Made by a program: the position numbers and the translations under genes. The notes under the pieces were generated by a model. That model ran no database searches. It saw only the letters and a program-made list of their open reading frames with translations, and was not told the origin of the DNA. From the IMG/VR virus record IMGVR_UViG_3300037851_000192, positions 1 to 64,000 of that record: a stretch of DNA of 64,000 nt; one strand, given 5' to 3'. This document shows, piece by piece, positions 1 through 64,000 of this stretch; position 1 is the first letter of the stretch; every line of letters begins with the position of its first letter. The DNA is from a virus.

Positions 1-1
1 C

Positions 2-250
2 GCGTCGATCCTCGACGCGCTCTCCGAGGAGTCGCAAAAGATCGCGGCGGACTTGAACGCCGAGATCGGCGAGGGCGGCATGACGAAGCGCAAGGCGCGC
101 AAGCGGATCGAGCGGTGCGAAGACGCCGAGGCGAAGCTCGCACGCTACGAGGTCCTTCTCGGCGTCAAGGCCGACGGGCTACGCGGCAAGCTCGAGGAGC
201 TTCGCGCGGCGCTCGCGGTGGTCATGCTCCAAGAGGACGCCGATGCCTGA
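2..250 (+). CDS. hypothetical protein, 5'-truncated at window edge
   Basis: Frame of ORF 53..250 stays open back to nt 2 (ASILDALSEESQKIAADL...); charged coiled-coil-like sequence. Confidence 0.4.
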   Translation, partial: ASILDALSEESQKIAADLNAEIGEGGMTKRKARKRIERCEDAEAKLARYEVLLGVKADGLRGKLEELRAALAVVMLQEDADA

Positions 251-770
251 ACGGTGCCCACAATGCGGGGGGCCTATGGTGGTCTCGGAGCCTTTCGAGC
301 GCGTGCACGAAACGGGATCGCCGGCGTGTCGCGCTCGAAAGCTCGCGATCGACCTCGACGCGGCCGAGCTTGTCGTCGTCACGAACCCCGAGGAGCGGCA
401 AGGCCTCGTGTTGCTCGGCGTGCCGGCGGTCTACCGTGACGTGAAGGGCACGGCGCGCAAAGGGCGCGGGCTTGATCAAGTCGCGCCGCGGTGGGCGCTC
501 GAGGCCTACCGGGCGTTGGCTCCGATGGCGAAGCGACAAGATCCGCGGAGCCAAGCCTTCCGCGTCATGATCGAGGAGTTCGGCGCGGGGCCCGACTTCA
601 CGCGGCGAGGCGCGGCCCACCTTGCCGAGATCCTCGAGGCGGTGGACGAGGACGAGGAGTTGAAGCGCGCGATCGTCGCGACGTCGATCATGGATCCCGA
701 TCCGGAGGCCGTGGTCGTGCTTGTCGAACAATGGGCAAGGGACAGAGCAAGAGCAAGGAGCAGAGCATGA
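243..770 (+). CDS. hypothetical zinc-ribbon protein
   Basis: ORF 243..770; N-terminal CPQCGG; stop overlaps next start (ATGA at 767-770). Confidence 0.55.
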   Translation: MPERCPQCGGPMVVSEPFERVHETGSPACRARKLAIDLDAAELVVVTNPEERQGLVLLGVPAVYRDVKGTARKGRGLDQVAPRWALEAYRALAPMAKRQDPRSQAFRVMIEEFGAGPDFTRRGAAHLAEILEAVDEDEELKRAIVATSIMDPDPEAVVVLVEQWARDRARARSRA

Positions 771-1285
771 GCCCGATCGAAGAACTCGCGGATATGGTGG
801 ACGGGATCGCGCGGGACCTCGCGCGGCGCGTGTGGTGGGCGGACGTCGAGGACCTTCGCGGCGTGGGGTGGATCGAGGGGCTCGCGGCGCTCGCGCGGTT
901 CGACACAACCAAGTCCACAAGCGGATCGATCAAGCCGTTCGCGCGGCTCCGAGTTCAACGCGGGATGACGCGCTACCTCTTGCAGAACTCGACCCCGGTC
1001 TCGGCGAGCGACCACGGGCGCTACGGCTTGATCGGTCTCACGCGGGCCGAGCTTGATCCGGGCATGCCGGACGAGCGCACGACCGAGGGCTCGCTCGTGT
1101 TCGAGCGGTGGCGTGCGCGCGTGGTCGTGCGGCTCCGCGAGGTTGTGCGAGACCCGAAGATCCTCGCCTCGCTCCTCGAGGGCGAGGCGCCGAGCACTCC
1201 GGCCGACGAGATCGCCGTGCTCGACGCGACACGCAAGATCGAACAAGACCCGGAGCTTCGTTTGCTTTGGGCGGAAACAACATGA
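767..1285 (+). CDS. sigma-70 region-2-like protein (putative phage transcription factor)
   Basis: Start at ATG 767 (ATGA overlap, AAGGAG 7 nt upstream). DVEDLRGVGWIEGLAALARFD...KPFARLRVQRGMTRYL resembles sigma-70 region 2.1-2.4. No clear region 4. Confidence 0.45.
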   Translation: MSPIEELADMVDGIARDLARRVWWADVEDLRGVGWIEGLAALARFDTTKSTSGSIKPFARLRVQRGMTRYLLQNSTPVSASDHGRYGLIGLTRAELDPGMPDERTTEGSLVFERWRARVVVRLREVVRDPKILASLLEGEAPSTPADEIAVLDATRKIEQDPELRLLWAETT

Positions 1286-1911
1286 AGCACAAGAAGATCC
1301 AAACCATCGCGCTCGACAAGCTACACGCTCGAGAGCGCAACCCGAACCGCATGAGCGCGGCAGACTACGCGGGGCTCGTAGCGTCGATCGACACGCGGGG
1401 CTTCCTTCAACCGATCCTCGCGCGGCCCGTGGCCGACGGCTTCGAGATCGTGGACGGCGCGCACCGATGGCGCGCGGCGGGCGAGGTCGGCTATGGGGAC
1501 GTGCCGTGCGTGCTCCTCGAGGAAGGCGACAACGCCGAGGAGATCGCGGCGGCGCTGCAAATCGGGATGAATAAGCTACGCGGCGAGCTTGACCTCGGCG
1601 ACGTGGCGCTCACGATGGCGGCGCTTGTCAAGTCGGGATGGGACGCCGAGGCGCTACAGGTCACGGGCTTCGACTCACGCGAGATCGACGATCTGCTCGC
1701 TTCGGTCGAAGGCGAGGACACGCGATCGCTTCTCGCGGGCAGCGACGCCGCGCTACCGGAAGACGACGAGAAGCCGGAGCCGACGACGTTCACGATCGAG
1801 ATCGAGGTCTCGAGCCGCGAAGAAATGACGCGCGCGAAGCGTGCGCTCCGGAAGGCTGGCAACGGCGATATGGGGCGCGGGCTCCTCGCCCTACTAGGGG
1901 ACGAATCATGA
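1282..1911 (+). CDS. ParB-like nuclease domain protein
   Basis: ATGA overlap start; IALDKLHARERNPNRM ... FEIVDGAHRWRAA (ParB N-terminal/DGHHR-type motif). Confidence 0.7.
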   Translation: MKHKKIQTIALDKLHARERNPNRMSAADYAGLVASIDTRGFLQPILARPVADGFEIVDGAHRWRAAGEVGYGDVPCVLLEEGDNAEEIAAALQIGMNKLRGELDLGDVALTMAALVKSGWDAEALQVTGFDSREIDDLLASVEGEDTRSLLAGSDAALPEDDEKPEPTTFTIEIEVSSREEMTRAKRALRKAGNGDMGRGLLALLGDES

Positions 1912-2192
1912 AGGCGGACGAGTTCAACTTGGCGGACGGCTTCGTGCCGGCAGCGGACGCGGCGGAGGCGCTCGGGATCGACGTGACCGCGGTCTACAAG
2001 GGGATCGAGGCGGGGCGCATCCCGGGCAAGTACGTTCCGGGCCTCGGGCGTTACGGGCGTTGGCTCGTGGACGCGGTGGCGCTCCTCGCGAAGCTCGATC
2101 CGAGCACGGCCGTCCAGATCCGCGAACGGGTGCAAGGCCTCGCGGATCGCGTGACGCACGCGAAGCGGGGGCGAAATGTGGCTCGAGGTTGA
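1908..2192 (+). CDS. small helix-turn-helix DNA-binding protein (excisionase/MerR-like)
   Basis: ATGA overlap start; AAEALGIDVTAVYKGIEAGRIPG HTH-like segment. Confidence 0.45.
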   Translation: MKADEFNLADGFVPAADAAEALGIDVTAVYKGIEAGRIPGKYVPGLGRYGRWLVDAVALLAKLDPSTAVQIRERVQGLADRVTHAKRGRNVARG

Positions 2193-3597
2193 CAACCTAC
2201 GGGCGAAGGTGACGCGCGCGAGCCCGGCCGAGCAAGATTGGCTCCTCGAGTACCTAACCTTTCCGGACACGGCCGCGAGGTTCTCGGGCAAGCGCGGGGG
2301 CGTCTCGCGAATGCTCAACCTCTTGGACGGGACGTTCCCGGCGGGCCTCGTCTCGCTCGTGGTGAAGGACGCGCCGGAGGTCGGCTTCAAGGTCGAGATC
2401 GCGGACAAGGGCGAGGCGGCCGAACCGGCAACGGACGCCGATCTCGCGTGGCTTCGGGACGATCAACGCGAGGCCGTGCGCCGTGCGCTCGACAAGCGGC
2501 GGGGCGTGCTTCATTTGCCAACGGGCAGCGGCAAGACGGAGATCGCGGTCGCGCTCGTGCGGTCCGTGCCGTGCGAGTGGCTTTTCCTCGTGCACCGGAC
2601 CACGCTCGGGCAGCAAGCGGCGGAGCGCTTCGACCGGCGCAACGCGGAGCACGGCGTCGATCTCGGGCCGGCGGGCGTGATCGGCGAGGGACAATGGATC
2701 GAGGGCGAGCGGTTGACGTGTGCCACGTTCCAAACGATGGTCGCGGCGCTCCGGTCCGGAGGTCGGGCGGGCGCGCGGGCCGTGGCGCTGCTCGGGCGCG
2801 TGGGCGGGATCATCGTGGACGAGTCGCACGTTCTCCCGGCGGACACGTTTTGGTCGGTGGCGATGAAGGCGGAGCGGGCCGCCTACCGGATCGGGCTCTC
2901 GGGAACTCCGCTCGCTCGAGGCGACCGGCGGAGCGTGCTCTCGATCGCGGCGCTCGGGCCGATCCTCTATCGGCTGCGCGCTCCCGAGCTTGTCGAGGCG
3001 GGGATCCTCGCGCGGCCGCATGTTCGGCTCGTGCCGTGCCGGCAGCTCACGGGGCGGCCGACGTTCGCGGGCGTCTATCAAGACCTCGTCGTGCGGTCGG
3101 CGGTCCGGAACGCGCTCTTGGTCGAGATCGCGAACAAGGCGGAGCGGCCGGCGTTCCTCTACGTGAAGGCGATCGAGCACGGAAAGATCGTCGAGCGCGA
3201 GCTTCTTCGCGCGGGGATCCCCGCGCGGTTCGTTTGGGGCACGCATTCGACCGAGTGGCGCAAGGCGGCGATCCGCGATCTCGTCGCGGGCCGGATCGAG
3301 GTCCTCGTCTGCTCGGTCGTGTTTCAGGAAGGCGTGGACGTGCCAAGCCTTCGGAGCGTGATCAACGGCGCGGCGGGGCGGAGCGTGATCGCGTCAATTC
3401 AGAAGGCGGGCCGCGGGATGCGCGTCGAGCGCGGGCGCGACGGCGAGATCCGCAAGGACGAGTTTTGGGTTTGGGATGTTCTCGACACGGGCGACAAGTG
3501 GCTCGAACGGGCAGCGCGTGACCGGCGACGGGCCTACATGAAAGAGGGGTACGAGACCGCCGAGATCCGGCTTGCCAAGGGCTCGGGTGCAGAGTAG
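2176..3597 (+). CDS. superfamily-2 DEAD/DEAH-box helicase
   Basis: LPTGSGKT (motif I), IIVDESH (motif II), SGTP (III), QKAGRGMR (VI). Confidence 0.8.
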   Translation: MWLEVDNLRAKVTRASPAEQDWLLEYLTFPDTAARFSGKRGGVSRMLNLLDGTFPAGLVSLVVKDAPEVGFKVEIADKGEAAEPATDADLAWLRDDQREAVRRALDKRRGVLHLPTGSGKTEIAVALVRSVPCEWLFLVHRTTLGQQAAERFDRRNAEHGVDLGPAGVIGEGQWIEGERLTCATFQTMVAALRSGGRAGARAVALLGRVGGIIVDESHVLPADTFWSVAMKAERAAYRIGLSGTPLARGDRRSVLSIAALGPILYRLRAPELVEAGILARPHVRLVPCRQLTGRPTFAGVYQDLVVRSAVRNALLVEIANKAERPAFLYVKAIEHGKIVERELLRAGIPARFVWGTHSTEWRKAAIRDLVAGRIEVLVCSVVFQEGVDVPSLRSVINGAAGRSVIASIQKAGRGMRVERGRDGEIRKDEFWVWDVLDTGDKWLERAARDRRRAYMKEGYETAEIRLAKGSGAE

Positions 3598-3600
3598 GAA

Positions 3601-3642
3601 TCGGACCACGCTTCGGGCCGTTTTCGCCGGCCTCGTGGTCGA
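3601..3642 (+). terminator. composite GC-rich hairpin just after the helicase stop (no U-tract)
   Basis: 3604-3610 pairs with 3634-3640; inner stem 3616-3620/3628-3632. Confidence 0.25.
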
Positions 3643-3655
3643 AAAGGAGGTGCTT

Positions 3656-3817
3656 GTGTTAGGATCGCGATCGCCCTTCGCGGGCAGGAATGAGCGCGCG
3701 CCGGTGCGCCGGACGGACTCGGAAGTTCCGAGCGTAACCTCCCTCGGAACATCGATCGGCCCGGTCGGCGGCGAAACGCCTCGCGCGTTCATTCCTGCCC
3801 GCGAGGCCGCACCATGA
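3656..3817 (+). CDS. small ORF (53 aa) translationally coupled to next gene
   Basis: GTG 3656 lies 5 nt after a strong AAGGAGG; stop overlaps ATG 3814 (ATGA). Also contains a 20-bp inverted repeat (see findings). Confidence 0.3.
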   Translation: MLGSRSPFAGRNERAPVRRTDSEVPSVTSLGTSIGPVGGETPRAFIPAREAAP

Positions 3818-5292
3818 GCCCCCCGATCGCGACGGGCTTCTACGCGGTGCGGCGGCTCCCGGTCTCGACGGTCGAGCGCAAGATCGGACCGAGCGCGCTC
3901 CGCGTGCTCCGGATGCTTTGGCGTTGGCGTGACGCCGAGGGCGTGGCCACCGTGACGCGCGAGAAGCTCGCGGGCTCAACCTTCGACTTCGCCCGGCTCT
4001 CGGTCGATTGCGTGCGGCTCGCGCTCCGGCGGCTGGCCGCGTGCGGCTTGGTAGAGAACCTCGGCTGGCGGACGGTACGGGCGCGCGACGGGGCGCTCCT
4101 CGAGGTCTACGCGCGGCGCGTCTACGGCGCCGAGGCCGAGGCCTCGACAATCGGAGAACGGGCTGCCCTTGCCGTTCCCGAGCCCGTGGCGGCGTGGATC
4201 TCGAGGCGGACGGCAGACGCTACCCGGGGGGGCGGCCGAGGCCGTGGCGGGGCTCCTCGAGGCAACACGAACTGGCAAGGCTCGGGCGCGAGTTATAGGC
4301 CGCAAGCTGCTAGGCGGCGGCTCGATCGGGCGCTCGAGGACGTGCGCCGGGGGCGGATCAAGGTAGACTCGGCGGCCGCCCGGCTCGAGGCCGCGGAGGC
4401 TCGAGAACGACGGCAAAGGGCCGAAAGCTCCAAACGGTCCGGAGTCAATGGATCGCGCCGAGGGGGGTCAATGGATCGCGCCGCTTATAGATCCTTCTCC
4501 GGATCCTTACCTCTCCCTTCTTCCCTTCGGGAAGAAGGGAGGGCGCCGGCTTCGCCGGCTGCGAGTTCTTCCTCGGTTGCGCCTCCGGCGCTCGGAGTCA
4601 ACCACGACGCGAAGCGACCGGCTCGAGGCGCCGACGATCACGGGCTACGACTCGGAGCGGCGACGCATAGCAGGCGCACTACTTCACAACCTCGAGGGCT
4701 CCCGAGCTATCCCACGATCCGGAGCGCGACGATCCCGAACCCGCCGATCATCGCTCCCGACGCTTCCGACGAAGAAGCGGCCCACGCTCTTGCGAGCGCC
4801 TACCGGGGCGCCTACGAGGCAGCAACGGGCAAAGCGTGCTGGGCTGCGCGGCTCCCGCAAGTCGTGCGGTCGAAGGCGTGGCGGCTGCTCCTCGAGGCCG
4901 GGGCGCTGCTCCGCGACGCGGCGGTGCCTCCGGCCGGTTGGGTTGTTTGGTCGTTCGAGGTTTGGCGCGGGCTCGGTCGAACGAAGAAGCCCCCGTCGCT
5001 CGTGTGGACGTTCTCGACCAAGCGGATCGGCGGCGACCTCGCGTGGTATCAACACGAGGGCTACGACGAGATCGGCGGCCGGAAGGTGAAGGGCCCGCTC
5101 GAGGACGCCTTCTACCCGCGCGACGCGGCGATGCGCGAGGCCGCGATCTGGACCGACGACGCGACCGAGGTTGTCGCGCGCTACTTCCCCGAGGGCTACG
5201 CCCAAGCCGTTGAAGCGGTGCAACGCGAGGCCGAGCAAATGCGCGCGAAGGTCGCGCGGCGGTTGGCGGCCGGCGAGTGGCTTTGGGGTTAG
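3814..5292 (+). CDS. winged-helix protein, putative replication initiator/helicase loader
   Basis: N-terminal wHTH-like LRVLRMLWRWRD...LALRRLAACGLVENLG; sits directly upstream of the DnaB-like helicase. Function inferred from position. Confidence 0.4.
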   Translation: MSPPIATGFYAVRRLPVSTVERKIGPSALRVLRMLWRWRDAEGVATVTREKLAGSTFDFARLSVDCVRLALRRLAACGLVENLGWRTVRARDGALLEVYARRVYGAEAEASTIGERAALAVPEPVAAWISRRTADATRGGGRGRGGAPRGNTNWQGSGASYRPQAARRRLDRALEDVRRGRIKVDSAAARLEAAEARERRQRAESSKRSGVNGSRRGGSMDRAAYRSFSGSLPLPSSLREEGRAPASPAASSSSVAPPALGVNHDAKRPARGADDHGLRLGAATHSRRTTSQPRGLPSYPTIRSATIPNPPIIAPDASDEEAAHALASAYRGAYEAATGKACWAARLPQVVRSKAWRLLLEAGALLRDAAVPPAGWVVWSFEVWRGLGRTKKPPSLVWTFSTKRIGGDLAWYQHEGYDEIGGRKVKGPLEDAFYPRDAAMREAAIWTDDATEVVARYFPEGYAQAVEAVQREAEQMRAKVARRLAAGEWLWG

Positions 5293-5293
5293 C

Positions 5294-6655
5294 ATGGCGG
5301 AACGGTATGCACTGACCGAAGACTACGAGCGCGCGGTAGCCTACTATTGCGCGGCGAGCCCGGCGTTCTTCGGGCGGGCCGGGCATTCAATCGATCCCGA
5401 GCGGATCGGGCAAGCGCCGGCGAAGCTCGTGATCGAGGCGTCGCGCGCGATCTGGCGTGACCGTGGGCGCGGGCCGGACTCTCCTCGCTCCGTGCTTCAA
5501 CGGATCCGGCGGTGGGTCGAAGACGGGCGCGTGCGCCATGACGATCTCATGCTGGCTTCGGACTTGTTCGACGCCTTCGAGGACGATCCGAAGCGGCCGG
5601 AGGAAGACGCCGTGATCGCCGAAGTGGTCCCGATCCTCCGGCGCGTCATGCAACAGGACGCGGCGATGGCGGCGACCGAGGACTTCGCCAAGGGGAACGA
5701 CTTCAAGCGCACACTTTCGATCGTCGAGAAGGCCGCGCGGCTTGGCGAGGTGGACGAGTCGATCGGCTTGAAGCTCGGCGAGGGGAGCGCGGCCGAGATC
5801 GAGACGATCCGGCGGCTCGAGAAGCTACCGCTCGGGATCCCCGAGCTTGATCACGCGCTCCGCGGCGGGATGCGTCGCGGGTGCTTCGGGCTCTTGATCG
5901 GTGGCACGGGCGACGGTAAGAGCATGGGCCTCGGGCACATCGCGGCGCATTCGCTCCGGCGCGGCTTGTTCGTCGCCTACGCTACGCTCGAGGTCATTCC
6001 GGCCGACGTCTTTGCGCGGATCGAGGCAAACCTTACGGGGATCCCGATCGACGCGATCCTCGAGGACGCGAGCGAGGCCGAGCGGCGGATCGCGGCGATC
6101 CCGGGCTTCGGGCTGCTCCGCGTGCACGAGTTCACGCCGCTTGCGACAACCTTTCCCGATATTGCGGCATGGGTTGACGCGATCGAGAAGGCCGAGGGCC
6201 GCGAGGTCGATCTGCTCGTGACGGACTACGGGGACAAGATCGGCGTTCCCAAGACGAAGGCGAAGGAGGCGGACGGCTCCTACAAGTCGGGGCTCGTCGT
6301 GTTCGAGGCGATGCGGAATTGGGCGAACCAGAAGCGGCGGTGGCACTGGTCCGCGAGCCAAGCGACGCGACGGAAGGACAAGAAGAAGCTACTCGAGGTA
6401 GACGACACGGCGGACAGCATGCACAAGGTCCGCGTGGCCGATCTCGTCGTGACCTTGAACCTTGACGGCGATCGGCAAATGACATTCAAGAACGCGAAGG
6501 CGCGGCACGGCGGGACGGGGACCGTGGTCGGGCCCGTGCCGACGGACTTCGAGCTTGGTCGGATCTGTCCCGTGGTCGAGATCCCGGCGGACGTCACGGG
6601 CGCCCAAGCCTTACAGGCAGACGACGCAACGCAACGGCTCGAGGTGCAAACGTGA
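5294..6655 (+). CDS. DnaB-like replicative helicase (RecA-fold)
   Basis: ATG 5294 within ORF 5171..6655; Walker A GGTGDGKS; Walker B DLLVTDYGD. Confidence 0.7.
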   Translation: MAERYALTEDYERAVAYYCAASPAFFGRAGHSIDPERIGQAPAKLVIEASRAIWRDRGRGPDSPRSVLQRIRRWVEDGRVRHDDLMLASDLFDAFEDDPKRPEEDAVIAEVVPILRRVMQQDAAMAATEDFAKGNDFKRTLSIVEKAARLGEVDESIGLKLGEGSAAEIETIRRLEKLPLGIPELDHALRGGMRRGCFGLLIGGTGDGKSMGLGHIAAHSLRRGLFVAYATLEVIPADVFARIEANLTGIPIDAILEDASEAERRIAAIPGFGLLRVHEFTPLATTFPDIAAWVDAIEKAEGREVDLLVTDYGDKIGVPKTKAKEADGSYKSGLVVFEAMRNWANQKRRWHWSASQATRRKDKKKLLEVDDTADSMHKVRVADLVVTLNLDGDRQMTFKNAKARHGGTGTVVGPVPTDFELGRICPVVEIPADVTGAQALQADDATQRLEVQT

Positions 6656-6990
6656 CAACGATCCGGACCGAGCACTTGCCGCTCTTGAAGCGGATCCTTC
6701 GGCGGTTGCAGCTCGACGACGTTTCGGGTTGCTGGACGTGGACCGGACAGACCTCGCGGGGCTACGGTCGGATCGACGTTGCGGGTCGGCGGCTGCTCGT
6801 GCATCGTGTCTTGTTCGGGCTGCTCGTTCGTGAGCCGGCGGCCGCGTTGAAGCTCGACCACGTTTGCCGGAATCGGCGATGCGCGAACCCCGCGCACCTT
6901 GAAGAAGTGACGAACCGAACGAACGTGATCCGTGGCGTGCTCTCGCGGCGCGCGGCGGGCACGCTTCCACTACCATTCGCGGAGAATTGA
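6652..6990 (+). CDS. HNH homing-type endonuclease
   Basis: CWTWTG...GYGRI...HRVLF...LDHVCRNRRCANPAHLE. Confidence 0.8.
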   Translation: MTTIRTEHLPLLKRILRRLQLDDVSGCWTWTGQTSRGYGRIDVAGRRLLVHRVLFGLLVREPAAALKLDHVCRNRRCANPAHLEEVTNRTNVIRGVLSRRAAGTLPLPFAEN

Positions 6991-6993
6991 ACC

Positions 6994-7650
6994 ATGCCAA
7001 GTTGGGAACCAGGGGAAGGGCCGCTCGTGTCGAGGCCGGCGCACGTTCCGCAGCACACGAGCGACACGGCGGAATGGTTCACGCCTCCGGAGATCATCGA
7101 AGCGGCGCGCGCAACGCTCGAGGGGATCGATCTTGATCCGGCGTCGTGCTCGCGTGCGAACGAGGCCGTGAAGGCCGTGCGGTTCTTCGGTGCGGGCTCC
7201 TCGGTCGAGAACGGGTTCACGACCGGATGGGCGGGGCGCGTCTTCCTAAACCCGCCCGGCGGTCGGTGCGACGAGCACGGCGTCCGGCTTGCGAAGGGCG
7301 GCAAGAGTGCGGCGAAGCGGTGGTGGGAGAAGCTCGCGAACGAGTGGGCTAGCGGCAACGTCGCGGCCGCCGTCTTCCTCGGCTTCTCGGTCGAGATCCT
7401 ACAGTCGACGCAAGTGAAGCCGAAGGCGCCGATCCCGTGCTCGTTCCCGTTGTGCTTCCCGTCGCGTCGCGTTGCCTTCATCGATCCAAGCGGTGCGCGC
7501 GTGACGGGCAACACGCACGCTTCCGTGATCGTCTACCTGCCGCCGCACGGAAAGGCCTACCGCGAAGGCGTCGAGCGCTTCGTCCGGGCGTTCGAGGAGA
7601 TCGGGGCGCTTTGCAACATTCCCGACGAGATCGCGGAGAACAGGGGGTAG
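6994..7650 (+). CDS. phage Dam-like DNA N6-adenine methyltransferase
   Basis: WFTPPEIIEAA...IDLDPAS...GWAGRVFLNPPGG (NPPY-type motif IV variant). Confidence 0.65.
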   Translation: MPSWEPGEGPLVSRPAHVPQHTSDTAEWFTPPEIIEAARATLEGIDLDPASCSRANEAVKAVRFFGAGSSVENGFTTGWAGRVFLNPPGGRCDEHGVRLAKGGKSAAKRWWEKLANEWASGNVAAAVFLGFSVEILQSTQVKPKAPIPCSFPLCFPSRRVAFIDPSGARVTGNTHASVIVYLPPHGKAYREGVERFVRAFEEIGALCNIPDEIAENRG

Positions 7651-7651
7651 C

Positions 7652-7879
7652 GTGTACGAGGTTGCCGGCGTTCGGTTCGTGCCTTCGGTCCGTCCGAAGA
7701 ACCCGCTCCGCGCGGTGCTCGTTCTCGCGTGCGGGCATGAGGTCGGGCCGGTCTCGAGTAACGCGGCGGTCGTGCGCGCGTGGGCTGCGCGGAAGTCGGC
7801 GGGGATCGCCGGACGGCCGTTGCGGCGCGGCGGGCGGCGTTGGCTTCGACGTTGCCCGACGTGCGAGGGCCGGACGTGA
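7652..7879 (+). CDS. hypothetical small protein
   Basis: ORF 7652..7879 (GTG start); C-terminal CPTC; GTGA overlap with primase start. Confidence 0.4.
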   Translation: MYEVAGVRFVPSVRPKNPLRAVLVLACGHEVGPVSSNAAVVRAWAARKSAGIAGRPLRRGGRRWLRRCPTCEGRT

Positions 7880-8790
7880 GCGAGCGCGACGATCTAGTCC
7901 TCGACGCGATCGCGGGCCGGCGTGTCACGTCTTCGGGTTGGGTTCGTGGGAACTGCCCGTTTTGCGAACTCCGCGTCGGCAAGCAAGATCGGCAGCAGTG
8001 TCTAGGGCTCGAGGTCGCGACGGGCTCGTGGCACTGCTTTCGGTGCGGCTCGGCCGGGCTGCTCCAAGAAGTTCCCGAGGACGTCGAGACGCTCGCGCGG
8101 AAGGCGCCCGATCTTCCGGACACGATGGAGCTACCCGAGGGCTTCTTGCCGTTGTACGCGGAGCCCGGCTTGTCGTTTCCGTTCACGGACGGCGCGCGGG
8201 CCTACCTCGAGGCGAAGCCCCCCGTCGGGCGTGGGCTACCTCGCGCGATCGCGAAGGCCGCGGGGATCGGCGTCGTGTTCTCGGGCCGCTACCGTGGGCG
8301 CGTGGTCGTGCCGATCCTCGACGTGAACGAGCACACGCTCGTCGGTTGGTCCGCGCGTTCCTACGTGGGCGACCCCTTGCGCTACCTCTACCCGCCCGGC
8401 ATGGAGCGGCGCTCGATCCTCTACAACGGCGCGGCGCTTTGGCGTGACGTGCCCGACCCGGTCTTCGTTGTCGAGGGCGTTTTCGACGCGCTTCCACTTT
8501 GGCCCGACGCCGTGGCGTGCCTTGGCAAGCCGAGCCCCCCGCAAGTCGAGGCGATGATCGCGAGCAAGCGGCCGATCGTCGTGCTCCTCGACGGCGATGC
8601 TTGGCGCGAATCGTTGGCGCTCATGCTCCGGCTACGGCTGCACAGCCGCAACGCGGCGTCGATCCGGCTACCGCCGGCGATGGATCCGGGCAAGCTCGGA
8701 GAGACCGTCGCGGGCGTGGCGGCGCTTCGGAGGGCAGGCGCGCGGGCGCTCGAGAAGGGCGCCCAAGTCGTATGGTCGGAGGCCGCCTAA
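7876..8790 (+). CDS. DNA primase (zinc finger + Toprim)
   Basis: GTG 7876; CPFC...CFRCG zinc finger; VVEGVFDA and LLDGDA Toprim motifs. Confidence 0.7.
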   Translation: MSERDDLVLDAIAGRRVTSSGWVRGNCPFCELRVGKQDRQQCLGLEVATGSWHCFRCGSAGLLQEVPEDVETLARKAPDLPDTMELPEGFLPLYAEPGLSFPFTDGARAYLEAKPPVGRGLPRAIAKAAGIGVVFSGRYRGRVVVPILDVNEHTLVGWSARSYVGDPLRYLYPPGMERRSILYNGAALWRDVPDPVFVVEGVFDALPLWPDAVACLGKPSPPQVEAMIASKRPIVVLLDGDAWRESLALMLRLRLHSRNAASIRLPPAMDPGKLGETVAGVAALRRAGARALEKGAQVVWSEAA

Positions 8791-8791
8791 C

Positions 8792-8995
8792 ATGGGTCCG
8801 GTTGTCGAGTTCGATGGTTGCGAGGCGCTACGGGAGACCGATCTAGCGATCCTCGTCCGCTTCGAGGACGGGCGCGAGGAGTGGATCCCGAAGTCGCAAA
8901 TCGCAGACGACTCCGAGGTCTTCGACGCGGACGAGAACCGGGCCGGGACGTTGGTCGTGACCGAGTGGATCGCAGAACAGAAGGGGCTAGCATGA
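8792..8995 (+). CDS. hypothetical protein
   Basis: ATG 8792 within ORF 8597..8995; MGPVVEFDGCEALRETDLAILV... Confidence 0.5.
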   Translation: MGPVVEFDGCEALRETDLAILVRFEDGREEWIPKSQIADDSEVFDADENRAGTLVVTEWIAEQKGLA

Positions 8996-9600
8996 AGATC
9001 GAGACATTCGCGGGCGTGTTTCAATTCAACGGCGCGGAGCGGCGCTTTGCGCTCGAGGGCGACGCGCTTCGGATCGGGCCGCTCTCGGTCAACGAAGCAA
9101 GCGGCTTGCTCTCGGCGATCGAGGACCGCGAGGGCGTGCAACCTGCCGAGCCCGTGAAGGTAAAGGCCGAGCCCGTCGAGCTTGCGGGCGGCACGAAGGC
9201 CGCGGGCCGTGTGAAGAAGCCCGCGGAGGCTCGACCCGAGCCCGTGAAGGCGGAGCCCCCGAGGCAAGTTGAGCTACCGAAGGTCGAGCCCGTGAAGGCG
9301 GAGCCGGAGCCGGCCGACGAGGCCGAGATCCCGTTCGGTAAGCCGGAGGCCGAGGCGAGCCCGGACAACGGCGGAGGCGTGGCCGAGACCGTGAAGGCGG
9401 GCGACGCGGCGGGGCGTCTCGACTTGTCCGCGGCGAAGCGCTTGGCCGACGTGATCTCGGCGTTGCAAGAGCAAGGGATCACGGACGCGGAGGCCTTGAT
9501 CGCGGAGTGCGAGCGGCTCCGGCCCGAGGTTCCGCTCCTTGCGCGGATCCCCGATATGCGCGATCGCGTCGAGCGAACTCTCGCCACGCTTGGACAATGA
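8992..9600 (+). CDS. hypothetical protein with Pro/Glu/Lys/Val-rich linker
   Basis: ATGA overlap start 8992; repeated EPVKAEP-type linker. Confidence 0.5.
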   Translation: MKIETFAGVFQFNGAERRFALEGDALRIGPLSVNEASGLLSAIEDREGVQPAEPVKVKAEPVELAGGTKAAGRVKKPAEARPEPVKAEPPRQVELPKVEPVKAEPEPADEAEIPFGKPEAEASPDNGGGVAETVKAGDAAGRLDLSAAKRLADVISALQEQGITDAEALIAECERLRPEVPLLARIPDMRDRVERTLATLGQ

Positions 9601-12356
9601 CGGCCGTTGTCCGCCTCTACGCCGGCGTTCCGCGCGCGGCGGTCGAACTCGCGGAGCCGAGGAGCCGATCCACGCTTCCGGTTCTTCGCGAAGCGATCCC
9701 CCCGTCGATCGGCGACGGCCGGGACTGCCAACGGTGCGCGCTCCGCGAGGGCGTGCACACGGTTTGCGTAGGGGCGGAGGGCGAGCCCGGCGGGCTCATG
9801 TTGATCGGCGAGAGCCCGGGAAGCAAGGAGGACACGCGGGGGCGGCCGTTCGTTGGACCTTCGGGCTTGCTGCTCCGCGAGCAAGTCGCGAAGCATTGGC
9901 GCGGGCCGGTCGCGATCGACAACGCGATCCGTTGTGCTCCGGGCCGGCGCGAGGTCACGGAGAAGCACGTCGAGGCGTGCCGGGGCTACCTCGTGGACAC
10001 GATCCGCGAGGTCGCGCCAGCTCGGATCGTGACGCTCGGATCGTGGGCGTCGTTCGCTCTGTTCGGTCGGTCGGTTCCGCCGATCTCGTCGCGGCGCGGG
10101 TACGCCTATCTGTTCGACGTGGCCGACGATCCCGTGCCGTGCTTCTTCGTGCTTCATCCGGCCGCGGCGTTGCGCAACCGATTCGTGCGCGCTTGGTTCG
10201 AGGCCGATCTCGCTTGGGCTCTTACGGTCAAGCCCCCGAGGCCGGCGCCGGCGCTCGGCGTCGTGCGCGTGGTGGATTCGGTCGAGAGTGCGCGCGAGGC
10301 GATCGAGGCCGTGCGCGGCAAGCGGTGCGCCTTCGACGTCGAGACGGCGGGGATCTTGTGGAACCGATCCTTCCGGATCGAGGCGTGCTCCGTGGCGCCG
10401 GTTGGCGACGAGACCTCGGCGGCGTGGCTTTGGGATCGCGAGGCGATCCGCAACCGCGAGATCCGCCGGCCGCTCGAGGAGTGGCTCGCGGACGAGGCGG
10501 CGGAGAAGGTCGGGCACAACGTCAAGTTCGACGTCAACGCGGTCCGGGCCGCGTGGGGCGTTTGCGTGCGCGGCGTCGTGGGCGATACGCGCTTGTGGCG
10601 TAGGCTGCGCGATCCCGAGGCCGGCGCGAAGCTCGACGAAACGGCCGAGCTTGTCGGGATGGGCGGCATGAAGGCCGAGGCGCGCGCGGCGATGAAGGCC
10701 GTGGTCGATCGCGTGAAGTCGGGGATCTCGGCCGAGAAGACGATCGAGAAGCGCAAGGCCGAGGACGCGGCGCGACGCTTGGGCGACACCGCGAAGAAGT
10801 GGCCGCGGCTCTCGGCGCCGCGAAGCGAGGGCTTGGTCTACCTCGAGGAGATCGGCCGAACGGATCCCGAGCTTGCCAAGGTGATCCGCGACGCTCCAAG
10901 CGAATGGGAGCGCTACGCCTACGCGCTTGTCGACCGCGAGATCCTTGCGCGGTACAACGCGAGGGACACGATCGCAACGGCGCGGCTTGCGGCGAAGCTA
11001 CCCGAGGCGCTCGCGGAGGTTCCGTCGCTAGACCGGCTCCGGCGCATGATCGTGGATCGTGCCGGCAACGCGATCGCGGAGGTCGAGCGTTGGGGCGTGG
11101 CGGCCGACCGCGCGGCGATCGCCAACTTCGACCGCTTCCTCGGCGTGAAGATCGACGAAGTGAAGGCGCGGATCGACGCCTACGGCTTCGACTTCAATCC
11201 CGACTCTCCGCCGCAAGTGGCGCGCATTCTGTTCGAGGTCTTGAAGCTCCGGCCGCCGAAGCTCACGGACACGGGGCGCGCTTCGACGGACAAGGAGGTC
11301 CTCGCAGAGCTTGCACGAAAGCACCCGTTCGCGCGTGACCTTTCCGAGTGGCGGCGGCTTGGCAAGCTCCGCGGCACTTACGCCGGCAGCCGTGAAGGCG
11401 AGGGGCTATGGGCTCACGTTCGCGAGGACGGGCGGATCCATACGTCGATCCTGCTCGACGGCGCGGGCACGGGGCGGACGAGTTCGCAGGAACCGAACTT
11501 GCAGAACATTCCGGTCCGCACGGCCGAGGGCCGCATGGCGCGCGATTGCTTCGTCGCGGCTCCCGGTTGCTTGCTCGTGCAACTTGACTACTCGCAGCTC
11601 GAACTCCGGGTCGCGGCGATGCTCTCGCGCGATCCGGCCATGATCTCGATCTTCCAATCGGGCGACGACTATCACACGCGGACGGCGCAGATCATCGCCA
11701 AGATCGCGTGGGGCATTGGCCCCGACCAAGTGCAAAAGAAGCATCGGTTCACGGCGAAAACGATCAACTTCGCCCTACTCTACGGCGCGGGCGACGCGAA
11801 GATCGCCGAGCAGATCAAGACGCAGAGCAACGGCGAGTTCTCGGTCACGTCGGAAGACGTCGCGAAGATCCGCGTCGCGATCCTCGGCGCGTTCCGCACG
11901 TTCTCACAGTGGGCCGACAAGAAGCTCGCGGAGTCGCGCAAGACGGGGCAGGCGTGGACGTGGTGGCAAGGTGCGCCGGCGCGGTGCCGGTCGCTTTGGA
12001 AGATCGGATCGAACCAAGGCGACGACGACGGCGCGCGGATCACGGCGGAGCACTCGGCGGTCAATACGCCGGTGCAAGGCACCGGATCGGACTTTTGCAT
12101 CGCGTCGCTTACCGAGCTTGTCGAGTGGATCCAACGCGAGGGGATCGAGGACGTGGTCAAGCTCGTGCTTCCCGTGCACGATTCGATCATGTTCGAGTGT
12201 CGCGAGGATTGGGTCGAGCGCGTGGCGAACAAGGCGCGCGAGGTCATGACCGGCTGGCCGAGCGACGGCGTTCCGCTTGTCGTAGACGTCGAGGTCGGCC
12301 GCTCGTGGGGTTCGCTCGCGAAGTGGCCGCCCAAGCCTGAAAGCGAGGCAGCATGA
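9597..12356 (+). CDS. family-4 uracil-DNA glycosylase fused to family-A DNA polymerase (3'-5' exo + pol)
   Basis: GESPGSKED...GRPFVGPSG and VLHPAA (UDG family 4); FDVETAG, HNVKFD, YNARD (exo I-III); DYSQLELRV, RFTAKTINFALLYG, PVHDS (pol A/B/C). Confidence 0.85.
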   Translation: MTAVVRLYAGVPRAAVELAEPRSRSTLPVLREAIPPSIGDGRDCQRCALREGVHTVCVGAEGEPGGLMLIGESPGSKEDTRGRPFVGPSGLLLREQVAKHWRGPVAIDNAIRCAPGRREVTEKHVEACRGYLVDTIREVAPARIVTLGSWASFALFGRSVPPISSRRGYAYLFDVADDPVPCFFVLHPAAALRNRFVRAWFEADLAWALTVKPPRPAPALGVVRVVDSVESAREAIEAVRGKRCAFDVETAGILWNRSFRIEACSVAPVGDETSAAWLWDREAIRNREIRRPLEEWLADEAAEKVGHNVKFDVNAVRAAWGVCVRGVVGDTRLWRRLRDPEAGAKLDETAELVGMGGMKAEARAAMKAVVDRVKSGISAEKTIEKRKAEDAARRLGDTAKKWPRLSAPRSEGLVYLEEIGRTDPELAKVIRDAPSEWERYAYALVDREILARYNARDTIATARLAAKLPEALAEVPSLDRLRRMIVDRAGNAIAEVERWGVAADRAAIANFDRFLGVKIDEVKARIDAYGFDFNPDSPPQVARILFEVLKLRPPKLTDTGRASTDKEVLAELARKHPFARDLSEWRRLGKLRGTYAGSREGEGLWAHVREDGRIHTSILLDGAGTGRTSSQEPNLQNIPVRTAEGRMARDCFVAAPGCLLVQLDYSQLELRVAAMLSRDPAMISIFQSGDDYHTRTAQIIAKIAWGIGPDQVQKKHRFTAKTINFALLYGAGDAKIAEQIKTQSNGEFSVTSEDVAKIRVAILGAFRTFSQWADKKLAESRKTGQAWTWWQGAPARCRSLWKIGSNQGDDDGARITAEHSAVNTPVQGTGSDFCIASLTELVEWIQREGIEDVVKLVLPVHDSIMFECREDWVERVANKAREVMTGWPSDGVPLVVDVEVGRSWGSLAKWPPKPESEAA

Positions 12357-12955
12357 AGAACGAACCGCGCGAGCTTGCACCTGGCGAGATCGAGCTACTC
12401 GAGGCGAACCTTCGCGACGCGATCCGCGTCGAGCCCTTGGCGCTCGAGGAGGAGTTCGTTCGGACGCCCGGCGACCTTGCCTATTGGACGGCGCGTCATG
12501 CGGTCTCGATCGGCGTTCACTTGCGCGCGAAGGCGCGAGCGAAGAAGCTCCGCGCGCTCCTGTTCCTCGAGGCGCGCGAGGTTCCCGAGGCTCCGCCCGA
12601 GGCCGAGGCACCGACCGCGAACGACGTGGCGGCCGCCACGGGCGCGGACCCGGAAACGGCGAAGGCGGTGGCGGAGGCGGGCAAGAAGGCGAAGGCCGCG
12701 GCAAAGCCCAAGGCTCCGCCGCGTGCGACCGAGAAGGACGCCGATTCGCGCGTGGAACTCGACCCGCGGTGGCAAGACGCACAAGAGGCGGAGATCGCGG
12801 CCGAGGTCGAGCGCGAGAAAATGAAGGGGGCGGTCGCGGCGCTCGTCGCCAAGAAGGATATGCTCGTCCAGCTTGGCGCGAACCAACGGGCCGAGTTAGA
12901 ACGGGATCCGGTCATTCGCGAGCGGCACTTCGCCGATCGCTTGGGCCGGCGGTAA
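12353..12955 (+). CDS. hypothetical protein
   Basis: ORF 12353..12955, ATGA overlap with the polymerase stop. Confidence 0.55.
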   Translation: MKNEPRELAPGEIELLEANLRDAIRVEPLALEEEFVRTPGDLAYWTARHAVSIGVHLRAKARAKKLRALLFLEAREVPEAPPEAEAPTANDVAAATGADPETAKAVAEAGKKAKAAAKPKAPPRATEKDADSRVELDPRWQDAQEAEIAAEVEREKMKGAVAALVAKKDMLVQLGANQRAELERDPVIRERHFADRLGRR

Positions 12956-12980
12956 CAACAGCACAAGAGGTCAGAGCACA

Positions 12981-13739
12981 ATGAGCAACCTAGCAAAGTT
13001 CGGCGACTTTTCGATCGAGGCGGCAGCGAAGGCGCGCGAGGAGAGCGAGCGCGCGACGACGGGCGCGGAGTTCTTCAAGGCTCCGGCCGGCGAGTCGAGC
13101 CTTCGGTTTCTTCCGCCGATGATCGGCAAGTCGGATCCGTTCCGCGTCGTCTACCAGCACTTCGTCGAGATCCCCGGGGCCAAGAGTTCGATCTCGTTCG
13201 TCTGCCCGAGGATGCAAGCGAAGACCGACAACCTCGGGCCTCGCTACTGTCCGGCGTGCGCGAAGGCCGACGAGCTTCGCGAGCGCGGCGGGCCGGTCGC
13301 CTATGACCTCGCGGGTAACTTCCTCCCGCGTCGGCGGATCTTCGCGAACGTGGTCTTTCGCGGCGCGCCCGAGCGTGGCGTGTTGATCTTCCCGTTCGGA
13401 AAGCAGATCCATGACCAGCTCTTGGCGCTCCGCGACAACCGCGACGCGGGCGGAAACTTCTGCCACCCGATCGACGGCTTCGACATTGTGATCTCGCGGT
13501 CGGGCACGGGCATGAAGACCGAGTACAAGGTCTATCCGTCGCGCAAGCTCTCGAAGCTCGCCGATGACGTCGAGACCATGAACGCGTGGCTCGAGACCAT
13601 GCACGATCTCGATCGCTATGCGCGGATCCCGAGCGAGGACGAGCTTCGGCAGCTCACGAGTCAAGTGGGCTCCGTGACCGTGGACAGCGCGCGGCCGACC
13701 GGCCGCAAGCGCACCGCGGCCGACGCGATCGAGGACTGA
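12981..13739 (+). CDS. gp32-like single-stranded DNA-binding protein
   Basis: SSLRFLPP...FVCPRM...YCPACAKA (T4 gp32-style RFLP + zinc site); acidic C-terminal tail AADAIED. Confidence 0.6.
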   Translation: MSNLAKFGDFSIEAAAKAREESERATTGAEFFKAPAGESSLRFLPPMIGKSDPFRVVYQHFVEIPGAKSSISFVCPRMQAKTDNLGPRYCPACAKADELRERGGPVAYDLAGNFLPRRRIFANVVFRGAPERGVLIFPFGKQIHDQLLALRDNRDAGGNFCHPIDGFDIVISRSGTGMKTEYKVYPSRKLSKLADDVETMNAWLETMHDLDRYARIPSEDELRQLTSQVGSVTVDSARPTGRKRTAADAIED

Positions 13740-13791
13740 CCGCAAGACCTTCGGGCCCCGACCGGCGATCCTTTCGTCGCGTCTGCTCCCG

Positions 13792-14307
13792 ATGGACAAG
13801 CGCTCCCCGGAGTCGGTCGGGGCGGGGGAGCGCGCTTCTTCGGAGGCGCGAGTGTCGATCGAGCTTTTCAAAGCGCTCGCGGGGATTCGCTTCGTCTACG
13901 CGGGCCGGATCGTTTGCGCGCTCGAGGGCGGTAGCTACTCGAACGGGCGCGGCGCGGTGCAAGTATTCGCGGACGGCGAGCCCTACGCGGTGCTCTCGGT
14001 CAACCTTCCGGACGAGGCGCTCGAGGCCGACGAGTTCTTTTGCCGCACGGGTGCCGAGCAGCACACGGACACGAAGCAAGTTCGGGCGGCCGTGCTCGGC
14101 CTTCGGATCTTCGAGCCGAGCGGCGTCTTCGTCTCGGCGGGCTACGTCGAGGACTATGCGACGCGGTGGCGGTTTGCGACGTGCTCGCACGGTGCGCGGG
14201 CGGTGCTCTGCTCCGATTGCCGCGCGGCAATCGACGCCAAGTTCCAAGAGCAGATCGAGCGGATCCTTTCGGCCGACGCCGTGAAGCGGCTCGGGGGTAG
14301 ATCATGA
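13792..14307 (+). CDS. hypothetical protein
   Basis: ORF 13792..14307; start uncertain; ATGA overlap with next gene. Confidence 0.45.
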   Translation: MDKRSPESVGAGERASSEARVSIELFKALAGIRFVYAGRIVCALEGGSYSNGRGAVQVFADGEPYAVLSVNLPDEALEADEFFCRTGAEQHTDTKQVRAAVLGLRIFEPSGVFVSAGYVEDYATRWRFATCSHGARAVLCSDCRAAIDAKFQEQIERILSADAVKRLGGRS

Positions 14308-15404
14308 CGCGGATCGTTTTCGCGGCCGACGTGCACGTCGGCAACCATAGGCGCATGGGCGGGGCGTGGGATCGTGGGTTGAATAAGCGCGCGCGGCTTT
14401 GCGTCGAGGTTCTCGCGCGTGCGCGCAAGCGTGCCGAGGAACTCGGCGCCGCGGCGTTCGTCGTGCTCGGGGACGTGTTCGACGATGATCGGCCAGGACC
14501 GCAGCTCGTGGCGGCGGTGCAACGTGCGCTTCGTCCGGTGGGTCGAATGGCCGTGATCGTCGTGAAGGGCAACCACGACGCGACGAGCGACGAGCCGGGG
14601 CACAACGCGCTCGCTCCGCTTGCGCCGGCCGTGACCGTGATCGCGGAGGCTCCGCGCGTCGAGGAGATCGAAGGCGTCGAGATCGGGCTTGTGCCGTTCT
14701 CGGTCGGCAGCGCGCCCGAGATCCTTCGCGCGGCCGTGGCGGGGTTGAAGTGGTGCCCGCTTGGCGTTCCGCGGATCCTCGGGATTCACTTCGGCGTGAA
14801 GACGGCGCGGACGCCCCCGTGGCTTCGTGACGCACCGGACGCGATGCACGTCGAGGAACTCGGCTTCCTCGCGGCGAAGCACGAGATCGGGGACGTCTTC
14901 GCGGGACATTGGCACCATAGGGAAACACGCACGGCGCAAGGGGAGGCGAGCGTTTGGCAGATCGGATCGCTCTGCCCGAGCGGCTTCGACGATACGAGCG
15001 AGGGCCACGGGATCGCGGTTTGGGAGGACGGCGCCGTGCGCTTCGAGGAGATCGAGGGGCCCCGGTTCCTCGAGGCTAAGACCGAGGACGAGATCGCGAA
15101 GGCGGTCGGCGGCGACGTGCGGCACTCGTTCTTCGTCTCGTGGTCGGTTCCGCCGGCGAAGGTCGCGGAGTCGATCGAGCGGCTCGAGGGCTACGGCGCG
15201 CACCGGATCTCGGCGTTCGAGGTTGTGCCCGACGGCGAGGTTCTCGCGGTCGCGGCGAAGGACGCGGCGGACGCGGCGCGCTCCGCTACCGCGTTCGACG
15301 AGGCTCTCGAGGGCTTCGTTGCAAACATGGCGATCCCCGAAGGCGTGGACCGGGCCAAGGTTCTGGACCTCGCACGGGGCTACATCGAAAGGACCAGAGC
15401 ATGA
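14304..15404 (+). CDS. Mre11/SbcD-like metallophosphoesterase nuclease
   Basis: AADVHVG, VVLGDVFDD, KGNHD, AGHWHH motifs. Confidence 0.75.
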   Translation: MTRIVFAADVHVGNHRRMGGAWDRGLNKRARLCVEVLARARKRAEELGAAAFVVLGDVFDDDRPGPQLVAAVQRALRPVGRMAVIVVKGNHDATSDEPGHNALAPLAPAVTVIAEAPRVEEIEGVEIGLVPFSVGSAPEILRAAVAGLKWCPLGVPRILGIHFGVKTARTPPWLRDAPDAMHVEELGFLAAKHEIGDVFAGHWHHRETRTAQGEASVWQIGSLCPSGFDDTSEGHGIAVWEDGAVRFEEIEGPRFLEAKTEDEIAKAVGGDVRHSFFVSWSVPPAKVAESIERLEGYGAHRISAFEVVPDGEVLAVAAKDAADAARSATAFDEALEGFVANMAIPEGVDRAKVLDLARGYIERTRA

Positions 15405-16420
15405 GCAAGAGCAAGAGCACAAGTTCGGCGCGGCGTTGTCTCGACTTCGCGGGCCCCCCTTGGGATTCGCCGGCGACCCTTCCGGAGAAGTGGGGGGCGA
15501 GTCGGCCGTCGTGCGAGTTGCTTTGGGTTCTGCCCGAGGCGAACGGCGACGACGAGGGCGGCGTTCCGGTGCTCGCGTTGCAGCTATTGAACGCGGCGCC
15601 GATGGCTCCGGCGTTGAAGGCGATCGGGTTCTACTATCGCGCGGGCGGTCGCTTCCGCCGCTTGTGGGTCGGGAAGAACACGACGAACAACGCGGCGACG
15701 TGGCGCGAGGTCGCGGCGATCGTGAACGCCTCGAAAGACGACGGCCGGCGCTACAAGGTGCGGCTCACGGAACGTCCCTTGCCGTTTCCGCCGCTTCCCT
15801 TCGAGGTCCTCGAGGACGGGATGACCTTGCGCTTCCTCGACAAGACGCAAACCGCGGCCGACTATCCGGGCGGGCGGTTGGCAGACGACCAACGAAATAC
15901 GAAGTGGACCGAGACCGAGTGCGGCGTGCTCGAGGGGATCTTGGTTCGGCGCAAGCCGGGCGATCCCTTCTTCGTTCACAAGGTAGACGACGAGCGAAAC
16001 CGAGAGCGCGCGGGCGTGCTCCTCGAGACCTTCTACAAGCTCGGCAAGGTGCGGCGGTCGAAGGACGCGGTCGCGAGCAAGCTCCGGAAGCTCGCGGACG
16101 GCTGGCCGCTCGGAACGCAAGCGGAGGCCGACGCGAAGATCGGGGCCTATTGGATCACGCGGATCGCGGACGAGGAACGCGGGGCGGCGCCCGACCGGCC
16201 GATCAAGCCGCGGGTCAGTGTTCCGGCGATCGTGGCTCCGCCGGAACCGCCGGCGGCGGCAGACCCGCCGAACCTTCCGGACTCGCCGGCGCCTTTGCCC
16301 GACGTCGGCGCGTTCCTCGAGGCCTTCGGCGGCGACCTCGAGGCGGCCCGGCGGGCGCTTGCGCGCGAGGCGGCCCGCAAGCTCCGAGAGCAAGCCGACG
16401 CGCTCGAGGGCGAAGCATGA
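15401..16420 (+). CDS. hypothetical protein between the Mre11-like and Rad50-like genes
   Basis: ATGA overlap start 15401 in ORF 15140..16420. Confidence 0.55.
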   Translation: MSKSKSTSSARRCLDFAGPPWDSPATLPEKWGASRPSCELLWVLPEANGDDEGGVPVLALQLLNAAPMAPALKAIGFYYRAGGRFRRLWVGKNTTNNAATWREVAAIVNASKDDGRRYKVRLTERPLPFPPLPFEVLEDGMTLRFLDKTQTAADYPGGRLADDQRNTKWTETECGVLEGILVRRKPGDPFFVHKVDDERNRERAGVLLETFYKLGKVRRSKDAVASKLRKLADGWPLGTQAEADAKIGAYWITRIADEERGAAPDRPIKPRVSVPAIVAPPEPPAAADPPNLPDSPAPLPDVGAFLEAFGGDLEAARRALAREAARKLREQADALEGEA

Positions 16421-16548
16421 CGCGGAAGCACACGCTCGCGGAGTCGATCGGCGTGCTTCTCGCGCTGCTCGTCTTCGTCATGTTCTCGGGCTGCGCGGCG
16501 CGGCTCGGTTGGGCGCTAGGTGACCACGTTCTTCGGAGTGGACCGTGA
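16417..16548 (+). CDS. small membrane/lipoprotein-like peptide (43 aa)
   Basis: ATGA overlap start; hydrophobic LLALLVFVMFSGC (lipobox-like). Confidence 0.35.
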   Translation: MTRKHTLAESIGVLLALLVFVMFSGCAARLGWALGDHVLRSGP

Positions 16549-18230
16549 TGCACGTCAAGGCGATCGAGGCCGCGGGGATCTTCAAGCATGCCGGCTCACG
16601 GGTGGAACTCCCGCCCGAGGGGATCGTGGTCGTGACCGGCGAGAACGGCGCGGGCAAGTCGGGGCTTTTCGTCGAGGCGGTTCCGCTCGCGATTTGGGGG
16701 CGGACGCTCCGCGGCGAAGGGCACCGGGGCTTCGACCCATGGGGCTCGGAGGGCTCGATCATGGTCGAGTTCGACGGCGGGCTTCGCGTCGAGCGCACAC
16801 GGCGCAAGGGCAAGACCGATCTCCGTTGGTCGGTCAACGGCGATGGCGAGCGGTTCGAGACGGCGACCAAGGCGCAAGAGGCGCTCGAGGCGGTCGTAGG
16901 CTCGTTCGCGTTGTGGGCGAACGGTGCGAGCTTCTCGAGCGCGGACGCCTCCGCCTTCATGCTGGCGCCCGACGCCGAGCGGAAGCGGCTCCTCGAGGAG
17001 ATCATCGGCGGATCGGTCAATTTCGACGCGGCGCTTCGTGCGTGCCGTGCGGACCTCGACGCGGCCGATCTCGAGGTCTCGCGGGCCCGGCGCGAGGTCG
17101 AACAGATCGACGCCGGGATCGTGCGCCTCGACGCCGAGATCGCACGGGCCCGCGAAGGGCTCGCACGGTTCAACGCCGAGGCTCCGGCCGCGGTTGCGTT
17201 GCCGAAGGGCAAGAGCGCGGACGAACTCGCGGGGCTCGCACGGGCGGCCGAAGCCGATATGGCACGGGCCCGGGATCGGGCGCGTGTGATCGAGCGTGCC
17301 GGGGGTGAGGCTTCGGCGATGGCGCGGCAGATTGGCGACACGCTCCGCCGGCTCGAGGGCACGGCGGCGTGCCCGACTTGCGGGCAAGTGGTCGGGCCGG
17401 ATCTCCTCGAGGCGCTCCGGCGTTCGGTCTCGAAGCTCGCGGCGCAAGCCGAGGCCGAGCGGAAGGCGACCGAGGCCGAGCGGCAAGCTATAGCGGCCGA
17501 GCTATCGGAACTCGAGGACGAGCGCGCGGCGCTCGTGCGCCGGCGGGACGAGCGGGCAGCGGTCGAGCTTGCGGCGCGCGCGAGGGCGGACGAGCGGGCA
17601 CGATGGGCGGACGCTCGGGACCGGATGGCGGCGACCCTGGCCACCGTCGAGGCGGAGCGCGAGAAGGTAGGTTCCGGCCGCGACGATTGGCTAGAACGGG
17701 CGAGCAAGGCCGAGATCGGGCAGCTAACCCTTCGGGCCGTCGAGGCCGTTCTAGGCGTTCGTGGCGTCCGCTCCGCGGTGCTCGGTCGGGCTCTCGGGGG
17801 CGTCGAGTCGATCGCCAACGGGTGGCTCGACCGGCTCGGGATCGAAGGCCTACACTTGCGCCTAAGACCTTACACGGAGAAGAAGACCGGCGGGACGAGC
17901 GAGTCGATCTCGGCCGAGGTTCTCGGCGCGGGCGGGGGCTCTTACTACGGGGCAAGCTCCGGCGAGCGGCGCCGGATCGACGTGGCGCTCGTGCTCGCTC
18001 TCGCGGAGGTCGCGGGCGCGGCTCGAGGGCGCCGGCCGGGCACGATGTTCTTCGACGAGGTCTTCGACGCCGTGAGCGCGGCCGGGCTCCCGGCCGTCGT
18101 GCGCGTCGTGCGAGAGTTCGCGCGGGGGCGGTGCGTCGTGGTCGTGACGCACAAGGCCGATCTCGCCCGGGACATTCCGGCCGCGGCGCGCTACCACGTC
18201 GAGGCGGGGAAGGTGGCGCGCGTGTCATGA
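16545..18230 (+). CDS. Rad50/SbcC-like ATPase
   Basis: Walker A GENGAGKS; long coiled coil with CPTC zinc hook; C-terminal SSGERRRIDVAL... and MFFDEVFD. Confidence 0.8.
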   Translation: MMHVKAIEAAGIFKHAGSRVELPPEGIVVVTGENGAGKSGLFVEAVPLAIWGRTLRGEGHRGFDPWGSEGSIMVEFDGGLRVERTRRKGKTDLRWSVNGDGERFETATKAQEALEAVVGSFALWANGASFSSADASAFMLAPDAERKRLLEEIIGGSVNFDAALRACRADLDAADLEVSRARREVEQIDAGIVRLDAEIARAREGLARFNAEAPAAVALPKGKSADELAGLARAAEADMARARDRARVIERAGGEASAMARQIGDTLRRLEGTAACPTCGQVVGPDLLEALRRSVSKLAAQAEAERKATEAERQAIAAELSELEDERAALVRRRDERAAVELAARARADERARWADARDRMAATLATVEAEREKVGSGRDDWLERASKAEIGQLTLRAVEAVLGVRGVRSAVLGRALGGVESIANGWLDRLGIEGLHLRLRPYTEKKTGGTSESISAEVLGAGGGSYYGASSGERRRIDVALVLALAEVAGAARGRRPGTMFFDEVFDAVSAAGLPAVVRVVREFARGRCVVVVTHKADLARDIPAAARYHVEAGKVARVS

Positions 18231-18424
18231 GCTACCCTGACGAGGTTGCAAAGCGGGCGGTCGCGTTGCTGCGCGACATTGGGCGCGCTTCCTACGCCGG
18301 GCCCGGGGGCTGCGAAGGTGTGATCGAACGGGCGCTTCTCGAGGCGTTCGAGGCGGGGCGCCGTAGCGTGTTGGGAGATCCGATCAATGGGAACGACGAA
18401 GACGACGAGAAGCCGCGCGGTTGA
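18227..18424 (+). CDS. hypothetical protein
   Basis: ATGA overlap start 18227; MSYPDEVAKRAVALL... Confidence 0.45.
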   Translation: MSYPDEVAKRAVALLRDIGRASYAGPGGCEGVIERALLEAFEAGRRSVLGDPINGNDEDDEKPRG

Positions 18425-18650
18425 AACGGTCTCGAAGCATCGGTTCGAGGAAGAACGCCGGCGGGCCAACGCGGCGGAGCGTGAGCTTGCCGAGGCTCGG
18501 CGCGAGGTCACGGCGCTTCGTGACGCGCTACGCGGTGCGCGCGAGCACTTCGACGAACGGATCCGCGAGGCCGTCGAGGAGAAGAAGCAAGCGCTCGCGC
18601 TCGCGCTCTCGATCTCCGAGGCAGTCAAGACGATCGGGCACAAGCCGTGA
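18387..18650 (+). CDS. hypothetical coiled-coil protein
   Basis: ORF 18387..18650; GTGA overlap with next gene. Confidence 0.4.
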   Translation: MGTTKTTRSRAVETVSKHRFEEERRRANAAERELAEARREVTALRDALRGAREHFDERIREAVEEKKQALALALSISEAVKTIGHKP

Positions 18651-19480
18651 TCCGGCTTACGCGGCCGCTCGTGCTCGCGTTCGACTTGAACGGCTTCGTC
18701 CATCGTGCTTTTCACGGGCAGCCCTACCGCGCGGCGAGGCTCGCGATCGGCTGGGCTGCGCGGGCGATGCGCGTGCACCAACCCGAGTTCGTGGTCGCGG
18801 CGATCGATCGGCCGTTCCCGACGTTTCGGCATGAGCGCTTTCCGGCGTACAAGAGCAAGGGCAGGGTCACGGGCGACGAGCGGGCGCGCGTGCTCGGGCA
18901 GCTTCGCGAGGCCGAGGAACTCCTCGAGGACGTGCTCGGCGTCCGGACGCTTTGGGCCGAGGGCTTCGAGGCGGACGATATGCTCGCGACGATCGCGCGC
19001 GAGGCAAACAGCCGTGGCTTCGGTTGCATGATCGCGACGAAGGACAAGGACCTCGCGCAAGTTGTGGGCAGCGGCGTGTGGCTCCTCGACTTCATGACGG
19101 GCGAGATCGTCGGGCCCGATCAAGTTGTCGAGCGCTTCGGCGTTCCGCCCGAGAAAATGGCGGACTACCTCGCGTTGGTCGGGGATTCGTCGGATTGCTA
19201 CCCGGGGGCGCCGGGGATTGGGCCGAAGGCCGCGGTCGAGATCCTAAAGTTCGCGGAGGGCGCGCTCGCGGCGTGCGAGAGGTCGGCGGCGTTTTCCTGC
19301 TCGGATCCGAATGTTGCCGGGACGCCGTTCGCGCGCGACGCAATTCGGCGCAAGCTCGCCGCGGGCGCGGCCGATGTTCTCGTGTCGCTTGACCTCGCCC
19401 GGCTTCGCGACGACGTTCCGATCGTGATCGACTTCGAGGCACTCGAGGCGCTACCCGTTCCCGACGAGGTTTCCGCGTGA
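18647..19480 (+). CDS. 5'-3' exonuclease / flap endonuclease
   Basis: LAFDLNGFVHRAF, ATKDKDLAQV, GDSSDCYPGAPGIGPKAA (H3TH). Confidence 0.8.
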   Translation: MIRLTRPLVLAFDLNGFVHRAFHGQPYRAARLAIGWAARAMRVHQPEFVVAAIDRPFPTFRHERFPAYKSKGRVTGDERARVLGQLREAEELLEDVLGVRTLWAEGFEADDMLATIAREANSRGFGCMIATKDKDLAQVVGSGVWLLDFMTGEIVGPDQVVERFGVPPEKMADYLALVGDSSDCYPGAPGIGPKAAVEILKFAEGALAACERSAAFSCSDPNVAGTPFARDAIRRKLAAGAADVLVSLDLARLRDDVPIVIDFEALEALPVPDEVSA

Positions 19481-19755
19481 CGTTCGCCGATTGCAAGTAC
19501 GCCGACCTCGTGGCGGAGGGACTCGCGGGGCAAGTGCGCGTCCATCGTGAGCGGCTTGGCTGCTCGAAGCGGAGGCTCGCGAAGCTCGTCGGGATCGAGC
19601 CGAGCTATGTGACGAAGATCGAGAGCGGCGAGAAGGTGCCGAGCGTGGCCGTGCTCGTTCGGATCGCGTTCCACTTGCGGATTCCCCCGTCGCGCTTGTT
19701 CGCGGACGCGGAGCAATTCGCGGCGACGTTCGGCGAGGTTGGTTGGATCCGGTGA
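19477..19755 (+). CDS. XRE-family helix-turn-helix regulator
   Basis: LGCSKRRLAKLVGIEPSYVTKIESGEKVPSVAVLVRIA. Confidence 0.7.
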   Translation: MTFADCKYADLVAEGLAGQVRVHRERLGCSKRRLAKLVGIEPSYVTKIESGEKVPSVAVLVRIAFHLRIPPSRLFADAEQFAATFGEVGWIR

Positions 19756-20351
19756 CGCGGACGGGGCAGCGCGTTCCGAAGCCGAAGCCGTTCGCGTGCC
19801 CGGCGTGCGGCAAGGCGTTCGCTATGCCGGTGCCGGCCGAGAAGCACGCGGGCTCGGCCGATTGCGTGCTCGTGCAAACGCGCAAGGCGTTCGAGGCTCG
19901 AGGCTTCGCGCGCGCCTACTCGTGGGCGGGCACGCTCGCGGCGTGCGGCTTCCCGATCGAGCGCGGGCCGACGACGCTCGCGCGGGCTCCGCGGGACACG
20001 GCCGAGGAGCCTTGGCGGTCAAGGTCGGTCAGTCGGCACACGGTCGAGATCCCGATCGATGGGCCGTGGGCTCCGCGCTACGCGATCGAGGCCGCCTACC
20101 TGTTCCAAGACGTGAAGATCGACGCGGCGAAGCGGCGCGAGGTGATCCTTATGGCCGTCGAGGACGAGGAGTTCGCGGCGTCGTGCTCGGCCGCACGTTC
20201 GCTCGGAGGCACGCGGGCGGTTCACGCGCTCGTCCTCGCGGTGATAAAGCAGCGCCCAAGGCCGACGCGAAGACGCGGCGGGGGGGATGCCGCGGACGAC
20301 GAACCTTGGGCGCTACCTTCCGAAGCTACCACGCCCAAGCCGATCCGATGA
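19752..20351 (+). CDS. hypothetical protein with C2H2-like zinc finger
   Basis: GTG 19752 (GTGA overlap); FACPACGKAFAMPVPAEKH. Confidence 0.5.
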   Translation: MTRTGQRVPKPKPFACPACGKAFAMPVPAEKHAGSADCVLVQTRKAFEARGFARAYSWAGTLAACGFPIERGPTTLARAPRDTAEEPWRSRSVSRHTVEIPIDGPWAPRYAIEAAYLFQDVKIDAAKRREVILMAVEDEEFAASCSAARSLGGTRAVHALVLAVIKQRPRPTRRRGGGDAADDEPWALPSEATTPKPIR

Positions 20352-20364
20352 AAGGGGATCGACG

Positions 20365-20574
20365 ATGCACGTTTGGATCGTGACCAAGGGCGAGGAAGGG
20401 CAGGGCGCCGGGATCGAGGCCGTGACGGCGACGCTCGCGCGGGCACGCTCCGCGGCGCGAAAGCTCGCGGCGTCGAGCTTCGGCGATTGGACCGAGGACG
20501 GCAAAGATCGATGGACCAACGGTTGTGACGTGGTCGAGGTCGAGCGGCACGAAGTCCAGGGCGCGAAGTGGTAG
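20365..20574 (+). CDS. hypothetical protein
   Basis: ATG 20365 in ORF 20287..20574; MHVWIVTKGEEGQG... Confidence 0.45.
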   Translation: MHVWIVTKGEEGQGAGIEAVTATLARARSAARKLAASSFGDWTEDGKDRWTNGCDVVEVERHEVQGAKW

Positions 20575-20584
20575 GCTTGCGACC

Positions 20585-20764
20585 ATGGGCGACGAGGCGC
20601 GGATCTGGCGCGTTGTCGAGCCGATGCTCGCGACGCTCTCGAGCGAGGAACGTGCGCGCTTGTTCGCGGTCATGCTGGCGCGCTTTTGCGTCGCGTGCGG
20701 CCGGGACCTCGAGGCGACGGCGTGCCGTTGCCTACGGTGCGCGGACACGACGAGGGCGCCGTGA
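20585..20764 (+). CDS. hypothetical Cys-rich small protein
   Basis: ATG 20585 in ORF 20525..20764; CVACG...CRCLRC. Confidence 0.4.
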   Translation: MGDEARIWRVVEPMLATLSSEERARLFAVMLARFCVACGRDLEATACRCLRCADTTRAP

Positions 20765-21018
20765 AGCTCGACGAAGAACTCGAAAAGCTCGGGAACGATC
20801 TCGGCGGCGTGCTCTCGTCGCTTTGGGGGAAGGACGTCGGGCCCTACGCCAAGGGGCAGATCGAGCGGGTGCGCCGACGGATCCTTGATCTTGCGTGCGA
20901 GGAGCGGGCGAAGGCCGCGGTTGTCGATTCGTTCCGAGCCGAGATCGCACGCTTGAAGGAAGCGGACCCGGCGGGCAAGCTCGCGGCGCTCGAGGCACTC
21001 CGGAAGCCGAAGCCGTGA
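20761..21018 (+). CDS. hypothetical protein
   Basis: GTG 20761 (GTGA overlap) in ORF 20686..21018. Confidence 0.45.
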   Translation: MKLDEELEKLGNDLGGVLSSLWGKDVGPYAKGQIERVRRRILDLACEERAKAAVVDSFRAEIARLKEADPAGKLAALEALRKPKP

Positions 21019-21023
21019 TCCGT

Positions 21024-21311
21024 TCAGTCGAGGCCGAGAAGCGCGGCGACGACGCGGGCGTAGAGGTCACGAAGGCGGCGATCGAGTAGGGCGCGGAGGT
21101 CTCGAGGCCGGAGCGCGTAGGGCGAGGAGCGCGCGGTTGCGCCGACGTTCGCGAGCAAGTCCTCGATCGTTTCGTTCGAGTCTACGCGCGAGGCGAGGCC
21201 GGACACGGCGTGGGCGACGTCGGGGCGGTAGCGAAGCTCGAAGGCCTCGCAACGGAGGAAGCTCGCGACGGCTCGGCGGGTGGCTCGTTCGTCTTCTGCG
21301 ATCGGGGGCAT
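21024..21311 (-). CDS. hypothetical protein
   Basis: ORF 21024..21311(-); convergent with the plus-strand module. Confidence 0.5.
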   Translation of the reverse strand: MPPIAEDERATRRAVASFLRCEAFELRYRPDVAHAVSGLASRVDSNETIEDLLANVGATARSSPYALRPRDLRALLDRRLRDLYARVVAALLGLD

Positions 21312-21365
21312 TGGTCGAAGACCTCGAGGAAGCGGGCGGAAAGGATGCTCATGGGGGCGGGATCA

Positions 21366-21587
21366 CTACCACGGCCGCGGGCATGGTGGCGAGTCGGGGA
21401 CGTCCACGAAGCAACGGCACTCGCACGGCGGCCGAGGCTCGGGGCAGACCGCGGGCTTCGGCTCGCGGAAGTCGAACTCTTGACCGAGCGTGCGGACGCC
21501 AACGGCGAAGCCGGTCACGAAGGCGAGGATCGCGAGGAGCACGCCGAGCGCGGCGCGCGTGAACTTGGGGTAGGTTGGTGGCGTCAT
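21366..21587 (-). CDS. small membrane protein with Cys/Pro-rich tail
   Basis: ATG at 21587 (GGAG upstream); TM segment AALGVLLAILAFVTGFAVGV, then CPEPRPPCECRC. Confidence 0.45.
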   Translation of the reverse strand: MTPPTYPKFTRAALGVLLAILAFVTGFAVGVRTLGQEFDFREPKPAVCPEPRPPCECRCFVDVPDSPPCPRPW

Positions 21588-21686
21588 GCTCGCGGCTCCG
21601 GCTTGGGCGAAAGGTGCCCGATGATGAAGGCGACGAGCGGACCGAGCCAACGGACGGTGCTTGCGTGTTTCATGGTGCGGATCCTA

Positions 21687-22058
21687 TCAACCGCCGATGG
21701 CGTGTGGCCAGCGGGCGCGAAGGGCCTCGAGGCCGTCGAGGCGCCAAACGGCGAACGCGGCGGAGAACTCGGCGGAGGGCACGAGGGCGATCCCGAGCGA
21801 GACCCAAACGGGGCGGGCGTTGAAGACGGCGACGACCCGTTCTTCGTCTCGTCCCGTCGGGGCCTTGGGGTCGAAGCGCTCGGGGCTCACGATCTCGGCG
21901 GGCACGAGAAGGAGGGCAGCGCCGGCGGACGTGTCGACGCCTACTCGCTCGAGGTCGGCGGGCGTGAGCGCGAGCCAAGCGGCGAGCTTGTCGAGGACCG
22001 CGCGGAGCGTGCCGGCGCTCGAGTGCGGATCGGCGTTCACGATCTCGACGGCGTTCAC
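21687..22058 (-). CDS. hypothetical protein
   Basis: GTG 22058 forms a GTGA overlap with the upstream stop (22055). Confidence 0.5.
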   Translation of the reverse strand: MNAVEIVNADPHSSAGTLRAVLDKLAAWLALTPADLERVGVDTSAGAALLLVPAEIVSPERFDPKAPTGRDEERVVAVFNARPVWVSLGIALVPSAEFSAAFAVWRLDGLEALRARWPHAIGG

Positions 22059-22480
22059 GACTTGCGGGACTCCCGGCGGCCGGTCTCGGCGCATTCGACG
22101 CCGAGGAAGTCGCCAGCTCTACCGAAGACGAAGTGCGCGCCGGCGACGAGTAGCGACAACCCACGGTGCGGATCGGCGTCTTTCGTGTAGGGCACGCCGA
22201 GCGAGTCGAAGAAGGCGCGGAAGGTCTCGCGGTCGGTTGCGCCATGATCGATCACGGGCCCGGCTCCGAACCCCGGCGGGGCGAGCGGGATCGCGTCGTG
22301 CAACGAACGCGGGTGCCGATCGTCAAGGTCGGGCGGCGGTTCCTCGGGGGCGAGAGCGATCGAGAAGGGTTCCGGAGGAACACGCTTTGGCGCGTCGGGG
22401 ATCCCGAGGTCGGAAGCGTCGCGGGGCTTGGGCCCGAGCCAACGGGGCGGCTTGCGTCTCGGCGGGCAGCGGCGCGTCAT
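22055..22480 (-). CDS. hypothetical protein
   Basis: ORF 22055..22480(-). Confidence 0.5.
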   Translation of the reverse strand: MTRRCPPRRKPPRWLGPKPRDASDLGIPDAPKRVPPEPFSIALAPEEPPPDLDDRHPRSLHDAIPLAPPGFGAGPVIDHGATDRETFRAFFDSLGVPYTKDADPHRGLSLLVAGAHFVFGRAGDFLGVECAETGRRESRKS

Positions 22481-22507
22481 GGTCTCGATCCTTTCATAGC
22501 GTGAAGG

Positions 22508-23083
22508 CTACCAGACCCACGTTTCGACGATCACGGCGTCGTCGCTCGGGTGGCGGGGGATGCAAACGCGAGAGCTTGGCGCGACGGCAGCGACGGCGAC
22601 GCGGGCTTCCTCGAGGGAGCCGACGACGGCGATCGGAACGAGGTCGGCCGAGAGCACGCCTTCGACAAGCGACCAACGGCGAACGACGAAGCGGCCGGGA
22701 TAGTCGCTCGGGTTCAAGTAGACGACGACGAACTCGGCGCGCGTGTCGCGCTTGCCTGCGTCGGGGAAGGGCGGCGGCTCGGCGGGTGCGGGTTCTTCGA
22801 CGCGCTCGACTTCGGTCCCGTGCGTCTTGTCGTGCCAAGCGACGAGGGCCTCGAGGAAGGCGAGCGCGGCGGCGACGTCGCTCGAGTCGGATTGCACGAA
22901 GCGGAGTTGCGCCGAGCCCGGCGGGTTGCGTTGCCGGCGGCCGCGGGAGCGCACATTGTCGAAGGTGCCGATCGATAGCTCGGCAGCTATACAACCGGCC
23001 GCGGCCTCGAGGCCTCGAACAACGCGGGCCGTGAGTCGTGGCTTAGGGGGACGCTCTCGGTTGCGGTCTGCTAAGTGGCCCAT
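22508..23083 (-). CDS. hypothetical protein
   Basis: ORF 22508..23083(-). Confidence 0.5.
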   Translation of the reverse strand: MGHLADRNRERPPKPRLTARVVRGLEAAAGCIAAELSIGTFDNVRSRGRRQRNPPGSAQLRFVQSDSSDVAAALAFLEALVAWHDKTHGTEVERVEEPAPAEPPPFPDAGKRDTRAEFVVVYLNPSDYPGRFVVRRWSLVEGVLSADLVPIAVVGSLEEARVAVAAVAPSSRVCIPRHPSDDAVIVETWVW

Positions 23084-23103
23084 GGTCTACGGCTTGGGCG
23101 GGC

Positions 23104-23364
23104 TCACGCTTGGGGCGTCTCGAGGCCGAAGGCAGCGCGGACGAGGGGCGGGGAGCAGAGCGGGCACGCGAAACGGATCGGGCGCTCGGCGCCGGGAAGA
23201 AGCCCGACGAGCGGATCGCCTCCGGCGTAGGAGCACTCGGGGCAACGGTAGGCCGCGGCCGCGTGCTCGATCGTGGTGGCAAGGTGCTCGGCGTTCTCGG
23301 TGCCGGGTACGGCACGAAGACGGCGAGCGAGTTCAAGGGCGCGCGGCGCGAACGGGTGGCTCAT
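23104..23364 (-). CDS. hypothetical zinc-ribbon protein
   Basis: ATG 23364 inside ORF 23104..23826(-). The upstream part of that ORF is Arg-rich junk. YRCPECS...FACPLCS. Confidence 0.5.
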   Translation of the reverse strand: MSHPFAPRALELARRLRAVPGTENAEHLATTIEHAAAAYRCPECSYAGGDPLVGLLPGAERPIRFACPLCSPPLVRAAFGLETPQA

Positions 23365-23633
23365 GCCCCACGGCTTGGGCGCCTCGAGGAAGTCGAGCGG
23401 AGGGCGGCGGACGCGGAGAAGACAAGGAGGGAGCGACGCCAAGTGCACACGACGCGGAGGGAGACGAGGGCCCATGCGGAGGGGAACGGCGGCAACGAAG
23501 ACGCGGACGCGGTGGCGGGTGCCGTGAAGGGGAAGGCGGCAGCGTTCAAACCGAACGCCCGAGCGGAAACGGTTCCGCGGGAGCGTAAGAAACGAAAGGG
23601 GTGCGCGTGCTCCTCGACGGTTCGCGCTTCGGG

Positions 23634-23642
23634 TGGTAGCTT
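23634..23642 (+). promoter_or_regulatory. extended -10-like TGGTAGCTT, 7 nt before ATG 23650
   Basis: TGGTAGCTT-gtgaccc-ATG; same motif and spacing recur at other gene starts (see findings). Confidence 0.3.
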
Positions 23643-23649
23643 GTGACCC

Positions 23650-24558
23650 ATGAGCGCGGCAGCGGGGATCTACTCGAGGGACCTCTACAATCGGCTTGTG
23701 GGAGCCTTCCGAGAAGCGGGGGGCGTGGCAAGGCATGCGGCGCGCTTGTGCGGGGTGAACGAGAAGACCGCACGAAAGGCCTACCTTTTGGGCTGGCCCC
23801 GCTACGATTGGGCGCGGCCCATTCAACTAGTGCTAGCGGAGGAACGGGAGAAGTCCTTGTCGGTGGTGGCCGAAAGGGCCCGGCGCGAGGCGGCCCGAGC
23901 GGAAGCCGAAGGCCGGGCAGCCCGCGAGCACTCCGTCGAAGCGGTGGCGCAAGAGGCCGCGGTACTGACCGCGGCACGGAAGAACGTGCTCGCGGTCTTC
24001 GGGCTAAGCGCCCGGCTCGTGCCGGCGATGGACGCGCTTGTGGGCGTCGTGCGTCACGCGACCCTTGGGCCGGACGGGAAGCCACGACCGGCGCATGAGA
24101 TCGACCTAACGCCCGAGCAAGCGCTCGGGCTCTTGAAGTCGCACGCCGGGATCCTTTCCCGGGCGATGGCGGTCGGGCAGCAAGTGATCGAGCTTGGGCG
24201 CGCGGAGCGGGGGCAGGCTTCGGCGATCGTCGGCGTGGCCGTGGCGGACCTAACCCCGGAGCAAGCCGCGGAGTTGATCGAGGAGCAAGAGGCAGCGGTC
24301 GAGCTAATCCGCGGCGCCGGCCGGCGGGGAGCTATCCGAGACCGGCCCCGGATGCTTGGGGGGCCCGGCGGCCCGAGCAAGGTCGAGATCCTCGAACACC
24401 GCGAGGCGCTCGAGGCGTTCGGCGCGGGGGCTCCGGCGGAACCGCTCGAGGACGTCGAGGGCGACGCGGCCGCGGTCCCGCGTTTCGTTTCGGACGCCCG
24501 CGCGGAAACTTCCGGCGGGGCGTTCGCCGCGAACGGCGCCGGCGGGGGCGGCTCATGA
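23650..24558 (+). CDS. HTH-domain protein (regulator or possible small terminase)
   Basis: N-terminal HTH VARHAARLCGVNEKTARKAY followed by a long helical region. Function not established. Confidence 0.5.
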   Translation: MSAAAGIYSRDLYNRLVGAFREAGGVARHAARLCGVNEKTARKAYLLGWPRYDWARPIQLVLAEEREKSLSVVAERARREAARAEAEGRAAREHSVEAVAQEAAVLTAARKNVLAVFGLSARLVPAMDALVGVVRHATLGPDGKPRPAHEIDLTPEQALGLLKSHAGILSRAMAVGQQVIELGRAERGQASAIVGVAVADLTPEQAAELIEEQEAAVELIRGAGRRGAIRDRPRMLGGPGGPSKVEILEHREALEAFGAGAPAEPLEDVEGDAAAVPRFVSDARAETSGGAFAANGAGGGGS

Positions 24559-24929
24559 AGCGCTTGCCCTATCATTCCCGCCGGATGAATACGGCGGTCA
24601 CGATGCCTTGGACGCTGCTCCTCGATCTTGAACTCGAGGCGCAAGCCCGGGGGGTCACGCGCTCGCAGCTCGTATGCGAGGCGGTGGCGCTGCTCCTCGG
24701 GGCGGAGGTCCCGCCCCCACGCATGACACCGCGCTCCCGCCCCCAACGGCCGGGACCGAGGCCGAGGCCTCGGCGGCACCGATACATTCCCGCCGAGTTG
24801 CGCGAGGCCTCGGCTCCTTGGCTCCGCGAGCCGAAGGGCGGAGCGGCCGAGCCGTTCGTCGAACCCGAGGACAACCCGCGGCGGCCGCTCGTCCGCCAGC
24901 CCGCGGACCTCGGGGCGCTCGAGGGGTAA
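24555..24929 (+). CDS. ribbon-helix-helix (CopG/Arc-like) protein
   Basis: ATGA overlap start; VTMPWTLLLDLELEAQARGVTRSQLVCEAVALLL. Confidence 0.5.
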   Translation: MKRLPYHSRRMNTAVTMPWTLLLDLELEAQARGVTRSQLVCEAVALLLGAEVPPPRMTPRSRPQRPGPRPRPRRHRYIPAELREASAPWLREPKGGAAEPFVEPEDNPRRPLVRQPADLGALEG

Positions 24930-25053
24930 GGCGCCCGGGGCTCCTCGAGGCCGAGGCCTTCGACCCGATGATCCCGAGCCCGGCGGCGGGGGCGGTCAAC
25001 TTCGGGGCGGGGATCCTCGAGGGGCGGCGAGGCTCGCAAGTTCCGAACGAGGG

Positions 25054-25195
25054 CCCCCCGGGGGGGTAGGGGGGAGGTAGGGCGGCGGGGGCATAAGCGC
25101 CGACACCGGGGCACGAGGGGAGGGGGGTCGCCGAAACACGTTTCGTCGGGGGCGCCAGCTAGGGCGGGCGCTACCCCGGTATGCCCCCCTACCCC
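25054..25195. repeat. G-tract-rich segment bounded by a 12-bp inverted repeat
   Basis: GGGGTAGGGGGG 25063-25074 vs CCCCCCTACCCC 25184-25195. G-runs of at least 4 start at 25060, 25069, 25087, 25108, 25117, 25122 and 25148. Confidence 0.7.
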
Positions 25196-25237
25196 ACATT
25201 CCCCGATATAGTCCGTGAGCTATACACCGACCAACCC

Positions 25238-25276
25238 GAACGCGCGGAACGAACGCGCGGAACGAACGCGCGGAAC
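25238..25276. repeat. 3 x 13-bp perfect tandem repeat GAACGCGCGGAAC
   Basis: Units 25238-25250, 25251-25263 and 25264-25276, in non-coding DNA. Confidence 0.85.
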
Positions 25277-25314
25277 GGGCAGCGGGCGGAGGGCCCGCGG
25301 AAAGCGGCTCCGGC

Positions 25315-25590
25315 TCACGGTAGGCGCATGGGGCGGTCGAGCTTCTCGCACGCCGGGCACCATACAAGCCGGGCGCGGCCCCCCTTACAGCCGAGAGCGA
25401 TCGAGGCGGTGCGCGGTTCGCGCTCCTTGCGCTCGCCGCATAGCGTCGGCCGCAACCTCGAGGGCTCGGCCCCGAGCCGCTCCGCGGCGTCGAGGGCTAG
25501 GGCCTCCGGGGAGTCGAGGGGGAGGACGTGCATAACGTAGCGAGCGGCGCCGTTCCACGTCTCGAGGAAGACGCCGATCCGAGCCTTCAT
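25315..25590 (-). CDS. hypothetical protein
   Basis: ATG 25590 in ORF 25315..25911(-); MKARIGVFLETWNG...; last gene of the leftward operon. Confidence 0.5.
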   Translation of the reverse strand: MKARIGVFLETWNGAARYVMHVLPLDSPEALALDAAERLGAEPSRLRPTLCGERKEREPRTASIALGCKGGRARLVWCPACEKLDRPMRLP

Positions 25591-26081
25591 CGCTTCCGCC
25601 TCCGGCCGAGGAGCGCCGGCGGGACCGCGGCGCGGAGGAACGACGCACCGGCCTCCGGACCTCCGAGGGCAAGGGCGCCGGCGTGCGCTCGGGCGAACTC
25701 GGGATCGTCGAGGAGTCGGCGCACGAGGGCCCCGCGGGCTTCGGCGCAAAGGCCGAGCTTGGCCGTTAGCGCGGCAACGCTCACGGCGAGGCAATCGGCC
25801 CACGCTTGGCGCCAAGGGACCATGACGAGATCCGGCCGCTCCCGGTTCGCGGTCGCTCGTGTCCACGGGTGCACGTTCCGCGGTAGGCCAACCTTCGGCC
25901 CCGCGTTCCATGGCGGGCCGGCGTGCTCCCGGCGGACGGCGTGGACCGCGGTCTCGAGTTCTTCGACGCGAACGCCCGCGGCGCGAAGTGCGGCCGCCGC
26001 TCCCTTCGCGAGTCGTAGCCCGCGGCGCGTGGCGTGCTTGGCTTCCTCGAGGGCGAACGCCCGCGCGGTCTGCGGCTTCAT
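25587..26081 (-). CDS. hypothetical protein
   Basis: ATG 26081; ATGA overlaps at both ends. Confidence 0.5.
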   Translation of the reverse strand: MKPQTARAFALEEAKHATRRGLRLAKGAAAALRAAGVRVEELETAVHAVRREHAGPPWNAGPKVGLPRNVHPWTRATANRERPDLVMVPWRQAWADCLAVSVAALTAKLGLCAEARGALVRRLLDDPEFARAHAGALALGGPEAGASFLRAAVPPALLGRRRKR

Positions 26082-26368
26082 CGGGCGGGCAGCTCCCGCG
26101 CGAGCCGTTCGCGCTCGAGTTCGCCCGTCGGGGTCAAGTGGTAGAAGGCGGTCCCTTCCGGCGTTGCATCCCAAGTCACGAGCCCCCGGGCCTCGAGCGC
26201 GTTGATCGTTCCGAGCGTCGTGCGGCACGGGTCGGGACGTAGCGGCGTGAACCCCGCGGCGCAAAGGTCAACTCCGCCGCACGCCCAACGCTCGTCGCGG
26301 ACGTAGACGCGGCCCGGTTCCATGGCGAGCAGCAAACGGATCGCGGCGTAGCGGTAGCGAAGGCTCAT
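26078..26368 (-). CDS. winged-helix-like small protein
   Basis: ATG 26368; TINALEARGLVTWDATPEGTAFYHLTPTG. Confidence 0.45.
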   Translation of the reverse strand: MSLRYRYAAIRLLLAMEPGRVYVRDERWACGGVDLCAAGFTPLRPDPCRTTLGTINALEARGLVTWDATPEGTAFYHLTPTGELERERLARELPAR

Positions 26369-26595
26369 GGATCGGTTCCTTCGTCGAAGGGCTTTCCGTC
26401 GTGCACGACGACGGCCGCCCACCAATCGGGCGGCGAGCACCGATCGCACCGAAGGTGGAAGTGCGGCCGGTCTTGCGCGCTTCGACAAAACCGGCAGCGA
26501 TCGACGTGCCCGTGCTCGACGCGCATGGGTTCGTCGCACACGGCGCACGAGTAGCGCGCGGGCTCTTGCTCGGTCGGTCTTCCTCGGATCGTCAT
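26365..26595 (-). CDS. Cys-rich zinc-finger-like small protein
   Basis: ATG 26595; CAVCDEP...RCRFCRS...LRCDRC. Confidence 0.5.
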   Translation of the reverse strand: MTIRGRPTEQEPARYSCAVCDEPMRVEHGHVDRCRFCRSAQDRPHFHLRCDRCSPPDWWAAVVVHDGKPFDEGTDP

Positions 26596-27239
26596 GGGCC
26601 TCCGATGAACTCGGCCGGCGTTAGGTTGCGAAGCGTGCGCGCGAAGTTCTCGACGGCCGCGGCGTGCGCGCTCGTTGGCGTGCCGTATGCGTGGAAATAC
26701 CAAAGCTCCTCGGACGTGTAGATCGTCGGGAGGTATTTGCGGAACATGCGTCCCGCCCATTCGACGGCGACGGCTTCGATCCGGCAAGGGCAGAAAAGCA
26801 CCGGATCGTCGCGCCGTTCTCGGAACTCCAGCGGGAACGGCTCGGGAAACCACGTCGTTTGACGGTGGTGCCAATCGCCGGATCGTCGGATCTCCTCGAG
26901 GCGGTTGCCCCACGAAAGCCACCAATCCGGAACACGGATCCCATAGCCGTTGTATCGGAAGACCTCATGCGCGAGCATGCCGGCGATCGCGGTTCGCACG
27001 ACCTCGCGGATCGCGCCGTCGCCCTTTGCCGCGACGGTAACGAGGCGTTCGGCAAATCGGCTTTGGCCCGTAACGCAATCGTGCGAGTGCTCTCCGTCGA
27101 AGCGCACCCACCAACCGAAGAAGCAATCGCCGGGCGTGATACGCAACCCCACGAGCGGGATCGGTAACTCACCGGCTAGCGGTTCAGTGTTGGCGCACTC
27201 GCACCAACGCTCCGTTTCGTTCGTTCGTTTCGTCTTCAT
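26592..27239 (-). CDS. hypothetical protein
   Basis: ATG 27239 (MKTKRTNETERW...) in ORF 26592..27272(-). Confidence 0.5.
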   Translation of the reverse strand: MKTKRTNETERWCECANTEPLAGELPIPLVGLRITPGDCFFGWWVRFDGEHSHDCVTGQSRFAERLVTVAAKGDGAIREVVRTAIAGMLAHEVFRYNGYGIRVPDWWLSWGNRLEEIRRSGDWHHRQTTWFPEPFPLEFRERRDDPVLFCPCRIEAVAVEWAGRMFRKYLPTIYTSEELWYFHAYGTPTSAHAAAVENFARTLRNLTPAEFIGGP

Positions 27240-27243
27240 GGCT

Positions 27244-27741
27244 TCACCAAAGGGGGAGTTGGATCGTTGCACACGCGACGCGGAGCGCGTCGAGCCCGCC
27301 GAGCCGTTCGGCTGCGTCGAGCGCGCGCCGGAACTCGCCGTCGCGCTCGAGGTCGAGGAGCCGGCCGGGGATCCGTTCGAGCGACACGTCGGCCGCGAAC
27401 AAGCGCCGAGCGAGGAACGCGACCCACGCCGGGCGCACGACGAAGACGTTTCGGATCTCGGTCGTGCAATCGATCGGCACGTCGGCCGGATCGATTGGCC
27501 AGCGCTTCAACGCTTCCGAGTCGTTCGGTTTCGGGAAGGCAAGCTCGACCGTCCGCACGGCCCACGCCCGAAGCCCGCCGAACGCTTTGAAGCCGGAGCG
27601 GGGATCGCTCTCGGGGAAGCGGGCAAGCGGACCGCCGAGCACGGGCCCGAGTTCGTCGGGCACGCCGAGCCACGTCTCGCCGTGCTCGTCGCGCCAAGCG
27701 ATCCCGATGATGGTCGGGAGATCGGAGTAGCACGGCGTCAC
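27244..27741 (-). CDS. hypothetical protein
   Basis: GTG 27741 gives a GTGA overlap with the upstream stop 27738. Confidence 0.45.
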   Translation of the reverse strand: MTPCYSDLPTIIGIAWRDEHGETWLGVPDELGPVLGGPLARFPESDPRSGFKAFGGLRAWAVRTVELAFPKPNDSEALKRWPIDPADVPIDCTTEIRNVFVVRPAWVAFLARRLFAADVSLERIPGRLLDLERDGEFRRALDAAERLGGLDALRVACATIQLPLW

Positions 27742-28136
27742 GCCGAGCCCCCGGCTTCCTCGAGGAGCGCGGCCGCCGTCCGAAGAAGCTCGCCCGCGGT
27801 AGCGGCTCCGCCGCGCTCCGCGCGGTCGGCTCCGGTTCGTAGCGTCGCGGCGACTTCGGCGCGGTCGGAAGCCAGGAACGCGCGCCACGCTCGCGCCGTG
27901 TTCGTGCTTGTCTTCGACTCCGGCAACGCGACGAGATCGGCGCCGACGAAGCGCCGCGCGCGGTGCACGGCCTCGAGGATCTCGTCGGGTTCGACCTCGC
28001 AATCGGCGCACGCTCCCGACGAAAGGCCGACGAGTGTCCGCCCGTCTTCGTCGTGTCGTTCGATGCACACGACCGTCGCGGAGTCGATCCACGAGTCGCC
28101 GATCCGAACCCACTGTCCGCGCGTTTCGATGCTCAC
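27738..28136 (-). CDS. hypothetical protein
   Basis: GTG 28136 preceded by GGAGG. Confidence 0.45.
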   Translation of the reverse strand: MSIETRGQWVRIGDSWIDSATVVCIERHDEDGRTLVGLSSGACADCEVEPDEILEAVHRARRFVGADLVALPESKTSTNTARAWRAFLASDRAEVAATLRTGADRAERGGAATAGELLRTAAALLEEAGGSA

Positions 28137-28140
28137 GCCT

Positions 28141-28521
28141 TCAACCTCCGTCCGTATGGCTTGGGCGCTTCGCGAGGGCTCGGCGCCAAAATGGTTGCTC
28201 GTCGGGCTCCGCGCTATCCGGCTCGATTCCGATCGCAACGCACGCGGCGTCGTGAAGCGCCACGTCGCGGCCGAGGATCCACGCGGTCTCGAGCGCGGCG
28301 AGGAGTTCGGGATCGAGGCGCACGGCGCGGAGCAGATCCACGATCGCCGGCTTCGCGTGATCGCTAAACCAGATCGCTCGGATCCGCTCGTAGAGTCGAC
28401 CGACCTCGAAGGGCTCGACGGCGATCGTGCGGCTTGGGTTCAAGCCGCTGCCCGGCCGCACGTCGTAGCCCGCGGCCTCGAAGAACTCGCGGGCGTCGTA
28501 GCCTAGAAGGCGTCGCGTCAT
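28141..28521 (-). CDS. hypothetical protein
   Basis: ATG 28521 (MTRRLLGYDAREFF...). Confidence 0.5.
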   Translation of the reverse strand: MTRRLLGYDAREFFEAAGYDVRPGSGLNPSRTIAVEPFEVGRLYERIRAIWFSDHAKPAIVDLLRAVRLDPELLAALETAWILGRDVALHDAACVAIGIEPDSAEPDEQPFWRRALAKRPSHTDGG

Positions 28522-28943
28522 GGCTTCCCCCGTCGGCGGAGGATCGTGCGCGCTTCGCGCTCGAGAACCGCGGGATCGCCTCCGAGCTTCACGGCGGCGA
28601 GAACGGCCTCGGCGAACTCGCCGGCCGCCGGCGTTCCACGAAGGCACGCACGAAGCACCCGAAGGGCGTGCTCGCGCCAAGCGTCGTATCGCTTGGCGAC
28701 CGTGCCGATCTCGTGCACGCTTCCAAAGCCGTGCTCCTCGCCGTAGCGCCAAACCTCGATCACGACCTCGGGCGCGAAGCCGACCTCGCGGTGCGTTGCC
28801 CATCGGGCGCCGGGCAGCCCGTGGCCCCGGGCCTCGACACGCTCGCGCCGGAGGCACAACCAAAGCGAGCCGCGCCGGCCGAGGAACTTGTCGAGAACCC
28901 CGACCGCGAGCCCGTCGATCTCGGCTTCGTCAAGCGCGCTCAT
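28518..28943 (-). CDS. hypothetical protein
   Basis: ATG 28943 (MSALDEAEIDG...); ATGA overlaps. Confidence 0.5.
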   Translation of the reverse strand: MSALDEAEIDGLAVGVLDKFLGRRGSLWLCLRRERVEARGHGLPGARWATHREVGFAPEVVIEVWRYGEEHGFGSVHEIGTVAKRYDAWREHALRVLRACLRGTPAAGEFAEAVLAAVKLGGDPAVLEREARTILRRRGKP

Positions 28944-29170
28944 GGCTTCGACTTCGCGAAAAGCTCGGCGCCGCCGTAGGGGTGCCCATAGTCGGGATGG
29001 CCGTTGACGAACCAACCGACGCAACCGCGCTCGAGGAAAAGCGCCGACCCGTCCGCGAACTCGACGCGCCAGCAATCCGGATCCTTGATCTTGTCGCCGC
29101 AACCCGTGGCGCAGCAACGAATGCTTTCCGGCGTCGCGACGACGGCCGCGGCGATTGGGCGTGGTCTCAT
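28940..29170 (-). CDS. hypothetical Cys-rich small protein
   Basis: ORF 28940..29170(-); IRCCATGCGDKIKDPDC. Confidence 0.5.
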   Translation of the reverse strand: MRPRPIAAAVVATPESIRCCATGCGDKIKDPDCWRVEFADGSALFLERGCVGWFVNGHPDYGHPYGGAELFAKSKP

Positions 29171-29598
29171 GGCTTCGGCTCCGTTGGATCGTAGGCTTCA
29201 ACCTCGGGCGGTAGGCCTTCGGCTTCGATGCGCGCGACGAGCTTCTCGAGCCCGGCGACTCCGCGCTCGTCTTCGCCGGCGAGGCGCTCGAAGCGCGCGA
29301 CGATCTCGGCCGTGCCGTCGCGCCATACGTCGGGGTTCGCGCGGGCGTGCTCGGCCGTTTCCCGGGAGCGCTTCGCGCGGTCGGCCGCAAGGCTGGCGAG
29401 CCCGCGAAGGTGCGCGCAAGCGATCGCGGCACGCCGGCCCGGCTCCGAGAGCCACGCGCGGAACCGTGCCACGAACTCGGAACGCTCGCCCGATCGTGGA
29501 CCGAACGCCGGAGCGATCGGGCGGTTCACAAGGAGCGCGTGATCGAGCGCTCCGCGGAGCCTTCGGACGTCGGCCTTTGTCCAACGCTTCGACCTCAT
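29167..29598 (-). CDS. hypothetical protein
   Basis: ORF 29167..29598(-). Confidence 0.5.
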   Translation of the reverse strand: MRSKRWTKADVRRLRGALDHALLVNRPIAPAFGPRSGERSEFVARFRAWLSEPGRRAAIACAHLRGLASLAADRAKRSRETAEHARANPDVWRDGTAEIVARFERLAGEDERGVAGLEKLVARIEAEGLPPEVEAYDPTEPKP

Positions 29599-29963
29599 GC
29601 CGTACCGTCTCCTACGCGGATCGCGTGGTCTAGGATCTCACGCCGAAACGACTCCGAAGCGCACGCGGAACGTGCGGCCCACTCGTCCGCGGGGATCGCA
29701 TTCAAGACGCGGGCTAGCGCGGCGGCTTGCGCTCGGGTTGCGAGCATGGCGAGACGGAAACCCGAGCGCCGATCCGTGACCGTCCACGGCTTCGCGCACC
29801 GTCCGGCAAACCGCCAGACCCATACGTTGGACCGCGGGCTTCCGATCTCGCGCGGCAACGCTTCGCACGCCGGCCCGGCAACCACGGTCCATCCGTGCCC
29901 CTTGGGTGGCGGGCCCGCAGCTTCGACGGCTGCGCGTGCGCTTGCGATTTGCTTCGGCGTCAT
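29595..29963 (-). CDS. hypothetical protein
   Basis: ATG 29963 (MTPKQIASARAAVE...). Confidence 0.5.
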   Translation of the reverse strand: MTPKQIASARAAVEAAGPPPKGHGWTVVAGPACEALPREIGSPRSNVWVWRFAGRCAKPWTVTDRRSGFRLAMLATRAQAAALARVLNAIPADEWAARSACASESFRREILDHAIRVGDGTA

Positions 29964-30340
29964 GGGTTCGCGTTCCGTGCTTCGTCCGCGATCCGGATCC
30001 ACGCGGCGACGCGATAGGCGTTGATCTCGGCGTCGAGCAACCCCGTGGACGCCGGGGGGAACGCGCCGTAGCGGAAGGCTTGCGCGCGGGCGTGCTTCTC
30101 GAGGTCGGCTTCGTTGTCGAGCGCGCGGAGCGCGTGATCGCACGTTTCGACCACGATCGCAGCTTCGACGCCTTCGCGGGACCACTCGAGAGCGCGGATC
30201 GTCGCCTCGTTCACCATGGCGATCCATGCGTCACGCCTTGCGGTCGCGCGCTTGTGCATGAAGGCGACGATCTCGCGAATGGTCGGTCGGGGAGCTTCGG
30301 GGCTCGGGGCTTTGGTCGCTGGGCTCTTGGGCTTCTTCAT
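29960..30340 (-). CDS. hypothetical protein
   Basis: ATG 30340 (MKKPKSPATKAPS...). Confidence 0.5.
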   Translation of the reverse strand: MKKPKSPATKAPSPEAPRPTIREIVAFMHKRATARRDAWIAMVNEATIRALEWSREGVEAAIVVETCDHALRALDNEADLEKHARAQAFRYGAFPPASTGLLDAEINAYRVAAWIRIADEARNANP

Positions 30341-30362
30341 GGTTCGATCTCCGGCTTGGGCG

Positions 30363-30785
30363 TCACGCCCACGAAAGGTGCGTCGCGCCGGCCGCTTGTG
30401 CGGCGACGACGATCCGCTCGAGGATCGCGACGCGGACGAGGATCCCGTCGGCGTCGAGCCCGGCGCGGAAGAACCGCGGGGGGCGTAGCTCGATCGATCC
30501 GTCCTCGCGCGCGCGGGGAGGCCCCGGCTCCTCGAGGGCGGAGCGCTCGAAGCGCTCGGCACCGCCACGGGCGCGCGCCGCAACGATGGCGCGCCGGAGG
30601 CGGGGAAGCTCGATCTCGCCGAACTCGGGCGAGACCTCGAGACCGAGGTAGCCGAAGACCGCGGCCGCCGTCGAGTAGGCGATCGACAAGTCCTCGCACG
30701 CCGGGCACTCGACCCGCTTCGGGAAGGCGCCGAAGCCGTGGTCCTCGGTCTCGTTCACGTTCAGAGCTTGGAAGGCGATCCCCAT
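30363..30785 (-). CDS. hypothetical protein
   Basis: ORF 30363..30785(-); cassette copy 8 nt upstream of the ATG. Confidence 0.55.
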   Translation of the reverse strand: MGIAFQALNVNETEDHGFGAFPKRVECPACEDLSIAYSTAAAVFGYLGLEVSPEFGEIELPRLRRAIVAARARGGAERFERSALEEPGPPRAREDGSIELRPPRFFRAGLDADGILVRVAILERIVVAAQAAGATHLSWA

Positions 30786-30793
30786 GGTTTCCT

Positions 30794-30815
30794 CTTATAG
30801 CACGAACGATGCCAA
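30794..30815 (-). promoter_or_regulatory. bipartite promoter-like cassette copy M1
   Basis: TTGGCATCGTTCGTGCTATAAG, then 8 nt, then ATG 30785. Confidence 0.5.
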
Positions 30816-30817
30816 AC

Positions 30818-31075
30818 CTACCGCCACGCCCACGGGGCGACCCAACCGGCCGCGAGCCGGAGGGCGGGCACGAAGCGCCGGTTCCGGAGGCCGAGCCCGT
30901 CGGCTTGGATCAAGGTCGGGAGCACGGCGCCGGCGTCGAGGAGTTCGCCGATCGCGTCCTCGCGCTCGACGTCCGAAACCCCGCGCTCGAGGCACGCGGC
31001 CCGGACGTGGTCTTCGGTCTGCTCGCCGGAGCGGAGGATCGTCGCGATCGCCTTGGTTGCCTTGCTCGTCTTCAT
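30818..31075 (-). CDS. hypothetical protein (MKT...)
   Basis: ORF 30818..31075(-); cassette upstream. Confidence 0.55.
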   Translation of the reverse strand: MKTSKATKAIATILRSGEQTEDHVRAACLERGVSDVEREDAIGELLDAGAVLPTLIQADGLGLRNRRFVPALRLAAGWVAPWAWR

Positions 31076-31083
31076 GGTAGACT

Positions 31084-31105
31084 CTTATAGCACACGTCAT
31101 GCCAA
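31084..31105 (-). promoter_or_regulatory. bipartite promoter-like cassette copy M2
   Basis: TTGGCATGACGTGTGCTATAAG + 8 nt + ATG 31075. Its TGA is the stop codon of the upstream gene. Confidence 0.5.
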
Positions 31106-31402
31106 CCGAGCGGAGCGGGCGGCGAGCACGAGCGCGGCGAGCCGCTCCCGGTCCGGTCCGTGAAGGTTGATCCGCGCGACGCCGGCTTCCATGGTCGGGT
31201 AGTCGCGCGAGAACGTCGGGCGCGTGGTCTCGTAGCTTCGGATCCGATGGCGCCAAACCTCCGTGAGTAGAGCCCGAACCGTGCGCAACGGACGGCCGGT
31301 GATCGCGGCAAGCTCGGCCGCGGAATGGTCCCGCCCGTCGGCGAGGTAGGCTTCCGTGATCTCGGCTGCAAAGGTGGCGACTTGTTCCGTCGTGGTCTTC
31401 AT
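31097..31402 (-). CDS. hypothetical protein with HTH-like segment
   Basis: ATG 31402 (MKTTTEQV..., GGAG upstream); SAAELAAITGRPLRTVRALL. Confidence 0.5.
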   Translation of the reverse strand: MKTTTEQVATFAAEITEAYLADGRDHSAAELAAITGRPLRTVRALLTEVWRHRIRSYETTRPTFSRDYPTMEAGVARINLHGPDRERLAALVLAARSARLA

Positions 31403-31404
31403 GG

Positions 31405-31578
31405 TCAACTCCATGGGCCGAAGTGAACGACGCGGTCTTGCTGCTCGGCCGCCCAAGCGTTGGCTTGCTCGGGGCTCGCGAGCCCGTCGCGAACCATGCG
31501 GGCCGCTTTCGTGGCGATCTCCGCGTAGCGGCGTTCGGTGGCTTGCTCCTCGAGGCGTTGGAACTCTTGGCGCGTCAT
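31405..31578 (-). CDS. small hypothetical protein (57 aa, below ORF-track cutoff)
   Basis: Hand translation: MTRQEFQRLEEQATERRYAEIATKAARMVRDGLASPEQANAWAAEQQDRVVHFGPWS; GGGAG upstream. Confidence 0.4.
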   Translation of the reverse strand: MTRQEFQRLEEQATERRYAEIATKAARMVRDGLASPEQANAWAAEQQDRVVHFGPWS

Positions 31579-31582
31579 GGTC

Positions 31583-31804
31583 TTAGCACTCCCTCGCGAG
31601 CCACTTCTCGGCCGCCTTGAAGGCGCCGCGGAGCGTCGTGTAGGTCTTGCCTGAGAACGCGCGGAGCGTGCAACCGCTCGCGGTCGCGACGATGATCCAC
31701 TCGCCCGAGCAGGGCGAGACCGTCGCGGCGCGGTTGCCGCGCGCGAGCGTCGTGTTTCCGAAAGCGTCCGCCGTCCACTCGATCCCGTTGTTCGTCGTCT
31801 TCAT
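31583..31804 (-). CDS. hypothetical protein (MKT...)
   Basis: ORF 31583..31804(-); cassette upstream. Confidence 0.55.
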   Translation of the reverse strand: MKTTNNGIEWTADAFGNTTLARGNRAATVSPCSGEWIIVATASGCTLRAFSGKTYTTLRGAFKAAEKWLAREC

Positions 31805-31812
31805 GGTAGACT

Positions 31813-31834
31813 CTTATAGCACACGTCATGCCAA
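31813..31834 (-). promoter_or_regulatory. bipartite promoter-like cassette copy M3
   Basis: TTGGCATGACGTGTGCTATAAG + 8 nt + ATG 31804. Confidence 0.5.
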
Positions 31835-31835
31835 A

Positions 31836-32097
31836 CGGCCGGATCGTGCTAAGTGCCCGATCCCTCGAGTTCGACCGAGCCGCGCCCCTTGCGTCGAGGT
31901 ATGACAGCCGCGTCATACTGAACTGCCTCCGAACGGCACTTTCGGCGAAAACCGCAACGGGTTCGCGGCCTTGGATATATGGCAGCGAGTATGACATTCG
32001 TGTCATGGTAAACGGGCTCCCGGTCGCGTCGGCGGCGAATTGCGCTGGACTTCCGCGAGGTTGCCGCCGTCCTCGAGGTATGACATTCGTGTCATAC
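31836..32097. repeat. non-coding repeat block L1 with three ATGACA-N4-TGTCAT palindromes
   Basis: Palindromes at 31899-31918, 31989-32008 and 32078-32097. Direct repeat of block L2. GCTAAGTG box at 31848-31855. Confidence 0.8.
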
Positions 32098-32613
32098 TGC
32101 GCTGGCCGTGGCGTTACACTCGGCAAGGAGCGCGTCGGCTTCGCCACGGTCGAGCGCGGCTTCGGCAAGTTGGCGGGCGAGGCCGGTCTCGTCGTAGCAC
32201 TTGTGGCCCATATCGTCGTCGCCGCGGCCGAAGCTCCGCCAATAGCCGTCGCCGGCAATCCAGCAAGATTCGCCGAGGATCTCGACGCTCTCGCTGCGCG
32301 GGCGCGCCTTCAAGGCGACGAGCCGGCGCTCGATCGCGTCGGCGTAGGGGTAGACGATCTCGCGGTCATACTCCGCGTCACAGTAGCGGTTGCCGCCGTT
32401 CAGGATCTCCCCGTGCTCGTCGCGGTCGATCCGGGCGTGGCCCGCGACGATCTCCTTCACCTTGGAGATCGAAACGTAAGGGCTGCGCACCTTTACGGCG
32501 ATCGAGGAGCCGAGCGAGTAGAACTCACACCGGACCGAGACCAACCGGGGCTTGATCCCCGCTGCCTTCAACTGCGCCCGAATCTCCGCCGCGTGGTCTT
32601 TCGTGGTCTTCAT
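32092..32613 (-). CDS. hypothetical protein (N-terminus recalls LPD29-type polyvalent-protein domain; unverified)
   Basis: MKTTKDHAAEIRAQLKAAGIKPRLVSVRCEFYSLGSSIAVKV; cassette upstream. Confidence 0.55.
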   Translation of the reverse strand: MKTTKDHAAEIRAQLKAAGIKPRLVSVRCEFYSLGSSIAVKVRSPYVSISKVKEIVAGHARIDRDEHGEILNGGNRYCDAEYDREIVYPYADAIERRLVALKARPRSESVEILGESCWIAGDGYWRSFGRGDDDMGHKCYDETGLARQLAEAALDRGEADALLAECNATASAV

Positions 32614-32621
32614 GGTTTCCT

Positions 32622-32643
32622 CTTATAGCACGTATGATGCCAA
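32622..32643 (-). promoter_or_regulatory. bipartite promoter-like cassette copy M4
   Basis: TTGGCATCATACGTGCTATAAG + 8 nt + ATG 32613. Confidence 0.5.
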
Positions 32644-32652
32644 CCGCCGGGC

Positions 32653-32877
32653 CTACTCGGCCTCGAGCGCGCGAACGCGGATCCGCGTCGTGCCGAAGAA
32701 GACGCGCACGTCCTCGGCCGCCGCGCTCATGTAGTGGTGAGCGTTCGAGAGCGTCACGCGGACGCGGCTCTTGCCCACGGGCTCGACCGCGGACACAAGC
32801 CATTCCGTCCCGCAAGCCTCGACCGCCCAATCGCCGGCCGTCAACTCGCTCGCCTTCTTCGTCGTCGTGGTCTTCAT
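32653..32877 (-). CDS. hypothetical protein (MKT...)
   Basis: ATG 32877 in ORF 32653..32883(-). Confidence 0.5.
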   Translation of the reverse strand: MKTTTTKKASELTAGDWAVEACGTEWLVSAVEPVGKSRVRVTLSNAHHYMSAAAEDVRVFFGTTRIRVRALEAE

Positions 32878-32885
32878 GGTCAACT

Positions 32886-32907
32886 CTTATAGCACGGATG
32901 ATGCCAA
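32886..32907 (-). promoter_or_regulatory. bipartite promoter-like cassette copy M5
   Basis: TTGGCATCATCCGTGCTATAAG + 8 nt + ATG 32877. Confidence 0.5.
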
Positions 32908-32929
32908 CCGACCGACCGGGCCCCGCGGG

Positions 32930-33235
32930 CTAGAGGGAGAGGTAGAGCCCGGTCGTGCGCTCGAAGGTCTCGCGCATTTGCGCCGTGTCGAGGCCTTCGA
33001 CCTCGAGGACCGTCCGCACGTCGAAGCGGGCGAGCTTGTAGATCGTGACGTTGTAGAGGTCCGCGCCGCGGTCGTAGGTCACGGTCACGGCGTTCGCCTT
33101 GCGCGAGCCCTTGAACTTGAACGAGACGCGGCACGCTTCGTTGTCGTAGGTGAAGCCGTGGGCGCCAAGCATGGCCGAGAGCTTGCCGAAGCCGCCGAGT
33201 TGCTCGATCGTGGTTGCGTTCTGCTCGTTCATCAT
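32930..33235 (-). CDS. hypothetical protein (MMNEQ...)
   Basis: ATG 33235 in ORF 32930..33259(-). The longer start would lie inside the cassette. Confidence 0.55.
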   Translation of the reverse strand: MMNEQNATTIEQLGGFGKLSAMLGAHGFTYDNEACRVSFKFKGSRKANAVTVTYDRGADLYNVTIYKLARFDVRTVLEVEGLDTAQMRETFERTTGLYLSL

Positions 33236-33242
33236 GACCTCT

Positions 33243-33264
33243 TTTATAGCACGCATCATGCCAA
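33243..33264 (-). promoter_or_regulatory. bipartite promoter-like cassette copy M6
   Basis: TTGGCATGATGCGTGCTATAAA + 7 nt + ATG 33235. Confidence 0.5.
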
Positions 33265-33268
33265 CCGA

Positions 33269-33559
33269 TCACGCGACGCGGACGCCGATCCGGCGAGTGT
33301 CCACGATCCAAAGCTCGGCGTCCTCGAGCGTTTGCCAAACGGCGAAGCCGGCAGCGTTGAAGCCGGCGGCCGCGAAGGCGTTCGCGCGGACGAGGAAGAA
33401 GTCGCCGTCGCGGGCGACGACGCGGGAATTGTTGAACATTCCGAGCCAAGCGGCCTTGCCCTTCCGGCCTTGGGTCGCGGCGAAGGTCTCGGCGGCGACG
33501 ACGGCGGGGCGGGAGGCGACGAGGCGGGCGGGGACGGCGGCGAGGTTCTCGGTCTTCAT
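33269..33559 (-). CDS. hypothetical protein (MKT...)
   Basis: ATG 33559 in ORF 33269..33802(-); first gene of the leftward arm. Confidence 0.5.
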   Translation of the reverse strand: MKTENLAAVPARLVASRPAVVAAETFAATQGRKGKAAWLGMFNNSRVVARDGDFFLVRANAFAAAGFNAAGFAVWQTLEDAELWIVDTRRIGVRVA

Positions 33560-33566
33560 GCTTCGA

Positions 33567-33588
33567 GTTATAGCACGCGGCATGCCAA
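33567..33588 (-). promoter_or_regulatory. bipartite promoter-like cassette copy M7
   Basis: TTGGCATGCCGCGTGCTATAAC + 7 nt + ATG 33559. Confidence 0.5.
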
Positions 33589-33853
33589 CCGATCGGGCTG
33601 CGCTAAGTGTCCGATCTCTCGAGCGCTCCGGCCGCGGGCTCCTCGCGTCGAAGCATGACAGCCGTGTCATGCTGAACTGCCTCCGAACGGCCCTTTCGGC
33701 GAAAACCGCAACGTGTTCGCGAGGTTGGATATATGGCAGCAAGTATGACATTCGTGTCATAGCAAACGGGCTCTTGGGCCCTCCGCTCCGCGAAAAGTGC
33801 AAGCGGTTCCGCAGCTTACGCCGTTCGAGCGAGGTATGACATCCGTGTCATAC
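33589..33853. repeat. non-coding repeat block L2 with three ATGACA-N4-TGTCAT palindromes
   Basis: Palindromes at 33653-33672, 33743-33762 and 33834-33853; GCTAAGTG at 33602-33609. Confidence 0.8.
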
Positions 33854-34100
33854 CTGAACGCGGAGGCACGGCCGACGCTCGAGGGCTCCGAGCGCTCCGC
33901 CCGTTGACCCACGGTCAAGAATTGTCACCGGCTCGCAGCCGTAAGCTCGCGTTTCCTATAGCACGCACGCCATAAGCGGACGGCGCGCGCGGCCGGAGCG
34001 ATCGGCTAAGTGCGCGATTCTTGGAGCGTGTGCCGCGAATTGTCACACGCATGCTATAAGAGCTGCCGAAAATTGTCACGCCGGAGGGGTTGACCCACGG

Positions 34101-34122
34101 GCCCAAACCTCGAGGTTTGGGC
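34101..34122. promoter_or_regulatory. perfect 22-bp palindrome GCCCAAACCTCGAGGTTTGGGC, 20 bp upstream of cassette P1
   Basis: Self-complementary over all 22 positions; lies in the divergent control region. Confidence 0.6.
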
Positions 34123-34142
34123 ACTTGCGCGCGTTCGGATCT

Positions 34143-34164
34143 TTGGCATGGCGCGTGCTATAAC
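34143..34164 (+). promoter_or_regulatory. bipartite promoter-like cassette copy P1
   Basis: TTGGCATGGCGCGTGCTATAAC + 7 nt + ATG 34172. Confidence 0.5.
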
Positions 34165-34171
34165 TCCAAGC

Positions 34172-34504
34172 ATGAAGACGAACGAGACGCGCAAGGCTGG
34201 CAACGTGACCGTGACCCGTAGCCGTGTCCTCGGGACCGCCTGCTACGTCTACACCGCTTGGGAGCCTTCGAGCGCGACCGGGCACGGCACGGTCACGACG
34301 ATCGACGGCGCTTGGCACGGCGAGATCGGAAGCCGTCGGGCTCCCGAAGCGGCGCTCGCGCTCCCGGTCGGGCCGGCTCGCTGGGCGGCGCTCGACGCGG
34401 ACCGCGCGGCGCAATACGCCGAGGCGCACGCGGCGATCGTCGCGGCCTTCCCCGAGGCCGCGGAAGGCACGCGCGAGAACGGCCGGATCTCGGTTTGGTC
34501 GTGA
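34172..34504 (+). CDS. hypothetical protein (MKT...)
   Basis: ATG 34172 in ORF 34148..34504; first gene of the rightward arm. Confidence 0.55.
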   Translation: MKTNETRKAGNVTVTRSRVLGTACYVYTAWEPSSATGHGTVTTIDGAWHGEIGSRRAPEAALALPVGPARWAALDADRAAQYAEAHAAIVAAFPEAAEGTRENGRISVWS

Positions 34505-34562
34505 CCTCGAGAACCCCGGGCCGGCTCCGGTCGGCCCAAGCATAGCAAGGAGATCGCAACCC

Positions 34563-34922
34563 ATGAAGACGAGCAGCAACGCAACGCGCAAGGCGGAGAT
34601 CGTGGCAAGCCGTGGCGGATCGCGCGAGGTCCGGATCACGATCACGGACGGCGCGCCGAACGGCCCGCGGGCTAGCTCGCGCGCGCTCGACGCCGAGGCC
34701 TTCCGGCTCGCGGCCGAGGTCGAGCTTGCAACCCCGACGGTCGAGCGGTGGATCGTTCGTGTCGAGCGCGCCTTCGCGCGCTCCTCGGCCGTCGTGATCG
34801 AGCTTGCCAAGGGGACGGCGGACGAAGCCGCGCGGGCTCTGTCCGTGGCGTTTGCGGCGCTCGAGGTCGAGCTTTGCAGCGCGGCGCCGTTGCACGAGCG
34901 GACCGCGTCTCGGTTGGCATGA
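34563..34922 (+). CDS. hypothetical protein (MKT...)
   Basis: ATG 34563 preceded by AAGGAG; its stop TGA lies inside cassette P2. Confidence 0.5.
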   Translation: MKTSSNATRKAEIVASRGGSREVRITITDGAPNGPRASSRALDAEAFRLAAEVELATPTVERWIVRVERAFARSSAVVIELAKGTADEAARALSVAFAALEVELCSAAPLHERTASRLA

Positions 34923-34935
34923 CGTGTGCTATACA
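34914..34935 (+). promoter_or_regulatory. bipartite promoter-like cassette copy P2
   Basis: TTGGCATGACGTGTGCTATACA + 7 nt + ATG 34943. Confidence 0.5.
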
Positions 34936-34942
34936 AGAGGGC

Positions 34943-35548
34943 ATGATGAACGAGACGACGACGGCGTGGCGGTTGGTGGCGGTTCGGGACGTGCGGCCGG
35001 TCGACCTCGACACGGGCAAGCGGATCGACCTCCCCGCCGATATGCTTCCGGAGTGCTGCCGTTGCGGCCGGCGGCACGCCAAGGTCTACGAGGTCACGGA
35101 CGGCGCCCGCGTGCGGACGGTCGGATCGGGATGCGTCCGCGCGGCCTTCGACGGTTGGGAGCCGACGGCCGAGGAGCTTCGGACCGCGCGCAAGGTCGAG
35201 CGGAAGGCGCTCGAGGACGCCCGCCGCGCGTCGATCGCGGCGCGTGCGGCCGAGCTTCTTCCGGCCGCCGTGGCCGTTCTGGCAAGCGTTCCCGCGCCGG
35301 CGGTTCTTAGCACGCGGACGACGGATCCCTTCGGAAATGCGGTCGCCCCGATCGTTCAGTGGGGGAACGACTTCGCCCGCGTTTGGTGCCGCGACGGTCT
35401 CACGGCCGAACGCCGATCGACGCTCGAGGACGCGACGCGCGAGCGGGTGGCCCATCGGGTGGTCGGCGACGCTATGCCCGGCGCACGCTACGCGCTCCGC
35501 GTGCTCGTCGCGGCCGCGCTCGAGGCCTTGATCCGGGGGCGGTCGTGA
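34943..35548 (+). CDS. hypothetical protein (MMNET...), Cys cluster CCRCG
   Basis: ATG 34943 in ORF 34748..35548. Confidence 0.55.
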   Translation: MMNETTTAWRLVAVRDVRPVDLDTGKRIDLPADMLPECCRCGRRHAKVYEVTDGARVRTVGSGCVRAAFDGWEPTAEELRTARKVERKALEDARRASIAARAAELLPAAVAVLASVPAPAVLSTRTTDPFGNAVAPIVQWGNDFARVWCRDGLTAERRSTLEDATRERVAHRVVGDAMPGARYALRVLVAAALEALIRGRS

Positions 35549-35841
35549 GCCGGGGGCGGGACCTCGACGGCCGGGCGGGCTGCGTCCGGCTCGGGCGCTC
35601 GAGGCAAACCGGCCGGCTCGTCGGCGTCTACCGCTCGAGGGACGCGGGGTTGGACGAGGGCGAGCCCGGCGAGTTCTCGACGGCTTGGTCGGTCGTGTGC
35701 GAGGAGCACGGGGCGATCGTCGGGCTCGGGACGCGGAGGGACGCCGAGCTTGCCGCGGCCGACCCGCGCGGGTTCTGCGAGGACTGCCAAGCCGAAGCCC
35801 AACCTACACGGACGCATGACAGCCGTGTCATACTGAACTGA
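35545..35841 (+). CDS. hypothetical protein
   Basis: GTG 35545 (GTGA overlap); 3' end runs into repeat block R1. Confidence 0.45.
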   Translation: MSRGRDLDGRAGCVRLGRSRQTGRLVGVYRSRDAGLDEGEPGEFSTAWSVVCEEHGAIVGLGTRRDAELAAADPRGFCEDCQAEAQPTRTHDSRVILN

Positions 35842-35948
35842 GCAAAAGTGAATCAAGCCCGCGAGACCGTTGAAGAAAAGAGCTATGACATTCGTGTCAT
35901 AGAAGTGAAAGGTTTGCGTAGCGGCAGATCCGCGCACTTAGCGGATCG
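35803..35948. repeat. 146-bp repeat block R1 with two ATGACA-N4-TGTCAT palindromes
   Basis: Near-identical to 37210-37355. Palindromes at 35814-35833 and 35883-35902; CACTTAGC at 35935-35942. Confidence 0.85.
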
Positions 35949-36018
35949 GGGCTCCTCGAGGCGCACGGCCCGGGGCTCCTCGAGGCGCACGGCCCGGGGC
36001 TCCTCGAGGCGCACGGCT
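35947..36018. repeat. 3 x 24-bp tandem repeat CGGGGCTCCTCGAGGCGCACGGCC
   Basis: Units 35947-35970, 35971-35994 and 35995-36018 (last base differs), between block R1 and cassette P3. Confidence 0.85.
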
Positions 36019-36052
36019 TCGGCCGTTCGGGCACTTCGGCCGGTTGTGTTGT

Positions 36053-36074
36053 TTGGCATGGCGCGTGCTATAAC
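36053..36074 (+). promoter_or_regulatory. bipartite promoter-like cassette copy P3
   Basis: TTGGCATGGCGCGTGCTATAAC + 7 nt + ATG 36082. Confidence 0.5.
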
Positions 36075-36081
36075 TCCAAGC

Positions 36082-36468
36082 ATGAAGACGCCGACCGAAC
36101 TCCTTGCCCCCTACGCCGCCTTGACCCCGTGCGACCCGACCGAGGGCCCGACGTTCCGCGCCATCGCGCGCAAGCTCTCGAAGGGCGCCCGGCGCTTCGT
36201 CGGCGCCGTCTACTCCGCGCCCGTGACGCTCACGCGCAACCCCGAGCTTTGCCGATGCTTCCGCGAGCTTTCCGAGGCCGACCGCGCGCGCATGCTCGTT
36301 TGGCGGACCTCGAACACGCGAGGGCAGACCGTGATCAAGGCGGAGCACGAGGACGCGCTTCGCGAGTGCATTCGCGCCGGGCTCCTCGAGGTTGCCAAGC
36401 TCGGGGAAGGCGTGGGCGTCGCTCGCGCGACCGACCTCGGCCGCCGCGTCTACCTTCACGTCTACTAG
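36082..36468 (+). CDS. hypothetical protein (MKT...)
   Basis: ATG 36082 in ORF 35848..36468. The upstream part of that ORF covers repeats and is rejected. Confidence 0.55.
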   Translation: MKTPTELLAPYAALTPCDPTEGPTFRAIARKLSKGARRFVGAVYSAPVTLTRNPELCRCFRELSEADRARMLVWRTSNTRGQTVIKAEHEDALRECIRAGLLEVAKLGEGVGVARATDLGRRVYLHVY

Positions 36469-36484
36469 GCCGACGGCCGCCCGG

Positions 36485-36506
36485 CTGGCATGCCGCGTGC
36501 TATAAG
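36485..36506 (+). promoter_or_regulatory. bipartite promoter-like cassette copy P4
   Basis: CTGGCATGCCGCGTGCTATAAG + 8 nt + ATG 36515. Confidence 0.5.
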
Positions 36507-36514
36507 AGGGAAGC

Positions 36515-36697
36515 ATGAAGACGCCGAAGCCGAGCAAGTGGAACCGGGCGATCGTGGTCTCGGTTCCCGGGCACAACGAAGACGATCCCGCAACCTACCA
36601 CGTGATCTCGCGCGACCGCGCCGAGCGTTACGCGCTCGACACGCAGACCTTCGCGACGGCGAAGGAAGCGGCCCGCGCGCTCCGGGGGGCAGCATGA
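36515..36697 (+). CDS. hypothetical protein (MKT...)
   Basis: ORF 36515..36697. Confidence 0.5.
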   Translation: MKTPKPSKWNRAIVVSVPGHNEDDPATYHVISRDRAERYALDTQTFATAKEAARALRGAA

Positions 36698-36900
36698 AGC
36701 CGAGGACGACGACGGCTAAGGGCGGGACGATCTACCGGCCGTGCCCGTGCGGCGAGACCGCGCACGATCTCATGGTCTGCCCGGCCGCGCTCGTGCCCGA
36801 GGCTCCGGCCGTGGCCGTGAACGAGTGGGGCAACGTGTGGATCTACAAGTGTCGAAATTGCCGAGCGCGGATCTACCGCACGACGCGGGGGGCAGCATGA
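36694..36900 (+). CDS. hypothetical Cys-rich small protein
   Basis: ATGA overlap start 36694; CPCGE...CP...CRNC. Confidence 0.5.
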   Translation: MKPRTTTAKGGTIYRPCPCGETAHDLMVCPAALVPEAPAVAVNEWGNVWIYKCRNCRARIYRTTRGAA

Positions 36901-37226
36901 CCGGCCGCCCGGTCTCGAGGGCTTCCGCGCGCGCGCTCGTGCGCGCCGGCGTCGAGGTCCGGTTCGGCCGACGCGGGCTCGAGGCGCCGGCGTGGGCCGC
37001 GATCGTCGCCTCCGCCTACTCCGATCCCCTTGCCGCGGTCGAGCCTTTGCGCGGGCTGCTAGCACTCCGCCACGGGCCCGAGCTTGCGGCCGCGGCGTTC
37101 GGGCTCCGGGCCCCGATCCCGGGGGCGGCCGCGCGCGTCTTCGCGCTGCTCGGTCCGGCCGCGCGGGTTGCCGTCGAGCCCGGCCGCGGCGACCAACCGA
37201 CGCGGCTTGCCTACACGGACGCATGA
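36897..37226 (+). CDS. hypothetical protein
   Basis: ATGA overlap start 36897; 3' end runs into repeat block R2. Confidence 0.45.
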   Translation: MTGRPVSRASARALVRAGVEVRFGRRGLEAPAWAAIVASAYSDPLAAVEPLRGLLALRHGPELAAAAFGLRAPIPGAAARVFALLGPAARVAVEPGRGDQPTRLAYTDA

Positions 37227-37355
37227 CAGCCGTGTCATACTGAACTCGGCAAAAGTGAATCAAGCGCGCGGAACCGTTGAAGAAACGAGCTATGACATTC
37301 GTGTCATAGAAGTGAAAGGTTTGCGTAGCAGCGGATCCGCGCACTTAGCGGATCG
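37210..37355. repeat. 146-bp repeat block R2 with two ATGACA-N4-TGTCAT palindromes
   Basis: Palindromes at 37221-37240 and 37290-37309; CACTTAGC at 37342-37349. Confidence 0.85.
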
Positions 37356-37433
37356 CCGCCCGGCCGGCGGGCTCGAGGGCTCCGGCCGTTGGCGGCGCGA
37401 ACGAAACTACGCGGGCTTGCGCTCCGCGACCGT

Positions 37434-37455
37434 TTGGCATGGCGCGTGCTATAAC
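37434..37455 (+). promoter_or_regulatory. bipartite promoter-like cassette copy P5
   Basis: TTGGCATGGCGCGTGCTATAAC + 7 nt + ATG 37463. Confidence 0.5.
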
Positions 37456-37462
37456 TCCAACC

Positions 37463-37750
37463 ATGAAGACGACGACGATCACGAAGGAGCAGGGCAAGCG
37501 GTTGGCGGCGGCTTGGGAGATCGTGAACCCCGCGGTTCCGGGCTACCAGGATTGGAAATCCCCGATCGCTTGGGGGATCTCGACGCGGCACTTGGACGAG
37601 CACTTGGCGGGGCGCGCGGGCGTCACGCTCGAAGACGTCCTAGACGCGATCGAGTTCTACACGGCGACCGCGGCGACCGTGACCGAGATCGGCGACATGA
37701 CTTGGATCAAGGCTCCCGGCTACCGCAACGGCCCCGCGGGCGACCACTGA
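37463..37750 (+). CDS. hypothetical protein (MKT...)
   Basis: ATG 37463 in ORF 37439..37750. Confidence 0.55.
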   Translation: MKTTTITKEQGKRLAAAWEIVNPAVPGYQDWKSPIAWGISTRHLDEHLAGRAGVTLEDVLDAIEFYTATAATVTEIGDMTWIKAPGYRNGPAGDH

Positions 37751-37761
37751 CCGACGGGGCT

Positions 37762-37790
37762 CGAGGAGCCCGGAGCGGCCGGGCTCCTCG
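37762..37790 (+). terminator. 12-bp-stem hairpin abutting cassette P6
   Basis: CGAGGAGCCCGG-agcgg-CCGGGCTCCTCG; no U-tract; ends 1 nt before TTGGCAT. Confidence 0.4.
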
Positions 37791-37791
37791 G

Positions 37792-37813
37792 TTGGCATGG
37801 TGCGTGCTATACT
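37792..37813 (+). promoter_or_regulatory. bipartite promoter-like cassette copy P6
   Basis: TTGGCATGGTGCGTGCTATACT + 8 nt + ATG 37822. Confidence 0.5.
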
Positions 37814-37821
37814 TCGAGGGC

Positions 37822-38100
37822 ATGACGAGCGAAAGGACGGACAGCATGAAGACGACGCGGACCGGAGCCCGGACCCTGTTTACCCTCTACTGCGCGCGCA
37901 CGGGCGAGAGTAGCGCGATCTGCGTGTGCCACGCGCACGCCAAGGAAATGCCGGCGGTCGATGGGGATCGCGTCCGCGCGGACGCGGCGGACGACGACTG
38001 CTCGTGCGACTTCTGCGAAGCGGCCGCGACCTTCGAGGCGCGGGCGGCCGCGAAGGCGGAGCGCGTGTGGTCGGCCGCTTGCCATGCTTGGGTCCGTTGA
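37822..38100 (+). CDS. hypothetical Cys-rich protein
   Basis: ATG 37822 (MTSERTDSMKTT...) in ORF 37084..38100; CVCHAH...CSCDFC. Confidence 0.5.
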   Translation: MTSERTDSMKTTRTGARTLFTLYCARTGESSAICVCHAHAKEMPAVDGDRVRADAADDDCSCDFCEAAATFEARAAAKAERVWSAACHAWVR

Positions 38101-38111
38101 CCCGACGGGCT

Positions 38112-38140
38112 CGAGGAGCCCGGCTGCTCCGGGCTCCTCG
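38112..38140 (+). terminator. 12-bp-stem hairpin abutting cassette P7
   Basis: CGAGGAGCCCGG-ctgct-CCGGGCTCCTCG; same arms as 37762-37790 with a different loop. Confidence 0.4.
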
Positions 38141-38141
38141 G

Positions 38142-38163
38142 TTGGCATGGCGTGTGCTATAAC
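38142..38163 (+). promoter_or_regulatory. bipartite promoter-like cassette copy P7 (no ORF; ATG position reads ATC)
   Basis: TTGGCATGGCGTGTGCTATAAC + 7 nt + ATC 38171. Confidence 0.5.
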
Positions 38164-38172
38164 TTCAAGCAT

Positions 38173-38259
38173 CGCAGGCACCGACGAAAAGCCCCCGGGC
38201 GGGGGGCCCGCAAGGGCGATCGGTGGCTCGGCCGGGTTCGACTCCCGGGCTTGCGACCA
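38173..38259 (+). ncRNA. tRNA-like RNA element (acceptor stem + T-arm + encoded CCA; no canonical D or anticodon arm)
   Basis: 7-bp acceptor stem 38173-38179/38249-38255 (one G-U). T-arm CCGGG-TTCGACT-CCCGG at 38232-38248. A-CCA at 38256-38259. Internal GC hairpins at 38192-38205 and 38206-38217 (GCAA loop). Confidence 0.5.
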
Positions 38260-38312
38260 GACGAACGAAGGATCACGGGCTCGACGCCCAAGACGGGATC
38301 CGAGGTGAGACC

Positions 38313-38729
38313 ATGGCAGACGAAGCGCGAGAGATCGACACGAGCACCGACCGCGATTGGCTCCGGCCGTCGGATTGGTTTCGGGACGTCCGAACGCGGG
38401 CGGGGTTGACGCAGCAGGAATTTGCGGCGGCGAACGTGGTCGCCCAATCGGTCGTGACCGTTTGGGAGCGGCCGAGCGATGCGACGCCGCGGCCCGAGAC
38501 GCTCGCACGCGTGGCGGCGGTGCTCGGCGTCGAGCCCCCGATCATGCTTTGCCGCGCCGGGGGCGTCATGATCCGGCGGGCGCAACGCGAGCCGGAGATC
38601 GACCGCGAGAAGCTCGCGGCGAGCAACCCGAAGGTGGCGAAGCGGTTCCGGCGCGGACCGCTCGCGGAACGGAGGAACGCGCCAAGGGAGGACCATGCGC
38701 CCGAGGAAGAAGGCGACGCGGTGGCATGA
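38313..38729 (+). CDS. XRE-like helix-turn-helix protein
   Basis: ATG 38313 (GAGGTGAG upstream); RTRAGLTQQEFAAANVVAQSVVTVWERP. Confidence 0.6.
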   Translation: MADEAREIDTSTDRDWLRPSDWFRDVRTRAGLTQQEFAAANVVAQSVVTVWERPSDATPRPETLARVAAVLGVEPPIMLCRAGGVMIRRAQREPEIDREKLAASNPKVAKRFRRGPLAERRNAPREDHAPEEEGDAVA

Positions 38730-39207
38730 GCACGAATGGATCGCGGAGCGCGCGCTTGCGCTTGCGCGCTTGTGCGGCGTGCGCGGGTTGAAGCTCGGCA
38801 GCGGTGCGACGCCGCTCCCGGCGTGGGCTCGAGTCGTGGCGGACTTCGCGCCGAGCAGGAAGAAGGGCGGCAACGCGGCGCTTGTGCGCGCAGCCAAGAG
38901 GCTCGCCGGCTCGCTCGAGGAACAAGCCGCGCTCGACGCGACCGCACGGATCGGAGATCGTGGCGCGATCCGCGCCTACTTGGGGAAGCTCGCGAAGCCC
39001 GTCGGCCCGACGTTGACCGACGAGCAGCGCGCGGTCCGGAAGGCCTCGAAGCGCGAGGCGTTGATCGTGAAGCGCGCGCGGCACGCCCGCACGAAGCTCC
39101 GCGAGGCCGAGCGGAAGCTCGCAACCGCGAAGCGCTTGATCGACAAGTGGGGCGCAAAGGTCCGCTACTATGAGGGGCGAGGAGTTCTCGCCGATGCCAT
39201 TTCCTAG
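38695..39207 (+). CDS. hypothetical protein
   Basis: ORF 38695..39207, GGGAGGA upstream. Confidence 0.5.
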   Translation: MRPRKKATRWHEHEWIAERALALARLCGVRGLKLGSGATPLPAWARVVADFAPSRKKGGNAALVRAAKRLAGSLEEQAALDATARIGDRGAIRAYLGKLAKPVGPTLTDEQRAVRKASKREALIVKRARHARTKLREAERKLATAKRLIDKWGAKVRYYEGRGVLADAIS

Positions 39208-39418
39208 CCCGCGGACAACCCAAAGCATGATGCGATCGATCCTTGAAGGTGGCGACCCTTTGGACCGCGTGCTCGTCGGCTTCGTTGCATCCCCGAACGG
39301 CCCACGATGGACGGCCGAGTTCGGCGGCGAGCGCGCGCGAGGCGAGACGCTCGACCAAGCGCTTCGCGCGCTCGTCGTGAAGGTCCGCCGCGCCCAAGGC
39401 GTGAAGGTTGGAAGGTGA
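39194..39418 (+). CDS. hypothetical small protein
   Basis: ATG 39194 (GAGGAG upstream) in ORF 39170..39418; start uncertain. Confidence 0.4.
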   Translation: MPFPSPRTTQSMMRSILEGGDPLDRVLVGFVASPNGPRWTAEFGGERARGETLDQALRALVVKVRRAQGVKVGR

Positions 39419-39422
39419 GACC

Positions 39423-39773
39423 ATGAGCGAACGGGCTATGATCTTCGTGTTCCCTCCGCGCGGGGGCGCGCGGGAAACCTGGCGGGATTGGCTCGGCTGG
39501 CGTGCCGTGATCCTTTCGTCAACGTCGAGCGTGACGTTCGAGGACGAGAACGCCGGCGGCTCGCACGACGCGGCCGAGGCCGGCTTTGATCCGCCGTTCG
39601 ATCCGGGGCTTTGGGTTTGGCGCGGCGAGATCCGCTACCCCGATCCCGACCTCGAGGAAGACACCGGCCCCGCGTTCGTGGGCGAGTGGCGGAGGCCGAC
39701 GACCGACGAGCTTGTGGAGCTTGCGGGCCCCGTCGGGCGTGCGCCGTCAATCCGGCCGGCGGGGGCGCCATGA
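39423..39773 (+). CDS. hypothetical protein
   Basis: ATG 39423 preceded by GGTGAGACC, the same initiation context as 38313. Confidence 0.45.
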   Translation: MSERAMIFVFPPRGGARETWRDWLGWRAVILSSTSSVTFEDENAGGSHDAAEAGFDPPFDPGLWVWRGEIRYPDPDLEEDTGPAFVGEWRRPTTDELVELAGPVGRAPSIRPAGAP

Positions 39774-40207
39774 GCCGCGAAGCGAAGAAGCGCCGCGGCC
39801 GTGCGCGTCGACTCCTCGAGGCGATCGGGCTCGGCGCGCGACCGCTCTTGCGCGTCTTCGATCGTTGGGATGAAGAAGCGATCAGGCTTGGCGAGGCCGC
39901 GCTACGTTGCGGCCCGGCGGCCGATGTTCCCGGCGCGCTCGACGCCGTGCGCCGGCTTCGCCCGCGCGACAAGTTCGGGGAGTTCCGCTATTGGTTCAAG
40001 CCTCGCGGCGAGCAAACGATCCGGCTCCTCGACGAAGCCGCGACCGTTGTGCACGAGCACCGGATCGAAGGCGTGACGCACGACGAGCGCGTGAAGTCGT
40101 GGATCCGCGAGGGCAGGGCGCCGCACTTCTCGGTCGGTTCGCGCGTGGTATCCTCGCCGCATGAACCCGCCAACCCCTGTCCAGCACACGGCGCCGGTTC
40201 CGAATGA
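39770..40207 (+). CDS. hypothetical protein
   Basis: ATGA overlap start 39770 in ORF 39611..40207. Confidence 0.45.
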   Translation: MSREAKKRRGRARRLLEAIGLGARPLLRVFDRWDEEAIRLGEAALRCGPAADVPGALDAVRRLRPRDKFGEFRYWFKPRGEQTIRLLDEAATVVHEHRIEGVTHDERVKSWIREGRAPHFSVGSRVVSSPHEPANPCPAHGAGSE

Positions 40208-40532
40208 CGTCGCGTGGTATCTGATAGCGGGCGCGATCGTGCTCGGCGCGGCGCTCGTGACCGTCGGCTTGTCGAAGAACGCGGCGCGATGGGAGGCGGA
40301 GCTTAGGTTGCCCGCGTGGTTTAGCGTCGCGGGCGAGGTTGTCGCGATCGTGATCGCAACGGCCGGCGGGGCGGCCGCGGGCTTCTGGACGTGGCATTGG
40401 GGGCTCGGCCTCTTGTCCGGTCTCGTCGGCTCGCTCTCGGCGTCGATCGTCGTGCGGTTCGTGGCCGCGTGGATCGAGCGAAGGCGGGGCGAGAACGACG
40501 ACGAGATCAAGAAGGCGGATCGACCGGGATAG
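40161..40532 (+). CDS. integral membrane protein (about 3 TM segments)
   Basis: WYLIAGAIVLGAALVTVGL, VAGEVVAIVIATAGGAAAGFW, LGLLSGLVGSLSASIVVRFV. Confidence 0.5.
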   Translation: MNPPTPVQHTAPVPNDVAWYLIAGAIVLGAALVTVGLSKNAARWEAELRLPAWFSVAGEVVAIVIATAGGAAAGFWTWHWGLGLLSGLVGSLSASIVVRFVAAWIERRRGENDDEIKKADRPG

Positions 40533-41826
40533 CTCCGGCGCGGCGCTCCGCCTTGCGGCCCGTGAGTTCTTCCCAACGGCGGACCGAGACGTCGCACCAC
40601 TTGGGTTCGACGTCGATCCCGATGCACCGGCGGCCGGTCTTCTCGCACGCGATCACGGTTGTCCCCGAGCCGAGGAACGGATCGAAGACAAGCTCGCCGG
40701 CGTCGCTCGAGTTCTCGATCAATTCGGCGAACAAGACGACCGGCTTCGCCGCGTTGTGCTTGCGCTCGTGCCCGCTCACGCGCGGATAGCGGACGAGGTT
40801 TAGCTTGTGGACCTGCCGTTGCCCTACGCGCGACGAGCGCTTCATGATCCGCTCCTTCGGAAGCGCCGCGAAGAACGCCACAAACTCGTGCGTGTTAGCG
40901 TAGGACGAGCCGAGCCCGCACGATAGCTTGTCCCAAACGATGCAGTTCTTAGGCGTGAGCCCGCCGCGTCGCGCGCCATCCCAAAGCGCGGCGTAGCTCC
41001 GCCAATCGCAGCACACGTAAACGTGTGCGAACATGCGAACGTGTTCGCCGCAAATGCGCGCGAGCTTCTCGAAGAAGGGGCGAACCATCTTGTCGTCTGC
41101 AATATCGGCAGCGATCCCCGTGCTCGACCCGTAGATCGCGAACGGCGGATCGGTCAGAACGAGATCGACTAGCGCGTCCTCGAGGAGCGCGCGGCGCTGC
41201 TCCTCGTGAAAGGTGTCGACGCACGCGATCTTGTGATCTCCGAGGATCCAAAGGTCGCCCGGCTTCGTGATCGGATCGGCTAGCGAAACGAACCGCTCGG
41301 GCTCCTCGTCTTCGTCGGTTGCCTCGGGCGGCGCCTCGTCCGTCGTGATCTCGAGTTCGCCGGCGCTCGTCGCGGCCGCGATCAAGGAGTCGATCTCGCC
41401 GCTCTCGAAGCCGAAGTCCACGGGAAGGATCTCGCCTTCCGCCGCAAGGTCCGCGAGCACGCGGCCGAGGTCGGCGTCGCTCCGCCACGTTCCGCGCTTT
41501 TGGTCTAGTTTGATCGTGAGCGCCTTGGCTTCGCGCTCGGTCAAGCCGTGCAAGAGCACCATGGGCCCTTCGTGAAGGCCGACGTCGCGCGCGGCGATCC
41601 ATCGGTGCTCGCCGTCAATGATGAGGTTGCGAGGCGTGGCGATCTCGTCGGTCGCCCATACGAGAAGCGCTTGTGATACGAGCCAACCGTCCTCGCGGAA
41701 GCCGTGGCGGATCGACGCCATGACGTGTTCGGGGACGTGGTTTGGGTTCCAGCTATTCGGCCGCACTTGGTCGAGCGGAAGGATCTCGACCTTGCCGCGC
41801 AGCCTGGCGGCGTTCTGCTCGTGCAC
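40507..41826 (-). CDS. ParB-like domain fused to DNA (N6-adenine/N4-cytosine) methyltransferase
   Basis: GTG 41826 with GAGG 8 nt upstream; ILPLDQVRPNSWNPN...IIDGEHRWIAA (ParB); LTDPPF (motif IV); FDPFLGSGTT (motif I). Confidence 0.75.
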   Translation of the reverse strand: MHEQNAARLRGKVEILPLDQVRPNSWNPNHVPEHVMASIRHGFREDGWLVSQALLVWATDEIATPRNLIIDGEHRWIAARDVGLHEGPMVLLHGLTEREAKALTIKLDQKRGTWRSDADLGRVLADLAAEGEILPVDFGFESGEIDSLIAAATSAGELEITTDEAPPEATDEDEEPERFVSLADPITKPGDLWILGDHKIACVDTFHEEQRRALLEDALVDLVLTDPPFAIYGSSTGIAADIADDKMVRPFFEKLARICGEHVRMFAHVYVCCDWRSYAALWDGARRGGLTPKNCIVWDKLSCGLGSSYANTHEFVAFFAALPKERIMKRSSRVGQRQVHKLNLVRYPRVSGHERKHNAAKPVVLFAELIENSSDAGELVFDPFLGSGTTVIACEKTGRRCIGIDVEPKWCDVSVRRWEELTGRKAERRAGAIPVDPPS

Positions 41827-41977
41827 GAATGACCTCGCGAAGAAGTTCGACAACGATCGTGTTGCGGGACAGATACCCGCCGCGAACGCGCATCGTGGCG
41901 CGCTTGATCTCGTCCACGTCGGCAAGCAACCGCTTGTCGAGCCGGACGAACAAGACGACGTGTTCGCGCGCCATCAT
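41753..41977 (-). CDS. ribbon-helix-helix protein
   Basis: ATG 41977 in ORF 41753..42148(-); VVLFVRLDKRLLADVDEIKRA...SRNTIVVELLREVI; 3' 74 nt overlap the methyltransferase start. Confidence 0.55.
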   Translation of the reverse strand: MMAREHVVLFVRLDKRLLADVDEIKRATMRVRGGYLSRNTIVVELLREVIRARAERRQAARQGRDPSARPSAAE

Positions 41978-41984
41978 GCCCCGA

Positions 41985-41993
41985 GGTCTACCA
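41985..41993 (-). promoter_or_regulatory. extended -10-like TGGTAGACC, 7 nt before the RHH ATG
   Basis: Reverse strand reads TGGTAGACC-tcggggc-ATG. Confidence 0.3.
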
Positions 41994-41999
41994 CGGAGG

Positions 42000-42016
42000 G
42001 CTAGCACCGTGCTAGC
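42000..42016. promoter_or_regulatory. 17-bp perfect palindrome GCTAGCAC-C-GTGCTAGC (candidate operator)
   Basis: Lies between the divergent RHH and terminase starts; right arm overlaps the TGCTAGCTT -10-like element. Confidence 0.5.
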
Positions 42017-42018
42017 TT
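42010..42018 (+). promoter_or_regulatory. extended -10-like TGCTAGCTT, 7 nt before the terminase GTG
   Basis: TGCTAGCTT-ctcgatc-GTG 42026. Confidence 0.3.
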
Positions 42019-42025
42019 CTCGATC

Positions 42026-43609
42026 GTGCCGATCCACGTCGAGGACTTGAACGAGGACGTCCGCGCCACGCTTGCCGATATTGCGCGGCAGCGACACCGC
42101 GCGATCGTCGCGCGAGCGCGCGAGGATCCGGCGGTATTCACAACCCACGTCCTACGCGACGAGAAGACGGGCAAGCGGATCAAGCCAGCGCCGGCGCACT
42201 TGCGTTGGCACGAGTTGATCGACACGCACGACCGCTTGATCCTATGGGCGCACGTCGAGGCGGGGAAGACGGCGCAAATCAGCGTTGGCCGCTCGTTGTG
42301 GGAGCTTGGCCGGAACACGAACGTCCGGATCGCGATCGGGAGCAAGACGAAGCCGCTCGCGCAGAAGATCGTCCGCCAATGCCAGCAAGTGATCGCGGGT
42401 AGCTCGCCAATGTCGGCCGCCTACCGCGAGGTCTTTCCGAACGTCATACCCGCCAAGGATCCAAGCATGCCTTGGACCTCGCTCGCGATCACGATCGAGC
42501 GCACGAACCCGGTCCGCGATCCGTCGATCCAAGCCTTCGGCAACTTCGGGAACATCATTGGATCGCGTATCGACCTCTTGGTCTTGGACGATGTTCTCGA
42601 CCAAACGAACACGCGAACGCCCGCGCCGCGCGAGGCGCTTTGGGATTGGGTTCGCTCGACCTTGTTCGGCCGGCTCACGTCGAACGCGCGCGTCGTGCTC
42701 GTCGGGAACGCTTGGCACCCGGACGATCTCATGCACCGCTTCGAGCGCGAGCCCCGTTTCCGTGGCTTCCGGTTCCCGGTCCTCGATCCGAACGGGCTCC
42801 CGACGTGGCCCGAGCGTTGGCCGATCGAGCGCGTCGAGGCGGCCCGCGAAGACTTCGGTCCGTTGGATTATGCGCGGCAGCTATTTTGCCAACCGCGCGA
42901 CGACGACTCCGCGCGCTTCAAGCGCGAATGGGTCGAAGCCGCGCTCGCTCGTGGCTCCGGGCTCGACTTCCTTCCGACCCGCGCCGAGGTCCTCGAGGAG
43001 TTGACCGACCCGGCAACGGCGGCGCTCTATCGGCTCGGGAAGATCCTCGCGAACGACAAGATCCGGATCTTCACCGGCGTCGATCTTGCCGTTCAACAGC
43101 ACGCGGCCGCGGACCTCACGAGCTTCGTCACGATCGCGGTGCTTCCCGACGGGACGCGGCGCCTTTGCTCGGTCGAGAGTGGGCGTTGGGGAGCGCCCGA
43201 GATCCTCGCCCGGATCGAAGAACACGATCGCCGCTACCAACCGATCTTCGTGGTCGAGAACGTAGGCGCGCAAGACTACATCGTGCAACTTGTGCGCGCG
43301 ACGACGGCGATCCCCGTGATCCCCTACACGACCGGCAAGACGAAGGCGCATCCGGAATTTGGCGTCGAGGGGATCGCGGCCGAACTCGCGGCCGCTAAGT
43401 GGATCTTTCCGAACGCGGGGGCGAGCGATCGCGGCGGCGCGAAAATGCACCGCGAGGTCTTCGCGCTCGTGCAAGAGCTACTCTCCTACGATCCGCGCTC
43501 GCACACGGGCGACCGGCTCATGGCGCTTTTCTTCGCTCGCGAGGGCGCACGCACAACCGAGGCGCGGCTCGGTTCCGGCCGCGCGCGGGCTACAGTGATC
43601 AAGGCATGA
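42026..43609 (+). CDS. terminase large subunit
   Basis: WAHVEAGKTAQIS (Walker A-like), IDLLVLDDVLD (Walker B-like); size and position upstream of portal. Confidence 0.8.
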   Translation: MPIHVEDLNEDVRATLADIARQRHRAIVARAREDPAVFTTHVLRDEKTGKRIKPAPAHLRWHELIDTHDRLILWAHVEAGKTAQISVGRSLWELGRNTNVRIAIGSKTKPLAQKIVRQCQQVIAGSSPMSAAYREVFPNVIPAKDPSMPWTSLAITIERTNPVRDPSIQAFGNFGNIIGSRIDLLVLDDVLDQTNTRTPAPREALWDWVRSTLFGRLTSNARVVLVGNAWHPDDLMHRFEREPRFRGFRFPVLDPNGLPTWPERWPIERVEAAREDFGPLDYARQLFCQPRDDDSARFKREWVEAALARGSGLDFLPTRAEVLEELTDPATAALYRLGKILANDKIRIFTGVDLAVQQHAAADLTSFVTIAVLPDGTRRLCSVESGRWGAPEILARIEEHDRRYQPIFVVENVGAQDYIVQLVRATTAIPVIPYTTGKTKAHPEFGVEGIAAELAAAKWIFPNAGASDRGGAKMHREVFALVQELLSYDPRSHTGDRLMALFFAREGARTTEARLGSGRARATVIKA

Positions 43610-44067
43610 AGTTCCAACCGACCCCGATCGAACCCGTCAAGCGACCCACGATTCACGACGCGAAGCTCCTCGGCGGGCTCGAGGACGGCGATCTTCTCGT
43701 GGCGGTTGGCGGCGTGGCGTTCTCGTTTCACCGGCTGCCCGACGGCGATTGGACCGGCGGGGGCGCCATGACGATCGGCCGCGGTTGGGAGATCGACGAG
43801 CGTTGGCTTACGGCTGCCCGTGGCGTTGCGGCCGAGGCGCTACGCGCCGCGATCATGGCGGGCGGCGAGCCCGGCGAGGAGCCGGTCGAGACCGTGCGCT
43901 GCCCGGAGTGCGAGCGCCTCTTGTCGAGCGCGGCGCTTGTTCGCGCGATCGAGGTCGCCTCAATCTCGTGCGGCCCGGCGCACGTCGTCGCGTTTTCGGA
44001 TGGCTTCGAGGTCATATTCGGGCCGCACGGGATCACAACCTCGCAACGCGAGGCCGGCGGCGGGTAG
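43606..44067 (+). CDS. hypothetical protein
   Basis: ATGA overlap start 43606; RCPECERLL. Confidence 0.5.
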   Translation: MKFQPTPIEPVKRPTIHDAKLLGGLEDGDLLVAVGGVAFSFHRLPDGDWTGGGAMTIGRGWEIDERWLTAARGVAAEALRAAIMAGGEPGEEPVETVRCPECERLLSSAALVRAIEVASISCGPAHVVAFSDGFEVIFGPHGITTSQREAGGG

Positions 44068-44078
44068 AATGCGACGCC

Positions 44079-44270
44079 ATGGACACCGGCGACTTCTTGA
44101 TCGCGGTCGCGTTCGGCGTCTTCCTTCTTGCGTTGATCTCGTCACAACGCCGGCAAGCCGTGATCACGAGGCGCTCAGATCGCCGCGCGATCGCGGACGC
44201 CATCGCGCGGACCTCGGCGGAGCCCGCGCCGATCACGGTCGACCGCCCAAGCCGTAGGGGCAAGAGGTGA
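44079..44270 (+). CDS. small membrane protein
   Basis: ATG 44079; FLIAVAFGVFLLALISS. Confidence 0.4.
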   Translation: MDTGDFLIAVAFGVFLLALISSQRRQAVITRRSDRRAIADAIARTSAEPAPITVDRPSRRGKR

Positions 44271-44521
44271 GCATGGACCCGAAGGTTGCCGAAGACCTAG
44301 CGCACGAACTCCTCGAGCGGCTCCGCCCGTTGGCCCGCGCGCCGTGGGGGGCGGAGGCGTTCGCGGAGGCGAGGCGGATCGCGGTCTCGTTCTTGGTCGA
44401 GCGTCTCGGCCCGAGCGATCGGATCGTCGAGGTTGTGGCGAAGCACTGCCAAGCCTCGGAGAAGCGCGTCGCCTTCGACGTGCGCGCGATCCTCGAGGAG
44501 CTAGCGGAGCCCAAGGCGTGA
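44267..44521 (+). CDS. hypothetical protein
   Basis: ORF 44267..44521 (GTGA overlap; alternative ATG 44273). Confidence 0.5.
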   Translation: MSMDPKVAEDLAHELLERLRPLARAPWGAEAFAEARRIAVSFLVERLGPSDRIVEVVAKHCQASEKRVAFDVRAILEELAEPKA

Positions 44522-44781
44522 GCCGGCCGCGGCGTTGCTGGGGCCCGGCTCCGAGTCAACACGCGGAGGGCTGCCGGCTTGGCCGTCCGCTCTGCCGATG
44601 GCGGCGGCGCGAGGCGGAGAAATACCGCGCGTGCTCGTGCGGCGCGGTGCCGTTTCCGCACCGGCGGGGCTATTGCCGATCGGGCTCGGCCGATCTCTAC
44701 ATGCTCCGGAAGGTCTACGGCGAGGAGCAAGTCGAGGCGTGGCTTCGAGAGCGAGGAGCGGCCGGAGGCGCGGCGGGCTAG
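44518..44781 (+). CDS. possible Cys-rich small protein
   Basis: GTG 44518 (GTGA overlap) in ORF 44344..44781; Arg-rich, weak call. Confidence 0.3.
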   Translation: MSRPRRCWGPAPSQHAEGCRLGRPLCRWRRREAEKYRACSCGAVPFPHRRGYCRSGSADLYMLRKVYGEEQVEAWLRERGAAGGAAG

Positions 44782-44825
44782 ATAGGTGCTCGCACTTGCC
44801 AGCGTTCCGCGGTAGTCTTCGGGCC

Positions 44826-45080
44826 ATGCAGCACAAGGTCCGCGTCCATGAGTGGGACGAGTCGAAAGCGCGGCGGCGTGTGCCGTTGTCGCTTCTCGGC
44901 GAGTTCGCCTTCGACGGACCCGTGATCGTGGACGGGATCGGGGACGTCGATACGGTTCGCCAAATCGCTCGCGACGAGATCGCGCGGCGCTTCCCGCGCC
45001 GGCGTCTTCACGGGCTCTCGTGCGTCGTCGGCGGCGGGCTGGCGGCCGTGATCGCTCCGGTAGAAGGGACCGCACCATGA
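44826..45080 (+). CDS. hypothetical protein
   Basis: ATG 44826, 7 nt after TAGTCT (-10-like). Confidence 0.5.
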   Translation: MQHKVRVHEWDESKARRRVPLSLLGEFAFDGPVIVDGIGDVDTVRQIARDEIARRFPRRRLHGLSCVVGGGLAAVIAPVEGTAP

Positions 45081-45352
45081 GGCTCGAAACCTACGCGCTC
45101 GACTTCCCCACGACGATCGCAACCGGAAGCCCGCTCCGGTGCGCCGACTTGATCACCAAGTACATTCAGATCGCCAACTTCACCGGCGCCGCGGTAGTGC
45201 AAGGGTCGATCAACGGGACGGATTTCGAGGACGTCTACACGGCGGCCGCGGGGATCGCCGCGATCACGCCGTCGATCGTTTGGATCCGGATGAAGCGCAC
45301 GACGGGCGGAACGGGAACGGCCCACCTTGCGGGCTTCGGTCGCGAGGGCTAG
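45077..45352 (+). CDS. hypothetical protein
   Basis: ATGA overlap start 45077. Confidence 0.5.
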   Translation: MRLETYALDFPTTIATGSPLRCADLITKYIQIANFTGAAVVQGSINGTDFEDVYTAAAGIAAITPSIVWIRMKRTTGGTGTAHLAGFGREG

Positions 45353-45355
45353 CGC

Positions 45356-47359
45356 ATGAAAAGCGCGGCGATCGTGAAGGCGTCGGTCTACGACGCGGAA
45401 GCGAAACGCTCGAACATCGTTCCCACGAACGAGGACGAGCGCTTCTATTCGATCACCGGCGCGATCCCTCCGCCCTACGATCCGGAGCAGCTCTGCTCCT
45501 TGTACGAGAAAAGCTCGAACCTCCGGCCGAACGTCGAAGCGCTCACAACCAACGTCGAGGCGTTCGGCTTTCGGCTCGAGTCGGCGATCGACTTGCACGC
45601 ACCGGACGCGGACGCGCGGATCGCGGATTCGATCTTGATCGAAGCCTTGTTCGATGGCCGCGTGCCGAATCTCGACAAGGCCGCGGTCGCGGCGCGCCGG
45701 CTCGAACTTCAAGCCCTCGAGCGCGTCGAGCGCTTGCGGACCGCTCTGTTCTTCGAGCACTGTTGCGCGGAGTCGTCTTTTGTCGAGCTACGCAAGCGCA
45801 CGCGCGTTGACCTCGAAGTCACGGGCAACGCCTACTGGGAAGTGCTTCGGAACCGCATGGGCGAGATCGCGCAATTCGTCTACGTGCCGAGCACGACCAT
45901 GCGCCTCATGCGTTCCGATCTCGAGTTCACGGAGGCCGAAACTTGGCAACGTGTATCGGCTGCCGAGTTCCGCCGCGTGACCGAGTTCCGCCGCTTCCGT
46001 CGCTTCGTTCAGTACATTCGCGGGCAGGAAGTTGCCTACTTCAAGGAGTTCGGCGATCCGCGCACGGTCTCGGCAAGAACCGGCCGCGTCTACCCGGACG
46101 AGGCTTCGTTCCATCGGACCGAGCCGAAGACGCCGACGGCTTCCGAGATCGTCCACTTCCGGATCCATTCTCCGCTCTCGGTCTACGGCGTGCCGCGTTG
46201 GGTCGGTGCAACGTGCGCCGTTGCCGGAACGCGCAACGCCGAGGAAGTCAACCTAGACTACTTCGACGCGAAGGCGGTCCCGCCGTTCGCGATCCTTGTC
46301 TCGGGTGGCGTGCTCGCGGAGGGCGCGGCCGATCGGATCAAGGATTACATTCGAGACCAGATCAAGGGAAAGGAGAACTTTCATTCGGTCATGGTCCTCG
46401 AGGCCGAGCCCGCCGGCGGCGGTGCCGTGACCGGAATGCAAGGCGCGCGCGTGCGGATCGAGATCAAGAACCTCCGCGATGCGCAGAACGCCGACGCCTT
46501 GTTCCAAGTCTACGAGCAGAACAACGCCGAGAAGGTCGGCAGCGCCTACCGAATCCCGAAGATCCTCCGCGGTTCGATGCTCGACTTCAACCGAAGCACG
46601 GCCGACGCCGCGCTTCGCTACTCCGAGCAACAGGTCTTCAACCCCGAGCGGCAAGCCTTCGATTACTTCGTGAACCAACGGATCCTCACGGATCGCGGCG
46701 TGCGCTTCTTGCGCTTCACGTCGAACTCGCCGGTCGAGAAGGATCCGCCGGTGCTCGTGGATATGGCGGCGAAGCTCGTGGACTCGGGCGTGATCACGCC
46801 GAACGAGGCGCGCGTGATCGCGGCCGATGCGTTCAATACGCGGTACGATCCGGTCTCGGCGCCGTGGGCGCGCATCCCTCCGAAGTGCGCGCAACTTGGC
46901 TTCTCGCCCGAGCCTACGCCGGAGGAAGCCGAGCAAGCCGCGGCCGAGGGATCGGCCGCTCGTCCACAAGTCACGCTCGCGCCGACGGACGCCGCTTCCG
47001 TCGTGACCGTGAACGAGGCGAGAAGCTCGCTCGGTCTCGGGCAGCTCATGAGCGCCGACGGATCCTCCGATCCGGATGGCTTCTTGTCGCTTGCGCAATT
47101 CCGCGCGAAGCAAGACGCAACGGGCGGCGTTGCGCTACCTTCGCCGGCCGATGCTCCGCTCGAGACGCAAGCGCGTCGGCTTGTCGAACTTCGCGATCAA
47201 CTTCGCGAGGTCGAAGGCTTCGCGGGCGAGGCCGCGCTCCGTGAAGCTCGAAGGGCCGAGGCCGAGGCCGTGCACCATGTTCCGGCCGCGGAATGGAACC
47301 GTTGGTTCGGCGATGCGCCGGCCGCGGAGGAAGAAGCCGAGCAGACCGAGGGGGGATAG
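45356..47359 (+). CDS. portal protein
   Basis: 667-aa ORF between terminase and MuF-like gene. Call rests on size and synteny; no motif verified. Confidence 0.7.
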   Translation: MKSAAIVKASVYDAEAKRSNIVPTNEDERFYSITGAIPPPYDPEQLCSLYEKSSNLRPNVEALTTNVEAFGFRLESAIDLHAPDADARIADSILIEALFDGRVPNLDKAAVAARRLELQALERVERLRTALFFEHCCAESSFVELRKRTRVDLEVTGNAYWEVLRNRMGEIAQFVYVPSTTMRLMRSDLEFTEAETWQRVSAAEFRRVTEFRRFRRFVQYIRGQEVAYFKEFGDPRTVSARTGRVYPDEASFHRTEPKTPTASEIVHFRIHSPLSVYGVPRWVGATCAVAGTRNAEEVNLDYFDAKAVPPFAILVSGGVLAEGAADRIKDYIRDQIKGKENFHSVMVLEAEPAGGGAVTGMQGARVRIEIKNLRDAQNADALFQVYEQNNAEKVGSAYRIPKILRGSMLDFNRSTADAALRYSEQQVFNPERQAFDYFVNQRILTDRGVRFLRFTSNSPVEKDPPVLVDMAAKLVDSGVITPNEARVIAADAFNTRYDPVSAPWARIPPKCAQLGFSPEPTPEEAEQAAAEGSAARPQVTLAPTDAASVVTVNEARSSLGLGQLMSADGSSDPDGFLSLAQFRAKQDATGGVALPSPADAPLETQARRLVELRDQLREVEGFAGEAALREARRAEAEAVHHVPAAEWNRWFGDAPAAEEEAEQTEGG

Positions 47360-47362
47360 CTC

Positions 47363-47695
47363 ATGAGCGAACCGGGCGAAGTGATCGCGCGGTGCACGCT
47401 CACGGCCGCGAGCTATCAGAAGTGCCTTGCGACGCTCGAACGCGGGCAAGTCAAGCGCGTGATCCAACGTGGCCCGCTCGTCGGGTATTACCTTTGCTGC
47501 CCGTCGTGCGGTTGGGCTAGCGCCTACCTTCACGAGAAGTGCGGATACGTCGAGGCCGAGCCCTACGTCGGGACGTCATGGCCGCGGCGGCTCGTCGGGA
47601 TCACGAATCCCCCGACGTGCCACAAGTGCCGATCGCGTTTGTCGATCGAGAGCGGCGTCGAGGGCTTCGACCTCGTGGCGCGGGGGCAGCCGTGA
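47363..47695 (+). CDS. zinc-ribbon protein
   Basis: CCPSCGW...CHKCRS. Confidence 0.5.
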   Translation: MSEPGEVIARCTLTAASYQKCLATLERGQVKRVIQRGPLVGYYLCCPSCGWASAYLHEKCGYVEAEPYVGTSWPRRLVGITNPPTCHKCRSRLSIESGVEGFDLVARGQP

Positions 47696-50600
47696 TCGGG
47701 CTCGTCGCCATCCGAAGGGGCCGCTACGCGGCGGACGAGATTCTCGCCAAGGTCTTCGGCCTTCCCGTGCGGAAGGCGCGACGAGTCAACCCGAACAAGC
47801 CGAAGGGCTTTGACGCCTTCGTGGTCTCGCTGCTCGGGGATCTTGTCGAGGAAGCCGAGCCGATCGAACGCGAGGCGATCAAGACGTGGCTCCGCGATAT
47901 GGATCGCAACTGGCCGTCCATGACGAAGGACCAACGGAACGCGGCGATCGACCGCGCCGCGCGGGAATGGCTCGACACGACGCGACGGATCCCGGTCCAT
48001 CAATGGCCAACCTACGCCGCGCACGGCAAGACGATCGTCGAGCAAACGAAGGCGGCCGCGGTCCTCGAACACGGGATCCGGATCGTGCCGTCGTTCGACC
48101 TCGTGGACGCGCAAGCCGTGAAGTCGTCGGCGGAAATGCAGGCGTTCTACACGCGCAACTCCTACGGGTTGCGCGAAGTGCAAATGAGCGAGCAAGCGCG
48201 GAAGATCGTGTCCGCGGGGATCGAGGGCGGGCTTGACCGCTACGAGATCGGGAAAGACCTCGCGGCGATGGCGGCGACGGGCCCGGTTTCGTGGCAGCGA
48301 TCGATGGGTTACTTTCAGATGATCGCGTCCGTCTTCACGGCACGCGCGCGGAGCTACTCGAACCTTTCGGCCTACCAGCAAGCCGAGATCGAGCGCTTCC
48401 GATTCGAGGCCGTCCTAGACGAAGTGACGACCGACGTTTGCCGCATGATGCACGGCAAGACGTTCACGACTTCGACCGCGCTCGAGGGCTACGCGAAGGT
48501 GGCGGCGAGCGAAGATCCCGAGGACGTGAAGACGATCCAACCGTGGGTCCAAACCGGGAAGAACGAGCAGGGCGACCAGATCCTCTACTACAAGAACGCC
48601 GAGGGCTCGCGCGTGAAGGTCGCGAGCGTCAACGAATCGGCGGTCGGCAAGAAGGACACGATCGGGAGCTATGCGGGCATGAGCCCGCGGCAACTCGAGC
48701 GCGCGGGGATCTCCGCTCCGCCGTTGCACGGGCATTGTCGATCCGTGATCGTTCCCGCCAGCATGCAAGGCGGCGTTGGTGCCGTTCCGCGCGGGCCCGC
48801 TCCGGCAGCGGTTCCCGTGGCGCCTTCCGCGCCCGTGGCTCCGGCGGCCCCGCCACCCGCTCCGGCTCCCGTCGTTCCGACGGCTCCGGCCCCCGCGCCC
48901 GTTGTACCGCCTCCGGCCGCGGCCCCCGCTCCGCCTCCGGTCCTTCGGACCGATCAAGATCGCGCGTGGCACGCGCTCGACCGGCTCGGCCGGCTCCCGC
49001 GCGCCGACCCGAACGATCGCGAGTTCGACGCGATCGTCAACCCGATCCCGAGCGCGAGGCCTGACAGTTACGCGCTTCCGTGGACCGACAAGACCGAGCG
49101 GCAGGTTGGGCGCTTGTCCGAACGCTTCCGGCAACTCGAGGCCTCGGGCGGGGCCCCGCCGGCGCAGCAAGTGAAGATCAACCAACTCCGATCTATGTCG
49201 CCGGACTTGCTTCGCGCGAACGTCATGACGGGGATCGGCGAGGAGTTCACGGGCGCGCCGGGCGAGATCCCGCTCCTCGTTCGGCATAGGGGGCAGCTCT
49301 ACATTTACGAGAACGCCGAGCGCGTCGCGGCCGCGACGCTCGGCGGGCGATCAACCATCGCGGCGCACGTTATCGACCTCGACGCCGACGAACCGTGGCC
49401 GAAGCCCGCGCCGACCCCGGCCGCGGCTCCCCCGTTGGTTCGACAACCGGCGCCGATTGCACCGCGGCCCGTCGCTCCGCCTCCGCCTCCGCCTCCGGCG
49501 CCGATCATTCCGGCTCGCGCGCGGACGTTCCGCGACGACGAGGCGCGCGGATCCTTCGCGCTCGAACAGCTAAGCGGCCTCCCCGAGTTCGACTCCGGCG
49601 AACCGTCGGATCTTCGGTTCGTGCAGAATCCGATCCCGAGCTTCACGCGCGAGGTGACGGGCTACTCGAACCCGCCATGGTCGGCCGAGAACCAAGCCCG
49701 GCTTACAAAGTTCGAGGAACGGCTAGGCGTGCTCCGGAAGGAGGGGCGCGCACCGCTCCCGCGCGCCTTGCGGATCGGCGAACTCCAATCAATGTCGCCG
49801 GACTTGCTTCCGAAGAACATCGCGCAAGGCGTCGTCGAGGAGTTCTACGGCGTGCCGGGCGATACCCCCGTGGTCGTTCGCACGGGCGGCAAGCTCTACG
49901 TTTACACGAACGTCGAGCGCGTCGCGGCCGCGAAGCTCGGCGGCCGATCGACCGTCTCGGCGCACGTTATCGACCTCGACGCGCGGAAGCCGTGGCGCGC
50001 TCCGCCGAAGAAGAAGAAGCCGGAGCCCGCGCCCGCGCCCGCGCCCGGCGAGGAGCCGAAGCCGAAGAAGATCCCGGTCTCCTATGTTTCATCCGAGGAG
50101 TTCGCGCGCAAGCACACGAGCGCCTACGCTTCGGCCTTCACGAAGAAGGAGTTCGCGGCCGCCGCGCGCAAGGTCTTCCCTTCGGACAAGATCCCGACCG
50201 TCGAGTCGCTCGAGAAGGTATGGGGCAGCGAAGCGGCCGAGCACTCGATCAAGATTTCGAGCGTGCGCGCTTACGACGAGGACGGCGTCGCGAAAGTGTG
50301 GCTAAGCGGCGACATTATCGGACCCAAGGGCAACTCGATCGGAAGGATCACGCGCACGTTCATTCGATACCCGAAGGACCGACGGCACCCGAACGGGTTG
50401 CTTGAAGTGCATCACGACTACTTCAAGATCGAGGACGCCGACGAGCAGGGGAAGAAGACCGGCGAGAGCATGCTCCGGCAATCGATCCAAACCTACGAGG
50501 AGCTTGGCGCGCACAAGCTCACGGTCGATGCCGCGTGGGTCGGCCGCTACACTTGGGCCACCTTCGGTTACAACTGGACCGAGAACTATGGGCGGAACAC

Positions 50601-50889
50601 GATCGCGCCGCGGTTGACGCGCTACCTCGTCTCGAAGGGGATCGACCAAGAGCGAGCCGCGGGCCTAGCGGCGAGCGTGGCCACGGAGTCGTGGGCGGTC
50701 GCGGCGCTCGACGTAGACGACAGAAGGATCAACGTCACGAGCGAGGGGAAGAAAATGGACATGAAGCTCGGCAAGGCGTTCCTGTTGGAATACACGAACA
50801 CGAGCGGCGATATGTGGAGCGGCACGATCGACCTCGAGGACAAGAGTCACCCGACCTACCAGCGCGCGAAGGCGCGCGTTGGTCTCTAG
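47692..50889 (+). CDS. MuF/SPP1 gp7-like minor head protein with two ParB-like repeats and a GNAT-like C-terminal domain
   Basis: GTG 47692 (GTGA overlap); LDEVTTDVCRMMHGKTF and PPLHGHCRSVIVP (MuF); repeats at 48946-49386 and 49522-49986; EQGKKTGESMLRQSIQTYEELGAHKL (GNAT motif-A-like). Confidence 0.7.
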   Translation: MIGLVAIRRGRYAADEILAKVFGLPVRKARRVNPNKPKGFDAFVVSLLGDLVEEAEPIEREAIKTWLRDMDRNWPSMTKDQRNAAIDRAAREWLDTTRRIPVHQWPTYAAHGKTIVEQTKAAAVLEHGIRIVPSFDLVDAQAVKSSAEMQAFYTRNSYGLREVQMSEQARKIVSAGIEGGLDRYEIGKDLAAMAATGPVSWQRSMGYFQMIASVFTARARSYSNLSAYQQAEIERFRFEAVLDEVTTDVCRMMHGKTFTTSTALEGYAKVAASEDPEDVKTIQPWVQTGKNEQGDQILYYKNAEGSRVKVASVNESAVGKKDTIGSYAGMSPRQLERAGISAPPLHGHCRSVIVPASMQGGVGAVPRGPAPAAVPVAPSAPVAPAAPPPAPAPVVPTAPAPAPVVPPPAAAPAPPPVLRTDQDRAWHALDRLGRLPRADPNDREFDAIVNPIPSARPDSYALPWTDKTERQVGRLSERFRQLEASGGAPPAQQVKINQLRSMSPDLLRANVMTGIGEEFTGAPGEIPLLVRHRGQLYIYENAERVAAATLGGRSTIAAHVIDLDADEPWPKPAPTPAAAPPLVRQPAPIAPRPVAPPPPPPPAPIIPARARTFRDDEARGSFALEQLSGLPEFDSGEPSDLRFVQNPIPSFTREVTGYSNPPWSAENQARLTKFEERLGVLRKEGRAPLPRALRIGELQSMSPDLLPKNIAQGVVEEFYGVPGDTPVVVRTGGKLYVYTNVERVAAAKLGGRSTVSAHVIDLDARKPWRAPPKKKKPEPAPAPAPGEEPKPKKIPVSYVSSEEFARKHTSAYASAFTKKEFAAAARKVFPSDKIPTVESLEKVWGSEAAEHSIKISSVRAYDEDGVAKVWLSGDIIGPKGNSIGRITRTFIRYPKDRRHPNGLLEVHHDYFKIEDADEQGKKTGESMLRQSIQTYEELGAHKLTVDAAWVGRYTWATFGYNWTENYGRNTIAPRLTRYLVSKGIDQERAAGLAASVATESWAVAALDVDDRRINVTSEGKKMDMKLGKAFLLEYTNTSGDMWSGTIDLEDKSHPTYQRAKARVGL

Positions 50890-50906
50890 CGCCCAAGGCG
50901 TAGATC

Positions 50907-51188
50907 ATGGCGAAGAAGCAAGAGGGGCAGCCCCCGCACGGGACCGGCGACGAGGGACTCGCGATCGACCTCGAGGAAGCGGCCGACCGCGCGAACCAAA
51001 CGGAGCCGCAACCGAATTGGGGCGAGCTTGCGACGATCACGGCCGAGACCAACCGCTTGCGCGAGGCCGGCGGGTTCGACGTTGCGGCGCGTGCGGGGCT
51101 CTTGATCCGGATGCGAAACGCGATCCCGTCCGGTCCGCTCTGGCAATACCTCGTCGACCGCACGGCGGCGGAGATCCTTCGCGACTAG
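50907..51188 (+). CDS. hypothetical protein
   Basis: ORF 50907..51188. Confidence 0.5.
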   Translation: MAKKQEGQPPHGTGDEGLAIDLEEAADRANQTEPQPNWGELATITAETNRLREAGGFDVAARAGLLIRMRNAIPSGPLWQYLVDRTAAEILRD

Positions 51189-51233
51189 TTCGAGGGCTAG
51201 TCGGGCACGGGCTCGAGTGGTAACTTCGGGCCC

Positions 51234-52736
51234 ATGGTGCCCGAGCAAAAGGCCGAGTGGTCGGCTGCCTACGTGAACGATCTCCCCGACTCCTCGTTCC
51301 TCTACGTCGAGCCCGGAGGCAAGAAGGACGAGACGGGCCGCACGGTCCCGCGCGCGCTCCGGCACTTTCCGGTCAAGGACGCGGACGGGAAAGTGGACGC
51401 ACCGCACGCACGCAACGCGATCGCGCGGATCCCTCAGTCGAACGCCCCGGGGCTCGACGCGGGCAAGAAGCAACGGCTACAAGACGAAGCACGCCGGATG
51501 CTCGAAGGCTCGCAGAAGGCGCTTGACGTCGTGAAGGCTGACACGATCGCACGCGCGAAGGCGGCCGCGGCGAAGCTCCGCGCCGGAACCAAGAAGGGCG
51601 ACGCGGCGGGCGCCGACCTCGAGGCCGGCGGGATGAAGGGGCCCGAGCAGCCGAGGCGGCCGCTATGGGAGCCGGAGAAGAAGGCGGAGGCACCGGCCGC
51701 GCCGACGCCGGTGCGGCGCGTCTTCGCCGGGATCCCGGTCGTGGTCGACCGGCCGAAGGGCTACGTGCAAGAGGGCAAGGCCGCGGACGGCGCCGCGTGG
51801 CGCCGCGTTTACCACGTCGATTATGGGCACATTCCCGACACGAAGGGTGGCGACGGCGAAGGCCTCGACGTCTTCGTGGGCGGCGACGAGACCGCGAAGG
51901 ATGCACATTGGATCTTGCAACGTAAACCGGACGGCTCGTTCGACGAGTACAAGGTCATGCTCGGCTTCGCGGACGTCGCAACGGCCAAAGCGATCTACTG
52001 CGCGCACATTCCGAAGCGGTTCCTCGGCTCGATCGCAACCATGCCGATCGAGTTTATGAAGGCGCTTCTCGGGATCGAGCCGACCGAGATCGCGAAGGCC
52101 GAGGACGCGATCCGCGGGATCGTCGAGTCGTGCAAGGCCGAGGACGCGATCGCGCTCCTCGAGAACTTCGGACCGCCGGACGAGTGGTCCGGCGCGGTCG
52201 CGTCGATCGCCGGACCCGAACGGCGGCGCGCTATGCAAGAGGCTTGGGCCGCGTGCACGCCGGGACAGCAAGCGATGATCCGCGAAGTGTGGGCGCGGAA
52301 CATGGGCGCGACTGACGGAACCGAAGACGAAGGCGGCCCGCGTGTCGAGCGCGCGATCAAGATCGCGAAGGCCGGACCGGAGGCGGGCGAGCTTCGCTAC
52401 GTGCTCGGCGTCGTTCTCGAACCCGAGACCGTGGACGGGCAGGGCGACGTCTACAGCGCGGACGAGATCCGGCGCACCGCTTGGGAGTACATGGCGAACT
52501 TTCGCAACGTCGGGCTCATGCACAAGGGGCTCGTCAACGGCAAGGTTCGGCTAGTCGAATCTTGGATCGCGCCATGCGACGTGACGGTAGACGGCACGGC
52601 GGTCAAGGCCGGATCGTGGCTCATGGGGCTTCACGTCGTAGACGACGCGATCTGGCAAGACGTGAAGGCCGGTAAGCTAACCGGCTTGTCGATTGGGGGC
52701 TTCGCTCGGCGTGAGCCGGTCGCGGCCTCGGCGTGA
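51234..52736 (+). CDS. multidomain prohead protease (XkdF-like C-terminal domain)
   Basis: C-terminus LRYVLGVVLEPETVDGQGDVYSADEI...VESWIAP...GSWLMGLHV...GLSIGG matches the XkdF/S78-type pattern; central pyrophosphatase-like DYGHIPDTKGGDGEGLDVFV. Confidence 0.6.
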   Translation: MVPEQKAEWSAAYVNDLPDSSFLYVEPGGKKDETGRTVPRALRHFPVKDADGKVDAPHARNAIARIPQSNAPGLDAGKKQRLQDEARRMLEGSQKALDVVKADTIARAKAAAAKLRAGTKKGDAAGADLEAGGMKGPEQPRRPLWEPEKKAEAPAAPTPVRRVFAGIPVVVDRPKGYVQEGKAADGAAWRRVYHVDYGHIPDTKGGDGEGLDVFVGGDETAKDAHWILQRKPDGSFDEYKVMLGFADVATAKAIYCAHIPKRFLGSIATMPIEFMKALLGIEPTEIAKAEDAIRGIVESCKAEDAIALLENFGPPDEWSGAVASIAGPERRRAMQEAWAACTPGQQAMIREVWARNMGATDGTEDEGGPRVERAIKIAKAGPEAGELRYVLGVVLEPETVDGQGDVYSADEIRRTAWEYMANFRNVGLMHKGLVNGKVRLVESWIAPCDVTVDGTAVKAGSWLMGLHVVDDAIWQDVKAGKLTGLSIGGFARREPVAASA

Positions 52737-52777
52737 GCTATTGACCCCGGCGCCGACTCTGGTAGGTTTCGGGCTAC

Positions 52778-53806
52778 ATGAACGCCTCGTTCCGTGGTTT
52801 CTCGTTTCTGAACTCGCTCGCGCGTGCGCAGCACGCTAAGGCGCGTCTCTCCGAGATGATCACGCAAGAGGTTTCGATGGTAGACGCGGCGGCAAATCTC
52901 CGTCGCTTCGTTGTCGTCAAGAGGAACAACACGATGGCCGACGAACAAGTGGCGAAGGTCGCGCTCCGTCTCCCGCCCGAGGCGAAGCGGGGGATCATGG
53001 ATGGCCTTGCGACCGCGCTCGACAAGCTCACCGCGCTTGCGACCGTGGTTGGTGACGCGGAGGAAGACGAGCAGGTTTTCGTTCCGTCCGATCTCGGCGA
53101 CGCGCTTCGGCAGTGCGCCGAGCTTGTCGGGGGCCTCGCGGCGCAATACGTGCCCGCGCAGCCCGAGCAGCCCACGGAGGAAGCGCCGGCCGAGCCCGAG
53201 GCCGCTCCCTCCGAGCCCGGCGTTCCCGACGCGATCGCGGCTCCGGCCGAGCCGGCGATGATGGGCAAGGCGCTCCCGCCGGCCGAGACGACGCCGCTCA
53301 CGCTCGCGCCGCAGAACGAGCCGCTCACGATGGCGCCGCAAACGAAGGCGATGATCGCGGACGCCTTCAAGGCAATCGCGGGCGAGATTGCCGAGACCGC
53401 GAAGGCGGGCCGCAAGATCGCCGGGCAGCGCTACAAGAAGCTGGCAGAGCTTCACGACACGCTCGGCAAGCTCTTGAACGAGCTGGCCTACGACGACGCC
53501 GCGGGCGCGGCGGGCTTGGGCTCGGAGGCCGAGGGTGCTCCGGCCGCGAAGGCTTGCGCATCCGACGGCAAGAAGACCAAGAAGGACGAGCCGGTCGCGA
53601 AGGCTGCCGACCCGAAGCTCGCGGAAGTTCTGGCGCTCACGAAAGCGAACGCCGAGAAGATCGAAGCGATCGAAAAGGCAAACCGGACGCCCGAAACACC
53701 GCGCGCTCGGTCGGCCGAAGGGGGCGGCGCTCCTTCGACCGTGTGGCCCATGGACATGAGCGCCGCTCTCGCCAAACGAAAGAGGGCCGAGAAGGCGGCG
53801 CGCTAG
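52778..53806 (+). CDS. scaffolding-like protein (Ala/Glu/Pro-rich)
   Basis: ORF 52778..53806 between protease and capsid; alternative start ATG 52934 (AGAGGA upstream). Confidence 0.5.
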   Translation: MNASFRGFSFLNSLARAQHAKARLSEMITQEVSMVDAAANLRRFVVVKRNNTMADEQVAKVALRLPPEAKRGIMDGLATALDKLTALATVVGDAEEDEQVFVPSDLGDALRQCAELVGGLAAQYVPAQPEQPTEEAPAEPEAAPSEPGVPDAIAAPAEPAMMGKALPPAETTPLTLAPQNEPLTMAPQTKAMIADAFKAIAGEIAETAKAGRKIAGQRYKKLAELHDTLGKLLNELAYDDAAGAAGLGSEAEGAPAAKACASDGKKTKKDEPVAKAADPKLAEVLALTKANAEKIEAIEKANRTPETPRARSAEGGGAPSTVWPMDMSAALAKRKRAEKAAR

Positions 53807-53834
53807 TGCGCGCGTGTGACGGAGGATCCCAACG

Positions 53835-54770
53835 ATGGCACCGAACCAGACCTACATCGAAAAGGCGGACATGGCGATCGCCGATCTCACGAGCGGCGGC
53901 CTCCTTGCTCCCGAGCAAGTCAAGACCTTCTACGAGCTAGTGATCGACGAGTCGGTCCTGCTCCCGATGGTTACAACCGTCCCCATGAGTTCCCCGACGT
54001 GGGAGCTTTCCAAGATGGGGTTCACCGGCCGCGTGCTTCGGCGTGCGACCGAAAACCAAGGGCTGCCCGAAGGCGATCGCAGCAAGCCCGAACTCGGCAA
54101 GGTCACGCTCACGACCGAGGAGTTGATCGCGGAGTGCCGGATCCCCTACGCGGTGGTCGAGGACAACATCGCGAACGGCTCGTTCCCGCAAGTCGCGCTC
54201 GGCTTCTTGTCGAAGGCGGTCGCGCGCGACCTCGAGGACCTCGTGATCAACGGCGACACGATGAGCGTGGATCCGTTCTTCAACATTCTCGACGGGCTCT
54301 TGAAGCAGATCACGAGCTACACCGTCAACGCGGGCGCCGTTCGCCTGAACAAGACGCCGCTCAAGGTCATGCTTCAGACCATGCCGCAGAAGTACCGCCG
54401 GCAGGGCGGGCTCGCGTTCCTGACCTCGGGCAACGCCGCGATCGACTATGCCGATTCGCTCTCGAACCGGCAGACCCCGCTCGGCGACGAGGCACTCGTG
54501 CGGAAGGCCGTGGGCGAGTACATGACCTATCCCGTCGTGCCGGTTCCGCTCATGCCGGAGAATCTCGGCAGCGGGAACAAGACGGACGCGATCCTCATGG
54601 ATCCGAAGAACTTCCACGTCGGGATGCACCGCGACATTCGGATCGAGACCGACCGCGACATTTCGGCGCGGCAGTTCGTGATCGTCGCGACGCTCCGCGT
54701 GGGTTGCAAGCTCGCGCACGAGCCGGCAACCGTGAAGGCAACCGAGATCCTCGCGGCCGCGGGCGCGTAG
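53835..54770 (+). CDS. major capsid protein (HK97-fold type)
   Basis: GGAGGA SD; 311 aa after the scaffold; sequence pattern typical of HK97-family capsids (recollection). Confidence 0.7.
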   Translation: MAPNQTYIEKADMAIADLTSGGLLAPEQVKTFYELVIDESVLLPMVTTVPMSSPTWELSKMGFTGRVLRRATENQGLPEGDRSKPELGKVTLTTEELIAECRIPYAVVEDNIANGSFPQVALGFLSKAVARDLEDLVINGDTMSVDPFFNILDGLLKQITSYTVNAGAVRLNKTPLKVMLQTMPQKYRRQGGLAFLTSGNAAIDYADSLSNRQTPLGDEALVRKAVGEYMTYPVVPVPLMPENLGSGNKTDAILMDPKNFHVGMHRDIRIETDRDISARQFVIVATLRVGCKLAHEPATVKATEILAAAGA

Positions 54771-54850
54771 CTCTCGGCTCTTGACTCGACAAGCGGCCGG
54801 GCTCCTCGAGGGCTCGGCCGCGTTCCGACCCTTGAAGGGAGATCCGCACC

Positions 54851-55177
54851 ATGGCACTCGGCACCTTGACCGTTTCGGCTTCGTCCGGCGGTGCGCCCTC
54901 GGCGCCCGTCTTTCGTGATCACGTTTCGATGCCCGGCGATTCGTCCTACCCGACGAACGGCAGCGCGTTCCTTGCCGCATTCCAAGCGGCGGTCGGCGTG
55001 AAGTCGGCGCGCGTGATCGACGCCGTGCACGACGTCGGCGGCGTCGCTGGCCACTACCCGGTCTATGACAAGGCGAACGGGAAGCTCAAAATCTTCGTTC
55101 GCACGACCGGCGTCGAGGTCGCGAACACGACCGACCTTTCCGCGACCACGTTCAAGCTGCTCGTCGAGTCGCACTAG
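54851..55177 (+). CDS. hypothetical head-associated protein
   Basis: ORF 54851..55177, GGGAG SD. Confidence 0.5.
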   Translation: MALGTLTVSASSGGAPSAPVFRDHVSMPGDSSYPTNGSAFLAAFQAAVGVKSARVIDAVHDVGGVAGHYPVYDKANGKLKIFVRTTGVEVANTTDLSATTFKLLVESH

Positions 55178-55207
55178 CGACGACGCGCGGAGGAAGACGG
55201 GAAGACC

Positions 55208-55504
55208 ATGGCAGCGATCAAGACCGATTTCGGAACCGGCGGTTCCAACCTCACGCCCGGCGGAAGCTCGGGCTCGCCCTCGCTTGCCGAGGCGCTCCGC
55301 GACGTCGCGGACGATCTCGCCGCGTTGAAGCCCGCGGCGCCGACGGCCGTGACGGTGGGCGCGGATATTGCGGCATTCACGGATCCCCCGAGCGCGGCAG
55401 AAATGGCGTTGCTCCGGACCTTCGTCAACGCCTTGAAGGCCGACGCGGCCGCGGTCCGTGCCGTTCTCCCGACCGGCGCGACCTTGAAGACGACGAAGGT
55501 CTAG
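55208..55504 (+). CDS. hypothetical protein
   Basis: ORF 55208..55504. Confidence 0.5.
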   Translation: MAAIKTDFGTGGSNLTPGGSSGSPSLAEALRDVADDLAALKPAAPTAVTVGADIAAFTDPPSAAEMALLRTFVNALKADAAAVRAVLPTGATLKTTKV

Positions 55505-55569
55505 CGCGAAGCGCTAGCACTTCCGGCGTTGGTCGTGTAACCTCGGGCCATCCCCGAGGGAGAAAAGAA

Positions 55570-55902
55570 ATGCCAGCAACGAAGCTCGTCCGAATCAAGC
55601 CCGAAGCCAAGCGCGTTCGCCACGTTTTCGAGGGGTTGATCTTCGACAAGGATCGTGGGTGGTACGAGATCCCGGCCGACGTGGCCGACCGCTTGGCGCA
55701 CGAGAAGGCGCACGAGCTTCCGACCTCCGAGGCGCCGCTACTGTTCGACGTGCAAGACAAGGAGGCGGCGGTGCGCGTTCACGAGGTCGAGACGCGGAAG
55801 GAAGATCCGGCAGGCACGCCGGAGAAGCCAAGCAAGGCGGTCGTGATCCCTCCGCCTCCGCCCGATGAATCGCCGTCGCCGCGACGCGGCCGCCGCGGTT
55901 GA
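55570..55902 (+). CDS. hypothetical protein
   Basis: ORF 55570..55902; SD partly buried in hairpin 55541-55559. Confidence 0.5.
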   Translation: MPATKLVRIKPEAKRVRHVFEGLIFDKDRGWYEIPADVADRLAHEKAHELPTSEAPLLFDVQDKEAAVRVHEVETRKEDPAGTPEKPSKAVVIPPPPPDESPSPRRGRRG

Positions 55903-55920
55903 CCTCGAGCCGAGCGAAAG

Positions 55921-55965
55921 CGAAAGCCGTCGAGCGCGAGAGCGTTCGGCGGCTTTCGTGTTTCT
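55921..55965 (+). terminator. intrinsic terminator-like hairpin
   Basis: About 17-bp stem 55921-55937/55942-55958 with a GAGA tetraloop, followed by TGTTTCT. Confidence 0.55.
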
Positions 55966-56039
55966 GCTAGGGGCTTTCGTTTTCCGGGCTCCGTGGTAGG
56001 TTGAATCGAGCCCATCCCCGGAGCGAGCGAGGCGCCTCC

Positions 56040-57953
56040 ATGACCACGAGCTACCAACGTCTGAACCGCATTCGCAAGGCCGACCTTTTCACGGACACGC
56101 TCACGGCAGCACAGATCGCCGGGATCGAATCGTCCGCGGTAGATCACGAGGACTTCCTCGGCGGTATCTTGTCGCAGTTCAAGCGCACGATCGGCGCTAC
56201 CGATTGGTGGTCAAGCGTACAAGACGCGGCCGGCGAGCCGCGCAACTTGAAGACGCTCACGGACGATCTCTACTACAAGAAGATCGACCGCTACCGCGTC
56301 GTGCTCGCGGACGTGGCGGTGCCGGCAGCGGTGCGCGCAACGGGCACGCTCACGGGTTCGGCGAACTTCGCCGATGGCGAGACCGTGACGATCGGATCGA
56401 CGGTCTACACGTTCAAGAGCCCGTTCGTGGACGCGGCGTTCAACGTCGCGGTTGGCGTGGATCTGCAAACCTCGCTCGCGAACTTGAAGGCCGCGATCAA
56501 CCTCGAGGCCGGCGGCGGAACGCTCTACGGTACGGCGACCACACTACACCCGACCGTCTCGGCTACCGCTTCCGACGCGACGACGCTCTCGGCTCGCGCG
56601 AAGTCCTACGGCACGGCGGGCAACGCGATCGCGACGACCGACGTAGCGGCGAACGCCTCGTGGGGCGCGGCAACGCTCACCGGCGGCGCCGGCGACGCCG
56701 TGGTCTTGTCGGTCGCCTCGAACCAGGCGCCGAACGAAGCCGCGGCCGTGGACACCGGATCGGCGAATGGCGCGATCGTGAAGGTGCTCGCGGGCGACGT
56801 AGGAGCCGCTTCGCTTGACGAGATCGCCGGGCTCTCGGCAGTGCAGCCGAAGAACTTGTGCGAGGTCCGCGACGCGACGACGTTCGACCCGATCCTGTCC
56901 GATTCGCGCAAGGTCTACGCGCTGCTCCAAGCCGAAAGCGGCGTCGTGGACGGCGACACTTTCAGCGACACGACGAAGCAAGCACAACTCTCGTTCGTGC
57001 GTCTCACGTCGGGCGGCGACGATCTCGAACTCTGCCCGGCCACGGACATTGGCGGCAAGTCGATCAACTACCAGTACGCAAGCCGCACCGAACTCCGGAG
57101 CATGAACGAGCAGGACTTCTTGTTCCCGGCGTTCGCTGATCCGCAAGCGGCAAGCGTCACGACGCTTCAAGAAGCCTACGTCGGCGGCAACACGATCGAC
57201 GTGCTCACGGCCGAGGGCAACCTCGTCTTCAACTTGTCGCAAGACCTCACGCGGTTCGAGGTACAACGCAACAGCGCAGCCTTCGCGACGTTCCTCCGCG
57301 ACGACACGCTCGGCGACAAGCTCACGCTCGATCTCGACATTCTCGACGTGAATAACGTGACCGACGCCGACTTCTTGAACGGCGCGAAGTTCGACACGGG
57401 CGCGACCACGATCAACGTCGGCGTCACGGCGGGCCGCGTGGACGCGACCGCGCTCACGGTCGCGAGCACCGCGGGCGATCTGAACGTGAACGCCTCGGCC
57501 GCGGTCAAGTTCACGACCGTTCGCGAGAGCGCGCTTCCGCTCGACGATGCAACGGCGGGCGCGATCTCCGCGCTGCCCGGCGGGCCCTACGCTTCGATCT
57601 CGGCGGCAATCAAGGCCGCGCTCACGTCGAGCGACGTGGACGTGTTCGTGCAAGAAATCCAAACCAACTACGCGCAAGACGCCAACGTGCCGGGCTCCGG
57701 CAACGGCAACGCGCAAGACTGGTCGCCCGCGCTCGATCTTTCGGCACGCTCGATCTCCATGCTAGCGGCCGACGTCTCGAACCTCGACACGATCCTATTC
57801 CTGAACGGCTCGCTCTTGTGGGGCGGCTCGGCCGTGACGAATAACGAGGTCTACAAGGGCACGACGCCGGCAAACGGGGATCTCAAATACGACTTCGCGA
57901 AGGGCGTGAAGGCCGGCGACGTCGTGATCGCGATCTCGTTCAAGGCGGGCTAG
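56040..57953 (+). CDS. large virion-associated protein of unknown function
   Basis: ATG 56040 in ORF 56001..57953; Ala/Thr/Gly-rich, fibre-like composition. Confidence 0.55.
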   Translation: MTTSYQRLNRIRKADLFTDTLTAAQIAGIESSAVDHEDFLGGILSQFKRTIGATDWWSSVQDAAGEPRNLKTLTDDLYYKKIDRYRVVLADVAVPAAVRATGTLTGSANFADGETVTIGSTVYTFKSPFVDAAFNVAVGVDLQTSLANLKAAINLEAGGGTLYGTATTLHPTVSATASDATTLSARAKSYGTAGNAIATTDVAANASWGAATLTGGAGDAVVLSVASNQAPNEAAAVDTGSANGAIVKVLAGDVGAASLDEIAGLSAVQPKNLCEVRDATTFDPILSDSRKVYALLQAESGVVDGDTFSDTTKQAQLSFVRLTSGGDDLELCPATDIGGKSINYQYASRTELRSMNEQDFLFPAFADPQAASVTTLQEAYVGGNTIDVLTAEGNLVFNLSQDLTRFEVQRNSAAFATFLRDDTLGDKLTLDLDILDVNNVTDADFLNGAKFDTGATTINVGVTAGRVDATALTVASTAGDLNVNASAAVKFTTVRESALPLDDATAGAISALPGGPYASISAAIKAALTSSDVDVFVQEIQTNYAQDANVPGSGNGNAQDWSPALDLSARSISMLAADVSNLDTILFLNGSLLWGGSAVTNNEVYKGTTPANGDLKYDFAKGVKAGDVVIAISFKAG

Positions 57954-57988
57954 TCGGGGCCTCGGTCTAGCGGTAGACTCTCGGGGCT

Positions 57989-58534
57989 ATGAACATCCCC
58001 GAGAGCAACCCCGAAGATCCCAAGACGAAGATCCGCCTTAGCACGATCCAAGGCGTAGGCCTTTCGATCGAGCACAAGATCGAGATCGCGAAGACCGAGC
58101 TACACCGCGCGCAAGGCGTGGTCGCCGGGCTCACGGCGGCAGCCATGAGCGAGATCCCGGCGACCATGACCGAGCTGGCGAAGCTCGTCCGCGGCGAGGA
58201 GTGCAAGCCCGAAGACCAGATCCCCGAGGACGCCGGGAAGCTCGCGCTCACTTGGCTTCAAAAGGCGCGCGAGCGTGTCGAGACCGCGGCACGGTTGAAC
58301 GGCCGGAACGTGGCCAAGCAAGAAGGCGTGATCGAGGGACTCACGAAAAGCGTGGACGAGTGTGAGACCTTGTTCCGCCAAGAGGTCGCGAAGGCGCAGC
58401 GACGCGAGAACGAAGCGGACCGCGGCCGGCGCGACGACGGCGGCCGCCCGATCTCGCTCCGCGAGCAGCGAAGCGAGGCGCCGGCCGTCGCTCCCGAGAA
58501 GCCGAAGCGCACGGCGAGGAAGCGGGCGAACTAG
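57989..58534 (+). CDS. hypothetical coiled-coil protein
   Basis: ORF 57989..58534. Confidence 0.5.
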   Translation: MNIPESNPEDPKTKIRLSTIQGVGLSIEHKIEIAKTELHRAQGVVAGLTAAAMSEIPATMTELAKLVRGEECKPEDQIPEDAGKLALTWLQKARERVETAARLNGRNVAKQEGVIEGLTKSVDECETLFRQEVAKAQRRENEADRGRRDDGGRPISLREQRSEAPAVAPEKPKRTARKRAN

Positions 58535-58990
58535 ATGGGCACGCAACCGGACCGCCGGCCGGGACCGTCAGTCGAGGAAGAACTCGTCCTCGAGGCCGAC
58601 CCCGCGGACCCCACGACGCCGGGGGCGGTCCGGTTCAACGGCACGTCCTTCCGGATGCGTGACGCGGTGGGCGTTCTCGATCCGCGCTCCGGCGGCGGGG
58701 GGATCACGGAGGGGCAGCACGAGATCCTAGACTCGCTCGTGCACGACTTGGCCGAATCTTGCTACACGGAGATCGAGCGCTCGGGCGGCAAGGTCGCGGC
58801 CGTGCGGACGTGGACCACGGCGGCAAAGATCATGAAGGTCCGCGAGGTCGAGATCACGCGCACGGACGGCAAGGTCTCGAGCGCGGTCGAGAAGCAATAC
58901 GACGCGGCCGGCGTGCTTGTGCAAACGCTCACGCACACGATCGCGCGGACGGGTGGCAAGGTCTCGAGCGTGTCCACGGCGGAGGCGTAG
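58535..58990 (+). CDS. hypothetical protein
   Basis: ORF 58535..58990. Confidence 0.5.
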   Translation: MGTQPDRRPGPSVEEELVLEADPADPTTPGAVRFNGTSFRMRDAVGVLDPRSGGGGITEGQHEILDSLVHDLAESCYTEIERSGGKVAAVRTWTTAAKIMKVREVEITRTDGKVSSAVEKQYDAAGVLVQTLTHTIARTGGKVSSVSTAEA

Positions 58991-58993
58991 GCG

Positions 58994-59947
58994 ATGGGCT
59001 TCTTCGCGGTTGTCGAGGTCGAAGGCGCCGTCCAGATCGTGGACGCTAGCGGGAACGAGCGCGGAACGGCGTCGCTTCCCTTCCGTGTCGATCCGACGGG
59101 CACGACGGCGCAACCCGTCGAGGGCCGCGCAGCAAGCGGCGTGGCACCCGTTGGATCTCCCGTGCTCGTCGCGGGTTCGGACGGCGCGCTCGTGCGGACG
59201 ATCTTGACCGACGGATCCGGGCGGGTTGTCACCGCTCCGCCGGGCTCGGTTTCGGCGCACCGCGGCTTCGCCGATGGCAAGGTGGTGCTATCGGCGACAA
59301 CCCCGACGCTCATTTGCGCAACGGCGCACACGGAGCAAACCACGAACGCACAACGCTCGATCGTGTCCTCGAGCGCGAATGATTCGGCAGCGGGCACCGG
59401 CGCGCGCACGGTTCGCGTAACCTATCTCACGGCGACCGGGCTCGGGCCCTACACGGAGGACGTGACCCTGAACGGCACGACGCCGGTAAACATGGTCGCG
59501 ACCAACGTGTGCTACGTCGAGCGGATCGAGGTCCTAACGGTTGGAAGCGGTGGCACGAACGCCGGCGTGGTCTCCTTGAAGGCCGCAACGGGCGGCGGAG
59601 GGGCGACGGTTTGGTCGATCGCGGCGGGCGACGGCCGGACCTACGGCGCGCACCACTACATTCCGGCTGGGCATGTTTGCCGCGTGACCGGCTTGCATGT
59701 TGGGATCAAGGGCGCCGATACGTCTAGCTTCACATTGAAGGCCGTTCCGCTTCCGGTCGGGAACAACTACGAGGAGCAGATCGGCGACTTGATCCGCGTC
59801 GCGTCGAGCGCTGGCTTCCTCCGAACCTACGGCACGCCGATCGAGGTTACGGGCCCGGCGCGCGTGTCGGTTTGGGCGCTGCCCGACTCGACAAGCTCAC
59901 GGACCTACTACGGCTCGTTTGACTACTACGACGAGGACGCGGCATGA
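58994..59947 (+). CDS. hypothetical protein
   Basis: ORF 58994..59947. Confidence 0.5.
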   Translation: MGFFAVVEVEGAVQIVDASGNERGTASLPFRVDPTGTTAQPVEGRAASGVAPVGSPVLVAGSDGALVRTILTDGSGRVVTAPPGSVSAHRGFADGKVVLSATTPTLICATAHTEQTTNAQRSIVSSSANDSAAGTGARTVRVTYLTATGLGPYTEDVTLNGTTPVNMVATNVCYVERIEVLTVGSGGTNAGVVSLKAATGGGGATVWSIAAGDGRTYGAHHYIPAGHVCRVTGLHVGIKGADTSSFTLKAVPLPVGNNYEEQIGDLIRVASSAGFLRTYGTPIEVTGPARVSVWALPDSTSSRTYYGSFDYYDEDAA

Positions 59948-60894
59948 CCGAGATCGCGAGAACGTGGGCGGGCTTGAAGACGGAGATCGCGGCGCGCGAG
60001 ATCCCGATCCAATTCGTCGAGAGCGCCGAGGCCTACCGCGTGTTCGCGATCGATGGCTCGATCGAGTTCGTCGCGACGATCTACAAGGGCGAGGTTCCCT
60101 ACGTCGTGGCGCGGACCTACTCGCAAGAGCAGAACGACGCCGACCTCGCGGAGTTCGAGAGCGCCTACAAGGCCGGCGCGAACCGAGCGATCGCGCCACA
60201 ACCCGCACTCGAGGACGATCGCCGTCTCGTCGTCGTGAACTTCCCGGCCGATACCGGATCCTTCATGTGGCTTTGCGGGCGGGGCGACGATCTCGAGAAC
60301 GGCGTCCGCGGCATGGGGCAACCCGTCTTGGTCTCGTTCGCGGACGTGCAACGAACCGAGCCCGAAACGAAGACGATCGATCTCGGCTTCCTCGAGCAAG
60401 TGCAGCTCCACGACGGGCAGCTATTCGTGCGCGATCCGACAACATGGGAGCCGGGCGACGAGTGGAGCTTCTCGATCCACTTCCCGGCGACCGAGTTCAC
60501 GGAGAACGCGAACGGCACCGGCAACGCGAACGTGATCGAGGGCGTGATCATTCCGGCCGCCGGCGATGGAGCGATCGACGTGGACCTCGATCAAGCCGTG
60601 CCCGTGCCGGCCGGGGGCTCCGGGTTCTGGGCCTACGACGTCTTCGGCGACGTGCTCGCGCCGTCGCCGAATCCCGGCGCCGCGTCGTGGCACTTGCTCG
60701 CCGTAGAAATGGACGCCTACTTCATGCGATCGGTCCCGATCCCGTGGCAAAAGACGGGCATGTTCGACTTCGACGCCTACAAGGCTGAGCGGATCACGAA
60801 GCGCTGGCGCCTTCGGCTGGCGGTCTCGAAGGTGTCAAGCGGTCCGGGCGTTATCGCCGGTTGGCTCGTCGTCTTCCGCGAGGTTGTAACATGA
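59944..60894 (+). CDS. hypothetical protein
   Basis: ORF 59944..60894, ATGA overlaps at both ends. Confidence 0.5.
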   Translation: MTEIARTWAGLKTEIAAREIPIQFVESAEAYRVFAIDGSIEFVATIYKGEVPYVVARTYSQEQNDADLAEFESAYKAGANRAIAPQPALEDDRRLVVVNFPADTGSFMWLCGRGDDLENGVRGMGQPVLVSFADVQRTEPETKTIDLGFLEQVQLHDGQLFVRDPTTWEPGDEWSFSIHFPATEFTENANGTGNANVIEGVIIPAAGDGAIDVDLDQAVPVPAGGSGFWAYDVFGDVLAPSPNPGAASWHLLAVEMDAYFMRSVPIPWQKTGMFDFDAYKAERITKRWRLRLAVSKVSSGPGVIAGWLVVFREVVT

Positions 60895-61772
60895 GGGCGT
60901 TGGTTCTTTCGGGCGGGGGCGCTCGGGGCGCCTACCAGATCGGGGCGCTCCGGCGCTTGCTTGTCGAGGAGCGACGCGACTACGAGATCCTCGCCGGCGT
61001 CTCGGTCGGCGCCTTGAACGCGGGTTTCCTCGCGCACGCACCGGCCGGCAAGCTGGCCGATCGGTTCGTCGAGCTGGACCGCTTGTGGGCCGGGCTCGAC
61101 ACGCCGAGGATCTACAAGAAGCGGCCGGGGGGCGAGGCGGCCGGGCTTTGGGCGCTCTCGATCTTCGACTCGAGCCCGCTTGTGGATCTCGTGCTCGGCG
61201 TGTGCAACGCGGAGGCGATCCGCTCCTCGGGGCGCAAGCTCCGCGTCGGGGCGGTCAACCTCGAGACCGGGGAGTACCGATCCGCGACCGAGACCGACCC
61301 ACGGATCGCGTGGTGGATCCTCGCGTCGTCGTCGTTCCCGGTCTTCTTCCTGCCGATCAAGATCGATGGGCAGCTCTGGACGGACGGGGGCGTGCGGAAC
61401 GTCACGCCGATCGCGGAGGCGATCCGGCTCGGCGCCGATCGGATCGACGTCGTGATCTGCTCCAACCCCGACGTGGGGGGATCATGGTCGCCCGAAGGCG
61501 AGTGCGCGATCCCGGGGATCCTTCTTCGGTGCCTCGGCCTCTTGGCCGACGAGGTAGCACGCACCGATCTCCAAGCCGTCGGGTTGAAGAACGATCTCGC
61601 GAAGCTCTGCGATCGGTACAAGTCGATCCGCTTCCGCGTGATCCAACCGTCGGGCAGCATGCCCGACTCGCTCGACTTCTCGGCCGGACCGCGGCAGACC
61701 ATGATCGACATGGGCTACGAGGACGCGCGCACGCTCTCGGCGCGGAGGAACGATGGCGACCCGAACCTGTGA
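60891..61772 (+). CDS. patatin-like phospholipase
   Basis: ATG 60891; LSGGGARGAYQIG (oxyanion hole), GVSVGA (GxSxG), WTDGGVRN (catalytic Asp motif). Confidence 0.75.
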   Translation: MRALVLSGGGARGAYQIGALRRLLVEERRDYEILAGVSVGALNAGFLAHAPAGKLADRFVELDRLWAGLDTPRIYKKRPGGEAAGLWALSIFDSSPLVDLVLGVCNAEAIRSSGRKLRVGAVNLETGEYRSATETDPRIAWWILASSSFPVFFLPIKIDGQLWTDGGVRNVTPIAEAIRLGADRIDVVICSNPDVGGSWSPEGECAIPGILLRCLGLLADEVARTDLQAVGLKNDLAKLCDRYKSIRFRVIQPSGSMPDSLDFSAGPRQTMIDMGYEDARTLSARRNDGDPNL

Positions 61773-62049
61773 TCTCACGTCGCAGGTTGACGGCTCGGTC
61801 GTGGACTTCGTGACCCCGGAGCCCTACCTACCGGGGACGCTCGAAGTTCACTACAACGGGCAACGCATCCGGCGCGGCGAGGAGTTCGTCGAGCTTGGCG
61901 GCGGCGTGTTCCGTTGGCTCGCAACCCCGAAGCTCCCGACGCCCATCCCGGGCGATTCGCTCCTCGTGCAATACGAGATCGAAGCGCCGGGCGAGACCGT
62001 CTTGTTCCCGCTTGTGGTAGCTTCGGGCCTAGACCCCACGATCCCGTAG
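61753..62049 (+). CDS. hypothetical protein
   Basis: ORF 61753..62049. Confidence 0.5.
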   Translation: MATRTCDLTSQVDGSVVDFVTPEPYLPGTLEVHYNGQRIRRGEEFVELGGGVFRWLATPKLPTPIPGDSLLVQYEIEAPGETVLFPLVVASGLDPTIP

Positions 62050-62056
62050 GTGAACC

Positions 62057-63154
62057 ATGCCGGCGCTCGCTCGCGGTCAAGCCTCGAATTGCAGCAACCC
62101 CGCGCTCGACCTTTTCACGGCGGTCAACGGCGTTCTGACCGACGTGGCGGTTCTCGAGTTCCAAATCTTCGACGTGAGCGATCCGGCGAAGGAGCTAGTG
62201 CCCGTCCAGGTCTACCCGGTCACGGCGGGCGAACGCGCGGCCGTCGTGGTCGGAACGCTCTGCCCGACGGGCGACAAGGTCTCGACCGGGCGCTTCGTGG
62301 CGCGGTGGACGCCGGGCTTGTCGGAACCGCTCGGCACGCACCAAGTTCGATGGTTCTTCAAGCTCACGGGCACGAGCCCGGAGCAAACCTACCGCGAGGA
62401 GTTCGAGGTCTTGCCGGAGGCGACGGCGACGAGCGACGTCGGCTATTGCTTCGTGGCGGACCTCCGCGCCGAGGGCGTGACCGTCGAGCAAGCGACCGAC
62501 GAGCAACTCCTCGCGATCATCGCGCGCGCTTCGAGGTTCATTGACAAGTGTACGGCGCGCTACTTCGAGCCGCGCAGCCGCACGATCAAGCTAGATGGCA
62601 CGGGTGGATCGATCCTGTTCTTCGACCAACCGATCATCGCGATCGACTCCGTGATCGAGAACGGCGCGGCCGTGAGTTCGGACGAGTTCGCGGTCTACAA
62701 TCGACACCTTTCGCAAGAGCTACTCCGGCCCGACGATCGCGAGAACCCGAAGATCGAGTTCTCGGTCTCCTCGTCCTACTCGTTCACGCAAACGAGGGCG
62801 ACCACGCGCAAGTGGGCCCGAGGGCAACAGAACGTCGAGATCGCCGGCGTGTTCGGCTACACCGATCCCGACCCGCCAAGCACGACCGGCAAGACGCCCG
62901 ACTTGATCCGGCGTTGCTGCGTCATGCTCTCATTCCGTGACGTCGGGCAACTCTCGGATCCCGACGGCCGTTTCGCGACGCGCGAGCGGCACCGGATCTC
63001 GGAAGAACGCACGCGCGATCAATCCTACCGGCTCGGCCCGGGGCGCGCGGATCTTGCGATGCAAGGCCGCGGCCCGACTCCGTGGACCGGCGATCCGGAC
63101 ATTGACCAGATCCTTGACCTCTATCGCGCCGGCCCAATGGTGCGTGTGCCATGA
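62057..63154 (+). CDS. putative head-tail connector/adaptor protein
   Basis: C-terminal half (ADLRAEGV...QLLAIIARASRFIDKCTARYF) resembles gp6-type connector proteins; position. Confidence 0.45.
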   Translation: MPALARGQASNCSNPALDLFTAVNGVLTDVAVLEFQIFDVSDPAKELVPVQVYPVTAGERAAVVVGTLCPTGDKVSTGRFVARWTPGLSEPLGTHQVRWFFKLTGTSPEQTYREEFEVLPEATATSDVGYCFVADLRAEGVTVEQATDEQLLAIIARASRFIDKCTARYFEPRSRTIKLDGTGGSILFFDQPIIAIDSVIENGAAVSSDEFAVYNRHLSQELLRPDDRENPKIEFSVSSSYSFTQTRATTRKWARGQQNVEIAGVFGYTDPDPPSTTGKTPDLIRRCCVMLSFRDVGQLSDPDGRFATRERHRISEERTRDQSYRLGPGRADLAMQGRGPTPWTGDPDIDQILDLYRAGPMVRVP

Positions 63155-63654
63155 ACCGAGGAAGGCTCATTTGTCCCTTCCTCGCCACGATCTACCGCTT
63201 GGACACGCGGGCGATCGAGGTCGCGGACGGCTACGATCCCGACTTCCGCACGACGAAACACGCCTACCCCGGAAGCATCGGCGCGCGAACCTCGACGCGC
63301 CGCGAGTTCCCGCCCGTCGATCTTCGTTGCCAAGTCGAGGTCGGCCGGTGGGAGGGGCAGCGGCAAATGGCGAGCGGCAACGCGCGTGAATCGCAACTCA
63401 CGCTCGTTTTCCACTTCGCCGAACTCGAGGACCGCGGGCTCGTGGACGCGACGACGGGCGACGCCTTGATCCGTGTGAACGACCGGCTCGCGGCGTTGAA
63501 GCGGACCGACGGCGCGCTCGTGCAACGCATCCCCGACCCCGGATTGTTCGCGACCGAACCGCAGATCGGAGGCATCGGGATCGGCGGTCGGCGGAACCTC
63601 TTGATCGTAACCTTCGACGTGCGGCCGCAAGGCTTGACCGCGGGGGCGGGCTAG
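63151..63654 (+). CDS. putative head-closure/head-tail joining protein
   Basis: ORF 63151..63654; call rests on synteny only. Confidence 0.4.
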   Translation: MNRGRLICPFLATIYRLDTRAIEVADGYDPDFRTTKHAYPGSIGARTSTRREFPPVDLRCQVEVGRWEGQRQMASGNARESQLTLVFHFAELEDRGLVDATTGDALIRVNDRLAALKRTDGALVQRIPDPGLFATEPQIGGIGIGGRRNLLIVTFDVRPQGLTAGAG

Positions 63655-64000
63655 TGGGCTTCGGCGTGAAAATGTTCGGTCAGTGGGCGCGGGCCGGACA
63701 GATCACGAGCACGATGGCCGAGCGCTTCAAGGCGGCAAGCGAAAAGGCGCTTCTTCGCGAGGGCCATTACCTCCGCGGGCAAATGGTCTCGAACATCACG
63801 GGGCAGGGCGCACCGGCGGGCGCGCCGTTCGCTCCGCTCTCGGCGGCGACGATGAAGATCCGAAAGTTCCGCGGCTTCGGCGGCTCGAAGATCCTCATGC
63901 AAACGGGCGCGCTCCGCGGCTCGATCACGGTCGCGCGAATGGCCGGCGGCGTCTTCGTGGGGATCTTGCGCAAGGGCGGCAAGGGCAAGGGCGGAGGCCG
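63654..64000 (+). CDS. HK97 gp10-like tail-completion/morphogenesis protein, 3'-truncated by window edge
   Basis: Hand translation from GTG 63654: VGFGVKMFGQWARAGQ...APLSAATMKIRKFRGFGGSKILMQTGALRGSITV...; open to the window end. Confidence 0.4.
   Translation, partial: MGFGVKMFGQWARAGQITSTMAERFKAASEKALLREGHYLRGQMVSNITGQGAPAGAPFAPLSAATMKIRKFRGFGGSKILMQTGALRGSITVARMAGGVFVGILRKGGKGKGGG

What the first reader, a model, noticed from the sequence alone, without database searches (positions are those of the whole stretch)
30794..38163. Fourteen copies of a 22-bp bipartite promoter-like cassette at a fixed 7-8 nt from start codons, in two divergent arms
There are seven copies on the minus strand: 30794, 31084, 31813, 32622, 32886, 33243 and 33567. 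There are seven on the plus strand: 34143, 34914, 36053, 36485, 37434, 37792 and 38142. The consensus is TTGGCAT-N5-GTGCTATA[AC]N. Two invariant blocks flank exactly five variable bases. That is the geometry of RpoN promoters (consensus TGGCAC-N5-TTGCW, with -24 GG and -12 GC). The 3' block can also be read as an extended -10 element (TGC-TATAAC). In 13 of 14 copies an ATG follows the TATAAN hexamer after 7 or 8 nt. Under either reading the transcription start therefore falls within about 0-3 nt of the start codon. That implies leaderless or near-leaderless mRNAs. The purine-rich bases in the spacer would then not be transcribed. Conservation continues into the ORFs. Nine proteins start MKT (ATG AAG ACS) and two start MMNE. 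In two places the cassette's TTGGCATGA supplies the stop codon of the preceding gene (31097 and 34922, both proteins ending RLA). A reiterated cassette of this kind driving about 8 kb of unknown small genes is not something I can map to a described phage system.
Basis: partly seen in the sequence, partly recalled or inferred. Interest (0 to 1): 0.85.

Follow-up and report, generated by a model that had tools for sequence, protein, structure and literature searches.

The report
Repeated phage promoter abutting start codons
An uncultured ~100-kb phage carries 14 near-identical copies of a 22-bp promoter-like cassette, each fixed 9-10 bases before a start codon of a small unknown gene. The cassette fits the sigma-54 promoter layout better than the ordinary bacterial one, which makes it an unusual but untested variant of the repeated early promoters known in other phages.

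Summary
There are 14 copies of TTGGCAT-N5-GTGCTATA, seven per strand, where 0.03 are expected by chance. They lie only at 30.8-38.2 kb, in two arms diverging from a 550-bp non-coding centre. In 13 copies an ATG follows TATA after 9-10 nt and opens an ORFan gene. The 14th copy precedes a conserved tRNA-like leader and an HTH regulator gene.

The window is an uncultured ~99.5-kb myovirus with no cultured relative and an unknown host. No RNA polymerase, sigma factor or enhancer-binding protein was found in the roughly 75 kb seen.

The best reading is a reiterated early-type promoter that starts transcription at or within a few nt of the ATG. The sigma-70 extended -10 reading is weak: the -7 position is T in 1 of 14 copies and there is no -35 element. 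The sigma-54 layout (GG-N10-GC, TGGCAY-N5-KTGCW) fits all 14 copies and nothing else in 64 kb. However, no activator or upstream activating site was found, and the invariant TATAA is not a sigma-54 feature.

The same cassette occurs in two close relatives and is absent from more distant ones. The architecture, repeated promoters plus ten 16-bp palindromes, parallels phiC31 early promoters and their operators. I rate it a new variant of a known kind.

The parts
30796..30815 (-). Cassette 1. ATG at 30785 (gene 30363-30785), followed by a tight operon of about 14 small genes running to about 25.3 kb.
31086..31105 (-). Cassette 2. It overlaps the stop codon of gene 31097-31402 and drives gene 30818-31075 (MKT).
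31815..31834 (-). Cassette 3. It follows a 257-nt non-coding module and drives gene 31583-31804 (MKT).
32624..32643 (-). Cassette 4. It drives gene 32092-32613 (MKT, 173 aa).
32888..32907 (-). Cassette 5. It drives gene 32653-32877 (MKT).
33245..33264 (-). Cassette 6. It drives gene 32930-33235 (MMNE). The protein matches phrog_9437, of unknown function.
33569..33588 (-). Cassette 7, the first of the leftward arm. Its spacer has no SD. It drives gene 33269-33559 (MKT).
33589..34142 (.). Central non-coding control region between the two arms. It holds three of the 16-bp palindromes and three copies of AATTGTCAC. It also holds two degenerate cassettes (33957-33976 minus strand, 34039-58 plus strand) that keep TGCTATA but lose the GG block. 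Two sigma-70-like consensus hits lie on the minus strand.
34143..34162 (+). Cassette 8, the first of the rightward arm. Its spacer has no SD. It drives gene 34172-34504 (MKT).
34914..34933 (+). Cassette 9. It overlaps the stop codon of gene 34563-34922 and drives gene 34943-35548 (MMNE).
36053..36072 (+). Cassette 10. It follows a non-coding module, its spacer has no SD, and it drives gene 36082-36468 (MKT).
36485..36504 (+). Cassette 11, the copy that begins CTGGCAT. It drives gene 36515-36697 (MKT) and two further genes running to 37226.
37434..37453 (+). Cassette 12. It follows a non-coding module, its spacer has no SD, and it drives gene 37463-37750 (MKT).
37792..37811 (+). Cassette 13. 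It directly follows a 13-bp GC hairpin (37762-37790) and drives gene 37822-38100.
38142..38161 (+). Cassette 14. It directly follows a 13-bp GC hairpin (38112-38140). ATC replaces ATG at the usual position.
38172..38258 (+). tRNA-like leader RNA with an acceptor-like stem and a T-arm (CCGGG-TTCGACT-CCCGG). It starts 1 nt after the position where the ATG lies in the other cassettes. It is nearly identical in relatives L119 and L149.
38313..38729 (+). HTH_3 (XRE-type) regulator gene, transcribed from cassette 14 behind the tRNA-like leader.
31901..32095 (.). Three copies of the 16-bp palindrome ATGACA-NNCG-TGTCAT, in a non-coding module.
33655..33851 (.). Three copies of the same palindrome, in the central region.
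35816..35900 (.). Two copies of the same palindrome, inside the 146-nt repeat 35803-35948.
37223..37307 (.). Two copies of the same palindrome, inside the 146-nt repeat 37210-37355 (95% identical to 35803-35948).

Best explanation
The cassette is a reiterated transcription promoter of an early-type gene block in an uncultured ~99.5-kb myovirus. Fourteen copies drive about 15 kb of small ORFan genes in two arms that diverge from a 550-bp control region. Two degenerate copies lie in that centre.

Each cassette places the only AT-rich, easily melted box (TATAA) 9-10 nt before an ATG. A cellular multisubunit RNA polymerase would therefore start at, or 0-5 nt upstream of, the ATG. The mRNAs made from a cassette would be leaderless or nearly so. 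Genes at tight junctions keep a GAGG so that they can also be translated from read-through polycistronic RNA.

The upstream half (TTGGCAT-N5-GTGC) has the -24/-12 layout of sigma-54 promoters (GG-N10-GC). This is the only known holoenzyme geometry that fits two recognition blocks this close together. The most likely reader is therefore the host sigma-54 holoenzyme, or a phage factor that recognises DNA in the same way. The invariant TATAA would be an added melting element. The ten 16-bp palindromes between transcription units are probably operators of a phage regulator such as the HTH_3 protein.

Shown: the copies, their fixed geometry, their restriction to this block, and their presence in close relatives. 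Inferred: promoter function, the start site and the polymerase form.

My sub-probabilities are about 0.7 that it is a promoter, about 0.5 that the start lies within 5 nt of the ATG, and about 0.3-0.35 that recognition is of the sigma-54 type.
For: - Fourteen copies against 0.03 expected, all co-oriented with the downstream gene.
- Thirteen of 13 coding cassettes have ATG exactly 9-10 nt after TATA. Only about 56% of my crude calls for other genes start with ATG.
- Five cassettes have an SD-free spacer (ACTCCAAGC type). These are exactly the ones that follow the non-coding centre, a non-coding module or a hairpin. GAGG occurs in 5 of 7 tight-junction cassettes and in 1 of 7 unit-initial ones (Fisher p=0.05).
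- Cassette 14 keeps CAT at the same distance although no ORF follows. A conserved tRNA-like fold begins 1 nt later.
- Literature: a TA-like box about 12 nt upstream of the start codon is the bacterial signature of leaderless genes (PMC3160421).
- Sigma-54 fit: GG-N10-GC is invariant, and TGGCAY-N5-KTGCW hits only the 14 cassettes in 64 kb.
- The sigma-70 alternative fails at -7 and at -35.
- No phage RNA polymerase or sigma factor was found in about 50 proteins scanned, nor in the precomputed Pfam hits of the flanks.
- The capsid-internal 1116-aa MuF protein is not a polymerase.
- The same cassette is present in two close relatives: L119 with one copy and L149 with two, both with ATG or ATC at the same distance.
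- Two cassettes directly follow 13-bp GC hairpins, as expected for a terminator followed by a promoter.
Against: - There are no transcript data, so every functional step is inferred.
- The host is unknown. The only organism link is a 45%-identical TerL on an Armatimonadetes MAG contig. The presence of RpoN therefore cannot be checked.
- Sigma-54 needs an ATPase activator and usually an upstream activating site. No such protein was found, and internal cassettes have unrelated coding DNA upstream.
- The invariant TATAA and the semi-conserved inner block are not sigma-54 features.
- If the A of the ATG is +1, the GC dinucleotide sits at -15/-14 or -16/-15 rather than -13/-12.
- Six of 14 spacers contain GAGG, at the spacing typical of this phage's ribosome-binding sites. 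That would be wasted if the spacer were never transcribed.
- The copies are evolutionarily young duplicates, so invariance overstates functional constraint.
- The cassette is absent from relatives with TerL identity of 68% or less. No independent lineage therefore tests which positions matter.
Confidence: 0.5

Rival explanations
1. The cassette is the promoter of a phage-encoded or virion-delivered RNA polymerase, of the T7, N4 or phiKZ kind. About 20 contiguous conserved bases end in ...CTATA, and transcription starts at the A or C right after TATA. This gives 9-10-nt leaders that carry the GAGG Shine-Dalgarno (SD) sequence.
For: - Conservation is nearly continuous over about 23 bp and stops sharply after TATAA, as in single-subunit polymerase promoters (established knowledge: T7 and SP6 promoters end ...CACTATA then +1).
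- Six of 14 spacers hold GAGG. In three of them it lies 5 nt before the ATG. In the two MMNE genes it lies 5 nt before the second ATG. This is the ribosome-binding-site pattern of this phage.
Against: - No RNA polymerase was detected by Pfam, PHROGs or NCBIfam in the window, nor in the precomputed Pfam hits of the flanks. About 75 of 99.5 kb was seen.
- The only large capsid-internal protein ends in two ParB-like repeats and a GNAT-like domain. Relatives swap this part for NUDIX or ADP-ribosyltransferase (ART) domains.
- The cassette is absent from the replication and structural modules, where phage-made polymerases usually act.
- The semi-variable block would fall at -13 to -9, which is the specificity region of T7-type promoters.
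- Five cassettes would give 9-nt leaders with no SD.
- About 24 kb of the genome was not seen, so a polymerase gene there cannot be excluded.
Confidence: 0.15
2. The cassette is a sigma-70-family promoter read through its 3' block only. That block would be an extended -10 element (TGCTATAA), used either by the host housekeeping sigma or by a diverged phage sigma of the T4 gp55 type (late promoter TATAAATA). TTGGCAT would be the site of an accessory phage or host factor. The mRNAs would be leaderless.
For: - TG-n-TATAA matches TGnTATAAT in 8 of 9 positions.
- The first T of TATAAN lies 13-14 nt before the ATG, close to the roughly 12 nt of leaderless TA-like signals (PMC3160421).
- The two degenerate central copies keep TGCTATA but lose the GG block. 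The 3' block may therefore be able to stand alone.
Against: - The -7 position, which is T in essentially all sigma-70-family -10 elements (TANNNT), is G6/C5/A2/T1.
- No register of the cassette gives both A at -11 and T at -7.
- There is no -35-like hexamer at 16-18 bp, and the consensus scan calls none of the 14.
- No sigma-like protein was found.
- This reading leaves the invariant TTGGCAT, 5 nt upstream, unexplained.
Confidence: 0.2
3. The cassette is not a promoter but a protein-binding or RNA-level element placed at gene starts. One possibility is an asymmetric repressor site like the 'stoperators' of mycobacteriophage L5. Others are a start-associated sequence as in Cluster K mycobacteriophages, or a site for a translational regulator or processing enzyme on long transcripts made from the central region.
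For: - Like stoperators, the copies lie in very short intergenic gaps, sometimes overlap stop codons, and always point with transcription (the stoperator properties are from memory of Brown et al. 1997).
- The cassette is a weak pseudo-dyad (TGGCAT / GTGCTA).
- Unrelated metagenome contigs hold dense clusters of TGGCAY-N5-RTGCTA in both orientations. These look like binding-site arrays rather than promoters.
- An HTH_3 regulator is encoded next to the array.
Against: - The invariant AT-rich TATAA at a fixed 9-10 nt from an ATG is what a promoter needs, and is not needed by an operator.
- A separate family of ten true palindromes already fills the operator role.
- No integrase or other sign of lysogeny was seen in the roughly 75 kb examined.
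- The predicted hairpin has no compensatory changes and is only -5 kcal/mol.
- Two cassettes sit directly after strong hairpins that would end upstream transcripts.
Confidence: 0.1

Closest known systems
Streptomyces phage phiC31 early promoters with conserved inverted repeat (CIR) operators
   Same: Both have a highly conserved, non-sigma-70-like promoter sequence repeated many times in the intergenic gaps of the early region. Both interleave it with a repeated palindromic operator. In phiC31 I found 8-9 copies of CCGGGTTGCCGACTCCCTTAC and several copies of CCTACTCACGTGAGTAGG. Their roles as early promoters and repressor operators are from memory of Ingham et al. 1993/1994 and Smith et al. 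1999.
   Different: There is no sequence similarity. The phiC31 copies lie about 50-70 nt upstream of start codons and so give leadered mRNAs, whereas here the distance is 9-10 nt. PhiC31 has one direction of transcription, whereas here there are two divergent arms. The two phages are unrelated: a 41-kb temperate siphovirus against a ~100-kb myovirus.
Sigma-54 (RpoN) -24/-12 promoters
   Same: GG-N10-GC is invariant. The flanks TGGCA and TGC(T) match the consensus TGGCAC-N5-TTGCW at 9 of 11 positions. A degenerate core pattern finds only the cassettes.
   Different: No activator or upstream site was found. The invariant TATAA follows the GC directly. The predicted start is 14-15 nt after the GC if it is the A of the ATG. 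The promoters sit in a phage early-type block, and I know of no experimentally shown case of that (literature searches found none).
Leaderless-gene promoters of high-GC bacteria (TANNNT about 12 nt upstream of the start codon)
   Same: Both have an AT box at a fixed short distance before an ATG. Here all starts are ATG, and the unit-initial genes have no SD (PMC3160421).
   Different: The last T of TANNNT is missing in 13 of 14 copies. A second invariant block lies 5 nt upstream.
Start-associated sequences (SAS) of Cluster K mycobacteriophages and stoperators of L5-like phages
   Same: Both are short asymmetric motifs repeated 10-30 times. They are oriented with transcription and lie a few bases from start codons or in very short intergenic gaps (from memory: Pope et al. 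2011; Brown et al. 1997).
   Different: The sequences are different. SAS contains the ribosome-binding site itself. Stoperators have no fixed distance to start codons and no TATA-like box. Neither was tested here beyond position and orientation.
T7, SP6 and N4-type phage polymerase promoters
   Same: Both show about 20 bp of near-identical sequence in many copies, ending in ...CTATA.
   Different: No polymerase gene was found. The copies are restricted to the ORFan block. The positions that would be the specificity region are the least conserved ones.

Membership tests
Sigma-54-dependent promoter | GG and GC dinucleotides separated by exactly 10 nt, within TGGCAC-N5-TTGCW | tested here: met
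   All 14 copies have TGGCAT-N5-GTGCT. The pattern TGGCAY-N5-KTGCW hits only these 14 in 64 kb against 0.03 expected.
Sigma-54-dependent promoter | An enhancer-binding AAA+ activator and its upstream binding sites | tested here: not met
   No Sigma54_activat or other AAA+ activator hit appeared in about 50 phage proteins or in the precomputed Pfam hits. No shared motif lies upstream of the internal cassettes. A host activator cannot be excluded.
Sigma-54-dependent promoter | The host encodes RpoN | not testable with these tools
   The host is unknown, there is no cultured relative, and the only organism link is a MAG contig.
Sigma-54-dependent promoter | Transcription start about 12 nt downstream of the GC | not testable with these tools
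   The geometry predicts a start 2-3 nt before the ATG. The A of the ATG lies 14-15 nt after the C. No transcript data are available.
Sigma-70 extended -10 promoter | TG one base upstream of a -10 hexamer with A at -11 and T at -7 | tested here: not met
   TG and A at -11 are present, but -7 is G6/C5/A2/T1. No alternative register restores it.
Sigma-70 extended -10 promoter | Recognisable by a two-hexamer consensus (optional for extended -10 promoters) | tested here: not met
   The scan calls none of the cassettes. Positions -6 to -1 read CGNTCG.
Single-subunit phage RNA polymerase promoter | A cognate polymerase gene in the phage | tested here: inconclusive
   None was found in about 75 of 99.5 kb. 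The 1116-aa MuF protein is excluded as a candidate. About 24 kb was not seen.
Single-subunit phage RNA polymerase promoter | Copies placed before middle and late (replication, structural) genes | tested here: not met
   All copies lie within 30.8-38.2 kb. There are none in the rest of the window or in the flanks L147 and L148.
Leaderless-mRNA promoter (TA-like signal) | An AT box about 10-12 nt upstream of a start codon that is ATG (or GTG), with no SD | tested here: met
   The first T of TATAA lies 13-14 nt before the ATG in 13 of 13 copies. Five of 14 spacers are SD-free and 3 have only AGAG. The definition is taken from PMC3160421. The actual 5' ends were not tested.
phiC31-type early promoter and operator architecture | A multi-copy conserved promoter plus a multi-copy palindromic operator in early intergenic regions | tested here: met
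   The window has 14 cassettes plus 10 palindromes ATGACA-N4-TGTCAT. PhiC31 has 8-9 promoter copies plus CIRs. The match is architectural only. There is no sequence homology and function was not tested.
L5-type stoperator | An asymmetric site bound by the prophage repressor in a temperate phage | tested here: inconclusive
   Orientation and the short-gap placement fit. No integrase or immunity cassette was seen in about 75 kb. Binding was not tested.

The most novel reading that the evidence does not exclude
A lytic phage of a high-GC host that has sigma-54 (for example Myxococcota or Acidobacteriota, groups in which leaderless genes are also common) runs its whole host-takeover gene block from 14 sigma-54-type promoters. 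These are fused to an AT-rich melting box and directly to the start codon. The mRNAs would be leaderless, and initiation would be independent of a classical enhancer. Activation might come from an unknown phage factor or from an ejected capsid protein. This would be the first phage early programme built on sigma-54 recognition.
Probability: 0.25. Interest if true: 0.75.

Novelty: new variant of a known kind. Interest (0 to 1): 0.5.

Why it matters
If the cassettes are sigma-54-type leaderless promoters, they would show a way for a phage to recruit host polymerase that has not been demonstrated. They would also yield a compact 30-bp promoter-plus-start module for high-GC bacteria.

Even on the conservative reading, the cassette gives a ready handle on a large, uncultured ~100-kb phage family (750 TerL relatives in metagenomes). 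It marks the early genes. It explains why short-read assemblies of these phages break at this region. It also offers a simple reporter test that could help identify the host's transcription machinery.

Tried and rejected
- Near-identical DNA in cultured phages: none. PolA and TerL are below 30% identity to any isolate.
- Exact motif in IMG/VR: 114 single hits at chance level and no arrays.
- Exact motif in metagenome contigs: 26 single hits in unrelated contigs with GC from 37 to 75%. About two thirds are intergenic, but there are no relatives of this phage among them. The clusters of TGGCAY-N5-RTGCTA in L141, L138 and L123 were followed up. Their neighbouring ORFs have no Pfam hits, so I dropped this line.
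- Host assignment through TerL in GTDB genomes: one Armatimonadetes MAG contig at 45% identity, which is not informative.
- Relatives with TerL identity of 68% or less (L117, L118, L150, L116): no cassette within 4 mismatches and no other repeated promoter-like motif in the DNA available.
- tRNA or Rfam identity for the leader after cassette 14: ARAGORN was negative and Rfam gave only sub-threshold tRNA-Sec and mascRNA hits.
- RNA or DNA hairpin in the cassette (N4-type promoter or RNA operator): 6-7 weak pairs with no covariation.
- Virion RNA polymerase hidden in the 1116-aa MuF protein: rejected from its sequence make-up and from the variable C-termini of its homologues. I therefore did not spend a structure prediction on it.
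- C at -1 as an initiator signal: rejected, because C at -1 is common at this phage's SD-led starts too (43 of 68).
- Sigma-54 weight matrix from published promoter sets: the supplements are not held, so only a consensus-level test was done.
- PhiC31 and P23-45 primary papers are not held. Statements about them rest on memory plus my own repeat analysis of the phiC31 genome.

Full report
OBSERVATION. The motif TTGGCATNNNNNGTGCTATA occurs 14 times with up to 2 mismatches. Thirteen copies are exact and one has C for the first T. Seven copies lie on each strand, and 0.03 are expected from shuffles. The minus-strand copies (30796-33588) and the plus-strand copies (34143-38161) point away from a 550-bp non-coding centre (33589-34142).

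The two half-motifs are almost private to the cassettes: TTGGCAT in 13 of its 14 occurrences in 64 kb, and GCTATA in 14 of 20. Two further GCTATA sites are degenerate cassettes in the centre. They keep TGCTATA but have lost the GG block.

In 13 copies an ATG lies 9 or 10 nt after TATA and opens an ORF of 60-201 aa with high third-position GC. Nine of these proteins start MKT and two start MMNE. The 14th copy has ATC at that place. The two stop-codon overlaps (cgg TTG GCA TGA, proteins ending RLA) are real.

Two corrections apply. First, the five 'variable' bases are semi-conserved, so conservation is almost continuous over about 23 bp. Second, MKT starts also occur on two neighbouring genes that have ordinary Shine-Dalgarno (SD) sequences and no cassette.

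CONTEXT. The window is a phage with 68% GC. Its layout is as follows:
- Replication module at 2-20 kb: helicase, DnaB, primase-like protein, PolA fused to UDG, gp32-like SSB, SbcCD-like proteins and FEN.
- Cassette block at 30.8-38.2 kb.
- An HTH_3 regulator gene at 38313-38729.
- A ParB-methyltransferase on the minus strand.
- TerL, portal, a 1116-aa MuF protein, a prohead protease and the major capsid protein.
- Contractile-tail genes beyond the window end.

The identical TerL lies on a 99.5-kb JGI contig. The family is large, with 750 TerL relatives, many on contigs of about 100 kb. None is cultured: no near-identical DNA match was found, and PolA and TerL are below 30% identity to any isolate. 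The host is unknown. The only organism label is an Armatimonadetes MAG contig with a 45%-identical TerL.

The leftward arm continues beyond cassette 1 as a tight operon of about 14 small genes running to about 25.3 kb. Every cassette-driven protein tested is an ORFan. There was one PHROG hit of unknown function and one sub-threshold Prim-Pol hit. This is what the early, host-takeover region of a lytic phage looks like.

OTHER REPEATS IN THE BLOCK.
- Ten copies of a 16-bp palindrome, ATGACA-NNCG-TGTCAT, lie only in the non-coding stretches between transcription units.
- Two pairs of longer non-coding modules are repeated: 31814-32019 with 33568-33773, and 35803-35948 with 37210-37355.
- Cassettes 13 and 14 sit directly behind perfect 13-bp GC hairpins.
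- Behind cassette 14 comes a roughly 90-nt tRNA-like fold that starts 1 nt after the position where the ATG lies in the other cassettes. It is followed by the HTH_3 gene. This leader is almost identical in two relatives.

RELATIVES. Two close relatives carry the same cassette. L119 has TerL 87% identical. L149 shares the neighbouring 170-aa protein at 86% identity. L119 shows one copy and L149 two, with ATG or ATC at the same distance. Their contigs, and the Logan contigs from the window's own sample, break at or near the cassettes. This is expected for short-read assembly of a 14-copy repeat, and it limits comparative data.

Relatives with TerL identity of 68% or less have no cassette within four mismatches in the DNA available. 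L117 carries homologues of genes from both arms in one co-linear operon without internal promoters. The cassette array is therefore young and specific to this lineage. Its invariance partly reflects recent duplication.

WHICH POLYMERASE?

(a) Sigma-70 with an extended -10. TG-n-TATAA is present. However, the position that must be T (-7) is G6/C5/A2/T1, no other register gives both A at -11 and T at -7, there is no -35, and the consensus scan calls none of the 14. This defining feature is not met.

(b) Sigma-54. GG-N10-GC is invariant, and TGGCAT-N5-GTGCT matches TGGCAC-N5-TTGCW at 9 of 11 positions. A degenerate core pattern finds these 14 sites and nothing else in 64 kb. By my estimate from base composition, the chance that an arbitrary 22-bp conserved block contains TGGCA-N7-TGC in some register is about 3 in 10,000. 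Against this reading, no activator or shared upstream site was found, the invariant TATAA is foreign to sigma-54 promoters, and the host may lack RpoN.

(c) A phage polymerase starting right after TATA. No polymerase was found in about 75 of 99.5 kb. The 1116-aa capsid protein has two ParB-like repeats and a GNAT-like end, where its homologues carry NUDIX or ADP-ribosyltransferase (ART) domains. It is therefore a variable ejected effector and not a polymerase. The cassette is also absent from the replication and structural genes.

(d) An operator or RNA element. The predicted hairpin is weak and shows no covariation. In addition, a separate palindrome family already fits the operator role.

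WHERE DOES TRANSCRIPTION START? With a cellular polymerase, both the sigma-54 and the -10 readings place +1 at the ATG or up to about 5 nt before it. Four features fit leaderless or near-leaderless mRNAs.
- All 13 starts are ATG, against about 56% in my crude calls for the rest of the phage.
- The TATAA box lies at the distance reported for leaderless genes (PMC3160421).
- The five cassettes with an SD-free spacer are exactly those that open a transcription unit. They follow the centre, a non-coding module or a hairpin.
- GAGG is found in 5 of 7 cassettes that sit within 25 nt of an upstream stop codon, where read-through RNA would need it, and in 1 of 7 of the others (p=0.05).

The tRNA-like RNA that begins at the equivalent position behind cassette 14 points the same way. 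The weakness is that GAGG at a good distance could equally mean a start at TATA+1. C at -1 is not diagnostic, because it is common at all starts in this phage.

COMPARISON WITH KNOWN SYSTEMS. The nearest described architecture is the phiC31 early region. Its genome has 8-9 copies of a conserved non-canonical promoter and several copies of a palindromic operator in the intergenic gaps (their functions are from memory of the primary papers, which are not held). The differences are no sequence similarity, leadered mRNAs (about 50-70 nt) in phiC31, and unrelated phages. Cluster K start-associated sequences and L5 stoperators share the placement and orientation rules but not the TATA box. Literature searches found no phage early programme shown to depend on sigma-54.

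VERDICT. The promoter interpretation is plausible and the leaderless geometry is reasonable. The extended -10 reading is disfavoured. The sigma-54 layout is the best known fit but lacks an activator, a host and any transcript evidence. I rate it a new variant of a known kind (a multi-copy phage early promoter) with moderate interest.

Noticed in passing
window 38172-38258 (also L119 about 325-410 and L149 about 488-575): A roughly 90-nt tRNA-like fold lies between cassette 14 and the HTH_3 gene. It has an acceptor-like stem and a T-arm (CCGGG-TTCGACT-CCCGG). It ends in CCA in the window but in CTA in L149. It is nearly identical in three phages. ARAGORN was negative, and Rfam gave only sub-threshold tRNA-Sec and mascRNA hits. 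It could be a processing signal or a decoy.
   Followed up: partly
window 31901-32095, 33655-33851, 35816-35900, 37223-37307: Ten copies of the 16-bp palindrome ATGACA-NNCG-TGTCAT occur only in the non-coding stretches of the cassette block. All have the same flanks on the plus strand (…ACTGAACTG). Two of them read as intrinsic terminators on the minus strand (CTATGACACGAATGTCATAG followed by a T-rich tail). They are candidate operators.
   Followed up: partly
window 31814-32019 / 33568-33773 and 35803-35948 / 37210-37355: Two pairs of long non-coding repeats (206 nt at 83% identity, 146 nt at 95%) contain the palindromes, internal hairpins and a GCACTTAGC motif. They are possibly small-RNA genes or regulatory modules.
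   Followed up: no
window 33900-34100: The central region holds three copies of AATTGTCAC, two copies of TTGACCCACGG, two degenerate cassettes and two sigma-70-like consensus hits on the minus strand (GTGACA-17-TAGCAT and GTGACA-18-AAGAAT). It possibly holds the true immediate-early promoters or an origin.
   Followed up: partly
window 47539-50889: The 1116-aa MuF (SPP1 gp7-like) capsid protein contains a proline-rich linker, two internally repeated ParB-like domains and a GNAT-like C-terminus. Homologues in relatives carry NUDIX or ADP-ribosyltransferase (ART) domains instead, so it is a polymorphic ejected effector. The full-length version is shared only with the close relative that also has the cassette.
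   Followed up: partly
window 24930-25320: A non-coding stretch at the end of the leftward operon holds long G and C runs (ccccccgggggggtagggggg...) and three tandem copies of GAACGAACGCGCG.
   Followed up: no
L150 12640-13300 and 14070-14800: A distant relative (GC 72%, NCBI metagenome contig) has two non-coding stretches of about 700 nt built from degenerate GGC-rich units with a period of about 10 nt. These are unlike anything in the window.
   Followed up: no
L141 100-330; L138 7370-7610; L123 180-400: Unrelated metagenome contigs hold dense clusters of TGGCAY-N5-RTGCTA on both strands, partly as perfect face-to-face palindromes (TGGCATGGCGCGTGCTATAGCAACGCGCGTGCCA). Neighbouring ORFs have no Pfam hit. 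They may be binding-site arrays for an unknown protein that recognises the same bipartite motif.
   Followed up: partly
L117 6352-9717; L118 18-2017: Relatives encode Tet/JBP-type dioxygenases, glycosyltransferases and cytosine methylases next to TerL. This suggests hypermodified DNA in this phage family. The window has a ParB-N6/N4 methyltransferase at that place instead.
   Followed up: no
whole window: CTCGAG-containing words are strongly over-represented (CCTCGAGGAGC occurs 17 times). This is probably a Leu-Glu codon-pair effect in this high-GC phage.
   Followed up: no

Follow-up and report, generated by a model that had tools for sequence, protein, structure and literature searches.

Palindrome arrays upstream of sigma-54-type promoters in an uncultivated tailed phage: conserved predicted protein-binding sites and candidate enhancers

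The window (the whole stretch of DNA analysed, 64,000 nucleotides) is part of the genome of a novel, uncultivated tailed phage with a GC content of 68% and tail genes of myovirus type. Between 30.8 and 38.2 kb, in a small-gene region that is presumably an early region, promoters are preceded by blocks of (G/C)TATGACA-N4-TGTCATA(G/C) palindromes, with two or three sites in each block. What is the role of these palindromes? By comparing the window with other phage contigs, we conclude that they are real, conserved, predicted protein-binding sites upstream of a sigma-54-type promoter array, and we think it fairly probable that they act as enhancer arrays for these promoters, bound by an NtrC/Fis-type HTH domain and served by a host ATPase.

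Ten palindromes in four blocks

By exact search we found 9 matches to ATGACANNNNTGTCAT in the window, compared to 0.00 expected (100 shuffles). A mismatch-tolerant palindrome search gave 10 sites in total, compared to 0.32 expected, and there are no further ATGACA-N4-TGTCAT copies in the 64 kb. The first-pass annotation had listed ten palindromes, and all ten exist where chance predicts none, but the one it placed at 31899 as a copy like the others is imperfect, with one mismatch. Table 1 gives the 16-bp cores, whose starts are the earlier coordinates plus 2.

The spacers were also as previously described (GCCG in four sites, TTCG in five and TCCG in one), with CTGAACT on the 3' side of all four GCCG sites (at 31918, 33672, 35833 and 37240), and so were the spacings, 89–91 bp between neighbors in blocks L1 and L2 and 69 bp in R1 and R2. 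The distance from a palindrome center to the TGGCA of a promoter is 75.5 bp for both L1-a (promoter 31815–31833) and L2-a (33569–33587), 300 bp for L2-c (rightward promoter at 34144), 161.5 bp for R1-b (36054) and 135.5 bp for R2-b (37435).

Table 1. Coordinates of palindromes, promoters and associated features in the window.
Feature	Coordinates	Strand	Description
Palindrome L1-a	31901..31916	.	ATGACAGCCGCGTCAT, 1 mismatch, then CTGAACT
Palindrome L1-b	31991..32006	.	ATGACATTCGTGTCAT; 90 bp from L1-a
Palindrome L1-c	32080..32095	.	ATGACATTCGTGTCAT; 89 bp from L1-b
Palindrome L2-a	33655..33670	.	GCCG spacer, then CTGAACT
Palindrome L2-b	33745..33760	.	TTCG spacer; 90 bp from L2-a
Palindrome L2-c	33836..33851	.	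TCCG spacer; 91 bp from L2-b
Palindrome R1-a	35816..35831	.	GCCG spacer, then CTGAACT
Palindrome R1-b	35885..35900	.	TTCG spacer; 69 bp from R1-a
Palindrome R2-a	37223..37238	.	GCCG spacer, then CTGAACT
Palindrome R2-b	37292..37307	.	TTCG spacer; 69 bp from R2-a
Seven leftward sigma-54-type promoters	30796..33587	-	TGGCAT-N6-TGCTATA(A); 30796-30814, 31086-31104, 31815-31833, 32624-32642, 32888-32906, 33245-33263, 33569-33587
Seven rightward sigma-54-type promoters	34144..38161	+	34144-34162, 34915-34933, 36054-36072, 36486-36504, 37435-37453, 37793-37811, 38143-38161
CACTTAGC box, in promoter orientation	31848..31855	-	Within a GATC-containing inverted repeat
CACTTAGC box, other copies	33602-33609, 34005-34012, 35935-35942(+), 37342-37349(+)
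302-aa protein, candidate site-binder of the phage	23650..24558	+	N-terminal HTH homology

A divergent array of sigma-54-type promoters

The region contains 14 exact copies of TGGCAT-N6-TGCTATAA, compared to 0.1 expected, arranged divergently. Their geometry is that of the sigma-54 -24 GG and -12 GC elements, and each of the region's small genes and short operons begins at one of them. At each copy an ATG lies 13–16 nt past the -12 GC, so the start codon is only about 1–6 nt from the predicted transcription start, which predicts mRNAs with little or no leader. For every promoter in the window, a palindrome block is found within about 1.3 kb upstream.

Layout of the blocks

L1 and L2 are 85% identical, and R1 and R2 are 84% identical (about 310 columns). 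Because of this similarity the blocks are repeat copies within this genome, and the independent evidence for the sites comes from other genomes. Between the palindromes and the promoter sits a conserved box, which on the plus strand reads GCTAAGTG in L1 and L2 (31848 and 33602) and as its complement CACTTAGC in R1 and R2 (35935 and 37342), as reported earlier; a fifth copy, previously unlisted, lies in the divergence region as GCTAAGTG at 34005. The box may bind a second factor or serve to bend the DNA. L1 and L2 also share an AT-rich patch, TTGGATATATGGCA (31971 and 33725).

The first-pass annotation had assigned all four blocks one orientation on the plus strand. This holds for the end marked by the GCCG site and CTGAACT, but not for the CACTTAGC box, whose orientation is fixed relative to the promoter and is therefore opposite in the L and R blocks. 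The GCCG site is consequently the promoter-proximal one in L1 and L2 and the promoter-distal one in R1 and R2.

Three of the blocks start where the preceding gene stops: L1-c overlaps the stop of 32092–32613 (minus strand), R1-a that of 35545–35841 (plus strand) and R2-a that of 36897–37226 (plus strand). Such positions would suit RNA hairpins acting as terminators, insulators or parts of small RNAs, whose TTCG and TCCG spacers would form UNCG-type (for example UUCG) tetraloops. Read on the minus strand, the R1 and R2 sites with a TTCG spacer precede a T-rich run and have terminator-like scores. We nevertheless give this reading hardly any weight. The stems are A/T-rich and the strand that is transcribed lacks a U-tract, matches of terminator type number 6 compared to a shuffle expectation of 5.8, and a search of Rfam gave no match. 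In other genomes, the sites have 89 different spacers, complementarity at the first flanking position is 0.66, compared to 0.65 predicted from independent half-site preferences, with a small excess only at the next three positions, and the blocks of L151, L406 and L412 lie between divergent promoters, outside the transcribed DNA. Hairpins and terminators thus fit poorly, as do classical repressor operators (see below).

The palindromes and promoters recur together in other phages

The first-pass annotation had proposed to look for conservation of the sites in homologous phages. The palindrome occurs in many phage contigs, unrelated to one another and with GC contents of 35–73%, with fixed half-sites and a freely varying spacer (89 different spacers among 210 distinct sites); in a close relative, the half-sites are kept and the spacers changed. 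Among 120 metagenome loci picked by a palindrome pair alone, TGGCA-N7-TGC occurs within 350 bp 78 times, whereas control gaps of 4–6 and 8–10 occur 2–13 times in the same loci, and in 75 of the 78 cases the promoter motif is directed away from the palindromes. Early-protein relatives that lack palindromes lack the promoter motif too. We found no paper describing this promoter-plus-palindrome module in the literature searched. The module is also carried by MAG contigs assigned to Polyangia and Myxococcota (L102, L116 and L147), which makes Myxococcota (Polyangia) the likely host clade.

In the relatives the promoter has the textbook form TGGCAC-N5-TTGCA, or TGGCAC-N5-TTGCATAC and similar, and the consensus of 193 distinct sites, tTGGCA(C/T)(A/G)-N4-(G/T)TGCA(A/T), is the sigma-54 logo. 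This bears on whether the motif might instead have a phage-specific reader, such as the small sigma70_r2-like protein that the phage encodes at 767–1285 or another factor, with the palindromes binding the activator of that system. In the window the promoter copies share a long 20-mer with almost no variation, as is typical of phage-specific promoters, but conservation across lineages is limited to TGGCA, TGC and their spacing, and matches the sigma-54 consensus position by position. The 10-bp separation of the elements is incompatible with -35/-10 recognition by the sigma-70 family, and in contig L036 the sigma-like gene is itself preceded by such a promoter, which makes it a product of the system and not its reader. 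We regard a phage-specific factor as very unlikely.

Distances within the module are phased. The nearest site lies most often 50, 61–62 or 72 bp from TGGCA (83 distinct promoters), and spacings between sites peak at 43–45, 55, 66–70, 79–81 and 85–91 bp. Both types of distance fit a ladder of about 11 bp, on which 69 bp is about 6 turns and 89–91 bp about 8 turns, although the window's own site-to-promoter distances of 75.5, 135.5 and 161.5 bp are off the commonest peaks.

Phased arrays of dyad-symmetric sites of 16–20 bp are also typical of looping repressors, and the first-pass annotation had considered operators for such a phage repressor equally likely. If a Cro/CI-type or HTH-only protein looped the DNA to silence the region and did nothing for activation, the XRE-type HTH proteins encoded at 19477–19755 and 38223–38729 would be candidates, and negative feedback would be possible, since the HTH_8 gene (see below) is itself under these predicted promoters. 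The comparison does not support the repressor reading. The sites lie at -75 to -300, always upstream and never over the -24/-12 core, with the promoters directed away from them as described, and clustering of neighboring proteins revealed no XRE protein that co-varies with the sites. Sigma-54 promoters are off by default, silent without an activator, and need no repressor. Repressor operators are, in our judgment, distinctly unlikely.

A second class of contigs has the same core in tight tandem arrays (period 16–24 bp) and no sigma-54 motif. Such arrays, together with the AT-rich patch in L1 and L2 and the two ParB_N-domain proteins of the phage (1282–1911 and 40507–41925), could suggest replication iterons or parS-like partition sites. 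However, the sites in the window are tied to promoters by position, orientation and phase, neither a ParA gene nor a replication initiator adjoins the blocks, and an association of ParB_N proteins with the sites is limited to L036. We consider this role most improbable.

HTH_8 proteins and a proposed mechanism

Next to the palindromes we repeatedly find small proteins made up largely of HTH_8, the domain with which NtrC-type activators bind DNA. HTH_8 scores above the Pfam threshold in 7 of 10 neighboring small proteins (a weak match to Phage_NinH was also seen), and in most independent cases the end of the gene is 0–40 bp from a site. Three contigs retrieved through the HTH_8 protein alone (L406, L408 and L410) all have palindromes and sigma-54 motifs; conversely, roughly half of the larger module loci have no HTH_8 protein in the DNA examined. 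Among solved structures, the family is closest to those of ZraR, NtrC-family proteins and NifA, in each case to the DNA-binding domain.

In the window, the best match to the family is the product of 23650–24558 (E = 0.043), which is about 7 kb from the nearest palindrome block. Residues 12–43 (LYNRLVGAFREAGGVARHAARLCGVNEKTARK) are homologous to the HTH of the small HTH_8 proteins; Pfam alone gave no match for this protein, but comparison of its family profile with that of the HTH_8 family gave a probability of 94% (E = 1e-7).

We found no AAA+ enhancer-binding protein in about 84 kb of the roughly 100 kb of this phage lineage, namely the window, about 10 kb of the same phage rightward of it and about 10 kb of a relative matching the region to its left. 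The activator ATPase is thus purely inferred. Of the two readings in the first-pass annotation, the one in which the palindromes are enhancer-binding-protein sites at -24/-12 promoters has strong comparative support from geometry, co-occurrence, direction, helical phasing and the HTH_8 protein; overall it is supported in part, as the searched phage DNA encodes no canonical AAA+ enhancer-binding protein.

We propose that dimers of an HTH_8-type protein would occupy the sites on one helix face and assemble into a higher-order complex (with three dimers as the equivalent of an enhancer-binding-protein hexamer), which DNA looping would bring into contact with the closed complex of sigma-54 holoenzyme. 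Because a block lies within about 1.3 kb upstream of each promoter, such a complex could serve the adjacent promoter and the next few in tandem. Since the phage DNA searched contains no AAA+ activator gene, ATP-dependent remodelling would have to come from a host enhancer-binding protein, which might bind the sites by its own HTH_8 domain or be brought in by the HTH_8 protein of the phage (in the window, probably the 23650–24558 product). The occurrence of the same palindrome in phages of such different GC contents is awkward for a host-encoded binder. Alternatively, the HTH-only protein of the phage might compete at the palindromes and switch the promoters off later in infection; its role may be to activate, to tether or to shut off.

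The small size of the associated proteins, mainly HTH_8 like Fis and with no ATPase, would also be in keeping with purely architectural sites, at which a Fis-like protein of the phage would bend DNA much as IHF or Fis does. A host activator would then fire the promoters from solution or from another site, and the palindromes would not be where it binds. The phasing of about 11 bp fits additive bending, and the blocks contain other conserved boxes (CACTTAGC and CTGAACT). Against this, the palindrome is the sole recurring upstream element that we noticed across contigs of very different GC backgrounds, and the closest solved relatives of the HTH_8 family are DNA-binding domains of enhancer-binding proteins and not Fis itself. 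We view a solely architectural role as unlikely.

Comparison with known systems

The NtrC sites at glnAp2 and the NifA upstream activating sequence TGT-N10-ACA are sigma-54 upstream activating sequences. Our arrays share with these enhancers, and with that of NorR at norVW, a GG-N10-GC promoter with dyad sites about 75–300 bp upstream, two or three of them per promoter region (three dimers would match a hexamer), dependence on helix face, an HTH_8 DNA-binding fold in the associated protein and, plausibly here, action on promoters some hundreds of bp away. NorR has three sites at norVW (PMC2831303). Unlike the known enhancers, the arrays are phage-borne and serve very short genes with 14 promoters in tandem or divergent arrangement, their sites are 43–91 bp apart and not adjacent, and they have no AAA+ activator gene alongside, only a short DNA-binding-domain protein. 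From the literature searched and to our knowledge, the ATGACA half-site is not that of any described enhancer-binding protein. Three IMG/VR contigs (L316, L355 and L400) also combine phage-borne sigma-54-like motifs with enhancer-binding machinery, but they encode a full AAA+ activator (a canonical bEBP) and lack the ATGACA-N4-TGTCAT site.

Fis-like proteins are known from phages. Fis (E. coli, rrnB P1) and lambda NinH are, like the proteins found here, small (about 80–120 aa) and of HTH_8 type, and Fis-like proteins bind phased upstream sites as dimers and stimulate transcription or shape DNA architecture. However, Fis sites are degenerate and A/T-centered whereas our half-sites hardly vary, Fis works at sigma-70 promoters and not sigma-54-type ones, and the profiles match Fis less well than they match the enhancer-binding-protein DNA-binding domains (ZraR, NtrC family and NifA). 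The C1 operators of P1, the stoperators of cluster A mycobacteriophages and the KorB sites of RK2 similarly comprise many copies of a short site and one element-encoded regulator, but these regulators are repressors on sigma-70 promoters, with sites that overlap or follow the promoters, whereas the palindromes described here are phased, lie upstream and accompany sigma-54 promoters.

Sigma-54-type promoters and palindrome blocks

The short-gene cluster of the window contains 14 exact copies of the 20-mer TTGGCATGnnnnGTGCTATAA (0.1 expected), which the first-pass annotation called a cassette, in two divergent sets (see table). All 14 read TGGCAT-N6-TGCTATA, and the distance between their GG and GC doublets is exactly that of sigma-54 promoters (TGGCAC-N5-TTGCW). 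This distance, 10 bp, excludes recognition as sigma-70-type -35/-10 elements. Every copy has an ATG 13-16 nt past its TGC, and most of the genes start with MKT. The 193 distinct promoter sites of the pooled loci give the consensus tTGGCA(C/T)(A/G)-N4-(G/T)TGCA(A/T), with ATG enriched 13-14 nt past the GC of the -12 element. This position is compatible with, and not proof of, the predicted sigma-54 start about 12 nt downstream of the GC. The ATG would then lie about 1-6 nt from the start, which implies leaderless or near-leaderless mRNAs; with the predicted start so near, the GAGG that stands ahead of some ATGs would fall in untranscribed DNA.

The palindrome ATGACA-N4-TGTCAT is present in nine exact copies (ATGACANNNNTGTCAT; none expected, from 100 shuffles), and a mismatch-tolerant search of the window added one site only, with one mismatch. 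The ten palindromes of the first-pass annotation are thus all real, and so are their further particulars: the spacers (GCCG four times, TTCG five times and TCCG once), the distances between neighboring sites (90/89, 90/91, 69 and 69 bp in the non-coding blocks L1, L2, R1 and R2, respectively), the CTGAACT tail behind every GCCG site, the patch TTGGATATATGGCA and the boxes GCTAAGTG/CACTTAGC. The statement that all four blocks have the same orientation needs to be qualified, because the orientation of the CACTTAGC box is constant with respect to its promoter, so that a single unit in a single orientation does not describe both the L and the R blocks. In the L blocks the GCCG site is the promoter-proximal one, in the R blocks the promoter-distal one. 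The box, which has GATC arms and a fifth copy in the divergence region, lies between the sites and the promoter, and matches the IHF consensus only partially as judged by eye.

Each of the four blocks is upstream of a sigma-54-type promoter, and no promoter is more than about 1.3 kb downstream of a block. Measured from TGGCA in the nearest promoter, the site centers are 75-300 bp upstream, and none of the palindromes overlaps a -24/-12 element. Because L1 and L2, and likewise R1 and R2, are repeat copies (84-85% identical), conservation within this genome says little and the argument must rest on other genomes.

Several other repeats occur around the blocks. Three tandem 24-bp repeats separate block R1 from its promoter and are lacking in R2, and GGGCTCCTCG also precedes two promoters further to the right. 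The divergence region between the two gene arms has two families of short repeats, two decayed copies of the promoter whose spacing is wrong, a perfect hairpin (GCCCAAACCTCGAGGTTTGGGC) and, on the minus strand, two sigma-70-like matches (0.5 expected).

Features of the window discussed in the text
Feature	Position	Strand	Remark
Sigma-54-type promoters, seven copies	30796-33587	minus	exact 20-mer
Sigma-54-type promoters, seven copies	34144-38161	plus	exact 20-mer
Palindrome with one mismatch	31901-31916
TTCG palindrome of R1	35883-35902	minus	T-rich run CTCTTTTCTT follows
TTCG palindrome of R2	37290-37309	minus	T-rich run CTCGTTTCTT follows
Fifth copy of box	34005
Tandem 24-bp repeats	35948-36019		three copies of GGGGCTCCTCGAGGCGCACGGCCC
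Promoters preceded by GGGCTCCTCG	37793, 38143
Divergence region	33860-34140
Short repeat AATTGTCAC	33920, 34038, 34071		three copies
Short repeat GTTGACCCACGG	33903, 34089		two copies
Early protein gene	32930-33235
Candidate HTH_8-family gene	23650-24558		302 aa
Other HTH protein gene	31097-31411
Genes ending inside blocks	35545-35841, 36897-37226, 32092-32613
Small sigma70_r2-like protein gene	767-1285		Pfam E 1.3e-3
ParB_N protein gene	1282-1911		209 aa

Conservation in other genomes

By searching IMG/VR for two palindromes 66-94 bp apart we found 12 stretches, with GC contents of 44-68% and spacers that are all different; replication or early proteins of the window have counterparts in several of these contigs. 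IMG/VR scans with the exact 16-mer and with the promoter 21-mer of the window gave single, chance-like matches only, which indicates that the phage of the window is itself absent from the sequences scanned. Among relatives gathered through homologs of the window's early protein, two have multi-block palindrome arrays. In one of them (L151), divergent copies of TGGCACCGGTGTTGCATAC, a textbook sigma-54 consensus, flank every three-site block, and in the other (L154) the TGGCA-N7-TGC motif occurs 20 times within 20 kb, and the spacer that separates its two conserved elements varies. Twelve early-protein relatives without palindromes have essentially no TGGCA-N7-TGC motifs. The early protein itself was rejected as the site binder, since its family also occurs in phages that lack the palindromes. 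L412, which is closely related to the window phage (one protein is 69% identical), has promoters of the form TGGCATG-N4-KTGCTATAA, as in the window, and a single two-site block between divergent promoters, with spacers that differ from the window's (GGTC, TTCC). The check proposed in the first-pass annotation, conservation of the sites in homologous phages, was therefore positive in IMG/VR, in the metagenome loci described next, and in L151, L154 and L412.

The palindromes occur in at least 120 metagenome loci; among the matches listed, TGGCA-N7-TGC is found 78 times at 350 bp or less from a palindrome, as compared to 2-13 times for control gaps of 4-6 or 8-10 in the same loci, and the motif points away from the palindromes in 75 of these 78 cases. 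Of the promoters in the pooled loci, 83 remained after deduplication that lie no more than 400 bp downstream of a palindrome; measured from the center of the nearest site to the T of TGGCA, their distances peak at 50, 61-62 and 72 bp. The 210 distinct palindromes in the 74 loci that also carry the promoter motif have the consensus (G/C)TATGACA-N4-TGTCATA(G/C), with 89 different spacers, and neighboring sites have spacing peaks at 43-45, 55, 66-70, 79-81 and 85-91 bp, a ladder of about 11 bp. The window's spacings of 69 and 89-91 bp sit on two of these peaks, but its promoter distances fit less well. Dyad sites that lie upstream without overlapping the promoter, promoters that point away from them, and helical phasing are the features of an upstream site for an enhancer-binding protein.

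Most matches in genome collections were set aside as unrelated uses of the core, such as AATGACArCGyTGTCATT in Alteromonas and tandem repeats in Treponema. The Alteromonas sites are pairs 64-67 bp apart at a conserved chromosomal locus in many genomes (Alteromonadaceae loci L065-L144); they resemble LacI-family (NagR-type) operators, which we take to be unrelated to the phage module.

The blocks as protein-binding DNA

The half-sites are fixed across genomes, and the 4-nt center is free to vary. Complementarity at the first position flanking the core is 0.66, against 0.65 predicted from independent half-site preferences, and the next three positions have a small excess only (for example, 0.47 against 0.38). 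This is the pattern expected where a symmetric protein dimer recognizes a specific sequence, and not the mark of an RNA hairpin. Stable structured RNAs, which the first-pass annotation named as an outcome that would overturn its reading, are disfavored by the comparative data: the sites lack a G+C-rich stem with a U-tract behind it on the transcribed strand, compensatory stem changes and a matching family model (the blocks have no match in Rfam), and terminator-like matches equal the shuffle expectation. Moreover, the blocks in L151, L412 and a further contig with the module (L406) lie between divergent promoters, and so would not be transcribed. In R1 and R2, the TTCG palindromes have T-rich runs behind them on the minus strand and a terminator-like score, so from their sequence these two could stop antisense transcription; the overall terminator count is that of chance.

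Operators of a Cro/CI-type repressor would be expected to overlap the promoter core and to have a repressor gene next to them. The palindromes do not overlap -24/-12 sequences, and the XRE-type genes of the window do not co-vary with the sites. An iteron or parS centromere is likewise disfavored by site distances of 69-91 bp in the window, where there is no rep or parA gene nearby. Tight tandem arrays of the core were found only in contigs other than the window: a second class of metagenome contigs (L211/L032 8815-9004, L243, L274, L246 and L175) has the core as ATATGACA-N4-TGTCATAT in tandem arrays with a 16-24 bp period and up to 14 copies, with no sigma-54 motif nearby. These arrays are possibly iterons or centromeres, recognized by a related DNA-binding domain.

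A small HTH_8 protein linked to the module

Clustering of the proteins encoded near palindromes identified a family of small proteins (about 72-123 aa) with a helix-turn-helix of the form ...aL...GGN...AAraLGVs.RT..R..., one of which has an extra GIY-YIG-like domain. Seven of 10 score above the Pfam gathering threshold for HTH_8 (Fis family, PF02954), the best being the L151 protein at 38 bits. HTH_8 is the DNA-binding domain of NtrC-type enhancer-binding proteins, and when compared to solved structures the family profile matches the C-terminal domains of ZraR, NtrC-family regulators, NifA and NtrC, and Fis more weakly. A database search with the family alignment retrieved short proteins only (46-160 aa) and no full-length activators. 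A distance of 0-40 bp separates the end of the HTH_8 gene from a palindrome in L116, the L176 group, L192, L250, L275, L037 and L180.

As a predictive test, we retrieved contigs solely through three HTH_8-family proteins from databases, and all of them (L406, L408 and L410) have both palindromes and sigma-54 motifs. In L406 there are four three-site blocks, with sites 66-68 bp apart and divergent TGGCAC-N5-TTGCATAC promoters, and the end of the HTH_8 gene falls within the first site of one block. The blocks of L408 and L410 comprise two sites separated by 65-69 bp, and their promoters are on the outer side; L410 is related to the window phage (the portal proteins are 42% identical).

A linked HTH_8 gene is thus found in relatives, and in the window by profile comparison only. 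The window's sole candidate is the 302-aa protein in the table, which is its best match to the family model (E = 0.043) and also the best by hhalign among 35 window proteins. A profile built from its own homologs matches the HTH_8 family with 94% probability (E = 1e-7, 32 HTH columns). Pfam alone makes no HTH_8 call on it and its gene is about 7 kb from the nearest block, so we assign this protein to the family, as the window's candidate binder, with moderate confidence only. The other HTH protein in the table, and the genes that end inside blocks, were rejected because they have no similarity to the HTH_8 family.

Search for an AAA+ activator

In Pfam scans of about 90 open reading frames in the window we found no Sigma54_activat and no RpoN domain, and TBLASTN searches with PspF and NtrC probes found nothing in the window or in about 285 loci. 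The probes work as intended, since they detect 108 of 120 positive-control IMG/VR loci that were picked by a DNA pattern coding for GAFTGA. None of the GAFTGA-pattern contigs has the palindrome. A cognate activator, meaning a GAFTGA-loop AAA+ protein with a site-specific DNA-binding domain, was therefore not found as far as the phage is concerned.

Beyond the window we inspected about 1 kb of flank on the left and about 10 kb of tail genes on the right. A 71%-identical relative supplied a matching region of about 10 kb left of the window, which has lysis genes and HNH and PD-(D/E)XK nucleases, and no sigma-54 motifs or palindromes. That region (L416 6227-8712) also encodes a MoxR-like AAA+ ATPase of 420 aa, beginning MKTT and with Walker A sequence GEPGVAKT, which is paired with a DUF2201/VWA protein and adjoins the endolysin; it has no GAFTGA loop, and those 20 kb have no sigma-54 motifs. 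In total, about 84 of the roughly 100 kb of this phage type were inspected and had no canonical activator, and the remaining 15 kb or so should be baseplate and tail-fiber genes. Three low-GC viral contigs from IMG/VR (L316, L355 and L400) have a canonical AAA+ enhancer-binding protein and at least three sigma-54-like motifs, with no palindrome, so phage use of sigma-54 may be broader than the palindrome module.

Genome setting and hosts

The window comes from a tailed phage of 68% GC, with genes for a helicase, a DnaB-like helicase, a family A polymerase fused to UDG, an SbcC-like protein, a ParB_N-methyltransferase, large terminase, portal and protease, and with myovirus-type tail genes just past its right end. 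A DNA search of isolated phages with the region gave no match, and its terminase and polymerase have distant relatives only, with no close relative among isolated phages. Rfam and tRNA scans of the window found nothing. Near the left end, the genes for a small sigma70_r2-like protein and a ParB_N protein have homologs in L036, a contig in which they lie directly downstream of a palindrome pair and sigma-54-type promoter. Their order suggests a cascade from sigma-54 to a phage sigma factor.

The full module is present on Polyangia and Myxococcota MAG contigs (L102, L116 and L147). On Sorangium chromosomes (L123, L130, L087 and L035) two palindromes separated by 80-81 bp adjoin an integrase and an IS element. 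The pair probably represents an integrated element related to the module, and it is accompanied by a leftward TGGCACGTCGAGTGAAAAT with GA, not GC, at -12. The MAG contigs and the Sorangium pair point to Myxococcota, a phylum rich in sigma-54 activators, as hosts of the GC-rich module carriers.

Proposed mechanism

Comparison of the loci establishes three predicted components: sigma-54-type promoters, phased sequence-specific dyad sites upstream of them, and a linked HTH protein of NtrC/Fis type. The enhancer reading of the first-pass annotation was thus largely right; the phage AAA+ activator that should go with it was not found. We suggest that HTH dimers on two or three sites, lying on one face of the DNA, would form a higher-order complex that contacts the closed sigma-54 complex by looping, with the ATPase coming, we infer, from the host. 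A parallel for the two- and three-site blocks is NorR, for which three sites are needed to build the active hexamer (PMC2831303).

Several variants can be envisaged. A host enhancer-binding protein might read the palindromes through its own HTH_8 domain, the phage HTH protein might tether such a host protein, or, equally, the HTH-only protein might be a late competitor that shuts the promoters off. The HTH_8 gene in L408 and L410 is positioned for transcription from the module's promoters, which allows both positive and negative feedback. A phage-borne binder is favored by the uniformity of the site across contigs of 35-73% GC, and host involvement by the absence of a phage ATPase. Our most far-reaching proposal is a tentative one, to which we give a clear minority chance: that many phages place their presumed early genes under host sigma-54 without encoding an AAA+ protein, using the palindrome enhancer and a small NtrC/Fis-type protein that either captures a host enhancer-binding protein's ATPase for phage promoters, so making a split or hijacked activator, or opens the closed complex non-canonically.

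Comparison with known systems

Sigma-54 transcription is generally viewed as a system with which cells respond to stress and nutrients, and one for which a dedicated ATPase activator is always required. The expression of phage genes is mostly ascribed to sigma-70 promoters, phage sigma factors or phage RNA polymerases, and short genes like those of the window's cluster are of the kind that phages usually express early. Here the whole cluster appears to be run by sigma-54 promoters and a conserved, portable enhancer that is common to many uncultivated phages of very different GC content. In the full-text articles searched, mostly from outside subscription journals, we found no report of phage sigma-54 promoter arrays, of the palindrome in association with sigma-54, or of HTH_8-only proteins that accompany them. 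If confirmed, the module would be a new strategy of host take-over and a natural case of one enhancer block serving several promoters, and would raise the question of which ATPase fires the promoters when the phage supplies only the DNA-binding module. A palindrome pair together with TGGCA-N7-TGC is a simple signature for finding such phages, and possibly their hosts.

In function, the closest known systems are the sigma-54 enhancers of NtrC, NorR or NifA type, although the module cannot be filed as a complete system of this kind because searches of the phage did not find the AAA+ activator that defines such systems. A further resemblance is to Fis and phage Fis-like proteins, which act at phased upstream sites, but the module has invariant half-sites and promoters of sigma-54 type. 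From dispersed repressor-operator systems–P1 C1, stoperators and KorB–the module differs in both the position of its sites and the class of promoter that they accompany.
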